From Moraxella nasovis (GTDB lineage Bacteria; Pseudomonadota; Gammaproteobacteria; Pseudomonadales; Moraxellaceae): a stretch of DNA of 32,000 bases. Shown one piece after another: positions 1 to 32,000 of this stretch. The DNA lies in NCBI RefSeq assembly GCF_022701215.1, contig NZ_CP089976.1, forward strand, positions 1,290,001 to 1,322,000. Direction: 5' to 3'. The position numbers and the translations under genes were made by a program. Numbering within the stretch: position 1 is the first letter of the stretch; the number at the start of each line of letters is the position of its first letter. The notes beneath the pieces were generated by a model, which was not told where the DNA came from, did no database searches, and saw nothing but the letters and a program-made list of their open reading frames with translations.

Positions 1-309
1 GGTGCAACATTAGTCACGCAGTACCTACCACGTTATTGGGTAGCAGCGAATGATGTTTGGGTGCAAATCGGTATTACAGTAGCTTTGATTGTATTTGCGA
101 TTTGTTGTCTTGTCTTTACTCACCAAGGTCACGCTTTTAAAGTGTTGTTAAAGGATGCTGGTATTGAATTACGACGAGTAACATGGCCGACAAAAAATGA
201 GACCGTGCGTTATACCTGGCAGGTGCTTTTGGCTATGGCTATTGTTGGCTTTATCGTATGGCTTTTAGATAACGCCTTTAATTATCTATTGGGTTTTGTT
301 TTAAACTAA
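1..309 (+). CDS. secE: Preprotein translocase subunit SecE (5' end off window)
   Basis: Frame 1 is open from base 1 to the TAA at 307-309. The C-terminal 'ELRRVTWPTKNET' plus a final TM helix matches the conserved SecE C-terminus (E. coli 'EVRKVIWPTRQET'). It lies directly upstream of nusG, as in the canonical operon. The GTG at 61 used by the ORF track is probably internal. Confidence 0.85.
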   Translation, partial: GATLVTQYLPRYWVAANDVWVQIGITVALIVFAICCLVFTHQGHAFKVLLKDAGIELRRVTWPTKNETVRYTWQVLLAMAIVGFIVWLLDNAFNYLLGFVLN

Positions 310-324
310 TTTAGGGGTTCGGTT

Positions 325-855
325 ATGCGTTGGTATATTATCCAAGCATTTTCAGGCTATGAAAAGCAAGTTCAACGTTCATTGGTTGAACGAATTAAAC
401 GTAGTGAGTTTGCAGAACAATTTGGTGATGTACTTGTACCAACCGAAGAAGTTATTGAAATGCGTGACGGTAAAAAACGCACGGTTGAGCATAAGTTATT
501 CCCTGGTTATGTACTCATCAATATGGACATGACCGAAGATACATGGCACATTGTTAAAGACTGCCCCAATATTACAGGATTTATCGGTGGTACGCCAGAA
601 AATCCTGCACCAATCACCAAAGTAGAAGCTGACCGCATTTTAAATCGCATCCAAAAAGGCAATGAGGCACCGCGTCCGAAGACAATGTTTGAGCCAGGTG
701 AAGAAGTGCTTGTGATTGATGGACCGTTTACCGACTTTAAAGGCGTTGTGAAGAAAGTTGACTATGATAAGTCTAAGCTTTATCTGACTGTCAGTGTCTT
801 TAATCGCCCAACTGATGTTGAATTAGAGTTTACAAAAGTTGAAAAATTAAATTAA
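325..855 (+). CDS. nusG: Transcription termination/antitermination factor NusG
   Basis: 176 aa. NGN-type N-terminus 'MRWYIIQAFSGYEKQV' and KOW motif 'GEEVLVIDGPFTDFKGVVKKVD'. Conserved position between secE and rplK. Confidence 0.95.
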   Translation: MRWYIIQAFSGYEKQVQRSLVERIKRSEFAEQFGDVLVPTEEVIEMRDGKKRTVEHKLFPGYVLINMDMTEDTWHIVKDCPNITGFIGGTPENPAPITKVEADRILNRIQKGNEAPRPKTMFEPGEEVLVIDGPFTDFKGVVKKVDYDKSKLYLTVSVFNRPTDVELEFTKVEKLN

Positions 856-875
856 TTATTGTATAATTAAAAATT

Positions 876-901
876 AGCTCTAGTTTAATCTAGGGCTTTT
901 T
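876..901 (+). terminator. Rho-independent terminator/attenuator after nusG
   Basis: 8-bp stem agctctag/ctagggct (one G-U pair), loop tttaat, followed by a T run. A TTGACG -35-like hexamer starts at 900. Confidence 0.55.
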
Positions 902-985
902 GACGAAATAAACGATTTTGTTTATTTATCACTATCACGGGGAGCTAATGATATTAGCGTTATCACCCATTATTGGAGAAATCTC

Positions 986-1417
986 ATGGCAAAGAAGATT
1001 GATGGCTACATCAAGCTACAAGTGCCTGCTGGCAAAGCGAACCCTTCACCACCGATTGGACCTGCTCTAGGTCAAAAAGGTGTGAACATTATGGCATTTT
1101 GTAAAGAGTTTAATGCTGCATCAGCAAATATTGAACCAGGCCTGCCAATTCCTGTTGTAATTACGGTATTTAATGACAAATCATTCACGTTTGTGATGAA
1201 GTCGCCACCTGCGGCTGTGCTACTGCGTAAAGCAGCAGGTATTGCCAAAGGCTCTAGTGTACCGAATAAAGATAAAGTTGGTACAGTAACACGCGCCCAA
1301 CTTGAAGAAATTGTAAAAACTAAAGAAGCGGACCTAACCGCTGCTGATCTTGAAGCTGCAGTACGTACCATCGCAGGTACAGCACGCTCAATGGGTCTTA
1401 ATGTGGAGGGTGTATAA
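986..1417 (+). CDS. rplK: 50S ribosomal protein L11
   Basis: 143 aa. Canonical L11 N-terminus '[44 protein letters not shown]'. GGAG RBS upstream. Confidence 0.97.
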
Positions 1418-2118
1418 TGGCTAAGCTAACTAAGCGTCAAAAGCTCATCAATGAAAAAATTGACAGCGATAAACTATACACCATTGAAGAAGCGGTTGCA
1501 ATCTTAAATGATTTGCCAGCGGCAAAATTCAAAGAATCAATTGACATCGCTATCAACCTAGGTGTTGATCCACGTAAATCAGACCAAGTTGTTCGTGGTG
1601 CTACCAATCTACCAGCTGGTACTGGTAAAACTAAACGTGTTGCGGTATTTGCTCAAGGTGCTACTGCAGAAGCTGCTAAAGAAGCAGGTGCTGACGTTGT
1701 TGGTTTTGAAGACTTAGCTGACAGCATTAAAGCTGGCAACATGGACTTTGATGTGGTTATTGCATCACCAGACGCTATGCGTGTGGTTGGTCAGCTAGGT
1801 ACTATCTTAGGTCCACGTGGTCTTATGCCAAACCCTAAAGTTGGTACAGTAACTGCAGACGTAGCAACTGCTGTAAAAAATACCAAAGCGGGTCAGGCTC
1901 AGTACCGTGTAGATAAAGCAGGTATCATTCATGCTTCAATCGGTCAAATTGGTTTTACTGGTGAGCAAATCGAACAAAACGCAACTGCGTTATTGAATGA
2001 CTTGAAAAAAGCAAAACCTGCAACATCTAAAGGTATCTATATTAAGAAAATTACACTATCTAGCACCATGGGTCCTGGTATTTCAATCGATCCAGTACCG
2101 CACCGTGCTAATAAGTAA
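1417..2118 (+). CDS. rplA: 50S ribosomal protein L1
   Basis: 233 aa with L1-typical sequence ('[23 protein letters not shown]'). The ATG overlaps the rplK stop (TAATG at 1415-1419), suggesting translational coupling. Confidence 0.97.
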
Positions 2119-2164
2119 TTTTTAGTAATTTTATAAGCGTTAAATGATTTATAGACTTTAAAGG

Positions 2165-2192
2165 TTGATTTAAATTATTTTTCGCTTATAAT
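2165..2192 (+). promoter_or_regulatory. Sigma70-type promoter for rplJL-rpoBC (PL10 equivalent)
   Basis: TTGATT (2165-2170), 16-bp spacer, perfect TATAAT (2187-2192). It sits in the 320-bp rplA-rplJ spacer, where E. coli has PL10. Confidence 0.5.
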
Positions 2193-2437
2193 AGCATTTT
2201 CGTCATAGGCTTGCCCGATTGTAAGGCTCTTGACGATAAAATTATTAGTTCAGCACAGCGGGTTGTGCTGTCTAAGACCGTAGGTATTCATTATTGTTCT
2301 CAAGAATGGATATAAATTATAAGTAAAATTATAAGCCTACGCAGACGGTAAGACTATTGGTCGCCGTATTTGGTGCAAATGTCTTAGACATTTGTAAAAT
2401 TTGCTTACCATGTTAATGGTAAATATGGAGACAACCC
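2193..2437 (+). promoter_or_regulatory. rplJ (L10) mRNA leader, probable L10(L12)4 autoregulatory leader
   Basis: Long untranslated leader between the promoter and the rplJ ATG. It contains several hairpins (e.g. cagcaca-gcgggt-tgtgctg at ~2251-2270). The call rests on position by analogy with the enterobacterial L10 leader; I cannot verify the structure by hand. Confidence 0.4.
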
Positions 2438-2941
2438 ATGGCACTAAATCTTCAAGACAAACAAGCAATTGTTGCTGAAGTGAGTGAAGCTGCCAAAGTT
2501 GCCCTTTCTGCTGTTGTTGCCGATTCTCGCGGTGTAACAGTAGGTCAAATGACTGAACTTCGTAAACAAGCTCGTGCAGCTGGTGTTGATGTGCGTATTG
2601 TGCGTAATACTTTATTACGTCGTGCCCTAGAAAACACTGACTATGCTTGCATGAACGATGTATTTGTTGGTCCTACTCTAATTGCATTTTCTAACGAACA
2701 CCCAGGTGCTGCGGCACGCTTGTTCAAAGAGTTTGCAAAAACCAACAACAAGTTTGAAATTAAAGGTGCGGCTTTTGAAGGCGAATTCATTGATCCAAAA
2801 TCTATCGATAGACTTGCAACGCTACCGACTTACGACGAAGCTATTGCACGCTTGATGGGTACAATGAAAGAAGCTGCTGCTGGCAAACTTGCCCGTACGC
2901 TTGCTGCCTTTCGTGATAAGCTAGAAGCAGAAGCAGCTTAA
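2438..2941 (+). CDS. rplJ: 50S ribosomal protein L10
   Basis: 167 aa with L10-like sequence ('[20 protein letters not shown]...[15 protein letters not shown]'). GGAG RBS. Followed by rplL. Confidence 0.95.
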
Positions 2942-2988
2942 TTACGCTTTAACTCATTTATTTAATCTGACTAATAGGAATAATTGCT

Positions 2989-3360
2989 ATGTCACTAACT
3001 AACGAACAAATCTTAGACGCAATCGCGGAAAAATCAGTAATGGAAATCGTTGAGCTTATCTCTGCGATGGAAGAAAAATTCGGTGTATCTGCAGCAGCAC
3101 TAGCAGCAGCCCCAGCAGCTGGCGGTGAAGCAGCAGCAGCTGAAGAGAAAGACGAATTTGACGTAGTTCTAACCAGTGCTGGCGACAAGAAAGTTGCAGT
3201 AATTAAAGTTGTGCGTGAAGTAACTGGTCTAGGTCTAAAAGAAGCCAAAGACCTAGTTGAAGGTGCTCCACAAACTGTTAAAGAAGCTGCATCAAAAGCT
3301 GAAGCTGAAGAGCTTAAGAAAAAGCTTGAAGAAGCTGGCGCAGGCGTTGAGCTTAAATAA
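2989..3360 (+). CDS. rplL: 50S ribosomal protein L7/L12
   Basis: 123 aa. Ala/Glu-rich hinge and the conserved C-terminal domain '[30 protein letters not shown]'. Confidence 0.97.
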
Positions 3361-3422
3361 TTTTCTTATTAATAGCTATGCAGGCTTTTTAAGCTTGGCA
3401 TAGTTTTAAAGAAATTATCATA

Positions 3423-3460
3423 AAAAAACCAGTAGTGCTATTGCATTATTGGTTTTTTTT
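3423..3460 (+). terminator. rplL-rpoB intergenic attenuator (rho-independent)
   Basis: 12-bp stem aaccagtagtgc/gcattattggtt (two G-U pairs), loop tatt, A run upstream and an 8-T run downstream. It occupies the same position as the partial terminator between rplL and rpoB in E. coli. Confidence 0.65.
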
Positions 3461-3817
3461 GTTATAATTAATTACTTGACCTTTTGTGATTTGCCTGCAC
3501 GGGCGGACAAACACACTTCAAAAAGGACAAATTTTCCCTATGCAGACAGACTTGATATTCGCCAATGCTCACTAAGCTAGATACCTTTGGTGTTTGGCCT
3601 TTTGTCATGCATTGGTTTTTTACATGATGTAATAGGGACATCGTGCTGAAAATTATCCATTTTATCGATGTATCACTGCAAAGGGGGCGAGTTCCCGCCT
3701 GAATTGGTTCCAATTCGGCTCGCATGGCATATTGTAAGTTTTAATCAGTCGGAAAAATGAGTATTTGTTGGCAAATCAGCAGACAAATTGTTTTCCAATT
3801 TAACGTAAGGAATCTTA

Positions 3818-6800
3818 ATGGCATACTCTTATACTGAAAAAAAACGTATTCGTAAAAGTTTTTCCAAATTACCAGACGTCATGGACGTGCCATATTTATT
3901 GGCAATCCAAGTAGATTCTTACGAGCAGTTTTTACAAGAACATAAACAACCTAAAGCTCGCGCTAATGTCGGTTTGCAAGCAGCATTCTCGTCTATATTC
4001 CCAATCACCAGTCATTCTGGGCATGCTGAACTTCAATTTGTTGAGTATCAGCTTGGTGAGCCTGAATTTGATGAACGTGAATGTATTATGCGTGGCTCAA
4101 CATTCGCTGCACCACTTCGTGTAAAAATTCGTTTAGTGGTTAAAGATAAAGATAATAAAGCAACTATTAAGGATGTGCGTGAGCAAAGAGTATATATGGG
4201 TGAAATCCCATTAATGACAGACAACGGTACGTTTATTATTAACGGTACTGAGCGTGTCATTGTATCTCAGCTACATCGTTCACCTGGTGTGTTCTTTGAC
4301 CATGACAAAGGCAAGTCGCATTCAAGTGGTAAAGTGCTGTATAACGCTCGCATTATCCCATATCGTGGTTCATGGCTTGATTTTGAGTTTGACGTAAAAG
4401 ACTTGGTATATGCACGTATTGACCGTCGCCGTAAGTTACTTGCAACCATTATTTTACGTGCCATCGGCATGGATGACCAAGAGATTTTAGATACTTTCTT
4501 TGATAGTATTGAAGTGTTTAAAGGTGCAGATTCTTTTGAAGTAGAGCTTGTGCCTGAGCGTTTACAAGGTGAGATGGCTCAATTTGACATCGTATCGCCT
4601 GATGGTAAAGTATTGGTTGAGCAAGGCAAGCGTATTAATGCTCGCCGCATTAAAGAAATCGTCGCATCTGGTATGACGAAACTTGCAGTGCCTGATGAGT
4701 ATTTATATGAACATATTCTGGCAGAAGATATTTTATACCACGATGAAGTGATTGCTCGTGCCAATACGTTAATTGACCATGAGCTTTTGGTAAAACTAGC
4801 AGATAAAAACATCGAAAGCTTTAAAATTTTGTTCACCAATGACATTGATCATGGTGCCTACATTGCAGATACTTTGCGTGCCGACACCGTTAAAACACGT
4901 GAAGAAGCTTTGATTGAAATTTATAAAGTCATGCGTCCAGGTGAGCCGCCAACGCTTGATACGGCAGAAAAGCTATTTGAGAGCATGTTCTTTAGCCAAG
5001 AGCGTTATGATTTATCAAATGTCGGTCGTATGAAGTTTAATCGCCGCTTAGGTCGTGAGTTCGTTGAGACAGATGATATTGATGTACAGCGTGAGCAGGG
5101 TGTTTTATCTAAGCAAGACATCATCGATGTGGTAAAAGAGTTGTTTGAGATTCGTAACGGTCGTGGTGAAGTTGACGATATTGACCATTTGGGTAACCGT
5201 CGTATCCGTTCGGTGGGCGAGATGACCGAGAACCAGTTCCGTATTGGTCTAGCTCGTGTAGAGCGTGCAGTAAAAGAGCGTCTAACGACAGCTGAAACAG
5301 ACAGTGTATCTCCACAAGATCTGATTAACTCAAAACCTGTGGCAGCAGCAATCAAAGAATTCTTTGGTTCAAGCCAGCTTTCACAGTTTATGGATCAGAA
5401 CAATCCACTGTCAGAAATTACGCATAAACGTCGTGTTTCTGCACTTGGCCCTGGTGGTTTGACTCGTGAGCGTGCAGGCTTTGAGGTGCGAGATGTACAT
5501 AACACCCACTATGGTCGCGTGTGTCCGATTGAGACACCAGAAGGTCCAAACATTGGTTTGATTAACTCATTGGCAGTATTTGCTAAAACCAATAATTTTG
5601 GCTTCTTAGAAACGCCATATCGCCGCGTGATTGATGGCAAGGTAACTGACGATATCGAATATATGTCAGCCATTGAGGAAGTAGGTGCGGTAATCGCTCA
5701 GGCAGATTCCCCGATGAATGATCAAGGTGAGCTGACAGAAGAGATGGTGATGGTGCGTTACCAAGGCGAATCGGTGCGTATGGGTGTGGATAAAGTCACC
5801 CATATGGACGTATCACCACGTCAAGTTGTGTCTGTGGCAGCAAGCTTAATTCCATTTTTGGAACATGACGATGCTAACCGTGCTTTGATGGGTGCAAACA
5901 TGCAACGACAAGCTGTGCCGACGTTACGCAGTGATAAGCCGCTTGTTGGTACAGGTATGGAACGCCACGTTGCTAGAGATAGCGGGGTGTGTGTGGTCGC
6001 CAAGCGTGGTGGTGTTATTGAAGAAGTTGACGCCAGTCGTATCATCGTGCGTGTTGATGAAAGTGAAGTCGTTGCAGGTGAGGCGGGTATTGATATTTAT
6101 AACCTTATCAAATATACACGTTCAAACCAAAATACTTGTATTAACCAACGTGCTATCGTGAATGCTGGTGATAAAATTGCTCGTGGCGATATCTTGGCAG
6201 ACGGCCCATCTACTGACTTGGGTGAATTGGCACTTGGTCAAAATATGCGTGTGGCGTTTATGCCGTGGAATGGTTATAACTTTGAAGACTCTATTTTGCT
6301 ATCTGAACGTGTGGTGCAAGAAGACCGCTTTACCACCATTCACATTCAAGAGCTAACTTGTGTGGCTCGTGATACCAAGCTTGGACCTGAGGAAATCACA
6401 GGCGATATTCCAAACGTCGGTGAGGCTGCCCTTGCTAACCTGGATGAAGCAGGTATCGTTTATATCGGTGCAGAAGTAGACGCAGGGGATATTTTGGTGG
6501 GTAAAGTTACCCCAAAAGGCGAAAGCCAATTAACTCCAGAAGAAAAGCTGCTTCGTGCCATCTTTGGTGAAAAAGCTGCTGATGTAAAAGATACGTCACT
6601 TCGTGTGCCTTCATCTACAAAGGGTACAGTTATTGACGTGCAGGTCTTTACCCGTGATGGGCTTGAAAAAGATAGCCGTGCCAAAGCTATCGAGCAAGCA
6701 ATGCTAGATGACTACCGTAAAGACTTAAGAGAGGGTTTAAATATCTTTGAAGCGGCTGCACGTGACCGTATTATCAGCTTGCTGGTTGGTAAGAAGGTAA

Positions 6801-7909
6801 GTGGCGGTGCTGGCTTTAAGGCAGGTACTGTGCTGACAGCAGAACAGATGCAAGATATTGCACTTGATTCATTGCTTGACATTCAGCCTGCAGAAGAAGA
6901 AGTGTCAGAGCTACTAGGTCAGATTGCTGATTACTTGGCTGAAAAGCGTAAAGAGATTGACAACAAGTTTGCTGATAAGAAACGCAAGCTTACTCAAGGC
7001 GATGACTTGGCACATGGCGTTCAAAAAATCGTCAAAGTATATTTGGCGGTGAAACGTCGTATCCAGCCAGGTGATAAGATGGCAGGTCGCCATGGTAACA
7101 AAGGTGTGGTATCACGCATTATGCCAGTTGAGGATATGCCTTATGACGAAAATGGCAACCCAGTTGATGTGGTGCTAAACCCGCTAGGTGTACCATCTCG
7201 TATGAATATTGGTCAGATTCTAGAGACGCACCTTGGTATGGCAGCTCGAGGGCTGGGCGATAAGATTAATACCATGCTCCGTGCACAAGCAGCAGTGACT
7301 GAATTGCGTGAATTCTTGGATAAGATTTACAACCAAGTAGGCGGTGAGCAAGTTGATTTAGACAGCTTGAGTGATGACGATGTAATCACACTTGCAAATA
7401 ACTTGCGTCAAGGCGTACCAATGGGTACAGCTGTATTTGACGGTGCCAAAGAAACCCAAATCAAAGCATTGCTTGAATTGGCAGGGCTTGATAAATCAGG
7501 TCAGCAGACGTTATATGATGGACGCACAGGTAAGCAGTTCGATCGCCCTGTTACTGTCGGCTATATGTATATGCTTAAATTAAACCACCTAGTTGATGAT
7601 AAGATGCACGCTCGTTCAACAGGGTCATACAGCCTTGTCACCCAGCAACCACTTGGCGGTAAAGCACAGTTTGGTGGTCAGCGTTTTGGCGAGATGGAAG
7701 TGTGGGCATTAGAAGCTTACGGTGCAACTTATACCTTGCAAGAAATGCTGACGGTGAAGTCGGATGATGTGGAAGGTCGTACTCGTATGTATAAGAACAT
7801 CGTGGACGGTGAGCAGTATATGAATCCTGGTATGCCAGAATCGTTTAATGTACTAACCAAAGAAATTCGCTCGCTGGGTATTAACATCGATTTAAAAGAA
7901 AAAAAATAA
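3818..7909 (+). CDS. rpoB: DNA-directed RNA polymerase subunit beta
   Basis: 1363 aa. '[15 protein letters not shown]' N-terminus and conserved blocks throughout ('[18 protein letters not shown]', 'NMQRQAVP', 'GRHGNKGV'). Confidence 0.99.
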
Positions 7910-7988
7910 TCGGTAAGGCTGTGGCTTACGGCTTGGGTGGATAAAGCTGCCCAAGCACAACTTATGACGAATACAACGGAGAATTCTT

Positions 7989-10900
7989 TTGAAAGACTTA
8001 TTAGACATCACAAGAGGCCCTGCCGAAAACGGCATGAAGGAATTTGACAGCATTCAGATTTCATTAGCGTCACCTGATACGGTACGTTCGTGGTCTTATG
8101 GTGAGGTTAAAAAGCCTGAGACGATTAATTATCGCACATTCAAGCCTGAACGTGATGGCTTATTTTGTGCCAAAATCTTTGGCCCTGTTAAAGATTTTGA
8201 GTGCTTATGCGGCAAATACAAACGCCGTAAATTTCAAGGTATTATTTGCGAAAAATGTGGCGTGGAAGTTACCGCTGCTAAAGTGCGTCGTGAACGCATG
8301 GGGCATATTGAGCTGGCAAGTCCTGTAGCTCATATTTGGTTCTTAAAATCACTGCCAAGCCGTATCGGTCTTTTGCTTGACATCACGCTGCGTGATATTG
8401 AGCGCGTGCTTTATTTTGAAAGCTACATCGTAACAGATGCAGGCTTAACAGGTCTTGAAAAATATCAATTACTAGATGATGAAGAATATTTTAACGCATT
8501 AGAACAGTATGGTGATGAATTTACCGCCAAAATGGGTGCTGAAGCGGTTCAAGATTTATTAAAAGACATCGATGTTGATAATGAGATTGATATGTTGCGT
8601 GAAGCAATTCCGCAAACGGGCTCTGAAACCAAGCTCAAGAAAATGGCAAAACGCTTGCAATTATTAGAAGCGTTCCGTGATTCTGGTAACAAGCCTGAAT
8701 GGATGGTGATGACGGTTCTGCCTGTATTGCCACCTGATTTGCGTCCGCTTGTGCCACTTGAAGGCGGTCGTTTTGCCACGTCTGATTTGAACGATTTATA
8801 TCGCCGTGTCATCAACCGTAACAACCGCCTAAAACGTCTTTTGGAATTAAACGCTCCTGACATCATTGTGCGTAACGAAAAACGTATGCTCCAAGAAGCG
8901 GTGGACGCATTGCTTGATAACGGTCGCCGTGGACGTGCGATTACTGGCTCTAATAAACGCCCCCTAAAATCCTTGGCAGACATGATTAAGGGTAAACAGG
9001 GTCGTTTCCGCCAAAACCTACTGGGTAAGCGTGTGGACTACTCGGGTCGTTCGGTGATTGTTGTAGGTCCTACACTGCGTCTACACCAATGCGGTCTGCC
9101 AAAGAAAATGGCATTAGAGTTATTTAAGCCATTTACTTACGCTAAATTGCTACAAAACAACATTGCAAGCACGATTAAAGCGGCTAAGAAGATGGTAGAG
9201 CGTGAAGAGCCTGCGGTTTGGGATATGCTTGCTAGCGTAATTCGTGAACACCCAGTGCTACTAAACCGTGCTCCAACACTTCACCGTCTAGGTCTGCAAG
9301 CTTTTGAGCCAGTATTGATTGAAGGTAAGGCAATTCAGCTACACCCATTGGTGTGTGCGGCGTTTAACGCAGACTTTGATGGCGACCAAATGGCGGTACA
9401 CGTACCATTGACCCTAGAGGCTCAGCTTGAAGCTCGTGCTTTGATGATGTCAACTAATAACATTCTGTCGCCTGCGAACGGTGAGCCGATTATCGTACCA
9501 TCACAAGACGTGGTATTGGGGCTGTACTACATCAGCCGTAGTCATGTCGGAGCCCGTGGCGAAAACATGGTCTTTAGTACGGTTAATGAAGCCTTGCGTG
9601 CGATTGGCTCTGATGATTTATCTGTCAATGCCAAAATTAAAGTGCGTGTGACCGAGACCATTTTGGACGAAAAAACAGGCGAAAAAACCACACATACTGA
9701 AATCAAAGACACTGTCGCAGGCCGTCTGCTCATCTGGGACATTATGCCAGAGGGTATGGCGTTTAGTGAGTGTAATACTGAGATGACTAAGAAAAACATC
9801 TCAAAACTGCTCAACTCTTGCTATCGTAAGCTTGGTGTGAAAGATTCGGTGATGTTTGCTGACCATTTGATGTATTTAGGTTTCGCCCAAGCGACCCTAT
9901 CTGGCATCTCAATCGGTATGGAAGACATGGTGATTCCACCAAATAAAAAGCAAATCGTGGATGCAGCCGATGCCGAAGTGCGTGAGATTGAACAGCAATT
10001 TGAACAAGGCTTTGTTACCGCGGGTGAGCGTTATAATAAAGTAGTTGATATTTGGTCTCGTACGTCTGATAAGATTGCCAATGCGATGATGGAGAACCTA
10101 TCAACTGATGACGTCATTAACGCTGATGGCGAAAAAGAGATTGAAAAATCGTTTAATTCAATCTATATGATGGCAGACTCTGGAGCTCGTGGTAGTGCTA
10201 CTCAGATTCGTCAGCTTGCTGGTATGCGTGGCTTGATGGCAAAACCAGACGGCTCTATCATTGAAACACCGATTAAGGCAAATTTCCGTGAAGGTCTAAG
10301 CGTACTGCAGTACTTTATCTCAACGCACGGTGCCCGTAAGGGTCTTGCTGATACCGCCCTAAAAACGGCGAACTCAGGTTACCTAACTCGTCGCCTTGTT
10401 GATGTCGCACAGGACTTGGTAATTACCATTGATGACTGTGGCACAGAGTCAGGACAGCTGATCACACCTGTGATTGATGGTGGTGAAATCGTAGAGCGTT
10501 TAGGCGATCGTGTACTTGGTCGTGTGGCAGCTAAAGACGTCATTAATGCTGATGGTCAGATTGTTGTTGCTAAAGGCGATCTGATTGATGAACGCTTGGT
10601 TGAAGCTTTAGATAAAAATGCCATTGATGAAGTGTATGTGCGTTCTGTGATCACTTGCGAAGCATCTCATGGTGTGTGTGCTAAGTGCTATGGTCGTGAT
10701 TTGGCTCGTGGTCATTTGGTGAATATTGGCGAATCAGTTGGTGTCATGGCAGCTCAGTCTATCGGTGAACCGGGTACACAGCTGACCATGCGTACTTTCC
10801 ACGTTGGTGGTGCAGCAAGTGCTACTTCGGTGGATAATAGTGTTTCTGTGGGTAATGCCGGTACAGTTCGTTTCCATAACATGAAGACAGTAGAGCATGT

Positions 10901-12212
10901 TGATGGGCATCTTGTTATCGTTTCTCGCTCAGCTGAGATTGGGGTGGCAGATGCCCAAGGCCGTGAGCGTGAACGCTATAAAGTGCCTTATGGTTCTAAT
11001 GTATTGGTGCGCGATGGGGCAGAGGTTAATGCAGGCGATGTGATTGCTAAATGGGATCCGCATACCCACCCAATCATCACTGAATTTGCAGGTACAGCAC
11101 GTTTTAGCGACATCACCGATGGCATGACCGCCACAGTGAAAGTCGATGAAACCACAGGTATGAGTTCGTTTGAAATTTTGGCAAGTAAAGACCGCCCAAG
11201 CCTATCAAAAGACTTACGTCCTGCTATTATCTTAGATACCGAAGAAGGTAAAGAAGTGGTGTATTTCCTACCTGCTGAGACCATCATTCGTGTATCAGAA
11301 GGTGAGCAGGTAGCAGCAGGTTCGGTATTAGGGCGTGTGCCGCAAGCCACATCAGGTACTAAAGATATTACAGGTGGTTTGCCACGAGTTGCTGACTTGT
11401 TTGAAGCACGTAAGCCAAAAGATCACGCAATCTTGGCTGAGATAACGGGCGTTGTGTCATTTGGTAAAGAAACCAAGGGCAAAAACCGCTTTATCATCAC
11501 CGATGAAGATGGCAATGTGCATGAAGAGTTGATTCCAAAATGGCGTCAAATCAACGTCTTTGAAGGCGAGACGGTAGAGCGTGGCGAGATTATCGCTGAC
11601 GGTCCTGCTAACCCGCATGACATCTTACGTCTAAAAGGCGAGACGGCACTGGCAAACTATATCGTGAACGAAGTTCAAGAAGTGTATCGCTTGCAAGGCG
11701 TTAAGATTAACGATAAGCACATTGAGGTTATCGTTCGTCAAATGTTGCGTAAAGTTGAGATTGTCGATGGTGGTGATTCAAGCTACTTTACAGGCGATCA
11801 AGCAGAATACACCAAAGTTCGTATGCTAAACGAAGAGCTGACCGCAAATGATAAGTTCCCAGTGAAGTATGAGCGTCAATTGCTTGGTATTACTAAGGCG
11901 TCTTTGGCAACCGAAAGCTTCATTTCGGCAGCATCATTCCAAGAGACCACTCGTGTTCTTACCGCTGCTGCTACGATGGGCAAGGTGGACGATTTGTCTG
12001 GTCTTAAAGAAAACGTGGTTGTGGGTCGTCTGATTCCAGCAGGCACAGGTCTTGCTTACCACAAAAACCGTAAGCGTAAAGCTCAGCAAGCCGACGAAGA
12101 AGTGGTAGCATTAGATGAGATTTTAAACTTAGGTGATGACAATGCCACCCAAACAGTAGAGGATAACTTTGCTGCAGCGTTCGCTGAAGAGCTAAACCAA
12201 GACTCTAAATAA
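7989..12212 (+). CDS. rpoC: DNA-directed RNA polymerase subunit beta'
   Basis: 1407 aa. The conserved N-terminus 'MKDLLD' requires the TTG at 7989 as the start; GGAG lies 8 nt upstream and the nearby ATG at 7964 is out of frame. Catalytic motif '[12 protein letters not shown]' is present. Confidence 0.99.
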
Positions 12213-12229
12213 TTGTGTTTGATTAACCT

Positions 12230-12260
12230 AAAAAGCTCGTCTTAATGGCGGGCTTTTTTG
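12230..12260 (+). terminator. Probable rho-independent terminator after rpoC
   Basis: aaaagctcg / cgggctttt stem (short GC core with one G-U pair, extended by A-U pairs) followed by a T run. Confidence 0.45.
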
Positions 12261-12385
12261 TATTTGAATTTTATTCATATTAATATGAAAGTATTTCTTG
12301 TAAAAACACTGGCTGGAACATTGCAAAAAACTGCTAAAGAGTGTATAAATAACGTTTAATTGCCAAACCCAATAAGGATAACCGT

Positions 12386-13612
12386 ATGACTTTATCATTA
12401 AATAAAGACAAAATCCGCTTCTTATTATTAGAAGGGGTGCATGACAATGCCCTAAAAGTGCTTAACGAAGCAGGATATACGAACATAGAATACATCAAAA
12501 CCGCCCTTGATGAAGATGAATTGATTGAAAAAATCAAAGATGCTCATTTTGTGGGGATTCGTTCACGCACTCAGCTGACCGCCAAGGTATTGGAATCTGC
12601 CGACAAGCTCATCGCCATTGGTTGTTTTTGCATTGGTACAAACCAAGTGGATTTACAGACGGCATTAAGGCTGGGTATTCCTGTGTTTAATGCCCCTTAT
12701 TCTAATACTCGCTCGGTGGCGGAGTTGGTGCTCGCTGAGACTATCATGCTCATGCGTGGCATTCCTGAAAAAAATGCAGTCGTGCATCGGGGCGGTTGGA
12801 ATAAGTCTGCCAAGAATAGCTATGAAGTGCGTGGCAAAACGATGGGTATCGTAGGTTATGGCTCTATCGGTTCGCAGTTGTCGGTGCTGGCTGAGAGTCT
12901 GGGTATGAAAGTAATTTATCATGACGTGATGACCAAATTGCCTTTGGGTAATGCCATGCAGGTTGGTAGTCTTGATGAACTGCTCGCCAAAGCTGATGTG
13001 GTCACCCTACACGTGCCTGATTTGCCCAGCACTCGTGGCATGATGACCAAGCAAGAATTTAATCAAATGAAAAATGGGGCGTTTTTTATCAATGCGGCTC
13101 GTGGTGGCTGTGTGGTGATTGAAGATTTGGCGGATGCTTTGTCAAGTGGTAAGCTCTTAGGTGCGGCGATAGACGTGTTCCCCAAAGAGCCAAAATCGGC
13201 AGATGAAGAGTTCAGCTCACCGCTTAGAGCTTTTGATAATGTGATTTTAACCCCCCATGTCGGTGGCTCAACCCAAGAAGCCCAAGCGAATATCGGTCTA
13301 GAAGTTGCTGAAAAATTCGTCAAATATTCCGACCAAGGCGACACCACAAGTGCGGTGAATTTTCCGAACGTGTCTATTCCTTTTACCGAAGGCACACATC
13401 GCTTGCTACATATTCACCGCAACGTCCCTGGTGTGCTATCACAAATTAACGCATCATTTGCCGATGCAGGGATTAACATCATGGCTCAATCTTTGATGAC
13501 TCGTGATGATGTGGGTTATTTGATGATGGACGTGGACGATAATGATTCTGCTCAGGCAATGAAGCGACTGCGTGCTGTACCCGAAACACTTCGTGTGCGT
13601 GTGCTGTTCTGA
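12386..13612 (+). CDS. serA: D-3-phosphoglycerate dehydrogenase (with C-terminal ACT domain)
   Basis: 408 aa, colinear with E. coli SerA as I recall it ('KIRFLLLEGVH', 'IGCFCIGTNQVDL', 'PVFNAPYSNTRSVAEL', 'LTPHVGGSTQEAQ'). Confidence 0.95.
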   Translation: MTLSLNKDKIRFLLLEGVHDNALKVLNEAGYTNIEYIKTALDEDELIEKIKDAHFVGIRSRTQLTAKVLESADKLIAIGCFCIGTNQVDLQTALRLGIPVFNAPYSNTRSVAELVLAETIMLMRGIPEKNAVVHRGGWNKSAKNSYEVRGKTMGIVGYGSIGSQLSVLAESLGMKVIYHDVMTKLPLGNAMQVGSLDELLAKADVVTLHVPDLPSTRGMMTKQEFNQMKNGAFFINAARGGCVVIEDLADALSSGKLLGAAIDVFPKEPKSADEEFSSPLRAFDNVILTPHVGGSTQEAQANIGLEVAEKFVKYSDQGDTTSAVNFPNVSIPFTEGTHRLLHIHRNVPGVLSQINASFADAGINIMAQSLMTRDDVGYLMMDVDDNDSAQAMKRLRAVPETLRVRVLF

Positions 13613-13649
13613 TTGACAAAAATCGCAAAACCCAATCTTTATCTTTAAT

Positions 13650-13687
13650 AAAACAAAACTGCCTAATTTTGGCGGTTTTGTTTTTTG
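13650..13687 (+). terminator. Rho-independent terminator after serA
   Basis: 9-bp stem aaaactgcc/ggcggtttt (one G-U pair), 7-nt loop, then GTTTTTT. Confidence 0.6.
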
Positions 13688-13744
13688 TGGTACAATGTGT
13701 ATTAGTTTTTTTATTATTGATTAGTAATTATTGTTGGAGTTAGT

Positions 13745-15112
13745 ATGACCAGACATTTTGATTATATCGCCATCGGTGGCGGTAGTGGCGGTATCGCATC
13801 TATTAACCGTGCTGCCATGTACGGCAAAAAATGTGCCATCATTGAGGCACGCCATGTGGGTGGTACTTGTGTCAATGTGGGTTGTGTGCCAAAAAAGGTG
13901 CTGTGGCATGGGGCGAGCATTGCTGAGACAATCCATGAGTTTGCAAAAGATTATGGTTTTGATTTGACGCTAAATCACTTTGATTTCAAAAAATTGGTTG
14001 AAAATCGTGAAGCGTATATCAAGTTTATTCATTCACGGTATTATCAAGGTTTTGATAAAAATGGCGTGGAGGTCATTCATGGTTTTGGTAAATTCCTTGA
14101 TAAAAATTCGGTAGAAGTTACTGATGAAGATGGTAAGACACAGATTATTACCGCAGACCACATTTTGATAGCCACAGGTGGCAGACCACATCGCCCAGAC
14201 ATAGACGGAGCGGAGCTTGGGATTGATTCTGATGGGTTTTTTGAACTCACCACCTTGCCAAAATCTGTCGCTATTGTCGGTGGCGGTTATATTGGTGTGG
14301 AATTGGCAGGCGTGATGAATGCCTTTGGTGTGCAGACTCATCTTTGTGTGCGAGGCGAGCGACCACTCAAAAACTTTGACAATGGCATTGTTGATGTACT
14401 GCTAGATGCCATGCAAGAGCAGAATATCACACTGCACACAAATAGCGAGCCTGTCCAAATTACAAAATCATCAAATGATTTGACTGTTACTTTTAAAGAT
14501 GGCAAGACATTGGAGGTAGAATGTCTGATTTGGGCGACAGGACGAGTGCCTGCCACCGATAAGATTGATATTGAAAAATCAGGCGTTAAATTAAACAATA
14601 AAGGACAAGTTATTGTTGATAAATTCCAAAATACCAATATAGAGGGCATTTATGCGGTGGGTGATATCATTGAAGGTGGTGTTGAGCTGACCCCTGTGGC
14701 AGTGGCAGCAGGTCGTCGATTGTCTGAAAGATTGTTTAATAACAAGCCTAATGAGCATTTGGATTATCAGCTGATTCCAACGGTGATGTTTAGCCACCCA
14801 CCAATTGGTACGATTGGACTAAGTGAAGAGCAGGCGATAAAGCAATATGGTAAGCAAGATGTGAAGATTTATTCATCAACTTTTACGCCAATGTATAGTG
14901 GTATTACTAGCCACAGAAAAAAATGCCATATGAAATTGGTGTGTGTGGGTGATGATGAAAAAGTCATCGGTCTGCATGGCATTGGTTTTGGTGTGGACGA
15001 GATGATTCAAGGTTTTGCCGTGGCAATGAAGATGGGGGCAACCAAGCGTGATTTTGATGATACAGTCGCCATTCACCCCACAGGTTCAGAAGAGTTTGTT
15101 ACCATGCGATAA
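13745..15112 (+). CDS. gor: Glutathione-disulfide reductase
   Basis: 455 aa, colinear with E. coli Gor: '[22 protein letters not shown]', redox-active '[13 protein letters not shown]', C-terminal '[16 protein letters not shown]'. Confidence 0.95.
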
Positions 15113-15130
15113 TCATCATGCCAATCAATA

Positions 15131-15167
15131 AAAAAACACCCTAAATCTGCTTTAGGGTGTTTTTTTT
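15131..15167. terminator. Bidirectional rho-independent terminator between convergent gor and dedA
   Basis: Perfect stem caccctaaa/tttagggtg, loop tctgc, flanked by an A run upstream and a T run downstream. Confidence 0.75.
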
Positions 15168-15296
15168 GCATAGAAAAAAGCAAAAAGCGATAAGTCAAAC
15201 CACACTTTTGCACTTGCCTTAGATTAGTACTGTGTCTGCAATGATTATAAGCATCAAAGACGCTTGGAATTTGGCGGTCTATGCAGTTGTTAATGA

Positions 15297-15929
15297 CTAA
15301 TGTTTGCCTTTTTGGTCAAAAAAGACGCTTTTAATTCTTAATGCAATGATGATGGCTGCAATGCTTAGTACGATTAATACGACCGCTTTACTGATGGGTG
15401 CGATAAAAGCTTCAACTGCTTCGTAATTTGCTCCAAGGACATAGCCTGAATAGGCTAAAATGGTGGTCCAAATTGCCGACCCGATGGCGGTCAGTACCAA
15501 AAATGGCAACATAGGCATGCGATTCATACCAGCAGGAATGGAGATTAACGAGCGAATGGCAGGAATCATACGACCAAAAAAAACCACTGCTTTGCCGTAT
15601 TTATTAAACCAAGATTGAGCGTTGATGACGTCATTTGGGGTGATAAGTAGATATTTGCCGTAGCGTTCGGTTAATATCAATAGGCGTTTTTCGTTAAAAA
15701 TCGTACCTAGATAATATAAAGGCAATGCTCCGATTAAAGAGCCTAATGTACCTGCAATGATAACAGCGATAAGGTCCATTCTCCCCATGGCGGCAGCAAA
15801 ACCTGCAGCTGGCATAATCAATTCGCTTGGAATAGGCGGAAAGACATTTTCCAAAAACATCATCAAAGCTACACCAAAAAGCCCAAGCTTATCCATGGTG
15901 ATAAGCACCCATTCGCTGATTTGATTCAT
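15297..15929 (-). CDS. DedA-family inner membrane protein
   Basis: 210 aa, multi-TM. DedA/SNARE-associated signature 'FLENVFPPIPSELIMPAAG' and 'GRMIPAIRSLISIPAG'. Begins 19 bp after the nagZ stop, so probably in an operon with it. Confidence 0.85.
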   Translation of the reverse strand: MNQISEWVLITMDKLGLFGVALMMFLENVFPPIPSELIMPAAGFAAAMGRMDLIAVIIAGTLGSLIGALPLYYLGTIFNEKRLLILTERYGKYLLITPNDVINAQSWFNKYGKAVVFFGRMIPAIRSLISIPAGMNRMPMLPFLVLTAIGSAIWTTILAYSGYVLGANYEAVEAFIAPISKAVVLIVLSIAAIIIALRIKSVFFDQKGKH

Positions 15930-15948
15930 GATAATTCCAAAAAAATTG

Positions 15949-17022
15949 TTAGGTTAAAAGGCGATACTCGGTGGGGTCTTTTTTGGTAATAGGGTAATTA
16001 TCAAAAAATGCCGCCGCGACACGGTTTTTGGCATCAAGCCAGCCATCAAACTGTAAGCAGGTGCTGTGTAAGTCGCCACGCCACTTCGGGATTTTTGCTT
16101 TCATGCGACTAAAGCGTGACTGTGATAGGCTTGGCAGGGTTTTGGCAAATGCGATAGCTTTTAGGGCGTCATCTCGACTGTTACACACAAGAGCCATGTC
16201 GCAGCCAGCATGAATGGCAGCTTGAACACGTTGCTCCACGCCCCCTGCCACATGAGCAGCTTTCATAGATAAATCATCTGAGAAAATGACGCCATTAAAA
16301 CCTAGTTTTTGTCTTAAGATGTCTTGTAGCCATACTGATGAGAACCCTGCAGGTTTGTCATCTACTTTACTAAAAATCACGTGAGCAGGCATAATAGCGT
16401 CAAGCATGGCAAGGTTTTTCATAAAAGGCACACCATCAACTGCCCAAATCTCATCAAAACTTCTGTCATCTACAGCACAAGCAACATGAGAATCTGGTGC
16501 AACTGAGCCATGACCTGGAAAGTGTTTGCCTGTGGTTGCCATGCCCGCTTTATGCATGCCTGCCATAAGCTGTGCTGATAACGCGATAATTATGTCTGTT
16601 TGCTTATGAAATGCTCTATCGCCAATCACAGCACTTACGCCATCAATGTCTAGCACAGGTGCAAAGCTAAAATCGACACCAACTGCAAGCACTTCGCATG
16701 CCATTAGATAGCCAACATCATAAGCCAGACTTAGGGCAGATTTGGGGTTTTGGTCATATCGTTTACCAAGCTCCCCCATTGCTGGTAAGGGCGAAAAACC
16801 ACGGCGAAAACGTGCCACTCTTCCGCCTTCTTGATCAGCGGCGATAACTAAGTTTGGATTGATAGCACGAATACTATCTGTGAGTGCTCGGACACTGTTT
16901 GGCGTATCGACATTGCGTGCAAATAAAATGATGCCACCAAGTTCGTCGTTTTGCAAGAATTGTACGTCTTTGGAATTTAGTGTGCATCCTTCGACGTCCG
17001 CCATGATGATGCCAGTTGCCAT
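15949..17022 (-). CDS. nagZ: Beta-N-acetylhexosaminidase (GH3, peptidoglycan recycling)
   Basis: 357 aa. Matches E. coli NagZ blocks 'DQEGGRV.RF', 'FAPVLD', 'KHFPGHG', 'AIMPAHVI', 'GVIFSDDLSM'. Confidence 0.9.
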   Translation of the reverse strand: MATGIIMADVEGCTLNSKDVQFLQNDELGGIILFARNVDTPNSVRALTDSIRAINPNLVIAADQEGGRVARFRRGFSPLPAMGELGKRYDQNPKSALSLAYDVGYLMACEVLAVGVDFSFAPVLDIDGVSAVIGDRAFHKQTDIIIALSAQLMAGMHKAGMATTGKHFPGHGSVAPDSHVACAVDDRSFDEIWAVDGVPFMKNLAMLDAIMPAHVIFSKVDDKPAGFSSVWLQDILRQKLGFNGVIFSDDLSMKAAHVAGGVEQRVQAAIHAGCDMALVCNSRDDALKAIAFAKTLPSLSQSRFSRMKAKIPKWRGDLHSTCLQFDGWLDAKNRVAAAFFDNYPITKKDPTEYRLLT

Positions 17023-17265
17023 ATCTTGCCTTATGCATTTGATGAATGATTTGTGTTAAGTTTAGTGTAATATTATGCCATGAATTTGATGTTTGTAACA
17101 GTAGGCTTTAGCATTTGCAAAGAATTTTACGTTAAAAACCTGCAAAATCCATACCCTCCTGACCACCTATTCCAGTCTAAAATGGACACCAATTCCAATT
17201 TAAAATGACCAGTCATTCCGGTGAATGCTGGTCATTTTAGCTGAGTCTCGATGATTATTGTAGTG

Positions 17266-18006
17266 TTAATTTATTGTGTGCGCTAATTTCTTCCGCATAG
17301 ATTCGCCTGCCAGTGCAAGCGGGTATGCTCGGTGAATGATGCGATCAAGCACAGCGTCAGCAATGGTTGCTTCAGGAAATAGTCCATGCCAAGCTGCGAC
17401 AGGGTATTGGCTAGTAATCAGCAAACCGCCAACGCTGGATTGCTTATCAATAATATCAAGCAACACAGGACATATCTGCGGTAGTAATTCACCAATGCCA
17501 AAGTCATCAATGATTAACAAATCCACCTTGCAGTATTTTTGCTTAACCTTGGCGATACTGCCATCGGCTATTGATAAGATAATATCTTCGTATAAATCAG
17601 CAGCTTGAACAAACATCACTTTTCTTAAGTTGCGACAAGCGTAATTGCCGAGCGCACAAGCCAGCCAAGTCTTACCAGTTCCTGTCGCACCCGTAATAAT
17701 GACACTTCGATGCCTATCTATCCATTCGCATTCTAAAACTGGCGAGAGACTGTCTGGACTGAGACGCCTACTATTATAATCTATATCTTCAACTCTAGCT
17801 TTGCTATAGCGAAACTTGGCGTTTTTAATCAATTTATTGATGTGATTATTGTGCCGACCATTGATTTCATGTTCAAGCATACCTTCAATCAGCTTTGTTG
17901 TGCTTATCTGTGGATTGCTTGGTGCCAGATAATGCACCTCATAATAGTTGGCAGCATGGCTAAGTTTTAGTTGTTTGAGTTTTAGGATAATGGTATTAAT
18001 TGTCAT
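17266..18006 (-). CDS. istB: IS21-family helper ATPase IstB
   Basis: I call the start at the ATG at 18006 ('MTINTIILKLKQLKL'), preceded by AGGAG (18014-18018), 10 bp after the istA stop. Walker A 'GATGTGKTW', Walker B 'LLIIDDFG'. The longer ORF-track version (to 18102) overlaps istA and I reject it. Confidence 0.9.
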   Translation of the reverse strand: MTINTIILKLKQLKLSHAANYYEVHYLAPSNPQISTTKLIEGMLEHEINGRHNNHINKLIKNAKFRYSKARVEDIDYNSRRLSPDSLSPVLECEWIDRHRSVIITGATGTGKTWLACALGNYACRNLRKVMFVQAADLYEDIILSIADGSIAKVKQKYCKVDLLIIDDFGIGELLPQICPVLLDIIDKQSSVGGLLITSQYPVAAWHGLFPEATIADAVLDRIIHRAYPLALAGESMRKKLAHTIN

Positions 18007-18016
18007 GTTTAATCTC

Positions 18017-19609
18017 CTAGCTTGCAATTTGGTTGATTTCATTGGCGTAATAATTTGAGCCACGAATGTTTTCGTGCGGTTGGTTTGAGGTGAATACAAC
18101 ATCCAAATCTTCCATGCTTGGCATGATTAGATGCTCTGTCTTTTGGTAAATTTTATTTTTAAATACCGAAATGATGCGGTCAACTGCACAGATATTGAGT
18201 CTTTGCGCATAGTCAAAACCTTGCTCTATCTGCATATTCGGCACTTTATGCTCAAGCAAATATCGCTTTAACTGATTGAGCTTTTTAAGATTATTGGCAT
18301 AGCCGGATTTGTTTTGCATAATCTTTTGAACCATATGAGCGGTTTGTTTGCCAATATTTTGTGCCCAAGCCAGTAATTTATCTGGCTGCATTTCATCTTG
18401 CAGCTGATGATTTCTTGGCATATGCTCATGTAAAATGCTATTACCTGTGGTAATGTGTTGATGTTCAGCGATGAGTTCGCGGTGTAGATACACCAATACT
18501 TTGTTATCTGTGAGTTTGACATCTACACGCTGACCTATAAACTGATATGGGACAGAATAGCTGGCATGTTCTAAAGTAATCATATAAAACTCGGTAACTT
18601 TAAGATTATAGAACCATTGGCATATTTCATACGCCTTGGCAGGCAACGGATTTAAAAACTGCTCATCAGTCTTGCTAAAACAAACATATCGACTCTCTGG
18701 GTAGCGTTTTGTTGTTTTGGTATTTAATTTGCAAAGCTCTTGTGAGAGTGTATGGTTTAGTTCATCCAAACTAAAAAACCGATGATTTCTTAATTTAGCC
18801 AAAATACCCATCTGAACAATTCGCACCGCCAGTTCTGCCATTGATTTGTCTTTTGGCTTGCGAGGTCGTGAGGGTGTAATAATAATGTCATAGTGATCTG
18901 CAAGTTCGCTATATGAGGGATTGATTTGAATATCTGTTGAATTGTGGCTAATCACTGCAGATTTTAAGTTGTCTGTGACCAGCTTGAGTGGCACACCACC
19001 AAAATACTCAAACATACGGATATGGCATAGCTGCCAGTCTTGTGCCTTTTGAGATGAGACGGCGGTACAATAGATATACCCAGATGCAGGCAGTATGGCA
19101 ACAAAAATCTCAGCTTCAACAATTACTGTGCCTGTGCGCTCATTATAAATAGGCACTTTGCGACCACAGAAGTCCACTTGCACCATTTCGCCAGCCTTAT
19201 AGATCTGTCGCTTACTCGGGCGGGAGGTTTTCTTGTATTTACGATATTGTTCACAAAACTGTGAATAGCCAATGCCGTCAGGATGTGTCTCCCTGAACTC
19301 TTGCCAAAGCAATTCAAGTGTCATGTCAGGGCGCGACATCTCTTTATCAATGTATGCCCAATCAGGATGTGTTTTGATGGATTTGATTTTGTGTGGGTTA
19401 TATACCTTGACCAAGCCCAAAAGCCTTCGCATTTCAACATCGTTTGTTGCTAGTATTTCATCAATACCAAGCATGCAGTTTTGATTGAGCTTGCGTATTT
19501 TGGCGACTGTGGTGGGTGAGATGCTTAGATGGCGAGCGATGGCTCGGTTGCTTACGCCCTGATCGATTTGCTTTAGTGCAGCACGGATGGTTTTATTATC
19601 TATGTTCAT
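18017..19609 (-). CDS. istA: IS21-family transposase IstA
   Basis: 530 aa. N-terminal HTH ('GVSNRAIARHLSISPTTVAKI') followed by a DDE integrase-like core ('QVDF...', 'LVTDNLKSAV'). Classical partner of IstB. Confidence 0.9.
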   Translation of the reverse strand: MNIDNKTIRAALKQIDQGVSNRAIARHLSISPTTVAKIRKLNQNCMLGIDEILATNDVEMRRLLGLVKVYNPHKIKSIKTHPDWAYIDKEMSRPDMTLELLWQEFRETHPDGIGYSQFCEQYRKYKKTSRPSKRQIYKAGEMVQVDFCGRKVPIYNERTGTVIVEAEIFVAILPASGYIYCTAVSSQKAQDWQLCHIRMFEYFGGVPLKLVTDNLKSAVISHNSTDIQINPSYSELADHYDIIITPSRPRKPKDKSMAELAVRIVQMGILAKLRNHRFFSLDELNHTLSQELCKLNTKTTKRYPESRYVCFSKTDEQFLNPLPAKAYEICQWFYNLKVTEFYMITLEHASYSVPYQFIGQRVDVKLTDNKVLVYLHRELIAEHQHITTGNSILHEHMPRNHQLQDEMQPDKLLAWAQNIGKQTAHMVQKIMQNKSGYANNLKKLNQLKRYLLEHKVPNMQIEQGFDYAQRLNICAVDRIISVFKNKIYQKTEHLIMPSMEDLDVVFTSNQPHENIRGSNYYANEINQIAS

Positions 19610-19854
19610 GAGAAATCCTCAATATATTTTATAATTAAAATTCTTTTTTGAGGATTGCAAAGCCCTATAGCACTTGACAAATCAAGTACCAGCAGGGATA
19701 ATAAGATGTCGGGTTTGGTTAACGACATCTTTATCGAAGCACTATCAATTGGCGTTGATAGTGCTTTTTCATTGCAATCGTATTATTATTGGCATCTGTA
19801 TTAGCTAAGGCCAGTGCATTATCCACTCCTTAATATTGTTTTAGTTGGTAAAAT

Positions 19855-19886
19855 CAGTAAAAAAGACACGCAAAAAAGCGTGTCTT
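19855..19886 (-). terminator. Rho-independent terminator of the 70-aa RHH gene
   Basis: Perfect 9-bp stem aagacacgc/gcgtgtctt with a 6-nt loop. On the - strand it is followed by TTTTTTACTG. It lies 4 bp after the stop of ORF 19890..20102. Confidence 0.7.
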
Positions 19887-19889
19887 GGT

Positions 19890-20102
19890 TTATAAAGACA
19901 AGTGTTGTATTGATGCACCCAGCTGGGTGTCACAAACTGTTTTTGTGGTCTCGCGACGTTTTTTCTCTTCATTGATAAGTTTGGAGATAAAGCCTGAGAG
20001 CGACTGAAAATCCTGTGACGCTTGCTGTCTAGCCCATTCTTTAAGATCGTTGGGTAGTTTCACATTGGTTTGAGAAATATGATTTCTGTGTTGAGCAGGC
20101 AT
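19890..20102 (-). CDS. Small ribbon-helix-helix (Arc/CopG-like) DNA-binding protein
   Basis: 70 aa. 'TNVKLPNDLKEWARQQASQDFQSLSGFISKLINEE' fits the RHH pattern (beta strand, helix, helix). It has its own terminator and is divergent from a second RHH gene. Confidence 0.55.
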   Translation of the reverse strand: MPAQHRNHISQTNVKLPNDLKEWARQQASQDFQSLSGFISKLINEEKKRRETTKTVCDTQLGASIQHLSL

Positions 20103-20179
20103 TTTACACCATCCTTATAAAATAAAATTAAGTTTAGCATTAAAATAATCACAAATAAATTTAAAGCCAAATACTTTAT

Positions 20180-20302
20180 GTACCATTATATACTATTATA
20201 AATGTTAAATATACCATATTATACCAAATAATCGACCAAAAAGTGCACAATGTATCCCTTGCCAATTAAAAAACCCATGATTTTTCTATATAATACCGAA
20301 TA
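20180..20302. promoter_or_regulatory. Divergent promoter/operator region with four (A/G)TACC(A/G)WAT repeats
   Basis: GTACCATTAT (20180), ATACCATATT (20211), ATACCAAATA (20221) and ATACCGAATA (20293). The last abuts/overlaps a TATAAT at 20289-20294, 44 bp upstream of the 20338 ATG. Short repeats near helical phase are typical of RHH operators. Confidence 0.35.
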
Positions 20303-20337
20303 ACAACCAAATCGCATTACCCACGGAGTTACTCATT

Positions 20338-21297
20338 ATGGCTGGAGATATCCAAGTTAATTTGCGCATCCCGCCTGACCTTAAACAAAAGCTGCTGGAG
20401 CAAGCACAGTTTCATGGTCGTTCTTTAAATCTTGAAATGAACTATCGCTTGGTCAACTCATTCTCCACACCCAATGACAGCTATGCAGACATCATGCAAA
20501 AGCTAGATGAGATTGTTGCTCGCCATCATAAAACCAGGCGATTGAGTGCGGTTCAAGAACGATTAAACACAGCCTTATTTGAATTGAGCAAGGTGCCAAT
20601 GGTACGACAGCTATCGCCTGCGCGTATCGCTTATGATTTGGGTTATGAAAGAGCTGATGAAGTGATTCGTTGGTTTGATGGTGATCTTGAGCCAACTTTT
20701 ATACAGCTTAAACAACTGGCGGACTATCTAGGATGTGATGCCGAATGGCTAATGTTTGATGAAAAACAGCCTTATCCAATCAAAAACCAAGACATGAGCC
20801 GTTTTGATACCGTCCAGTCTATTGTGGAGTTTTGTTTTGAGCCGGAAGCGGGGTTTGATGCAGTTCAAAAGGTATTTTTTATTCGAAATGACAGTACTGC
20901 TGGTGATGTATTGATCATCAAGCAGTTTAGTCACAAGCATGCCCAGGTGTACACTACCAATATTCATCTTAGCAATGTGGTTGGTGCTACAGGTGCTAGA
21001 ATACAAGCTTTGTTTGTGTTGGCACTCAAAGATATTTGTAAACACGGTGAGTATAAACACCAAACCATGAGCTACTTATTTGACGCAGCTGTCTGTGAAC
21101 AGCTAAAACAAGGTATAGAGCATCCACTTAAGCTGACTGCACGAGCAGCCTTTACTCCCTGGATGGATGACATCTGGGATCGGTACATGTATGAAAAACA
21201 AGATGCAAATTACTACTGGCACGGCTATCGGGATGTCTGCTTTAGAGTGCAGGCATATATCAATGAAGATCCCAAGCTAAGAGACATGTATCCCTAA
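20338..21297 (+). CDS. Arc-type RHH + XRE-type HTH + unknown C-terminal domain protein
   Basis: 319 aa. Residues ~5-42, 'IQVNLRIPPDLKQKLLEQAQFHGRSLNLEMNYRLVNSF', match the Arc-like RHH pattern. Residues ~90-142, 'LSPARIAYDLGYERADEVIRWFDGDLEPTFIQLKQLADYLGCDAEWLMFDE', match the Cro/C1 HTH pattern. I do not recognise the remaining ~175 aa. GGAG RBS. Confidence 0.6.
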   Translation: MAGDIQVNLRIPPDLKQKLLEQAQFHGRSLNLEMNYRLVNSFSTPNDSYADIMQKLDEIVARHHKTRRLSAVQERLNTALFELSKVPMVRQLSPARIAYDLGYERADEVIRWFDGDLEPTFIQLKQLADYLGCDAEWLMFDEKQPYPIKNQDMSRFDTVQSIVEFCFEPEAGFDAVQKVFFIRNDSTAGDVLIIKQFSHKHAQVYTTNIHLSNVVGATGARIQALFVLALKDICKHGEYKHQTMSYLFDAAVCEQLKQGIEHPLKLTARAAFTPWMDDIWDRYMYEKQDANYYWHGYRDVCFRVQAYINEDPKLRDMYP

Positions 21298-21320
21298 ACC
21301 GCTTGATCAAGAATAAAAAA

Positions 21321-21342
21321 CCACCATCAAAAAAGATGGTGG
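21321..21342 (-). terminator. Hairpin that looks like a minus-strand terminator
   Basis: Perfect 8-bp stem ccaccatc/gatggtgg with loop aaaaaa. A T run follows only on the - strand (TTTTTTATTC). On the + strand it is followed by CGGGG. Confidence 0.4.
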
Positions 21343-21491
21343 CGGGGTTGGGATTGGTTGGGTAGGTTTATGTCTTAGCACAAACTACAGACCCTTGCTT
21401 TGCTGGTGCATGGGTGTGACATGTGCTTTATGCTGACACATATGAGTATGTCTGTCATCGGCTATTGCATTAACTAGAATGTGGATATCCA

Positions 21492-21704
21492 TCAGGGGTA
21501 ATGAGAGTTTGAAGTGGGTAGGGGTGCAATACGCCAGTGAAATGGTTTAGATTGGTGGTGCGCTGTGCACACCCTACTGTACTGATGGGCGATCTGTTCA
21601 GGGGTATTGGCATAAGCTGAACAGCATAAAGTCAAAGAGACGGCTAGTGCCAATCGTGTTGGTAAGGATGCAATGCTGTAAGATGCGTGGTTGGTGTGAG
21701 TCAT
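21492..21704 (-). CDS. Hypothetical small exported protein (weak call)
   Basis: 70 aa with a signal-peptide-like segment 'LPTRLALAVSLTLCCSAYA'. No recognisable family and no strong RBS. Confidence 0.25.
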   Translation of the reverse strand: MTHTNHASYSIASLPTRLALAVSLTLCCSAYANTPEQIAHQYSRVCTAHHQSKPFHWRIAPLPTSNSHYP

Positions 21705-21771
21705 GGCGTATCTCTTTTTTGGGTTTGGAGGTAGGGTTAGCCTTTAAGGGTTTAGCAAATCAAAATCAAAC

Positions 21772-21830
21772 AATTCAATGGGTTATGCCATAAATGCTGG
21801 GTTACGCTGTCGCTAACCCAGCCTACGGGC
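21772..21830. repeat. Cassette-junction element, copy 3 (downstream of cdiI-3)
   Basis: AATTCAATGG-N10-AAATGCTGGGTTACGCTGTCGCTAACCCAGCCTACGGGC. It contains a perfect 9-bp inverted repeat GCTGGGTTA/TAACCCAGC. It lies 30 bp beyond the cdiI-3 stop. Confidence 0.8.
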
Positions 21831-21860
21831 TTCTCAGGTTGCGATTGGAAAATAATATAT

Positions 21861-22553
21861 TCAATGACTTGCACCACTATCACTAGCCTGGTCGATTGGA
21901 CTAAATATATTTTTCACGCCATAGTTCTCCATATGCAATATTATATCAATAATCAAATCTCTATCAATGTTGATCTTGTTAAAATTTAACCATTGTAATT
22001 CTATTTTGGAAAAATCTATATGCTTATAATAACCCCCTGAAATAATATCAAAAAACCCATCTAAATCAGAACCCAGATAACCACCAACCCCCAAAAAGGC
22101 CTCACTTAATGAACATAAAAAATCCCATTGATTATTTATATATTGACAATCTACAACAATACTCTTTTGGAGTGGAATATCTTTATTCAAGGAATAAAGA
22201 TAGGAAAATCTGAGCCATTTTTGCTTATATGCATTAGACATGTATACCCAATGGAGTTTGTTAATATTACTATTAATAATGTTTTTTATCCAGAGTATCT
22301 CAAGCCAAGTGAACTCATCTTGGAAACTATAATCGGTAATATAAAAGCAATTATTATTAAAATAATAATCATAAATAAATAGTGAGAAATAACTAACACT
22401 ACCAACGATTTCAAGTTTATAAAAATCACTGTTTAAGTAATCAATATTAACTGTAGTTTTTTCAATTTCTATTAATAGTGTGTTGCCATTAATTTGTATG
22501 TTTCTGATAGGAGTTTTAAATTCAGATTTATTACTAAGTAATTTTAAGTACAT
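21861..22553 (-). CDS. cdiI: Orphan CdiI-3 immunity protein with C-terminal barstar-like domain
   Basis: 230 aa, starting 2 nt after the CT3 stop. 'GYLGSDLDGFFDIISG' aligns with the barstar signature 'YYGENLDALWDCLTG' (Y29, D35 and D39 equivalents conserved). I do not recognise the first ~135 aa. Very AT-rich. Confidence 0.7.
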   Translation of the reverse strand: MYLKLLSNKSEFKTPIRNIQINGNTLLIEIEKTTVNIDYLNSDFYKLEIVGSVSYFSLFIYDYYFNNNCFYITDYSFQDEFTWLEILWIKNIINSNINKLHWVYMSNAYKQKWLRFSYLYSLNKDIPLQKSIVVDCQYINNQWDFLCSLSEAFLGVGGYLGSDLDGFFDIISGGYYKHIDFSKIELQWLNFNKINIDRDLIIDIILHMENYGVKNIFSPIDQASDSGASH

Positions 22554-22555
22554 AT

Positions 22556-23637
22556 CTATCTCACTGGTTTGGTCAACACTCCACCATCAGGATACCAAGG
22601 AGCAGGGAAAGGTCGTATATTATTGTAGTTATGATCAATAACATATCCCATCCTTCCATTGGGCATTTTTAATATTCTATGATGCCTACCCTCAGAGTTT
22701 GGAACCAACCATTCAGTTGCACCTTTCCAATTTGGATTCTCCCTTCCTTGATAAATTTTTTGTATGCCATTTCTATCAAGATTAGGAGTTCCTTTACCAG
22801 ATATCACATCCTCATATGCAGACCTTAAACCTTTTATATGAATCGGGTTTGGTGATGATAATTTTGGAGAGCTTGCATTATTTGATTTCGCAGTTGTAGC
22901 GTGCCCAGTGGTTTTAACACTTGCGTGATTACCACCCCTAACCGACTGTCTCGAAACCGCATTATAAGCTTCTACAGCAGAACCTGCAATTTGATGACCT
23001 GCAACAGTTACAGCAGCCATTGCTCCATGAGTATAAGTAATAAGCGAGCTTTCCAATTGATATAAATACTCAGGAGTACCCGCATATTCAATCATATACC
23101 GATATTTTTGAGATCTCAAATGATTACGACAGGCATTATCTTTACACTGGCGATTATAATGCTCAATAATTTTTGTAACGCCTTTTTCCCACTCGGCTAT
23201 TTCTTGAGAAGTCATGCCAGCATGTTCATAGCTGATATATTTCCATTGATGTATGATTGAATTACAAGCCGCAGAAGGTTCAGGGGAGCAAAATTTAGTG
23301 TATTGTAGGTGAAAGCTTTCTATGTCAACAGGTTTTAATAAAGCATTATTCTCCACCGCCTCCCCGGCACTGCCTACTGCCGTATCCACATCAAACCCAT
23401 ACAGCAGAGCTACAGAGCCTGCGGTGAGGCGGGCGGTGTTTAGGATTTTGTTGTATTCATCAGATCCTGGGCTGATTTCTCCTGAGTTGATTTTATCTTG
23501 GATGTCATCATCAATCATCCAATCACCCACCATCTCACCGATGATAGCACCGACAGCCGCCGCCTCGCAAGACTGGTCTTTGGCTTTGGCGGAGAGGCAG
23601 CCTGTTAAGCCTGCGGCAAGTTTGTGAGAGAGGTTGT
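22556..23637 (-). CDS. cdiA: Orphan cdiA-CT fragment 3: pre-toxin/VENN stub + barnase-like RNase toxin
   Basis: The frame is open from just after a TAG at ~23638-23640 and there is no credible start. 'HKLAAGLTGCLSAKAKDQSCEAAAVGAIIGEMVGDWM' is shared with the main cdiA. VENN is at 23345-23356. The C-terminus 'ATEWLVPNSEGRHHRILKMPNGRMGYVIDHNY' aligns with barnase E73, R83, R87 and D101-H102. Confidence 0.8.
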
Positions 23638-23661
23638 TGGTATTTACCTAAGAAACTAGCA

Positions 23662-23719
23662 AATTCAAAGATTGGCGATAAAAATGCTAGGTTTCACTTC
23701 CTCAACTCAGCCTACGAGC
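23662..23719. repeat. Cassette-junction element, copy 2 (diverged; downstream of cdiI-2)
   Basis: AATTCAAAGA-N9-AAATGCTAGGTTTCACTTCCTCAACTCAGCCTACGAGC. It is colinear with copies 1 and 3, but the inverted repeat is degraded. It lies 18 bp beyond the cdiI-2 stop. Confidence 0.65.
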
Positions 23720-23737
23720 TATTTTGTCTTGGTTGAT

Positions 23738-24058
23738 TTAGTAAAAAATCTCTCTAATTCTGTCTACTTCAACATCTTGACGATAGATGTCTAAAATGAT
23801 ATTTTTTTGATCTTCTGTATAAAATTTTTCATTGGTATTTGCTTGATTTTTTAATGCAAACAATATATTTAAAATTTCATAATCAAAAGAATGCATATTT
23901 ATTATGTAAGGCACATACAATTTTAAAATATCGAATGACTGTTGAGGATTTAATATTTTTATGTTTTTATCTATAAAGTCACACAAATACCACTCATCAA
24001 CAATATTGTTATTTTTAACATCTTTTAGCAAATTATCAAGATTTTTGAAAAAACTCAT
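23738..24058 (-). CDS. cdiI: Orphan CdiI-2 immunity protein (family not recognised)
   Basis: 106-aa soluble protein with no TM segments. It starts 4 nt after the CT2 stop and is very AT-rich. The call rests on position. Confidence 0.6.
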   Translation of the reverse strand: MSFFKNLDNLLKDVKNNNIVDEWYLCDFIDKNIKILNPQQSFDILKLYVPYIINMHSFDYEILNILFALKNQANTNEKFYTEDQKNIILDIYRQDVEVDRIREIFY

Positions 24059-24062
24059 ATTC

Positions 24063-26915
24063 TTAATCCTTAAACTTAAAATCTATTTTTAGACCAGTAT
24101 TAACATTTTCGACGTAATGTATTTCTACACCATTAACATTCTGGGCTTTTTTGACCCATCCATCTTTGGCATATAAACCATTTTTTGCGTCTGACATTTT
24201 GATAGGTAACTTTCTACCCTTTGGATTGCCCCTCACCTCCTCCATTGCTAATTGCTCAGTCAAATTTCTAGGCGTAGTTCTTCCTGTTGATATTAAAGAG
24301 TAGTCAATCATTTTGACTTGAGATGTTGGTTTTCCTACCTCTATATCTCCAACTTTGCTAGATGTTTTTGGCAAAATTCTATTAACTTTAGTGATTTTTC
24401 CAACGGGTATAATTTCAACAACATGGGTTGGAACGACCATCATATTGATGGCATATACAACAGCTGCGACTGATTTGCGCACCTTTTGCATTTCAGTATC
24501 AGTGGCTTGATTTGCCCAGGTTGCTAAAGAATTATCAAGATTATCCAAATATCTTTGAGTAAGTTCTATATTGCCTTTACTGTACGCATCTTGCATTAAC
24601 TCCAGCAGGTTTCGTTCTTGCGGTCTAATATCTACACTACTCTTTGCTTTTTCAAACTCTCTGACTAGCTCTCCAATCTCTCCTGGTGCTAGACCCACAA
24701 TGCTATTATTCTCCACCGCCACCCCAGCTTCATTCGCTGCGGTATCCACATCAAAATCATAGAGTAGGGCGAAGCTGCCTGCGGCAAGTTTGGCGGTGTT
24801 TAGGATTTTATTATAATCTGGTGTGCCTGGGCTGATGTCTCCTGAGTTGATTTTAGCTTGGATGTCATCATCAATCATCCAATCACCCACCATTTCACCG
24901 ATGATAGCACCGATGGCGGCAGATTCGCAAGATTCGTCTTTTGCTTTGGCGGAGAGGCAGCCTGTTAAGCCTGCGGCAAGTTTATGAGCGACATTAGTGA
25001 TAAACTCTGTATCATTGAAGTCCAGTGGTTTAACACCATGAGTATAAATACCAGCTGCTGCGGCATCCACCAGTTGATTGGTCAGATGTCTTTTTAGGGA
25101 CTCTTCTAGGCTTTCGCCATAGATTAAGCTATCCGTCAGAGCATGACCTGCACCTTGTACAAAGGCACGAGTGAATTTATCACCGATGGTGGCAGTGGTC
25201 GAGGTATCTACTTGCAGAGTCTGAGCTAAGAATTTGTCCAGACTGGCAGTTGCCCCAGCTGTCAGCACGGCTCTTGCCATGTTTTTGGCAGTTTGTGATT
25301 TACCTAGGTCTTTGAGTGTTTTATTGACATCGCCTTTGTTATTGACTAGGGTGGTACCTGCTTGGGTGACTAAGGAGGTGAAGGCAGCATTTGCCATTGC
25401 TGCTGTCGCAGAACCTGCTGTGACAGATACGCCCATCGAGCTTAGCACAGACACACCGCCACCAGCCGTTGCCATCGATAAAGCAATCGCCAGTAGCGCT
25501 GCTCCTGCTGGGGAGAGTCCTTCTTGTTTGTAATCCCATTCTTCCTGGGCAAGTCTGATGGCGGTGAAATCCACATCATCACGCTGGATGATGTCACTTA
25601 GGTAGTCAAAGCCTGGGTTGTGGCTTAGTCGTGTCAGGACATTGACCAGATGATCTTTATCGGCTAGGTCATCTTTGTTGATGGGTACTTGTACAGCCAG
25701 ACCGCCTGTGGCATTGAGAGTGGGGGTAACGCCAATGAATGAGGGTAGCTTGGCATCTTCATTGATATAACCCGACTCTGAAATGGACTGCCAGACTAGG
25801 TTTTCAAATTGGCGAGATTGACTGACGCTGACGGTTGTGCTGATGGTGTCTAGGATGATCCTAGCATCAGCCACTGCTTTATCACCCACACCCGCCGTGA
25901 CGCTCGCCCCTTGTAGATTGGCAAAGCGAGTGCCTTGTAGCTGGGTATTGCCTCCTGACTCACTTTGACTATAGTTAGCAATCAGGCTGGTTGGCAGCTC
26001 GCTGATGATTTGCTTGCTGTCTTTGGTATTGACTTTTCTATATTTGATGCCAGCAAAGCTAGAAGTCGTTTTAGACTCCACTTCTTTGACATCCACTTCC
26101 TGTACAGCATAAAGACCCAAAGCTTCGCCAGCCTTAAGCTGAATTTGACCTGCTGGTGCATTAAATTCAGTAGCATAGGCATATAGATTATCATTCGCCT
26201 GCACTGAGATGGCATTGGCGTTTAGCTTGACTGCCTCGCTATCGGCGATTTGCTCTGTGGTAGTTGTGACAGTAATTTTCTTTTTGGCACCACCCCAGCT
26301 TTTTTTCTTGAAAGTGTTGGTTTCTCTATCATAGATACTGTCTTGACCAGCTTGTAGAATGGTACTGCCAGCACTTTGGATGGTAATGCCAGCATCGCCT
26401 GCTTGATAAGTGCCGCCTATCAGTAAGATGTTACTGTCTGATGCTGGCTGTGCCGAAACAGTGCCTGCTTGGGGATTGCTAATGGCTTGGATGACAATAC
26501 CATCTTTGGCCGTGATGGTGCTTGGCTGATAATTTTTATGCAATGCATAAGCATCATCTTCAAATTCACCACGCTCATAGACATCGTGCAAACCCTCAAT
26601 GCTAATAGCAATATCGATGTTTTGGACAGGTGGTATTTGTGACAATAACCGCTTAAACCCCGTCAATTTATCAGTGTCACCACCTAAGGCGGCTGCATAG
26701 GTGCTTTTGAGCTTGGCTTTATGCTCGTCAAGTTTGGTATCGCTATCAAAAGCAGCCTCATCAAAGACAAGCTTGTCAATGATGGCGTTGGCTGTTTGTG
26801 TATCTGTATTGTCAGTTTTCTTGCCAAGTAGCGGAAAAGGCATTGAAGCCACCGCCAGCCGTAATGTTAGCCGCTTTAAATCAAAAAGCAACAAAAAGCA
26901 GTGGAAAATCCACAA
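24063..26915 (-). CDS. cdiA: 5'-truncated orphan cdiA copy (duplicated cdiA body + PT-VENN + CT2 toxin)
   Basis: 950-aa ORF. Residues from 'PLLGKKTDNTD' to 'LSAKAKD' are identical to the main CdiA. VENN is at 24705-24716. CT2 (213 aa) differs from CT1 and CT3. The first 26 codons (26837-26915, TTG 'start', no RBS) are unrelated sequence. There is no signal or TPS domain, so it cannot be an independent secreted CdiA. Confidence 0.85.
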   Translation of the reverse strand: MWIFHCFLLLFDLKRLTLRLAVASMPFPLLGKKTDNTDTQTANAIIDKLVFDEAAFDSDTKLDEHKAKLKSTYAAALGGDTDKLTGFKRLLSQIPPVQNIDIAISIEGLHDVYERGEFEDDAYALHKNYQPSTITAKDGIVIQAISNPQAGTVSAQPASDSNILLIGGTYQAGDAGITIQSAGSTILQAGQDSIYDRETNTFKKKSWGGAKKKITVTTTTEQIADSEAVKLNANAISVQANDNLYAYATEFNAPAGQIQLKAGEALGLYAVQEVDVKEVESKTTSSFAGIKYRKVNTKDSKQIISELPTSLIANYSQSESGGNTQLQGTRFANLQGASVTAGVGDKAVADARIILDTISTTVSVSQSRQFENLVWQSISESGYINEDAKLPSFIGVTPTLNATGGLAVQVPINKDDLADKDHLVNVLTRLSHNPGFDYLSDIIQRDDVDFTAIRLAQEEWDYKQEGLSPAGAALLAIALSMATAGGGVSVLSSMGVSVTAGSATAAMANAAFTSLVTQAGTTLVNNKGDVNKTLKDLGKSQTAKNMARAVLTAGATASLDKFLAQTLQVDTSTTATIGDKFTRAFVQGAGHALTDSLIYGESLEESLKRHLTNQLVDAAAAGIYTHGVKPLDFNDTEFITNVAHKLAAGLTGCLSAKAKDESCESAAIGAIIGEMVGDWMIDDDIQAKINSGDISPGTPDYNKILNTAKLAAGSFALLYDFDVDTAANEAGVAVENNSIVGLAPGEIGELVREFEKAKSSVDIRPQERNLLELMQDAYSKGNIELTQRYLDNLDNSLATWANQATDTEMQKVRKSVAAVVYAINMMVVPTHVVEIIPVGKITKVNRILPKTSSKVGDIEVGKPTSQVKMIDYSLISTGRTTPRNLTEQLAMEEVRGNPKGRKLPIKMSDAKNGLYAKDGWVKKAQNVNGVEIHYVENVNTGLKIDFKFKD
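24943..26836. repeat. 1.9-kb direct repeat, copy A
   Basis: Matches 29049-30942 at a constant offset of 4106 bp. Every line I compared is identical except 25032 (A) versus 29138 (G). Confidence 0.9.
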
Positions 26916-27099
26916 GGGTAGCCGTGATGGTAAGCCCTACAAGCCAAAGCCACCAACACCCAAGTCTAAAGCACAGCTTGAGAACATGAACAAAGAAACC
27001 ATGAAAGCGTATGAGCAATACGCCAAAAAACTGCCAGCTGGTACGGTCAAAAATGCCGTTAAAGAACTGGTTAATCACAACCAAGATAAGGGGCGATGA
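26836..27099 (+). pseudogene. 3' remnant of an unidentified + strand gene (Lys/Pro-rich C-terminus)
   Basis: Protein-like translation on the + strand, 'GIEATASRNVSRFKSKSNKKQWKIHKGSRDGKPYKPKPPTPKSKAQLENMNKETMKAYEQYAKKLPAGTVKNAVKELVNHNQDKGR*'. It begins exactly at the repeat breakpoint. The upstream part of ORF 26701..27099 is merely antisense to cdiA. Confidence 0.3.
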
Positions 27100-27171
27100 T
27101 GAGGTAGTCATCCTGTGAGGGCGGTAGCAAGATTGCAATAGAGATCGTTAGGCTTTCTTGAAATACCTGAA

Positions 27172-27228
27172 AATTCAATAGTTATCTCAAAATGCTGGGT
27201 TACGCTATCGCTAACCCAGCCTATGGGC
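27172..27228. repeat. Cassette-junction element, copy 1 (downstream of cdiI-1)
   Basis: AATTCAATAG-N7-AAAATGCTGGGTTACGCTATCGCTAACCCAGCCTATGGGC, with the same 9-bp inverted repeat as copy 3. It ends 2 nt from the cdiI-1 stop codon. Confidence 0.8.
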
Positions 27229-27230
27229 TA

Positions 27231-27971
27231 TTATGCAAACAATATAAACAATACAAATATAACACACCCACAAATAAACAATAATAATTTTATATATTTT
27301 CTGAGCACAGGATGTACAAAATTATTATTTTTACCTTTTATATTATTTTTATAAAACAAAAACATCAACATTGCCAATATGTATGATGCAAAGTTTAATA
27401 AGTATTGATACCTACTTTGATGAGTGGCTTTAAGTTCTATATTTAGATAATCAAGTGTATATTCCAAGATGAACAAGAGGGTTATTGCGACAAAACAGTA
27501 AAAAATTCTTTTACAATCATTTAAATATTTTCCCAAGTAGCCTACAAAAAATGGGAAAAGTACAATCGGTATTAAAGAATGAAACAAATTGCCTACAATA
27601 AAACCTCTAGAAAATTCATAGAATTGCTTGCCATGTGATAGGTCATAAAAAATAAATTTTCTAGAGAAAAAAAGTATCGTCAAAAATAATATAAAAACTA
27701 GATTGAGTTTTATTTGAATAATAAAATCAATTGTAATTGCAGAACATACAAATACCAAAAAGAAACCAAGAAATATCAAAGCATATCGATGCTCTTCAAA
27801 ATAGCTTGGAAAAATAACAATATTGATAACAAAGATTAGCCATGAAAATAAAAATACAATGGCTGTGCTGACAAAATATCCGCCAAAATCTTTTGAACAA
27901 TGTAGCAGTTTATTGCCCAAATGAGACAATTTGGTATCTAAAACTTCTCCATCTCTCGTACTCATCGGCAT
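27231..27971 (-). CDS. cdiI: CdiI-1: polytopic (~7 TM) membrane immunity protein
   Basis: 246 aa. The ATG at 27971 overlaps the cdiA stop by 10 nt (ATGCCGATGA; a second ATG forms an ATGA overlap). I read about seven hydrophobic helices by eye. Extremely AT-rich. The call rests on position and coupling. Confidence 0.65.
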   Translation of the reverse strand: MPMSTRDGEVLDTKLSHLGNKLLHCSKDFGGYFVSTAIVFLFSWLIFVINIVIFPSYFEEHRYALIFLGFFLVFVCSAITIDFIIQIKLNLVFILFLTILFFSRKFIFYDLSHGKQFYEFSRGFIVGNLFHSLIPIVLFPFFVGYLGKYLNDCKRIFYCFVAITLLFILEYTLDYLNIELKATHQSRYQYLLNFASYILAMLMFLFYKNNIKGKNNNFVHPVLRKYIKLLLFICGCVIFVLFILFA

Positions 27972-30900
27972 ACCCCATTGATATAACTATAGCCCATCAT
28001 TGAACAACCATAGCGTATCCTGTCTTGTAGATTTAGCATATCCACTTTGCCAGATCCAGTTCCTATCAGACTGGGTGGCAATGTAAATATTACTGAGCCA
28101 CCAATATGTTTCTCGTGTATAGGTTGTAGTATTGTTTGTTCTTGAACTAAGCGGTTAATATCCCATTGTCTATAATTGGTTACTTTGCCATCCCATAGCT
28201 TTTTAAAATCATTATATCCATCAGCCATCAATGCTTGCCCAGCCTCTCGTCGCCAGTCAGTCCCGCTGGTACGCCAAGAAAAAGAGGAGCCTGTTAAAAA
28301 TGTGATATTTGAATGCAAGGGAATTGTTCCAAAAATATAACACCCTGAAGCACCTAAGCCAGTTAAACATCTTCTTGATACATCGCTAGCACCAGCAAAC
28401 CATCTAGTTTGCGGAAAATGTTTTGACATAACATCAAAAAAATCAGCTCTGCTTTCTATAGTGTTGATATTATTGAACACATTTTGATTGCTAAATATTT
28501 GTTGTAAAACCACATTTCTGCTTCTTATCATGTCGTTACTTAGATTGTTTTTTATTATTTCATTGTTATAAGTCTCACTTATCAATGACTTTAAAGGAGA
28601 AGAATCCCCATTATAATTTAATGACAATCTAATTAAATTAGCACATGCACTACCATTGGCATTTAATGAGCACTCTTTGATCATAAGATCATCATATTTT
28701 TGGGAATGCTTAATATATTGATTAACAATAGATTGTTCACAACTACTATTGCTCTTGCATTTCTTAAACTTATCAACAAAATCCGACAATAAACTTTCAG
28801 ACAGAGCATTCCACCTCGCCGCCACCCCAGCTTCATTTGCTGCGGTATCCACATCAAAGTCATACAGTAGGGCGAAGCCACCTGCGGCAAGTTTTGCGGT
28901 GTTTAGGATTTTTTGTTTATCTTCATCACTTAGGATAAGGGCTTTTTCACCATCAGGTAGGGTAACTTCATGTTTATTAGTCATCCAATCACCCACCATC
29001 TCGCCTATGATAGCACCGACAGCCGCCGCCTCGCAAGACTGGTCTTTGGCTTTGGCGGAGAGGCAGCCTGTTAAGCCTGCGGCAAGTTTATGAGCGACAT
29101 TAGTGATAAACTCTGTATCATTGAAGTCCAGTGGTTTGACACCATGAGTATAAATACCAGCTGCTGCGGCATCCACCAGTTGATTGGTCAGATGTCTTTT
29201 TAGGGACTCTTCTAGGCTTTCGCCATAGATTAAGCTATCCGTCAGAGCATGACCTGCACCTTGTACAAAGGCACGAGTGAATTTATCACCGATGGTGGCA
29301 GTGGTCGAGGTATCTACTTGCAGAGTCTGAGCTAAGAATTTGTCCAGACTGGCAGTTGCCCCAGCTGTCAGCACGGCTCTTGCCATGTTTTTGGCAGTTT
29401 GTGATTTACCTAGGTCTTTGAGTGTTTTATTGACATCGCCTTTGTTATTGACTAGGGTGGTACCTGCTTGGGTGACTAAGGAGGTGAAGGCAGCATTTGC
29501 CATTGCTGCTGTCGCAGAACCTGCTGTGACAGATACGCCCATCGAGCTTAGCACAGACACACCGCCACCAGCCGTTGCCATCGATAAAGCAATCGCCAGT
29601 AGCGCTGCTCCTGCTGGGGAGAGTCCTTCTTGTTTGTAATCCCATTCTTCCTGGGCAAGTCTGATGGCGGTGAAATCCACATCATCACGCTGGATGATGT
29701 CACTTAGGTAGTCAAAGCCTGGGTTGTGGCTTAGTCGTGTCAGGACATTGACCAGATGATCTTTATCGGCTAGGTCATCTTTGTTGATGGGTACTTGTAC
29801 AGCCAGACCGCCTGTGGCATTGAGAGTGGGGGTAACGCCAATGAATGAGGGTAGCTTGGCATCTTCATTGATATAACCCGACTCTGAAATGGACTGCCAG
29901 ACTAGGTTTTCAAATTGGCGAGATTGACTGACGCTGACGGTTGTGCTGATGGTGTCTAGGATGATCCTAGCATCAGCCACTGCTTTATCACCCACACCCG
30001 CCGTGACGCTCGCCCCTTGTAGATTGGCAAAGCGAGTGCCTTGTAGCTGGGTATTGCCTCCTGACTCACTTTGACTATAGTTAGCAATCAGGCTGGTTGG
30101 CAGCTCGCTGATGATTTGCTTGCTGTCTTTGGTATTGACTTTTCTATATTTGATGCCAGCAAAGCTAGAAGTCGTTTTAGACTCCACTTCTTTGACATCC
30201 ACTTCCTGTACAGCATAAAGACCCAAAGCTTCGCCAGCCTTAAGCTGAATTTGACCTGCTGGTGCATTAAATTCAGTAGCATAGGCATATAGATTATCAT
30301 TCGCCTGCACTGAGATGGCATTGGCGTTTAGCTTGACTGCCTCGCTATCGGCGATTTGCTCTGTGGTAGTTGTGACAGTAATTTTCTTTTTGGCACCACC
30401 CCAGCTTTTTTTCTTGAAAGTGTTGGTTTCTCTATCATAGATACTGTCTTGACCAGCTTGTAGAATGGTACTGCCAGCACTTTGGATGGTAATGCCAGCA
30501 TCGCCTGCTTGATAAGTGCCGCCTATCAGTAAGATGTTACTGTCTGATGCTGGCTGTGCCGAAACAGTGCCTGCTTGGGGATTGCTAATGGCTTGGATGA
30601 CAATACCATCTTTGGCCGTGATGGTGCTTGGCTGATAATTTTTATGCAATGCATAAGCATCATCTTCAAATTCACCACGCTCATAGACATCGTGCAAACC
30701 CTCAATGCTAATAGCAATATCGATGTTTTGGACAGGTGGTATTTGTGACAATAACCGCTTAAACCCCGTCAATTTATCAGTGTCACCACCTAAGGCGGCT
30801 GCATAGGTGCTTTTGAGCTTGGCTTTATGCTCGTCAAGTTTGGTATCGCTATCAAAAGCAGCCTCATCAAAGACAAGCTTGTCAATGATGGCGTTGGCTG

Positions 30901-32000
30901 TTTGTGTATCTGTATTGTCAGTTTTCTTGCCAAGTAGCGGAAGAAATAGGGCGGTGCGACTTGCCTCATCGATCACTTGCCGTGTTTGCCCTTGGGAGCC
31001 AAGGGCTGCCATCTGTACTTTGCCATTATCCGCTTGTAAATTTGCCATTTGCACAGCAATACCACCAGCACTGATTAGGCGAATGTCGCCATCGCTAGTG
31101 GTAAGGCTTGCCCCTGCATTTTCTACACCTGTAAATTCGGTATTGGCAATCTTAAGAGATTTATTAAGCTTGGTAATTTCTTGAGCCAGTTCATCAGGCT
31201 TGAATTTGATATTCAGCTCTTGACGGCGAACCAGTTCGTCTTGTATGCTCTTAGCAAGCTGCTGATTCAGCGCTTCTTTTTGCTCTTCATAGTCAGCGAC
31301 AGGGCTTTGTGCATTTTTATCTTCCAAATCACCCAGTTTGTCAGTTGCCTCTTTGTGACTTGCCAATGCCTGTTGATAGACCATATCACGATTTAGTGTG
31401 TCAATTTGATTTTGAAGTGTTTCGATCTCACCCTCAAGTAATTTAATACGGTCATCATCTTTAATGCCTGATACCGAATTGCTAATAGCACCAATATATA
31501 GATTGCCTTGGGTCGCAGTGGCTTTAATACCACTACCAGCTTGAATTTGACTGCCGCCAATATCAACACCAGCACCCTTAAGATGCACCACACCCTCAGT
31601 GGTGATGGTTACTTTGCTTTCAGTCCCGCGTCCTTTATCACCTGATTGTGATGCTAAAGTTAAACCACCCTGACTTGCAAGCTCTACACCGCCAATGGCA
31701 GTAATGGTTTTGCCTGCCTCGACTGTGATGTCATCATGGCTTTTAATGGCAAGCACACCATTGGCTGCTGCTAATTGTGGATTATGAGCAAGAACATCAC
31801 TTTTATGAGTGGTTAAAGTAGCATTTTGCCAATCTACACCGCCTGCCTGACTGTGTAGAGCAATGCTGCCAGCTTGTAGCGTGCTTGTGCCAAGACGAAC
31901 ATCCTGATTGGCATAGACAGAAGCTAAGCCTTGTGCCTTGATGTCAGCATCTTCGAGTATGACCTGATTTTCACGACTGCTGATGGCAAGGTGTGTATTT
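27962..32000 (-). CDS. cdiA: CdiA contact-dependent inhibition exoprotein (3' part; 5' end off window) carrying CT1
   Basis: I translated the frame by hand and it stays open from 31757 to 32000, so the GTG at 31756 is internal. It has FHA-type Gly-rich beta-helix repeats, then the body shared with orphan 2, then the pre-toxin region 'GAIIGEMVGDWM...DFDVDTAANEAGVA'. A degenerate ARWN sits at 28808-28819 where VENN is expected. A 281-aa CT follows. Confidence 0.9.
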   Translation of the reverse strand, partial: NTHLAISSRENQVILEDADIKAQGLASVYANQDVRLGTSTLQAGSIALHSQAGGVDWQNATLTTHKSDVLAHNPQLAAANGVLAIKSHDDITVEAGKTITAIGGVELASQGGLTLASQSGDKGRGTESKVTITTEGVVHLKGAGVDIGGSQIQAGSGIKATATQGNLYIGAISNSVSGIKDDDRIKLLEGEIETLQNQIDTLNRDMVYQQALASHKEATDKLGDLEDKNAQSPVADYEEQKEALNQQLAKSIQDELVRRQELNIKFKPDELAQEITKLNKSLKIANTEFTGVENAGASLTTSDGDIRLISAGGIAVQMANLQADNGKVQMAALGSQGQTRQVIDEASRTALFLPLLGKKTDNTDTQTANAIIDKLVFDEAAFDSDTKLDEHKAKLKSTYAAALGGDTDKLTGFKRLLSQIPPVQNIDIAISIEGLHDVYERGEFEDDAYALHKNYQPSTITAKDGIVIQAISNPQAGTVSAQPASDSNILLIGGTYQAGDAGITIQSAGSTILQAGQDSIYDRETNTFKKKSWGGAKKKITVTTTTEQIADSEAVKLNANAISVQANDNLYAYATEFNAPAGQIQLKAGEALGLYAVQEVDVKEVESKTTSSFAGIKYRKVNTKDSKQIISELPTSLIANYSQSESGGNTQLQGTRFANLQGASVTAGVGDKAVADARIILDTISTTVSVSQSRQFENLVWQSISESGYINEDAKLPSFIGVTPTLNATGGLAVQVPINKDDLADKDHLVNVLTRLSHNPGFDYLSDIIQRDDVDFTAIRLAQEEWDYKQEGLSPAGAALLAIALSMATAGGGVSVLSSMGVSVTAGSATAAMANAAFTSLVTQAGTTLVNNKGDVNKTLKDLGKSQTAKNMARAVLTAGATASLDKFLAQTLQVDTSTTATIGDKFTRAFVQGAGHALTDSLIYGESLEESLKRHLTNQLVDAAAAGIYTHGVKPLDFNDTEFITNVAHKLAAGLTGCLSAKAKDQSCEAAAVGAIIGEMVGDWMTNKHEVTLPDGEKALILSDEDKQKILNTAKLAAGGFALLYDFDVDTAANEAGVAARWNALSESLLSDFVDKFKKCKSNSSCEQSIVNQYIKHSQKYDDLMIKECSLNANGSACANLIRLSLNYNGDSSPLKSLISETYNNEIIKNNLSNDMIRSRNVVLQQIFSNQNVFNNINTIESRADFFDVMSKHFPQTRWFAGASDVSRRCLTGLGASGCYIFGTIPLHSNITFLTGSSFSWRTSGTDWRREAGQALMADGYNDFKKLWDGKVTNYRQWDINRLVQEQTILQPIHEKHIGGSVIFTLPPSLIGTGSGKVDMLNLQDRIRYGCSMMGYSYINGVCR
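29049..30942. repeat. 1.9-kb direct repeat, copy B (inside the expressed cdiA)
   Basis: Partner of 24943-26836. The upstream edge is sharp (30942/30943). Four antisense ORF pairs in the supplied track are identical at offset 4106. Confidence 0.9.

Follow-up and report, generated by a model that had tools for sequence, protein, structure and literature searches.

The three short repeats that follow the immunity genes of the CDI array in the window, the whole 32,000-nt stretch of Moraxella nasovis DNA that was analysed, are copies of a GTAG-headed REP, a miniature selfish element, and not a special cassette-defining signal. We consider it probable that each comprises the left REP and the spacer of a REPIN-like doublet whose right half has decayed, and that it resides at the cassette junctions as a passenger. 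One REPIN subfamily would occupy the very short spacers that follow the cdiI genes in this Moraxella lineage, and would have been copied as well as carried along during the duplication, stacking and swapping of toxin/immunity modules, which would recombine by homology in the pre-toxin part of cdiA, where the sequence is conserved. As such, the element would be a losable passenger at module junctions, unneeded for making them.

Anatomy of the CDI array and of its three repeats

The array lies on the minus strand, and begins with the 3' part of the main cdiA gene (27962-32000; DUF637, PT-VENN and CT1), which exceeds the window and has a full product of 1994 aa, and cdiI1, the putative immunity gene of cassette 1 (27231-27971, minus strand), whose stop is 10 nt ahead of the copy-1 stem. 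These are followed by an inter-cassette backbone (26837-27100), which holds a conserved opposite-strand ORF (26701-27099, plus strand), an orphan cdiA fragment with CT2 (24063-26836, minus strand), of which 24870-26836 and main cdiA positions 28976-30942 are 100% identical, and cdiI2, the putative immunity gene of orphan cassette 2 (23738-24058, minus strand). Orphan cdiA-CT3 (22556-23631, minus strand), where cdiA homology starts from 23631 at the HKLAAGLTGC position, precedes cdiI3 and its 24-nt 3' tail (21837-22553, minus strand; cdiI3, 21861-22553; tail, 21837-21860). ORF domains were scanned with Pfam over 17.3-31.8 kb and with NCBIfam on ORFs selected from 12.4-27.1 kb, and the sole recombinase-type match in the scanned ORFs was to IS21 IstA/IstB. 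By ORF size and order, 1-12.2 kb was assigned to genes for ribosomal proteins and rpoBC, rpoB alone being confirmed.

The first-pass annotation had described three same-orientation copies of a ~57-bp unit 2-30 bp after immunity-gene stops, at 27172-27228 (copy 1), 23662-23719 (copy 2) and 21772-21830 (copy 3). These coordinates and sequences are correct, with copies 1 to 3 lying 2, 18 and 30 nt past the stops of three cdiI genes unrelated to one another and their hairpins 10-38 nt past the stop in the sense orientation; the unit is longer, however, as the profile spans 27142-27236, 23636-23727 and 21723-21838, all on the minus strand. On this coding strand each copy reads (G/A)TAG, GCTGGGTTA, a 9-nt loop, TAACCCAGC and a tail of ~25 nt. 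Copy 1 has an ATAG head (27221-27224), stem arms at 27212-27220 and 27194-27202 around the loop GCGATAGCG (27203-27211), a spacer or tail at 27172-27193, and a decayed distal part that extends to 27142. Copy 3 is built in the same manner from GTAG (21823-21826), arms at 21814-21822 and 21796-21804, the loop GCGACAGCG (21805-21813), a spacer at 21772-21795 and a degenerate right half to ~21723, and copy 2 from GTAG (23712-23715), the arms GCTGAGTT (23704-23711) and AACCTAGC (23686-23693), the loop GAGGAAGTGA (23694-23703) and a spacer to ~23661. The right-hand REP has degenerated in each of the three, so that the window copies are probably immobile relics.

A 39-nt degenerate core matched exactly at 21792-21830 and 27190-27228 and had no match across 100 dinucleotide shuffles, and a repeat search returned copies 1 and 3 as a 40-nt pair of 95% identity. 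Copy 2 differs from the core by more than three mismatches, yet can be aligned along the entire unit (nhmmer E=3e-18); the AATTCAAWRG motif once thought common to all three is shared by copies 1 and 3 only, with copy 2 reading AATTCAAAGA. Folding confirmed the perfect 9-bp inverted repeat proposed for copies 1 and 3 and added two more pairs, while the copy 2 stem contains two non-Watson-Crick positions, a G-U that pairs on the sense strand only and a mismatch. Fold z-scores on the sense strand were modest (-1.5 to -2.2). Copy 2 had been taken for a simply decayed version of the other two, but its loop GAGGAAGTGA resembles GAGGAACGA, a sister REP subtype with a wide distribution elsewhere. No further copy in the window was found by a Hamming scan (up to 11 mismatches in 31), a GTAG-hairpin scan or nhmmer, in agreement with the earlier annotation. 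A second, different GTAG hairpin (GTAG GGTGTGC ACA GCGCACC) is located at 21557-21577 on the minus strand and has a perfect stem in the sister strain L001; a 70-aa ORF (21492-21704) overlaps it.

Relation to GTAG REPs and REPIN/RAYT systems

In related Moraxella the complete form of the element is an inverted, REPIN-like REP doublet, and the AATTCAA tail of the window copies corresponds to the spacer of this doublet. Full doublets are present at 3030-3130, 6836-6936 and 13220-13316 of locus L141 and at 14104-14206 of L151, and include full inverted doublets 3' of two other immunity genes. The copies in L141 lie 7-20 nt past stops, and the one at 13220-13316, in an unrelated convergent intergenic region of this sister strain, carries a compensated stem pair (GTTGGG..CCCAAC). 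Across 20 copies the compensated pair was CG in 10, UA in 9 and UG in 1 and was never broken, and 96.8% of stem cells were paired versus 21-38% with the partner slid. The head is GTAG in copies 2 and 3, L001 and L141c, and ATAG, a first-position variant, in copy 1 and L141a/b.

These repeats are short stem-loop palindromes (20-40 bp) with an unpaired GTAG end, or ATAG in copy 1, and are extragenic just downstream of ORFs; inverted dimers of the REPIN/BIME kind occur in L141, L151 and metagenome contigs, with right halves degenerate in the window. As described in the main text of Di Nocera, De Gregorio & Rocco 2013 (PMC3733652), which makes no mention of Moraxella, the GTAG REP super-family includes the REPs of E. 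coli and Pseudomonas and the SMAGs of Stenotrophomonas, and its members similarly carry an unpaired GTAG ahead of a stem-loop with a stem of 6-13 bp, lie extragenically near ORF 3' ends (mostly <20 bp 3' of the ORF) as singletons or head-to-head dimers, and fall into sub-families distinguished by compensated stem changes. Unlike the members described there, the element occurs at low density in the lineage DNA compared (one non-CDI copy in ~33 kb), has ATAG in copy 1, and is represented in the window by half-decayed doublets clustered at one locus. The core TAGGCTGGGTT-N5-20-AACCCAGC was found in at least 120 genome stretches, often as inverted pairs, and the taxa among the matches listed include cyanobacteria, gamma- and beta-proteobacteria, planctomycetes and others; according to the same main text, GTAG REPs are known from gamma-proteobacteria, cyanobacteria and planctomycetes. 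An exact variant of the core was present in 17 metagenome contigs, mostly as doublets.

Miniature elements of this kind are recognised by REP-associated tyrosine transposases (RAYTs) in the form of single-stranded, GTAG-headed hairpins. At four loci (L053, L069, L075 and L133) RAYT genes have the same core directly beside them, in a REP-RAYT-REP arrangement at L075 and as the exact core variant at L133, and the RAYTs at these loci score 157-214 bits on NCBIfam NF047646, for which the cut-off is 80 bits. In this flanking, and in a replicating unit made of two inverted REPs and a spacer, the element resembles known REPIN/RAYT systems (Bertels & Rainey 2011, PMC3116915; Nunvar et al. 2010, PMC2817692), from which it differs in that the source genome has no assigned RAYT, none being found in any Moraxella locus compared. 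The best 120 matches of a RAYT homologue search came from methanotroph-type relatives only; a RayT has been reported from some M. catarrhalis strains (PMC9465073).

The GTAG head with its palindrome, the multi-phylum core, the inverted doublets and the flanking of RAYT genes bear out the REP likeness that had been suggested alongside attC and NIME, neither of which held. Like an integron attC array, imperfect palindromes follow promoterless cassettes in the same orientation; unlike an integron, the locus has no IntI, attI or Pc and no R''/L''-L'/R' organisation with a GTTRRRY core, homologous arrays lack the element, and cassette 5' ends are set by cdiA homology. No integrase or tyrosine recombinase was present among the scanned window ORFs, and the only GTT-containing arm, GTTAGCG, has a C at position 6 that breaks GTTRRRY. 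The NIME/dRS3 and Correia elements between silent tpsA/mafB cassettes of Neisseria are likewise short repeats in the spacers of a polymorphic-toxin array of a naturally competent mucosal bacterium, but differ in sequence and from the GTAG-hairpin architecture seen here; dRS3/NIME (ATTCCC-N8-GGGAAT) had no window match with up to two mismatches. In annotation, these hairpins are best labelled REP/REPIN relics and not terminators, attC-like sites or small genes.

Association with cassette junctions and module exchange

In two arrays of this lineage the element is present at five of six cassette junctions versus one of 16 other gaps (Fisher p=0.0013, which overstates the enrichment because the copies are kin by descent and hence non-independent). 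One further copy was found in ~33 kb of non-CDI DNA of the lineage, suggesting that the genome is probably not REP-dense. The lineage-restricted association with junctions is real, and the enrichment at cassette ends exceeds what random REP scatter predicts. Spacer identity is 64-83% among CDI-linked copies versus 52-57% against the non-CDI copy, a pattern that fits common descent, and these comparisons suggest that the CDI-linked copies are probably one subfamily, propagated as modules shuffle.

Such an association could also arise if the element were a cassette-junction recombination site, a short portable homology arm, join-point or RAYT-cleavable end that stacks and swaps cdiA-CT/cdiI modules in a manner akin to integron attC or REP-mediated duplication join-points. 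Besides its presence after five of six cassette ends, a junction-forming role would predict that homology breakpoints fall near the element, and in two cross-species comparisons they lie at or within ~40 nt of element ends: homology between cassette 3 and M. oculi ends at 21837, the left edge of copy 3, and that of the next module begins ~40 nt beyond the right edge of copy 1. Copy 2, in turn, adjoins the start of orphan-3 cdiA homology (23631). REPs are reportedly located at the join-points of tandem duplications in Salmonella (Shyamala, Schneider & Ames 1990), and the repeats here similarly sit at boundaries of repeated chromosomal units, although the content of these units varies and other species have the same junctions without a REP.

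We regard a recombination site as quite unlikely, as modules are joined without it. M. oculi has a 97% identical CT3/cdiI3 cassette, with homology that stops 24 nt past the stop codon (window 21837), and neither the left REP nor its spacer follows cdiI3 in that species (L150-L154); in M. oculi and four other assemblies the same cassette leads to the next module through a 26-nt spacer only, without the left REP. The backbone at 26837-27100 is 94% identical to 10743-11006 of M. oculi L150, where it comes after cassette 3, again without a REP. M. cuniculi stacks four orphans without the element, using a recurring breakpoint inside cdiA at HK(L/I)AAGLTGC, and the element is absent from the arrays of this species (L142 and L143) and of one other (L149). 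Comparison of the window with L001 revealed three differences in 21580-23390 versus 139 in 17141-21579, so that the recently shared block includes copy 3 and ends ~200 bp past it, at the second GTAG hairpin (21557-21577); the exchange tract therefore passes through the element. Neither an integrase nor a RAYT is encoded among the scanned window ORFs, no attC core is present, and in spacers this short any insertion would appear junctional. By these alignments, the element is separable from the cassettes and can be lost.

The first-pass annotation had suggested that the element could be a signal delimiting exchangeable cassettes, a role that would be contradicted by copies scattered over unrelated intergenic regions or by homologous CDI loci that lack the element. 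Both were largely observed, the former as a generic REP core with a copy in an unrelated intergenic region of the sister strain and the latter in M. cuniculi, L149 and at cdiI3 of M. oculi, leaving a dedicated delimiter unsupported; what stands is that, within the lineage, the element is associated with cassette junctions, five of six of which carry it. A related proposal, which we judge very unlikely, is that a dedicated REPIN subfamily has come to serve the CDI toxin/immunity modules of this lineage as their 3' anchor or join-point. Cassettes would then be stacked and swapped through breaks or short-homology recombination that the hairpin promotes, either itself or through the action of a RAYT. 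Co-option would explain both the recurrence after five of six unrelated immunity genes and the cross-species breakpoints at element edges, and, if true, would tie REPIN/RAYT biology to polymorphic toxin diversification. The present evidence points to a passenger element instead, carried by Moraxella CDI modules that have the HK(L/I)AAGLTGC region of cdiA as their 5' edge and a 3' edge ~24 nt past the cdiI stop, and that are shuffled between Moraxella species.

Possible effects on the cdiA-cdiI transcript

REP hairpins are known to stabilise mRNA and to act as attenuators (PMC3733652). A role of the hairpin in mRNA is plausible, and for a passenger REP near a stop codon its likely effect would be the usual one: the transcribed stem-loop would keep 3' exonucleases off the cdiA-cdiI message that precedes it, and at the end of the cassette it could reduce read-through or translation. 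In line with the earlier reading that the hairpin is no obvious intrinsic terminator, no U-run directly follows it, the tails being AUUUAUGG, AUUUUGAG and AUUUUUAUC, and none of the three copies was called in a terminator scan.

It is unlikely, in our assessment, that the element is a host RNA element under selection specific to the CDI locus. Such an element would keep each expressed cdiI apart from the silent orphan toxin fragment that follows it, by stabilising the 3' end, by being a site of processing or by terminating part of the transcripts. The sense orientation of all window copies 10-38 nt past the stop would suit such a role, as would the G-U pair that copy 2 retains on the sense strand only, but there is no U-tract or terminator call, and no Rfam family was matched even at E<=1. 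The decay of copy 2 and of the two L141 copies, and the lack of the element after the same cdiI3 in M. oculi, indicate that it is dispensable. The hairpins of copies 1 and 3 have stayed intact, with cores 94% identical despite spacers that have drifted to 76%, a conservation that RAYT recognition or recent origin explains equally well.

GTAG-tagged repeats 3' of the cdiI genes

The CDI locus occupies the - strand from ~21.8 kb to the end of the window and comprises, in order, the 3' part of cdiA (DUF637, PT-VENN) followed by cdiI1 (27231-27971), an orphan cdiA fragment with CT2 followed by cdiI2 (23738-24058), and an orphan CT3 followed by cdiI3 (21861-22553). The first-pass annotation had proposed that a hairpin-containing element marks the 3' boundary of all three toxin/immunity cassettes, and its description of the repeats was borne out. 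An exact 39-nt core match was found at 21792-21830 (copy 3) and 27190-27228 (copy 1), with no matches in 100 shuffles, and the third repeat (copy 2, 23662-23719) is diverged yet alignable along the whole unit (nhmmer E=3e-18). The repeats lie 2, 18 and 30 nt 3' of the three cdiI stop codons in the same orientation, and searching across the window revealed no further copy. Copies 1 and 3 form the hairpin with its 9-bp stem, to which folding adds two extra pairs. As had also been noted, the element is no obvious intrinsic terminator: none of the three copies has a U-run and a terminator scan called none at the elements. No Rfam family was matched by the whole window at gathering thresholds or by 21400-27400 at E<=1.

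Read on the coding strand, the repeat unit is (G/A)TAG GCTGGGTTA GCGAYAGCG TAACCCAGC ATTT...ATTGAATT. The GTAG-tagged REP super-family is defined by a palindrome behind a GTAG head; its members mostly lie <20 bp from ORF 3' ends and are frequently found as inverted dimers (PMC3733652). The window repeats likewise have a GTAG-type head and then a palindrome. Of the comparisons offered in the first-pass annotation, the likeness to REPs therefore stands, while a NIME-type (dRS3) element and an integron attC-like boundary were rejected, as the repeats lack the features that define either. A DNA-uptake sequence was also rejected because there are merely 2-3 copies in 32 kb and none in the other gaps.

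In related Moraxella strains, found via CdiA/CdiI relatives, the element takes the full REPIN form of a left REP, a ~25-nt spacer and an inverted right REP. Complete doublets lie 3' of a Barstar-type immunity gene (L141 3030-3130), 3' of a 134-aa immunity gene (L141 6836-6936, with an orthologue at 14104-14206 in strain L151), and in a convergent intergenic region unrelated to CDI (L141 13220-13316), the last with GTTGGG..CCCAAC in place of GCTGGG..CCCAGC. In the window copies the right-hand REP is degenerate, and the AATTCAAWRG motif of the first-pass annotation is the terminal part of the REPIN spacer. The variable stem pair is CG in 10, UA in nine and UG in one of 20 copies and broken in none, a count that is no more than supportive, since the ascertainment of several of these sequences had fixed the pair.

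The REP core outside Moraxella

A search of the genome collection for TAGGCTGGGTT-N5-20-AACCCAGC returned at least 120 stretches, many as inverted pairs, and the exact loop variant occurs on 17 metagenome contigs, for the most part as doublets. The matches listed include cyanobacteria, gamma- and beta-proteobacteria, planctomycetes and others, with one unclassified Moraxellaceae MAG, a Psychrobacter and no named Moraxella species among them. The core is a generic REP of many phyla and is not confined to CDI loci. Among the matches listed, the near-identical REP GTAGGCTGGGTT GAGGAACGA AACCCAGC was seen at loci L003-L122 from cyanobacteria, planctomycetes, Thermoanaerobaculia and many gamma-proteobacteria. 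Copy 2 of the window has the same loop type. Such conservation of one REP between phyla is striking.

In four of the loci examined (L075, L053, L069 and L133) the REP core directly flanks a gene for a REP-associated tyrosine transposase (RAYT) scoring 157-214 bits against NCBIfam NF047646 (cut-off 80 bits); the arrangement in L075 is REP-RAYT-REP, and the REP of L133 is the exact variant. The best 120 matches of a RAYT homologue search were methanotroph-type RAYTs with no Moraxella entry. BLAST of the 71-nt unit against plasmids and phages gave only weak core matches to cyanobacterial plasmids and only chance matches in Erwinia phages, and scans of viral contigs gave five uninformative core matches and no CDI-type spacer. 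Taken together, the three repeats in the window belong to a widespread, RAYT-associated type of GTAG REP/REPIN element that is already known; what is specific to this lineage is that the element resides at CDI cassette ends.

The element and cassette junctions across CDI loci

The expectation that the element bounds cassettes in other strains held within this lineage, where it is tied to the cassettes, following five of six cassette ends versus one of 16 intergenic gaps elsewhere (Fisher p=0.0013, with copies that are not independent); it failed at the CT3/cdiI3 cassette of M. oculi, in the orphan array of M. cuniculi and at a more distant CDI locus (L149), all of which lack the element. Spacer identity is 64-83% among CDI-linked copies and 52-57% against the non-CDI copy, which points to the former being a single subfamily related by descent and therefore not independent events.

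M. oculi shares the CT3/cdiI3 cassette at 97% identity (window 23363-21837, L150 9191-10717), as do four further assemblies. Homology there stops 24 nt past the stop codon, the left REP and REP spacer are absent, and a 26-nt spacer leads directly into the next module (in M. oculi, L150 10743-12963). Window 27100-24881 (orphan 2), the counterpart of this module at 94% identity, here follows cassette 1 and REP copy 1. As 94-97% identical modules stand in a different order in M. oculi, CDI modules are shuffled across species, whether or not the element accompanies them. AAAGGCTAACC is found 3' of copies 1 and 3 and also in M. oculi without a left REP; it may be backbone, which would make M. oculi an empty site, or a REP remnant, which would make it a deletion. 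The similarity of sequence 3' of copy 1 to the cdiA junction was too weak for use.

M. cuniculi has four stacked orphans and no REPs. All four (L142 15990-16110, 18830-18890, 20540-20620 and 22040-22180) and window orphan 3 (23521-23631) start at the same cdiA codon position, HK(L/I)AAGLTGC in the pre-toxin region, and this recurrent 5' breakpoint resembles a genuine boundary of the cassettes more closely than the REP. Homology breakpoints do fall at element edges in two comparisons, as would be expected if the element had a junction-forming role at the cassettes. We disfavour such a role, given how small the spacers are and that these junctions also occur where the element is missing; the element is dispensable for cassette junctions and separable from the cassettes.

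In sister strain L001, CT3 is fused to a full cdiA. Window and L001 differ at three positions in 21580-23390 and at 139 in 17141-21579, and the block recently common to both contains REP copy 3 and extends ~200 bp beyond it. The near-identical block stops exactly at a second GTAG hairpin of another sequence class (window 21557-21577, - strand; L001 10977-10997; GTAG GGTG(T/C)GC ACA GCGCACC), with the first difference at 21569; its stem is perfect in L001 and has one mismatch in the window. This hairpin falls within a probably spurious 70-aa ORF.

Proposed history and genomic setting

We propose that an ancestral REPIN lodged in the short spacer 3' of a cdiI gene and would have spread along as modules were duplicated and exchanged by recombination in the conserved pre-toxin region, the mechanism modelled by Poole et al. 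2011 (PMC3150448). The main cdiA (28976-30942) and the orphan-2 fragment (24870-26836) are 100% identical over 1,967 bp, the outcome of a recent duplication that homologous recombination could readily use to exchange CT1 for CT2. As RNA, REPs are barriers to 3' exonucleases and possible dampers of read-through or translation. By analogy, the stem-loop lying 10-38 nt past the stop would probably be a barrier of this kind and possibly such a damper; a CDI-specific RNA insulator is another possible reading. The hairpins have stayed intact in copies 1 and 3 while the spacers beside them drifted, which fits recognition by a RAYT as well as an RNA role in the host.

A member of the 90% cluster of cdiI3 is called a Barstar-domain protein in M. 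oculi (one source), so CT3 may be a barnase-like RNase; the window cdiI3 protein had no Pfam match. Elsewhere, the + strand carries ORFs fitting, by size and order, ribosomal-protein genes and, after them, rpoB and rpoC (rpoB alone was checked), and downstream of rpoC serA, gor, a uptA-like gene and nagZ. The RpoB protein falls into a cluster of ≥90% identity with those of M. catarrhalis and M. canis, which places the source in Moraxella. An IS21 copy (IstA/IstB, 17266-19609) adjoins the CDI locus and has a counterpart at 12938-15281 in L001. Synteny with L001 is lost after IS21, with nagZ here and an 854-aa ORF there, which suggests IS-mediated rearrangement beside the CDI locus; an L141 ORF of equal length has Plug/TonB-dependent-receptor domains. 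The gene for an Arc-like 319-aa DNA-binding protein (20338-21297, +) may belong to a unit that is mobile or present in several copies; its 136-member 90%-identity cluster is found in M. nonliquefaciens, M. cuniculi and M. caviae, with a single sequence on up to 36 contigs. Where one cassette ends and before the following DUF637-containing orphan begins, a candidate gene at 26701-27099 (+), without a match in Pfam or NCBIfam, runs on the strand opposite the cdi genes; this ORF has a counterpart of 80% amino-acid identity at the equivalent position in M. oculi (L150 10668-11021, -).

Follow-up and report, generated by a model that had tools for sequence, protein, structure and literature searches.

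The window analyzed here, a stretch of 32,000 nucleotides, comes from the finished chromosome of Moraxella nasovis (a single contig of 2,028,236 bp). It holds the 3′ part of a cdiA gene and a series of modules downstream of it. Read along the minus strand, the locus consists of cdiA (segments U and B) ending in CT1, cdiI-1, a hairpin, junction DNA J, a second segment B ending in CT2, cdiI-2, a CT3 stub, cdiI-3 and a second hairpin (Table 1).

Table 1. Features of the cdi locus in the window, in their order on the minus strand.
Feature	Coordinates	Strand	Description
Main cdiA, 3′ part	27962..32000	-	1345 codons; frame open to 31999, runs off the window; ends in CT1
Repeat copy 1 (segment B)	29049..30942	-	Within main cdiA
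Candidate cdiI-1	27231..27971	-	246 aa; very hydrophobic; AT-rich (27% GC)
Hairpin	27172..27229	-	Conserved; directly after cdiI-1; 9+2-bp stem then AUUUU; terminator-like
Junction DNA J	26837..27100	+	264-bp remnant; abuts the truncated end of the long orphan
Long orphan cdiA-CT ORF	24063..26843	-	926 aa from ATG (MPFPLLGKK); DUF637, PT-VENN, CT2
Repeat copy 2 (segment B)	24943..26836	-	Body of the long orphan
Diverged pre-toxin patch	24873..24942	-	~80% identity between copies; 3′ bound of the identical tract
Candidate cdiI-2	23738..24058	-	106 aa; 22% GC; begins 4 nt past the CT2 stop
Short orphan cdiA-CT3	22556..23642	-	~270-300 nt of diverged pre-toxin homology plus VENN
cdiI-3	21861..22553	-	230 aa; weak Barstar-like match
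Hairpin copy 2	21792..21831	-	After cdiI-3; closes the cdi array

The main cdiA gene and its downstream modules

The start of the main gene, with the TPS domain, lies beyond the window, as does cdiB. In the part inside the window Pfam identifies DUF637 and PT-VENN, and the pre-toxin motif is ARWNAL in place of VENN; AVRWN(A/S)L is present in relatives of CT1. Outside the window CT1 was found only as orphans of 290-296 aa, and J is absent from the flanks of these orphans. In one locus, L005, a 245-aa gene stands after a CT1-like orphan. The candidate cdiI-1 overlaps the cdiA stop by 10 nt and has no match in Pfam. The hairpin that follows (family D5) has a predicted fold of −20.8 kcal/mol, and two matches to the family occur in the window where none is expected.

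The long orphan reading frame starts at an ATG 7 nt into J (an alternative TTG at 26915 gives 950 aa), and its homology to cdiA ends at 26836. DUF637 and PT-VENN alone were found in it by Pfam, the TPS domain and signal sequence being absent. The VENN codons lie at 24705-24716 (AVENN), with a match to PF04829, and the sequence past them is unrelated to CT1 and varies among species. The C-terminal domain of CT2 also occurs in Rhs, HINT and FHA polymorphic toxins; CT2 as a whole has no match along its full length, and nowhere was a full-length CdiA found that ends in it. The adjacent small ORF, cdiI-2, has no family match, and CT2 and cdiI-2 form a candidate toxin/immunity pair. The long orphan shows the marks of an orphan module: it lacks the N-terminal signal sequence and TPS domain, lies downstream of cdiA in the same orientation and carries a toxin delimited by VENN, with a small ORF next to it. 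We conclude that the second copy of B is the homology arm of a long, 5′-truncated orphan cdiA-CT/cdiI module downstream of the main cdiA. The original prediction had placed a second cdiA 3′ body in front of toxin 2, and this body is indeed fused in frame to the different CT2.

The orphan at the end of the array keeps only the short upstream homology that had been claimed for it, in diverged form. The same CT3 closes a full-length CdiA of 3027 aa in a related Moraxella (L002), and the protein after that CdiA is identical to cdiI-3. When positions 21700-32000 were searched against plasmids by megablast, matches fell solely in the pre-toxin/CT3 region and came from M. bovis plasmids. None of the three toxins (CT1, CT2, CT3) and none of the immunity candidates has a significant Pfam family, and exact-sequence look-ups of cdiI-1, cdiI-2 and a 319-aa neighbour gave no record.

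Extent and identity of the repeat

The original prediction described a 1.9-kb direct repeat with a period of 4106 bp and a single substitution, and allowed that an exact alignment might reveal many more mismatches. Direct base comparison of the two copies of B at an offset of 4106 bp gave matches at 1893 of the 1894 positions, the sole mismatch being 25032 A versus 29138 G. Beyond the repeat, identity at the same offset is about 0.25, the level of chance. The edges are as had been described. The high-coordinate edge is a sharp breakpoint (26836/26837 versus 30942/30943), and at the low-coordinate edge the ~80% patch is followed by unrelated sequence. All four flanks of the repeat are unique. 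The repeat codes for 630-631 codons (PLLGKKTDNTD...LSAKAK; ~631 had been claimed) in the frame of both genes and with equal codon phase in the two copies. Additionally, the ORF listing of the window contains at least five pairs spaced by exactly 4106 bp, where four antisense pairs had been counted.

A junction shared with other Moraxella species

The stretch 24881-27097 aligns colinearly across 26836/26837 with positions 8061-10277 of L007 and with L008, L009, L010 and L011, and the J/B junction (...CCAAGTAGCGGAA/AAGGCATTGAAGCC...) is identical in M. nasovis and all five. The species with the same junction are M. bovoculi (three assemblies) and M. oculi (two assemblies). Other toxins stand behind the same truncated body in these species, and across genomes the J-B unit is found with at least three different toxins. 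No main gene matching B was found within 10 kb of the orphan in M. bovoculi or M. oculi. J is homologous to an opposite-strand ORF of 92 aa in M. bovoculi and 117 aa in M. oculi (82% amino acid identity), and its homology to other species stops at 27100.

On the side of the main gene, continuity across 30942 is seen in Moraxella sp. ATCC 23246 and at the locus L006. L006, a frameshifted fragment with another truncation point, was the one locus found when the genome collection was scanned with B. A jump in identity to this outgroup at 30942 would have suggested that the B of the main gene came from the orphan; we looked for such a jump and found none.

The M. nasovis orphan differs from those of M. 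bovoculi and M. oculi at 58-62 of the 1890-1894 bases of B (~3%), and J differs between species at 31 of 170 positions (~18%). The dS of B is 0.09-0.11 between species versus 0.002 between main gene and orphan within M. nasovis (1/1894, ~0.05%). At the single site of difference the A at 25032 in the orphan is derived, with G in every other sequence. All 630 codons of B are open in each of six copies, with dN/dS of 0.09-0.22, which indicates that orphan bodies carry variation that accumulated in functional genes, constrained at the protein level. Furthermore, B is a mosaic: one 474-nt stretch of L007 matches M. nasovis at every base, and L008 departs from it at 10 positions there; among M. bovoculi copies, B varies by 2.6% and J by 0.6%.

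The truncated copy is old, since M. bovoculi and M. oculi have exactly the same junction with J. The original prediction had offered a very recent duplication as one cause of the near-identity, and this part fails on the junction and J that are common to these species and on the divergence of J (~18%) and of the body (~3%). J may be less constrained than B, in which case the contrast of 18% with 3% overstates the age gap, and the divergence of J relative to the dS of B is a ratio of only about twofold.

Discussion

The two copies of B within M. nasovis are 50-100 times closer to each other than B is between genomes, and the junction between J and B reflects one shared event; together these observations require a later homogenisation. 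The sequence comparisons suggest that an old orphan and a recent homologous exchange, of the kind termed gene conversion, probably explain the near-identity. Ongoing gene conversion had been the other cause put forward in the original prediction, and it is the one favoured by a single difference within the genome against 58-62 between genomes. In the proposed sequence of events, RecA-type exchange between the main cdiA and the orphan would have brought the copies to 99.95% identity. The exchange would have taken in the whole block of high homology and would have been halted by heterology, at U versus J on the 5′ side and at the 80% patch on the 3′ side, and one synonymous change would then have arisen in the orphan. 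The M. nasovis allele in the orphan reaches to within 24 nt or less of the junction and to about 10 nt from the 3′ edge. The conversion tract would correspond to the entire homology block, its ends coinciding with heterology, and both partners are present in one genome only; the sample of M. nasovis is likewise one genome. Simple strand invasion can barely account for a tract that comes as close as 24 nt to a heterology border. Repeated unequal crossovers, or the joint import of both copies from an unsampled donor, may be the route instead.

A different account of the same geometry is that a fresh 4106-bp circle or fragment, carrying B, CT1, cdiI-1, the hairpin and J, integrated very recently into a resident cdiA-CT2, through one crossover or through homology-facilitated illegitimate recombination. 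The period would then equal the length of the unit, and both the sharp 5′ breakpoint and the identity up to the last base before it would follow. However, M. bovoculi and M. oculi have this breakpoint beside the same J, at a divergence of 18% for J and 3% for B, and a junction that is both shared and diverged predates the homogenisation by a wide margin. In a variant of this account the donor fragment would already have carried J joined to B when it recombined into M. nasovis, and the right-hand crossover would have to fall inside the first 24 nt of homology. We regard fresh integration as clearly improbable. Homology-facilitated illegitimate recombination, like a 4106-bp circle integrating in Campbell fashion, was rejected as the origin of the junction itself in view of its presence in several species. 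It is also true that near-perfect repeats of 1.9 kb are hard to phase with short reads, and the second copy, or the linkage of the copies to CT1 and CT2, might have been misassembled from a collapsed or duplicated repeat. The genome, however, is a single contig of 2.03 Mb, the four flanks are unique, and one substitution distinguishes the copies. Junctions of the orphan type and of the main-gene type are each seen independently in other assemblies, and the four junctions could otherwise be joined only as the deletion product together with a circle of 4.1 kb. We judge an assembly artefact very unlikely.

Two further readings turn on selection. The orphan might be a protein of its own, of 810-985 aa, made from the junction ATG and selected as such, its identity to cdiA being incidental. 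In every species that ATG stands at the same place, 7 nt inside J, and gene callers use it; the open codons and low dN/dS of the six copies extend even to the orphans of M. bovoculi and M. oculi that have no partner nearby. Against this, such a protein would have no signal peptide or TPS domain and hence no CdiB export route; the minus strand of J has no sigma-70-like promoter, the Shine-Dalgarno sequence is weak or absent, and a terminator-like hairpin lies upstream. Additionally, the M. oculi copy L010 is broken into two ORFs, and the low dN/dS would equally fit variation imported from functional alleles. We consider a separately selected protein unlikely. Alternatively, the near-identity might be kept actively by selection for switching, as part of a dedicated device resembling pilE/pilS. 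The association of the J-B unit with at least three toxins and the body that stays intact across species point in this direction. Yet the unit persists in M. bovoculi and M. oculi with no partner gene within 10 kb of the orphan, the frequency of exchange measured in Neisseria is very low (PMC3848433), and switching by deletion gives up cdiI-1 (PMC4927057), so that a dedicated device appears decidedly unlikely. It is rather doubtful, if somewhat less so, that J-B is either an ‘acceptor’ cassette, kept by selection in an intact and recombination-competent state and re-synchronised time and again with whatever cdiA of the long class is resident, or a protein made from the junction ATG. If the acceptor reading were true, silent toxins would stay deployable.

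The repeat is by its geometry a ready substrate for reciprocal crossover. One crossover between the copies is predicted to delete exactly 4106 bp, comprising CT1, cdiI-1, the hairpin and J. The deletion allele computed from the sequence is an open, in-frame cdiA-CT2 followed by cdiI-2, which bears out the claim that such a deletion would fuse cdiA to CT2/cdiI-2. The recombinant would lose cdiI-1 and would be exposed to the CT1 of its parental siblings. Given this loss, a switch would pay only in special circumstances. The description of the locus as a pre-loaded toxin switch overlooked the cost of losing cdiI-1, and the idea had already been published (PMC3150448, PMC4927057, PMC6336857, PMC3967940).

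Comparison with known systems

Long orphans and toxin switching by deletion are already in the literature, and the locus adds no new mechanism or class. The original prediction held that orphans generally keep only a short stretch before VENN, which is not the case. The tpsC cassettes described by Arenas et al. (2013, PMC3848433) span 260-893 residues, many truncated relatives of our query are 350-830 aa long (one of them, P0173, is an 828-aa DUF637 protein of N. meningitidis), and Yersinia orphan modules of 3.6 kb have been published. Fusion to cdiA through a deletion of 3,557 bp was seen in strain Microtus 91001 of Y. pestis (Poole et al. 2011, PMC3150448; Ruhe et al. 2016, PMC4927057).

The orphan cdiA-CT/cdiI modules of those two studies resemble the M. 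nasovis orphan closely. They are 5′-truncated, lie downstream of cdiA/cdiI in the same orientation and keep sequence before VENN. They also carry a different toxin with a small immunity ORF, their homology stops at the pre-toxin/VENN region, and deletion fusion to cdiA has been proposed in both cases. In M. nasovis, by contrast, the arm is 1.9 kb long and near-identical, the junction occurs in three Moraxella species and the main toxin is of the ARWNAL type. Similarly, the tpsC cassettes of Neisseria meningitidis (PMC3848433) are silent, 5′-truncated and very variable in length, share pre-VENN sequence with tpsA and have immunity ORFs between them. For these cassettes, too, recombination or gene conversion has been proposed at the 3′ end, and both hosts are naturally transformable. 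The genus and the CdiA lineage are different, and recombination was demonstrated experimentally, and found to be rare, in Neisseria, whereas here it is deduced from sequence.

The type-II CDI orphans of Acinetobacter (De Gregorio et al. 2019, PMC6336857) belong to the same family, Moraxellaceae. That study discusses stepwise 5′-to-3′ displacement and reprogramming by homologous recombination with loss of immunity; unlike the present case, it reports no junction conserved across species and no homogenised arm of 1.9 kb. In the Rhs system of Salmonella Typhimurium LT2 (Koskiniemi et al. 2014, PMC3967940) a silent toxin fragment also lies downstream, and recombination in the core would yield an expressed fusion; recombination between main gene and orphan gave evolved clones an advantage. 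Delivery there is by Rhs/T6SS, in contrast to two-partner secretion here. According to the discussion in PMC4927057, the Salmonella Rhs work supports duplication of the locus before recombination, with parental immunity retained.

Set beside these systems, the M. nasovis locus is a clean natural case in which homogenisation would have spread across all of the 1.9 kb that an old silent cassette and cdiA share, and the comparison across species indicates that the cassette is much older than its identity to cdiA. The locus could also serve as a simple system for experiments, the genus being naturally competent and the 4106-bp deletion within reach of PCR. It lends sequence-level support to two views, namely that gene conversion refreshes the arms of orphans and that their bodies take up variation from functional alleles. 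Both views touch on a question debated in the literature, whether orphans represent a ‘fossil record’ or a ‘silent repository’.

Results

Base-by-base comparison of the two copies of the repeated cdiA body, B, in the long orphan (24943-26836) and in the main cdiA (29049-30942), found 1893 of 1894 positions identical at an offset of 4106. The sole mismatch pairs A at 25032 with G at 29138, so the original prediction of a near-identical direct repeat with a period of 4106 bp and one substitution is borne out in every detail. Outside the repeat, identity at this offset is ~25%. The repeat breaks off sharply on its high-coordinate side (26836/26837 versus 30942/30943), on the low-coordinate side it passes through a patch of ~80% identity (24873-24942) into unrelated sequence, and ORF pairs are spaced at exactly 4106 bp. 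The source genome of Moraxella nasovis is a single contig of 2,028,236 bp. The repeat forms the homology arm of a long orphan cdiA-CT/cdiI module; modules of this kind are already known. What is new here is that the orphan is old and common to Moraxella species, and that its match to the resident cdiA most likely reflects recent homogenisation.

Features of the M. nasovis cdi locus (window positions) and of related Moraxella loci
Feature	Position	Strand	Description
Main cdiA, 3′ part	ends at 27962, frame open to window edge	-	1345 visible residues with DUF637 and PT-VENN pre-toxin domain
CT1, main toxin	27962-28820	-	preceded by ARWNAL where VENN is expected
cdiI-1, candidate immunity gene	27231-27971	-	hydrophobic 246-aa ORF 3′ of CT1
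Hairpin, then AUUUU	27172-27229	-	next after cdiI-1
Other DNA between hairpin and B copy 2	26837-27171		335 bp; first 264 bp (26837-27100) is the conserved remnant J
Long orphan	VENN motif 24705-24716	-	B copy 2 fused in frame to VENN and CT2; CT2 differs from CT1
cdiI-2		-	106-aa ORF, start 4 nt past CT2 stop
Short orphan, CT3		-	diverged pre-toxin homology of only about 270-300 nt
cdiI-3		-	230 aa, after CT3
Second hairpin copy	21792-21831		follows cdiI-3
Hairpin, L002	10723-10782		conserved copy
Flanking genes of window			rplKAJL-rpoBC, serA, gor, nagZ, IS21 element
IS21-family element	17266-19609; L002 12938-15281		istA (530 aa), istB; ~2.2 kb past cdi array end
92-aa ORF and nuclease gene, M. 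bovoculi	L007 10001-10771 (L008, L009 same coordinates)		Lys-rich ORF, then SNase-family gene, both on opposite strand inside cdi orphan arrays
Split long orphan, M. oculi	L010 8812-10023 and 6470-8866		403-aa and 798-aa ORFs
ShlB/CdiB-type transporter gene	L005 (Moraxella MAG) 12919-14835; L010 1103-3055		far end of orphan array
cdiA fragment, Moraxella sp. ATCC 23246	L006 9312-12111		frameshifted, ~2.6 kb, same long class, 82-87% identical
Direct repeat, M. bovis plasmid NZ_CP087852.1	L001 3038-7118 and 17019-21099		4,081 bp, 100% identity

All relevant genes lie on the minus strand, and the frame ending at 27962 represents the 3′ portion of a two-partner-secretion toxin gene of the cdiA type. 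CT1 is Cys-rich and matches no Pfam family. A set of 5.8 billion proteins includes only three homologues of CT1, and its relatives carry AVRWN[A/S]L in place of VENN. Outside M. nasovis it was found only as 290-296-aa orphans, each the last member of an orphan array, in two further Moraxella. The candidate immunity protein is of the multi-pass membrane type, a hint that CT1 targets the envelope. As had been noted, the short orphan keeps only a short stretch of pre-toxin homology. In the related locus L002 (Logan assembly), an identical cdiI-3 protein directly follows a full-length 3027-aa CdiA ending in CT3, so CT3 has evidently served as main toxin elsewhere. L002 and the window share the same downstream genes (~97% identity), while the cdiA body is unrelated; the IS21 element has the same relative position in both, so its insertion predates their split.

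The conserved hairpin has the sequence GCTGGGTTA-N9-TAACCCAGC followed by AUUU, with weaker copies in the M. bovoculi loci L007 and L008. It lies directly 3′ of several immunity genes unrelated to one another, and may be a terminator travelling with modules or a module boundary. The ShlB/CdiB-type genes are downstream of the cdiA array, not at its head, and that of L010 is on the strand opposite to the cdi genes.

Translation of the plus strand of J gives 87 residues, which share 82% identity with a 92-aa ORF of M. bovoculi and 80% with a 117-aa ORF of M. oculi. In five assemblies, three of M. bovoculi and two of M. oculi, the related ORF lies within cdi orphan arrays and directly adjoins a long orphan ORF (813-985 aa) at the latter's 5′ end. 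In nucleotide alignments, window 24881-27097 (B and J) is colinear with all five loci across 26836/26837, and the junction (...CCAAGTAGCGGAA/AAGGCATTGAAGCC...) is identical in the three species; the alignment of copy 1 to these loci stops at 30942. Homology to J ends at 27100 in every lineage, and the neighbours beyond it differ: M. nasovis has the hairpin and cdiI-1, M. bovoculi an SNase gene, and M. oculi a gene resembling cdiI-3. The shared junction and J show that the orphan was truncated in a single old event whose product is common to the three species.

Of the ORF/SNase pair, M. nasovis retains only the 92-aa remnant, and the M. oculi version is frameshifted to 117 aa. The 92-aa ORF begins at a TTG that falls within the antisense of B, 16 nt in, so this ORF may be a truncated relic itself. 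At least three toxins stand behind the J-B unit. One is CT2; another, of the Col/Pyo DNase type, follows AVQNN in L007; and L008, L009 and the M. oculi locus L011 carry a third type. The split orphan of L010 has a PT-HINT-type C-terminus and shows that the J-B unit can decay where the partner gene is absent.

Discussion

The near-identity of the B copies had been attributed to a very recent duplication or to ongoing gene conversion. The two copies differ at one synonymous site, where the orphan's A is derived, since all other sequences have G. Between M. nasovis and the M. bovoculi/M. oculi orphans, 58-62 sites of B differ (96.7-96.9% identity, dS 0.09-0.11), as do 31 of 170 aligned sites of J. 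Copies descending from one junction event could not be 50-100 times more similar within the genome than between genomes without later homogenisation, which, with the shared junction, rejects a very recent duplication as the origin of the identity. Gene conversion is favoured; put cautiously, these comparisons support recent homologous exchange between the main cdiA and the orphan. The M. nasovis allele in the orphan reaches within 24 nt of the junction and within ~10 nt of the 3′ edge, so the homogenised tract takes up the whole high-homology block, ending at heterology on both sides. No jump in identity of the main gene to the outgroup L006 was seen at 30942.

The L006 fragment has another 5′ truncation point, equivalent to window 31468. 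It is flanked by a Fic-domain gene and, at its other end, by a methylase/helicase pair resembling a restriction-modification system; many M. catarrhalis strains have parts of it among their annotated hypothetical proteins (P0283-P0296). The plasmid repeat of L001 spans the 5′ parts of two filamentous-haemagglutinin/cdiA-type genes and ~110 bp upstream; it adds a further Moraxella example of homogenised cdiA paralogues, at the N-terminal end.

All six copies of B have an open frame across the full 630 codons, and dN/dS is 0.09-0.22, including between M. bovoculi and M. oculi orphans. No B-containing main gene was found within 10 kb of these orphans, and the main CdiA proteins of the two species (1723-1783 aa) have only 36-43% protein identity to B. 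B is also mosaic: along a 474-nt stretch L007 matches M. nasovis exactly and L008 differs at 10 positions, and within M. bovoculi B differs by 2.6% versus 0.6% for J. Together these observations indicate that orphan-body variation was mostly generated under protein-level constraint and then spread by recombination. Alternatively, the constraint on B would arise if the orphans themselves were expressed. The minus strand of J yielded no sigma-70-like promoter, the hairpin upstream of the orphan resembles a weak terminator, and any Shine-Dalgarno sequence ahead of the gene callers' ATG (MPFPLLGKK, 7 nt into J) is weak at most. The long orphan is therefore probably silent, as are other orphans.

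A crossover at any point of B would delete exactly 4106 bp, comprising CT1, cdiI-1, the hairpin and J. Both copies share codon phase and the simulated deletion allele is open through the CT2 stop; the predicted pre-loaded toxin switch therefore holds as geometry, although the idea itself is already published. The 'silent repository' model was set out by Ruhe et al. 2016 (PMC4927057) and De Gregorio et al. 2019 (PMC6336857), and an analogous event was demonstrated for Rhs by Koskiniemi et al. 2014 (PMC3967940). Switching has a cost, as the resident cdiI is deleted and recombinants become sensitive to their parental siblings, except where duplication of the locus comes first (PMC4927057; PMC6336857). 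The M. nasovis locus would be well suited to tests of such predicted toxin switching by recombination.

With B and the main cdiA sequence 5′ of it as the query, HMMER found among 1.84 billion representatives many 5′-truncated DUF637/PT-VENN proteins of 350-830 aa, some possibly contig-end fragments, which begin at many different query positions and include an 828-aa Neisseria meningitidis protein. In N. meningitidis, Arenas et al. 2013 described tpsC cassettes of 260-893 residues, whose recombination with tpsA is real but rare (PMC3848433). Poole et al. reported Yersinia pseudotuberculosis orphan modules that match over 2.6-3.6 kb, and, for Y. pestis Microtus 91001, a naturally occurring deletion of 3,557 bp that joined an orphan to cdiA (PMC3150448). 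Long orphans have already been described in Yersinia and Neisseria, as has toxin switching by deletion in Y. pestis.

Follow-up and report, generated by a model that had tools for sequence, protein, structure and literature searches.

A family of hydrophilic, all-helical CdiA C-terminal domains paired with integral-membrane immunity proteins in Moraxella nasovis and other Proteobacteria

The window, a stretch of 32,000 nucleotides of Moraxella nasovis DNA, carries the 3' portion of a cdiA gene whose product ends in a polymorphic C-terminus, here designated CT1. CT1 consists of two modules and is co-inherited with a membrane protein, CdiI-1, encoded by an overlapping gene (Table 1), and the two very probably form a genuine toxin-immunity pair of a new family. 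The best explanation overall, to which we assign a probability of about 45%, is that CT1 attacks from the periplasmic side, probably as an enzyme with a membrane lipid as its substrate, and is bound by CdiI-1. Of the parts of this reading, action at the membrane or within the periplasm is likely, while the assignment as an enzyme on a lipid-linked substrate is put forward tentatively. In the CDI literature consulted, almost every characterised toxin is either a nuclease or an ionophore. The CT1 core represents a third, widespread CT family, hydrophilic and predicted to be held by a disulfide, with integral-membrane immunity partners, and this combination indicates that the target lies in the envelope and is approached from the periplasm.

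Table 1 Features of the CT1/cdiI-1 locus, in window coordinates.
Feature	Position	Strand	Description
cdiA 3' portion (tpsA-type effector)	27962..>32000	-	1345 stop-free codons to window edge
ARWN junction	28808..28819	-	takes the place of the usual VENN; terminal Asn retained
CT1 N-terminal module, aa 1-95	28535..28819	-	helical hairpins, predicted disulfide staples; DUF6862-like, modular
Cys21-Cys27	28739-28759	-	N-terminal module
Cys50-Cys59	28643-28672	-	N-terminal module
CT1 toxin core, aa 96-285 + stop	27962..28534	-	hydrophilic all-alpha domain, undescribed family
Cys151-Cys160	28340-28369	-	toxin core
E227-Q228	28136-28141	-	invariant, toxin core
Cys272-Cys284	27968-28006	-	toxin core
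ATGA overlap, cdiA stop/cdiI-1 start	27962..27965	-	sequence; 4-nt overlap likewise in L002, L028, L029, L030
cdiI-1, predicted ~7-TM inner-membrane immunity protein	27231..27965	-	244 aa; 246 aa from ATG at 27971

All features of the locus lie on the minus strand. The open reading frame that contains CT1 has a C-terminal translation of ...EAGVAARWNALSES...YINGVCR followed by the stop, and it matches the Pfam models DUF637 (2e-23) and PT-VENN (4e-4), which identifies it as a cdiA/tpsA gene truncated to its 3' end by the window edge; its 5' end and the upstream DNA lie beyond the window. A ShlB/POTRA gene is present at the related locus L002. CT1 measures 285 aa from ARWN to the stop (28819..27965, minus strand), and the 281 aa counted after ARWN confirm the length given in the initial annotation and fall inside the DUF637/PT-VENN frame. 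An orphan copy in the window reads ...EAGVAVENN where CT1 has ARWN, and identity between the two copies stops exactly there; in homologues the junction reads AVRWN, AVENN, AVSNN or AILNN. In E. coli the terminal Asn of the VENN-type motif is required for processing (PMC9424206). At the other end of CT1, the cdiA stop codon TGA overlaps the second ATG of the partner frame. Among the related loci with a membrane protein next to the toxin, the two genes overlap everywhere but at L003, whose toxin frame is interrupted; the overlap commonly measures 4 or 13 nt, lengths that recur in many loci of the family. The ATGA overlap at CT1 is consistent with translational coupling, and the coupled partner annotated earlier is borne out to that extent.

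The arrangement is that of a CdiA-CT/CdiI (type Vb) system: the toxin forms the polymorphic C-terminal end of a TpsA/CdiA protein that carries DUF637 and PT-VENN domains, the immunity gene comes directly after it, orphan CT/immunity modules lie downstream, and the CT has two domains, a helical disulfide-stapled module at the N-terminus and a toxin at the C-terminus. It differs from other such systems in having ARWN instead of VENN, in a core that is not among the 21 E. coli types (PMC11630599, Table 2), and in that CdiI-1 is a 7-TM membrane protein and not a small soluble one.

The N-terminal module, with its NNYLT-type start and two Cys pairs, was modelled by AF2 as helices with pLDDT values of 88-97. 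Residues 14-64 of CT1 gave a weak match to Pfam DUF6862 (PF21726; 16.7 bits, E 0.0074, against a gathering threshold of 24.1 bits). As the same model is matched by 19 of 34 family members, with a best E of 3.2e-10, the module of CT1 appears to be a divergent relative of DUF6862. A strong DUF6862-type segment used as query found nothing among PDB sequences. An HMM of the module alone was found on other CdiA-CTs bearing different C-terminal domains, and in one of these, L023, a soluble, acidic, immunity-like protein of 131 aa comes next. The module resembles the disulfide-stabilised "entry" domains of CdiA-CTs (PMC9424206); those described for entry into the cytoplasm carry a stabilising disulfide (PMC9424206).

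Cysteines occur in CT1 at positions 21/27, 50/59, 151/160 and 272/284, in the motifs CKSNSSC, CSLNANGSAC, CLTGLGASGC and CSMMGYSYINGVC, so that the four closely spaced pairs quoted in the initial annotation were recovered exactly. When eight cysteines were placed at random in 285 residues, four pairs with a spacing of at most 12 arose in only 0.4% of 1e6 trials. The pairs are real, but they do not belong to one cysteine-rich domain as had been proposed, pairs 1 and 2 being part of the separable N-terminal module. Across 85 family sequences the pairs vary as units. Pair 2 (Cys50-Cys59) is Cys-Cys in 58/58 sequences and pair 4 (Cys272-Cys284) in 69 of the 71 where both positions align, while pair 3 (Cys151-Cys160), under the same alignment condition, is present in 14 and missing on both sides in 48. 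Judged from the alignment, Cys151-Cys160 is thus lineage-variable and the predicted Cys272-Cys284 disulfide is almost invariant.

With two of the cysteine pairs in a DUF6862-like module, the earlier description of CT1 as an unrecognised family holds for residues ~96-285 only, the N-terminal module having its weak DUF6862 match and the core remaining blank in HMM, PDB and fold searches. Comparison of CT1 with Pfam, NCBIfam and PADLOC gave only that weak DUF6862 match and nothing significant for the core; Pfam applied to all 34 aligned members likewise returned DUF6862 only, and none of its polymorphic-toxin Ntox/Tox models matched the core. Against PDB sequences, CT1 as a single sequence gave nothing relevant (two chance matches, E 0.069 and 0.64), and the 34-sequence family profile gave no match at E<=10. 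The AF2 model that covers the toxin core is all-helical (pLDDT 83.6, pTM 0.84) and had no significant match among PDB and viral folds, with no Foldseek PDB match below E 0.39. No similarity to nuclease, deaminase, ART, NADase or Fic/HEPN families was found by Pfam, NCBIfam, PDB profile or Foldseek; the nuclease-family match that the initial annotation had named as evidence against itself was returned by none of the HMM, PDB-sequence and Foldseek searches.

A HMMER scan of 1.84 billion representatives detected about 60 clusters of the core, 44 of them at E<=1e-10, in Pseudomonas, Moraxella, Acinetobacter, Marinomonas, Cupriavidus, Advenella and other genera of Proteobacteria. The core stands almost always at the extreme C-terminus and, where the protein could be classified, on TpsA/CdiA proteins; the members scanned have Fil_haemagg_2, DUF637, TPS or PT-VENN upstream, or are named as filamentous haemagglutinins. 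Overall identity across the family is 25-45%. Residues E227, Q228, W140, W189, F205 and G271 are invariant in the alignment, and R124, S148, R149, R190, Q232, H235 (76/83) and R267 nearly so. The persistence of invariant polar residues at this overall identity favours an enzyme-like reading. The peak 19-residue Kyte-Doolittle mean of CT1 is 1.06, below the threshold of 1.6, so that there is no transmembrane-grade segment, in agreement with the earlier remark that CT1 has no long hydrophobic hairpin. Among 31 members the median peak is 0.77 and the highest 1.31, and GRAVY ranges from -0.07 to -0.73. The most hydrophobic part in most members is the loop at aa 151-185, Gly/Ala-rich, mildly hydrophobic and of low confidence in AF2, with the family motif GLGADG...TF..G..L. 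Basic charge was rejected as a membrane-binding signature, the family being not consistently basic (core median pI 6.9).

The partner frame (27231..27971) encodes 246 aa, shortened to 244 aa if translation begins at the second ATG (27965). The ~7 TM helices annotated for it by eye were found again, both as seven Kyte-Doolittle hydrophobic segments and as seven helices in an AF2 model of low confidence (pLDDT 46; two-sequence alignment). CdiI-1 is 100% identical to the M. nasovis hypothetical protein LU293_06475 and falls into no Pfam or NCBIfam family, nor did PADLOC models match it. A polytopic membrane protein is the next gene in 26 of the 27 informative related loci, and a soluble immunity protein follows the toxin in none of the 27. 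Nothing else argues as strongly that the toxin acts at the envelope as this conserved pairing with a membrane-embedded partner. The main immunity type, from 21 loci, has 111-171 aa and 2-4 TM helices (for most members 135-171 aa and 3-4 TM); the others have 244-245 aa with 7 TM, 241 aa with ~6 TM, 217 aa with ~5 TM, and 347 aa. These make at least five sequence-unrelated types with neither mutual similarity nor a Pfam family, and a comparison of the 3-4-TM with the 7-TM proteins detected no homology. Membrane-embedded immunity, as first annotated, is therefore conserved across the family, but on sequence comparison the 7-TM form is specific to the lineage of CT1, most relatives using unrelated 3-4-TM proteins. 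That one toxin family is served by unrelated immunity types suggests immunity by direct binding of the toxin rather than by a shared repair enzyme.

An ionophore or pore-former, whose helical core would refold at the membrane and dissipate the proton-motive force while its helices, once inserted, are bound inside the bilayer by the polytopic CdiI, is an unlikely alternative on the whole, although several features suit it. The model is all-helical, and the immunity partners are all hydrophobic integral membrane proteins with short loops, hydrophobic integral-membrane immunity being the classical signature for ionophores and colicins (PMC11630599; PMC5821083). Known CDI ionophores also have an entry-type N-terminal module before the ionophore domain (PMC11630599), and the Gly/Ala-rich loop at aa 151-185 might be accommodated. 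The EC93-type ionophores (type 10) share with CT1 the delivery by CdiA, an all-helical two-domain CT and a membrane-embedded, highly diversified immunity protein. However, transmembrane-grade hydrophobicity was seen in 0/31 members, and the glycine zipper GxxxGxxxG, which is the sole element shared by CDI ionophores (PMC11630599), is not conserved: the motif occurs in 3/31 members at non-equivalent positions and is absent from CT1. Low GRAVY, peak hydropathy <=1.31 and the lack of a conserved zipper mean that the family is not membrane-inserting by sequence, and its many invariant polar residues and fairly high conservation contrast with a group that has only the zipper in common. The immunity proteins, of 111-347 aa and 2-7 TM (mostly 3-4), or 244 aa and 7 TM for CdiI-1, differ as well from the two-helix hairpins of 72-100 aa that protect against those ionophores. 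Membership of the EC93-type group was rejected on hydropathy, the absent glycine zipper and immunity size. Pore-forming colicins likewise combine a helical soluble domain with polytopic immunity proteins of 3-4 TM, similar in size to those of the main subfamily; the colicin pore-former, a ten-helix bundle with a buried hydrophobic hairpin, was rejected on hydropathy (<=1.31) and because neither Pfam nor Foldseek, the latter against PDB colicin pore-domain structures, gave a match.

Were CT1 instead a cytoplasmic enzyme, imported by way of its entry-type N-terminal module, the membrane protein would capture the toxin at the import route or block that route. The module is indeed common to other CdiA-CTs, including L023 with its soluble immunity-like protein, and resembles cytoplasm-entry domains in its stabilising disulfide (PMC9424206); the conserved residues Arg, Ser, Glu and His would also suit an enzyme directed at nucleotides or nucleic acids. 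This is nonetheless decidedly improbable, as the almost invariant core disulfide would be reduced in the cytoplasm, the informative loci offer no soluble immunity protein, and the known cytoplasmic toxin families show no similarity. Rated lower still is a non-catalytic inhibitor that works from the periplasm by blocking some inner-membrane protein essential to the cell, for instance a transporter or one of the cell-wall or LPS machines, with CdiI as decoy or shield. It shares the localisation evidence of the best explanation, no catalytic motif was recognised in the core, and a surface of conserved Trp, Arg and Glu could serve as a binding interface; several unrelated immunity types are a poor fit to decoys of one conserved target, and active sites are the more typical place for invariant polar pairs of the buried type (E-Q).

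In the preferred reading, a periplasm-side toxin acting on a membrane lipid, CdiA would bring CT1 into the target periplasm on contact, and the ARWN (VENN-type) junction would be the point of its release. The disulfide-stapled module (aa 1-95), taken as analogous to CdiA-CT entry domains, might dock the toxin on the cytoplasmic membrane, while the core (aa 96-285), with Cys272-Cys284 holding it, would not leave the oxidising side of that membrane, the periplasm. This location is proposed because Cys272-Cys284 is almost always kept and the two cysteines of Cys151-Cys160 come and go together. The core would then act on a membrane-embedded target, the likeliest being a phosphate-bearing lipid head group (lipid II, undecaprenyl-PP or a phospholipid), with Glu227-Gln228 together with Arg124, Ser148-Arg149, Arg190, His235 and Arg267 as candidate catalytic or binding site. 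In the producer, CdiI-1 in the inner membrane would intercept the toxin at the membrane surface by binding it directly. The fuller proposal that the ~190-aa core represents a new enzyme fold, delivered by CDI to the periplasm of rivals, which cleaves or modifies a lipid-linked envelope intermediate and has repeatedly recruited unrelated polytopic immunity proteins, is speculative and somewhat unlikely.

Toxins with comparable partners are known. The lipid II phosphoesterases of the colicin M type, with the integral-membrane proteins PmiA/BmiA as immunity partners, are hydrophilic periplasm-acting toxins; their immunity proteins are small and highly divergent, have 3-4 TM helices and come in several unrelated types for one toxin family. 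The CT1 core is all-alpha and not of the ColM fold, and is delivered by CDI and not as a diffusible bacteriocin. ColM membership was rejected (0/34 members by Pfam, no PDB profile match at E<=10, no Foldseek match). The Lipocone tips (Min-Wnt, prok-SAA, ClaspCone, TelC) are soluble helical polymorphic-toxin tips with a predicted or shown attack on lipid head groups outside the cytoplasm and with membrane or periplasmic immunity proteins, some with a 4-TM core; some of the periplasm-acting ones pair with 4-TM immunity proteins (PMC12419801). The CT1 family differs in lacking the His/Glu/Asp active-site pattern, and Lipocone membership was rejected by hhalign, where full, core and N-module alignments scored 0.1-0.3% (P>=0.19) against Min-Wnt, prok-SAA and ClaspCone-2, compared with 96.2% for Min-Wnt against SAA and 95.9% for SAA against ClaspCone-2 as positive controls. 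Neither TelC nor another Lipocone structure was among the 50 best PDB matches listed by Foldseek, and the TelC chain was not matched by the family profile.

If CT1 does act on a lipid-linked substrate, it would give the first demonstration of a CDI toxin that kills by attacking the envelope enzymatically and not as nuclease or ionophore, and as an enzyme it would define both an antibacterial activity and a fold that are new. It might moreover lay open a step in Gram-negative envelope biogenesis that is vulnerable and accessible from the surface. Because unrelated membrane proteins were recruited for immunity repeatedly and independently, the family is a useful case for the evolution of immunity to membrane-proximal toxins.

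A word-indexed protein search found close Moraxella relatives only, even with the family alignment as query, and tblastn found no plasmid-borne relatives. At L030/L031 the toxin is 91% and the membrane protein 81% identical to CT1 and CdiI-1; at L002 the values are 74% and 40%, and L001 holds a truncated remnant.

CT1, the C-terminal region encoded by cdiA from the ARWN motif to the stop codon, and CdiI-1, the product of the membrane-protein gene overlapping the 3'-end of cdiA, form a known kind of system, a CDI toxin-immunity pair, the target of which is probably in the envelope. The initial annotation, which had proposed an expressed, envelope-targeting toxin of unrecognised family with a ~7-TM immunity partner, was largely right, with two corrections concerning the extent of the toxin domain and the nature of the partner.

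Coordinates of the cdiA 3'-end, its toxin and immunity regions and the downstream island (window positions)
Feature	Position	Strand	Details
cdiA/tpsA, 3' portion	>32000 (beyond window edge) to stop 27962-27964	minus	1345 codons open
ARWN, in place of the VENN pre-toxin motif	28808-28819		
CT1	ARWN start 28819, last 285 residues of ORF	minus	four close cysteine pairs
cdiI-1	27231-27965	minus	244 aa; 246 aa from ATG two codons upstream
First orphan cdiA-CT module	ORF 24063-26915; 106-aa ORF 23738-24058 (likely immunity gene)	minus	canonical VENN
Second orphan cdiA-CT module	ORF 22556-23533; 230-aa ORF 21861-22553	minus	canonical VENN
Arc/HicB-like 319-aa ORF	20338-21297	plus	between IS21 pair and orphan modules
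IS21-family pair	17266-19609	minus	istA 530 aa (rve and Mu-transposase C domains), istB 278 aa (IstB_IS21)

Upstream of CT1, the same ORF gave matches to Pfam DUF637 (2e-23) and, at 4e-4, to the pre-toxin domain PT-VENN, and it is therefore the 3'-end of a cdiA/tpsA effector gene. The junction reads AVRWN in the Moraxella relatives of CT1 and VENN, VEDN, VSNN or ILNN in other family members, the final Asn being the sole constant residue; in E. coli, the final Asn of VENN was reported to be essential for CdiA-CT processing (PMC9424206). The first orphan module downstream duplicates about 2.0 kb of the cdiA body with ~100% identity (direct repeat 24870-26850 and 28976-30956, offset 4106). Protein identity between the two picks up again just upstream of the junction and stops exactly at ARWN in the main gene and at VENN in the orphan, hence CT1 is the CT joined to the full-length cdiA gene, and it is from this position that we infer its expression.

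The stop codon of cdiA overlaps the second ATG of the cdiI-1 ORF as ATGA, and seven hydrophobic segments and seven predicted helices were found in CdiI-1, as the initial annotation had counted by eye. CdiI-1 matches LU293_06475, annotated as a hypothetical protein in Moraxella nasovis, with 100% identity. The G+C content of the cdiI-1 region (27001-28000) is 31%, while that of the cdiA body is 44-50% and that of the flanking housekeeping genes 38-47%; horizontal exchange of the cassette would fit this, or the low value may simply follow from the composition of a very hydrophobic protein. In CT1 all four of the close cysteine pairs described earlier are present (21/27, 50/59, 151/160 and 272/284), and random placement of eight Cys gave four pairs equally close in 0.4% of trials. 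No segment approaches transmembrane hydrophobicity (highest 19-residue Kyte-Doolittle mean 1.06), in agreement with the stated lack of a hairpin of the pore-former type.

CT1 proved to be a two-module CdiA C-terminus. Its sole match in the databases lies in residues 1-95 and is weak (Pfam DUF6862, E 0.0074); the same match was obtained for 19 of 34 aligned family members (best E 3e-10). Among the fetched loci, an HMM of this module also found it on CdiA-CTs with unrelated C-terminal domains, such as the main CdiA of Advenella, Cupriavidus (L004) and two Moraxella loci (L017, L025), so residues 1-95 are a portable N-terminal unit; the next gene after that of the Advenella toxin encodes a 131-aa protein, soluble and acidic. 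With its helical hairpins and conserved Cys50-Cys59 staple, the module resembles the E. coli CdiA-CT domains for entry into the cytoplasm that are stabilised by a disulfide, for example Cys55-Cys65 in CT-EC3006; most such entry domains are helical and contain one Cys pair or more (PMC9424206). No sequence similarity of the module to solved structures was found. The family-defining core comprises residues ~96-285, many database matches starting at profile position ~97-125, and nothing corresponding to it was present in Pfam, NCBIfam or PADLOC, nor among PDB chain sequences at E≤10 with a 34-sequence profile. The model that AlphaFold2 built from the same alignment is all-helical and confident (pLDDT 83.6, pTM 0.84, 163 residues with pLDDT ≥90), with low-confidence segments at 151-185 and 241-260, and Foldseek returned no significant match for it in PDB (best E 0.39, TM 0.25) or BFVD. 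The claim of a single unrecognised cysteine-rich domain thus stands for the core, while two of the four pairs belong to the N-terminal module of known type.

A word-indexed search with CT1 returned two Moraxella orphan CTs only (73-74% identity). A profile of these three sequences, run with HMMER against the full set of 1.84 billion cluster representatives, matched 60 clusters at E≤1e-3, 44 of them at E≤1e-10. The match is almost always at the extreme C-terminus, and the long members are TpsA/CdiA proteins with Fil_haemagg_2, DUF637, TPS or PT-VENN domains, whose public names refer to the haemagglutinin body only or read 'hypothetical protein'. A pattern scan, one genome per species, gave 25 loci in Pseudomonas, Moraxella, Faucicola, Idiomarina, Marinomonas, Litchfieldella, Thiopseudomonas, Cupriavidus, Advenella, Oligella, Pelistega, Pantoea and Thorsellia; further members occur in Acinetobacter colistiniresistens, Sideroxydans and Dyella. 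Across 85 sequences, W140, W189, F205, E227, Q228 and G271 of the core are invariant, and R124, A125, F127-F128, S148, R149, G154, R190, G194, G201, W219, L224, L231, Q232, H235 (76/83), R267, C272 and C284 nearly so. The second cysteine pair is Cys-Cys in 58/58 sequences and the fourth in 69, with two exceptions; the third, where both positions aligned, is paired in 14 and missing on both sides in 48, and the pairs thus behave as disulfide units. The core represents a conserved family, real yet unannotated and limited to type Vb effectors as far as seen, and the toxin domain of the system is undescribed.

The key result is the immunity context, as CT1 is inherited together with a polytopic membrane protein whose gene overlaps its own. 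In a Moraxella MAG, a toxin 74% identical to CT1 is followed, with a 4-nt overlap, by a 245-aa CdiI-1 homologue (40% identity), and two metagenomic contigs encode a toxin 91% and a CdiI 81% identical. Of the 22 usable genome loci, 21 encode a protein of 111-171 aa for which 2-4 TM helices are predicted (in most cases 135-171 aa and 3-4 TM), with a gene overlap of 4 or 13 nt at the toxin stop; in the exception, L003, the toxin ORF is interrupted. The partner in A. colistiniresistens has 241 aa and ~6 TM helices, that at another locus 217 aa and ~5, while Thorsellia anophelis (L024, 4812-5855) has a membrane protein of 347 aa with at least six hydrophobic segments, about twice the usual size, which may have arisen by fusion or duplication of immunity units. 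These types have no sequence similarity among themselves or to any Pfam family, so a single toxin fold has more than once acquired mutually unrelated polytopic membrane partners, and the 7-TM protein, present at CT1 as described, is one of several. A soluble immunity protein was seen at none of the 27 informative loci.

Since the core disulfide is almost invariant, the partners are exclusively membrane-embedded and CDI delivers into the periplasm, CT1 would act at the periplasmic face of the cytoplasmic membrane. More speculatively, we favour a core that is an enzyme, or a tight ligand-binding protein, for a phosphate-bearing lipid head group, because it is hydrophilic, because Glu-Gln, Ser, His, Trp and three or four Arg dominate its conservation, and because ColM and Lipocone toxins offer an analogy, such proteins being paired there with polytopic immunity proteins of small size. 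A candidate membrane-contact element is the loop at 151-185, which is rich in Gly/Ala and mildly hydrophobic. ColM bacteriocins are hydrophilic, lipid II-cleaving enzymes acting from the periplasm, and those of Pseudomonas and Burkholderia are neutralised by very divergent integral membrane proteins, the 4-TM PmiA and 3-TM BmiA (PMC5277000, PMC5821083); membrane-embedded immunity need not, therefore, indicate a pore-former. CT1 itself has no similarity to ColM by Pfam, PDB profile or Foldseek. The toxin tips of the Lipocone superfamily are helical, act in the periplasm and attack the head groups of lipids; some are paired with 4-TM immunity proteins (PMC12419801). By sequence, CT1 was not detectable as a Lipocone, as hhalign against Min-Wnt, prok-SAA and ClaspCone-2 alignments built from the source data of that study gave ≤0.3% probability, and controls between those families 96%.

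The main rival is an ionophore refolding in the membrane. In the reviews and surveys covered, characterised CDI toxins are nucleases and ionophores, alongside a small number of NADase, deaminase and peptidase types known from prediction, and none of these corresponds to the CT1 domain. EC93-type ionophores are membrane-spanning five-helix bundles sharing only a glycine zipper, with two-helix CdiI proteins of 72-100 aa (PMC11630599); in contrast, the CT1 family has no conserved glycine zipper, a GRAVY of -0.07 to -0.73, a maximal 19-residue hydropathy ≤1.31, a large number of invariant polar residues, and immunity proteins that are much larger. For a pore-forming colicin, the required hydrophobic hairpin is missing from the family, and Foldseek found no such fold match in PDB. 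CT1 may also be an enzyme of the cytoplasm whose immunity protein is unusual in lying in the membrane, or a non-catalytic blocker of a membrane protein.

In one metagenomic contig (L030, 3-1627, compared with 27231-28819) residues 121-285 of the core are ~98% identical to CT1, the N-terminal module ~80% and the immunity protein 81%, which hints that immunity specificity may depend on more than the core. In Moraxella sp. ZY200743 (CP091313; L001, 8870-10087) the cdiI-1 homologue is cut after ~125 codons, at the CDI island edge, where it continues in frame into a gene for a DUF3100 membrane protein; the orphan toxin copy upstream of it thus lacks an intact immunity gene.

The duplication in the first orphan of the window is unusually long and recent-looking, with ~660 codons of cdiA body ahead of its own VENN-CT. 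The second orphan CT has two close cysteine pairs after VENN (CSPEPSAAC and CKDNAC), then an unannotated C-terminal domain; neither this CT nor its 230-aa ORF had a Pfam match other than PT-VENN. The IS21-family element borders the CDI island, and beyond it lie the housekeeping genes serA, a gor-like gene, rpoBC and genes for ribosomal proteins.
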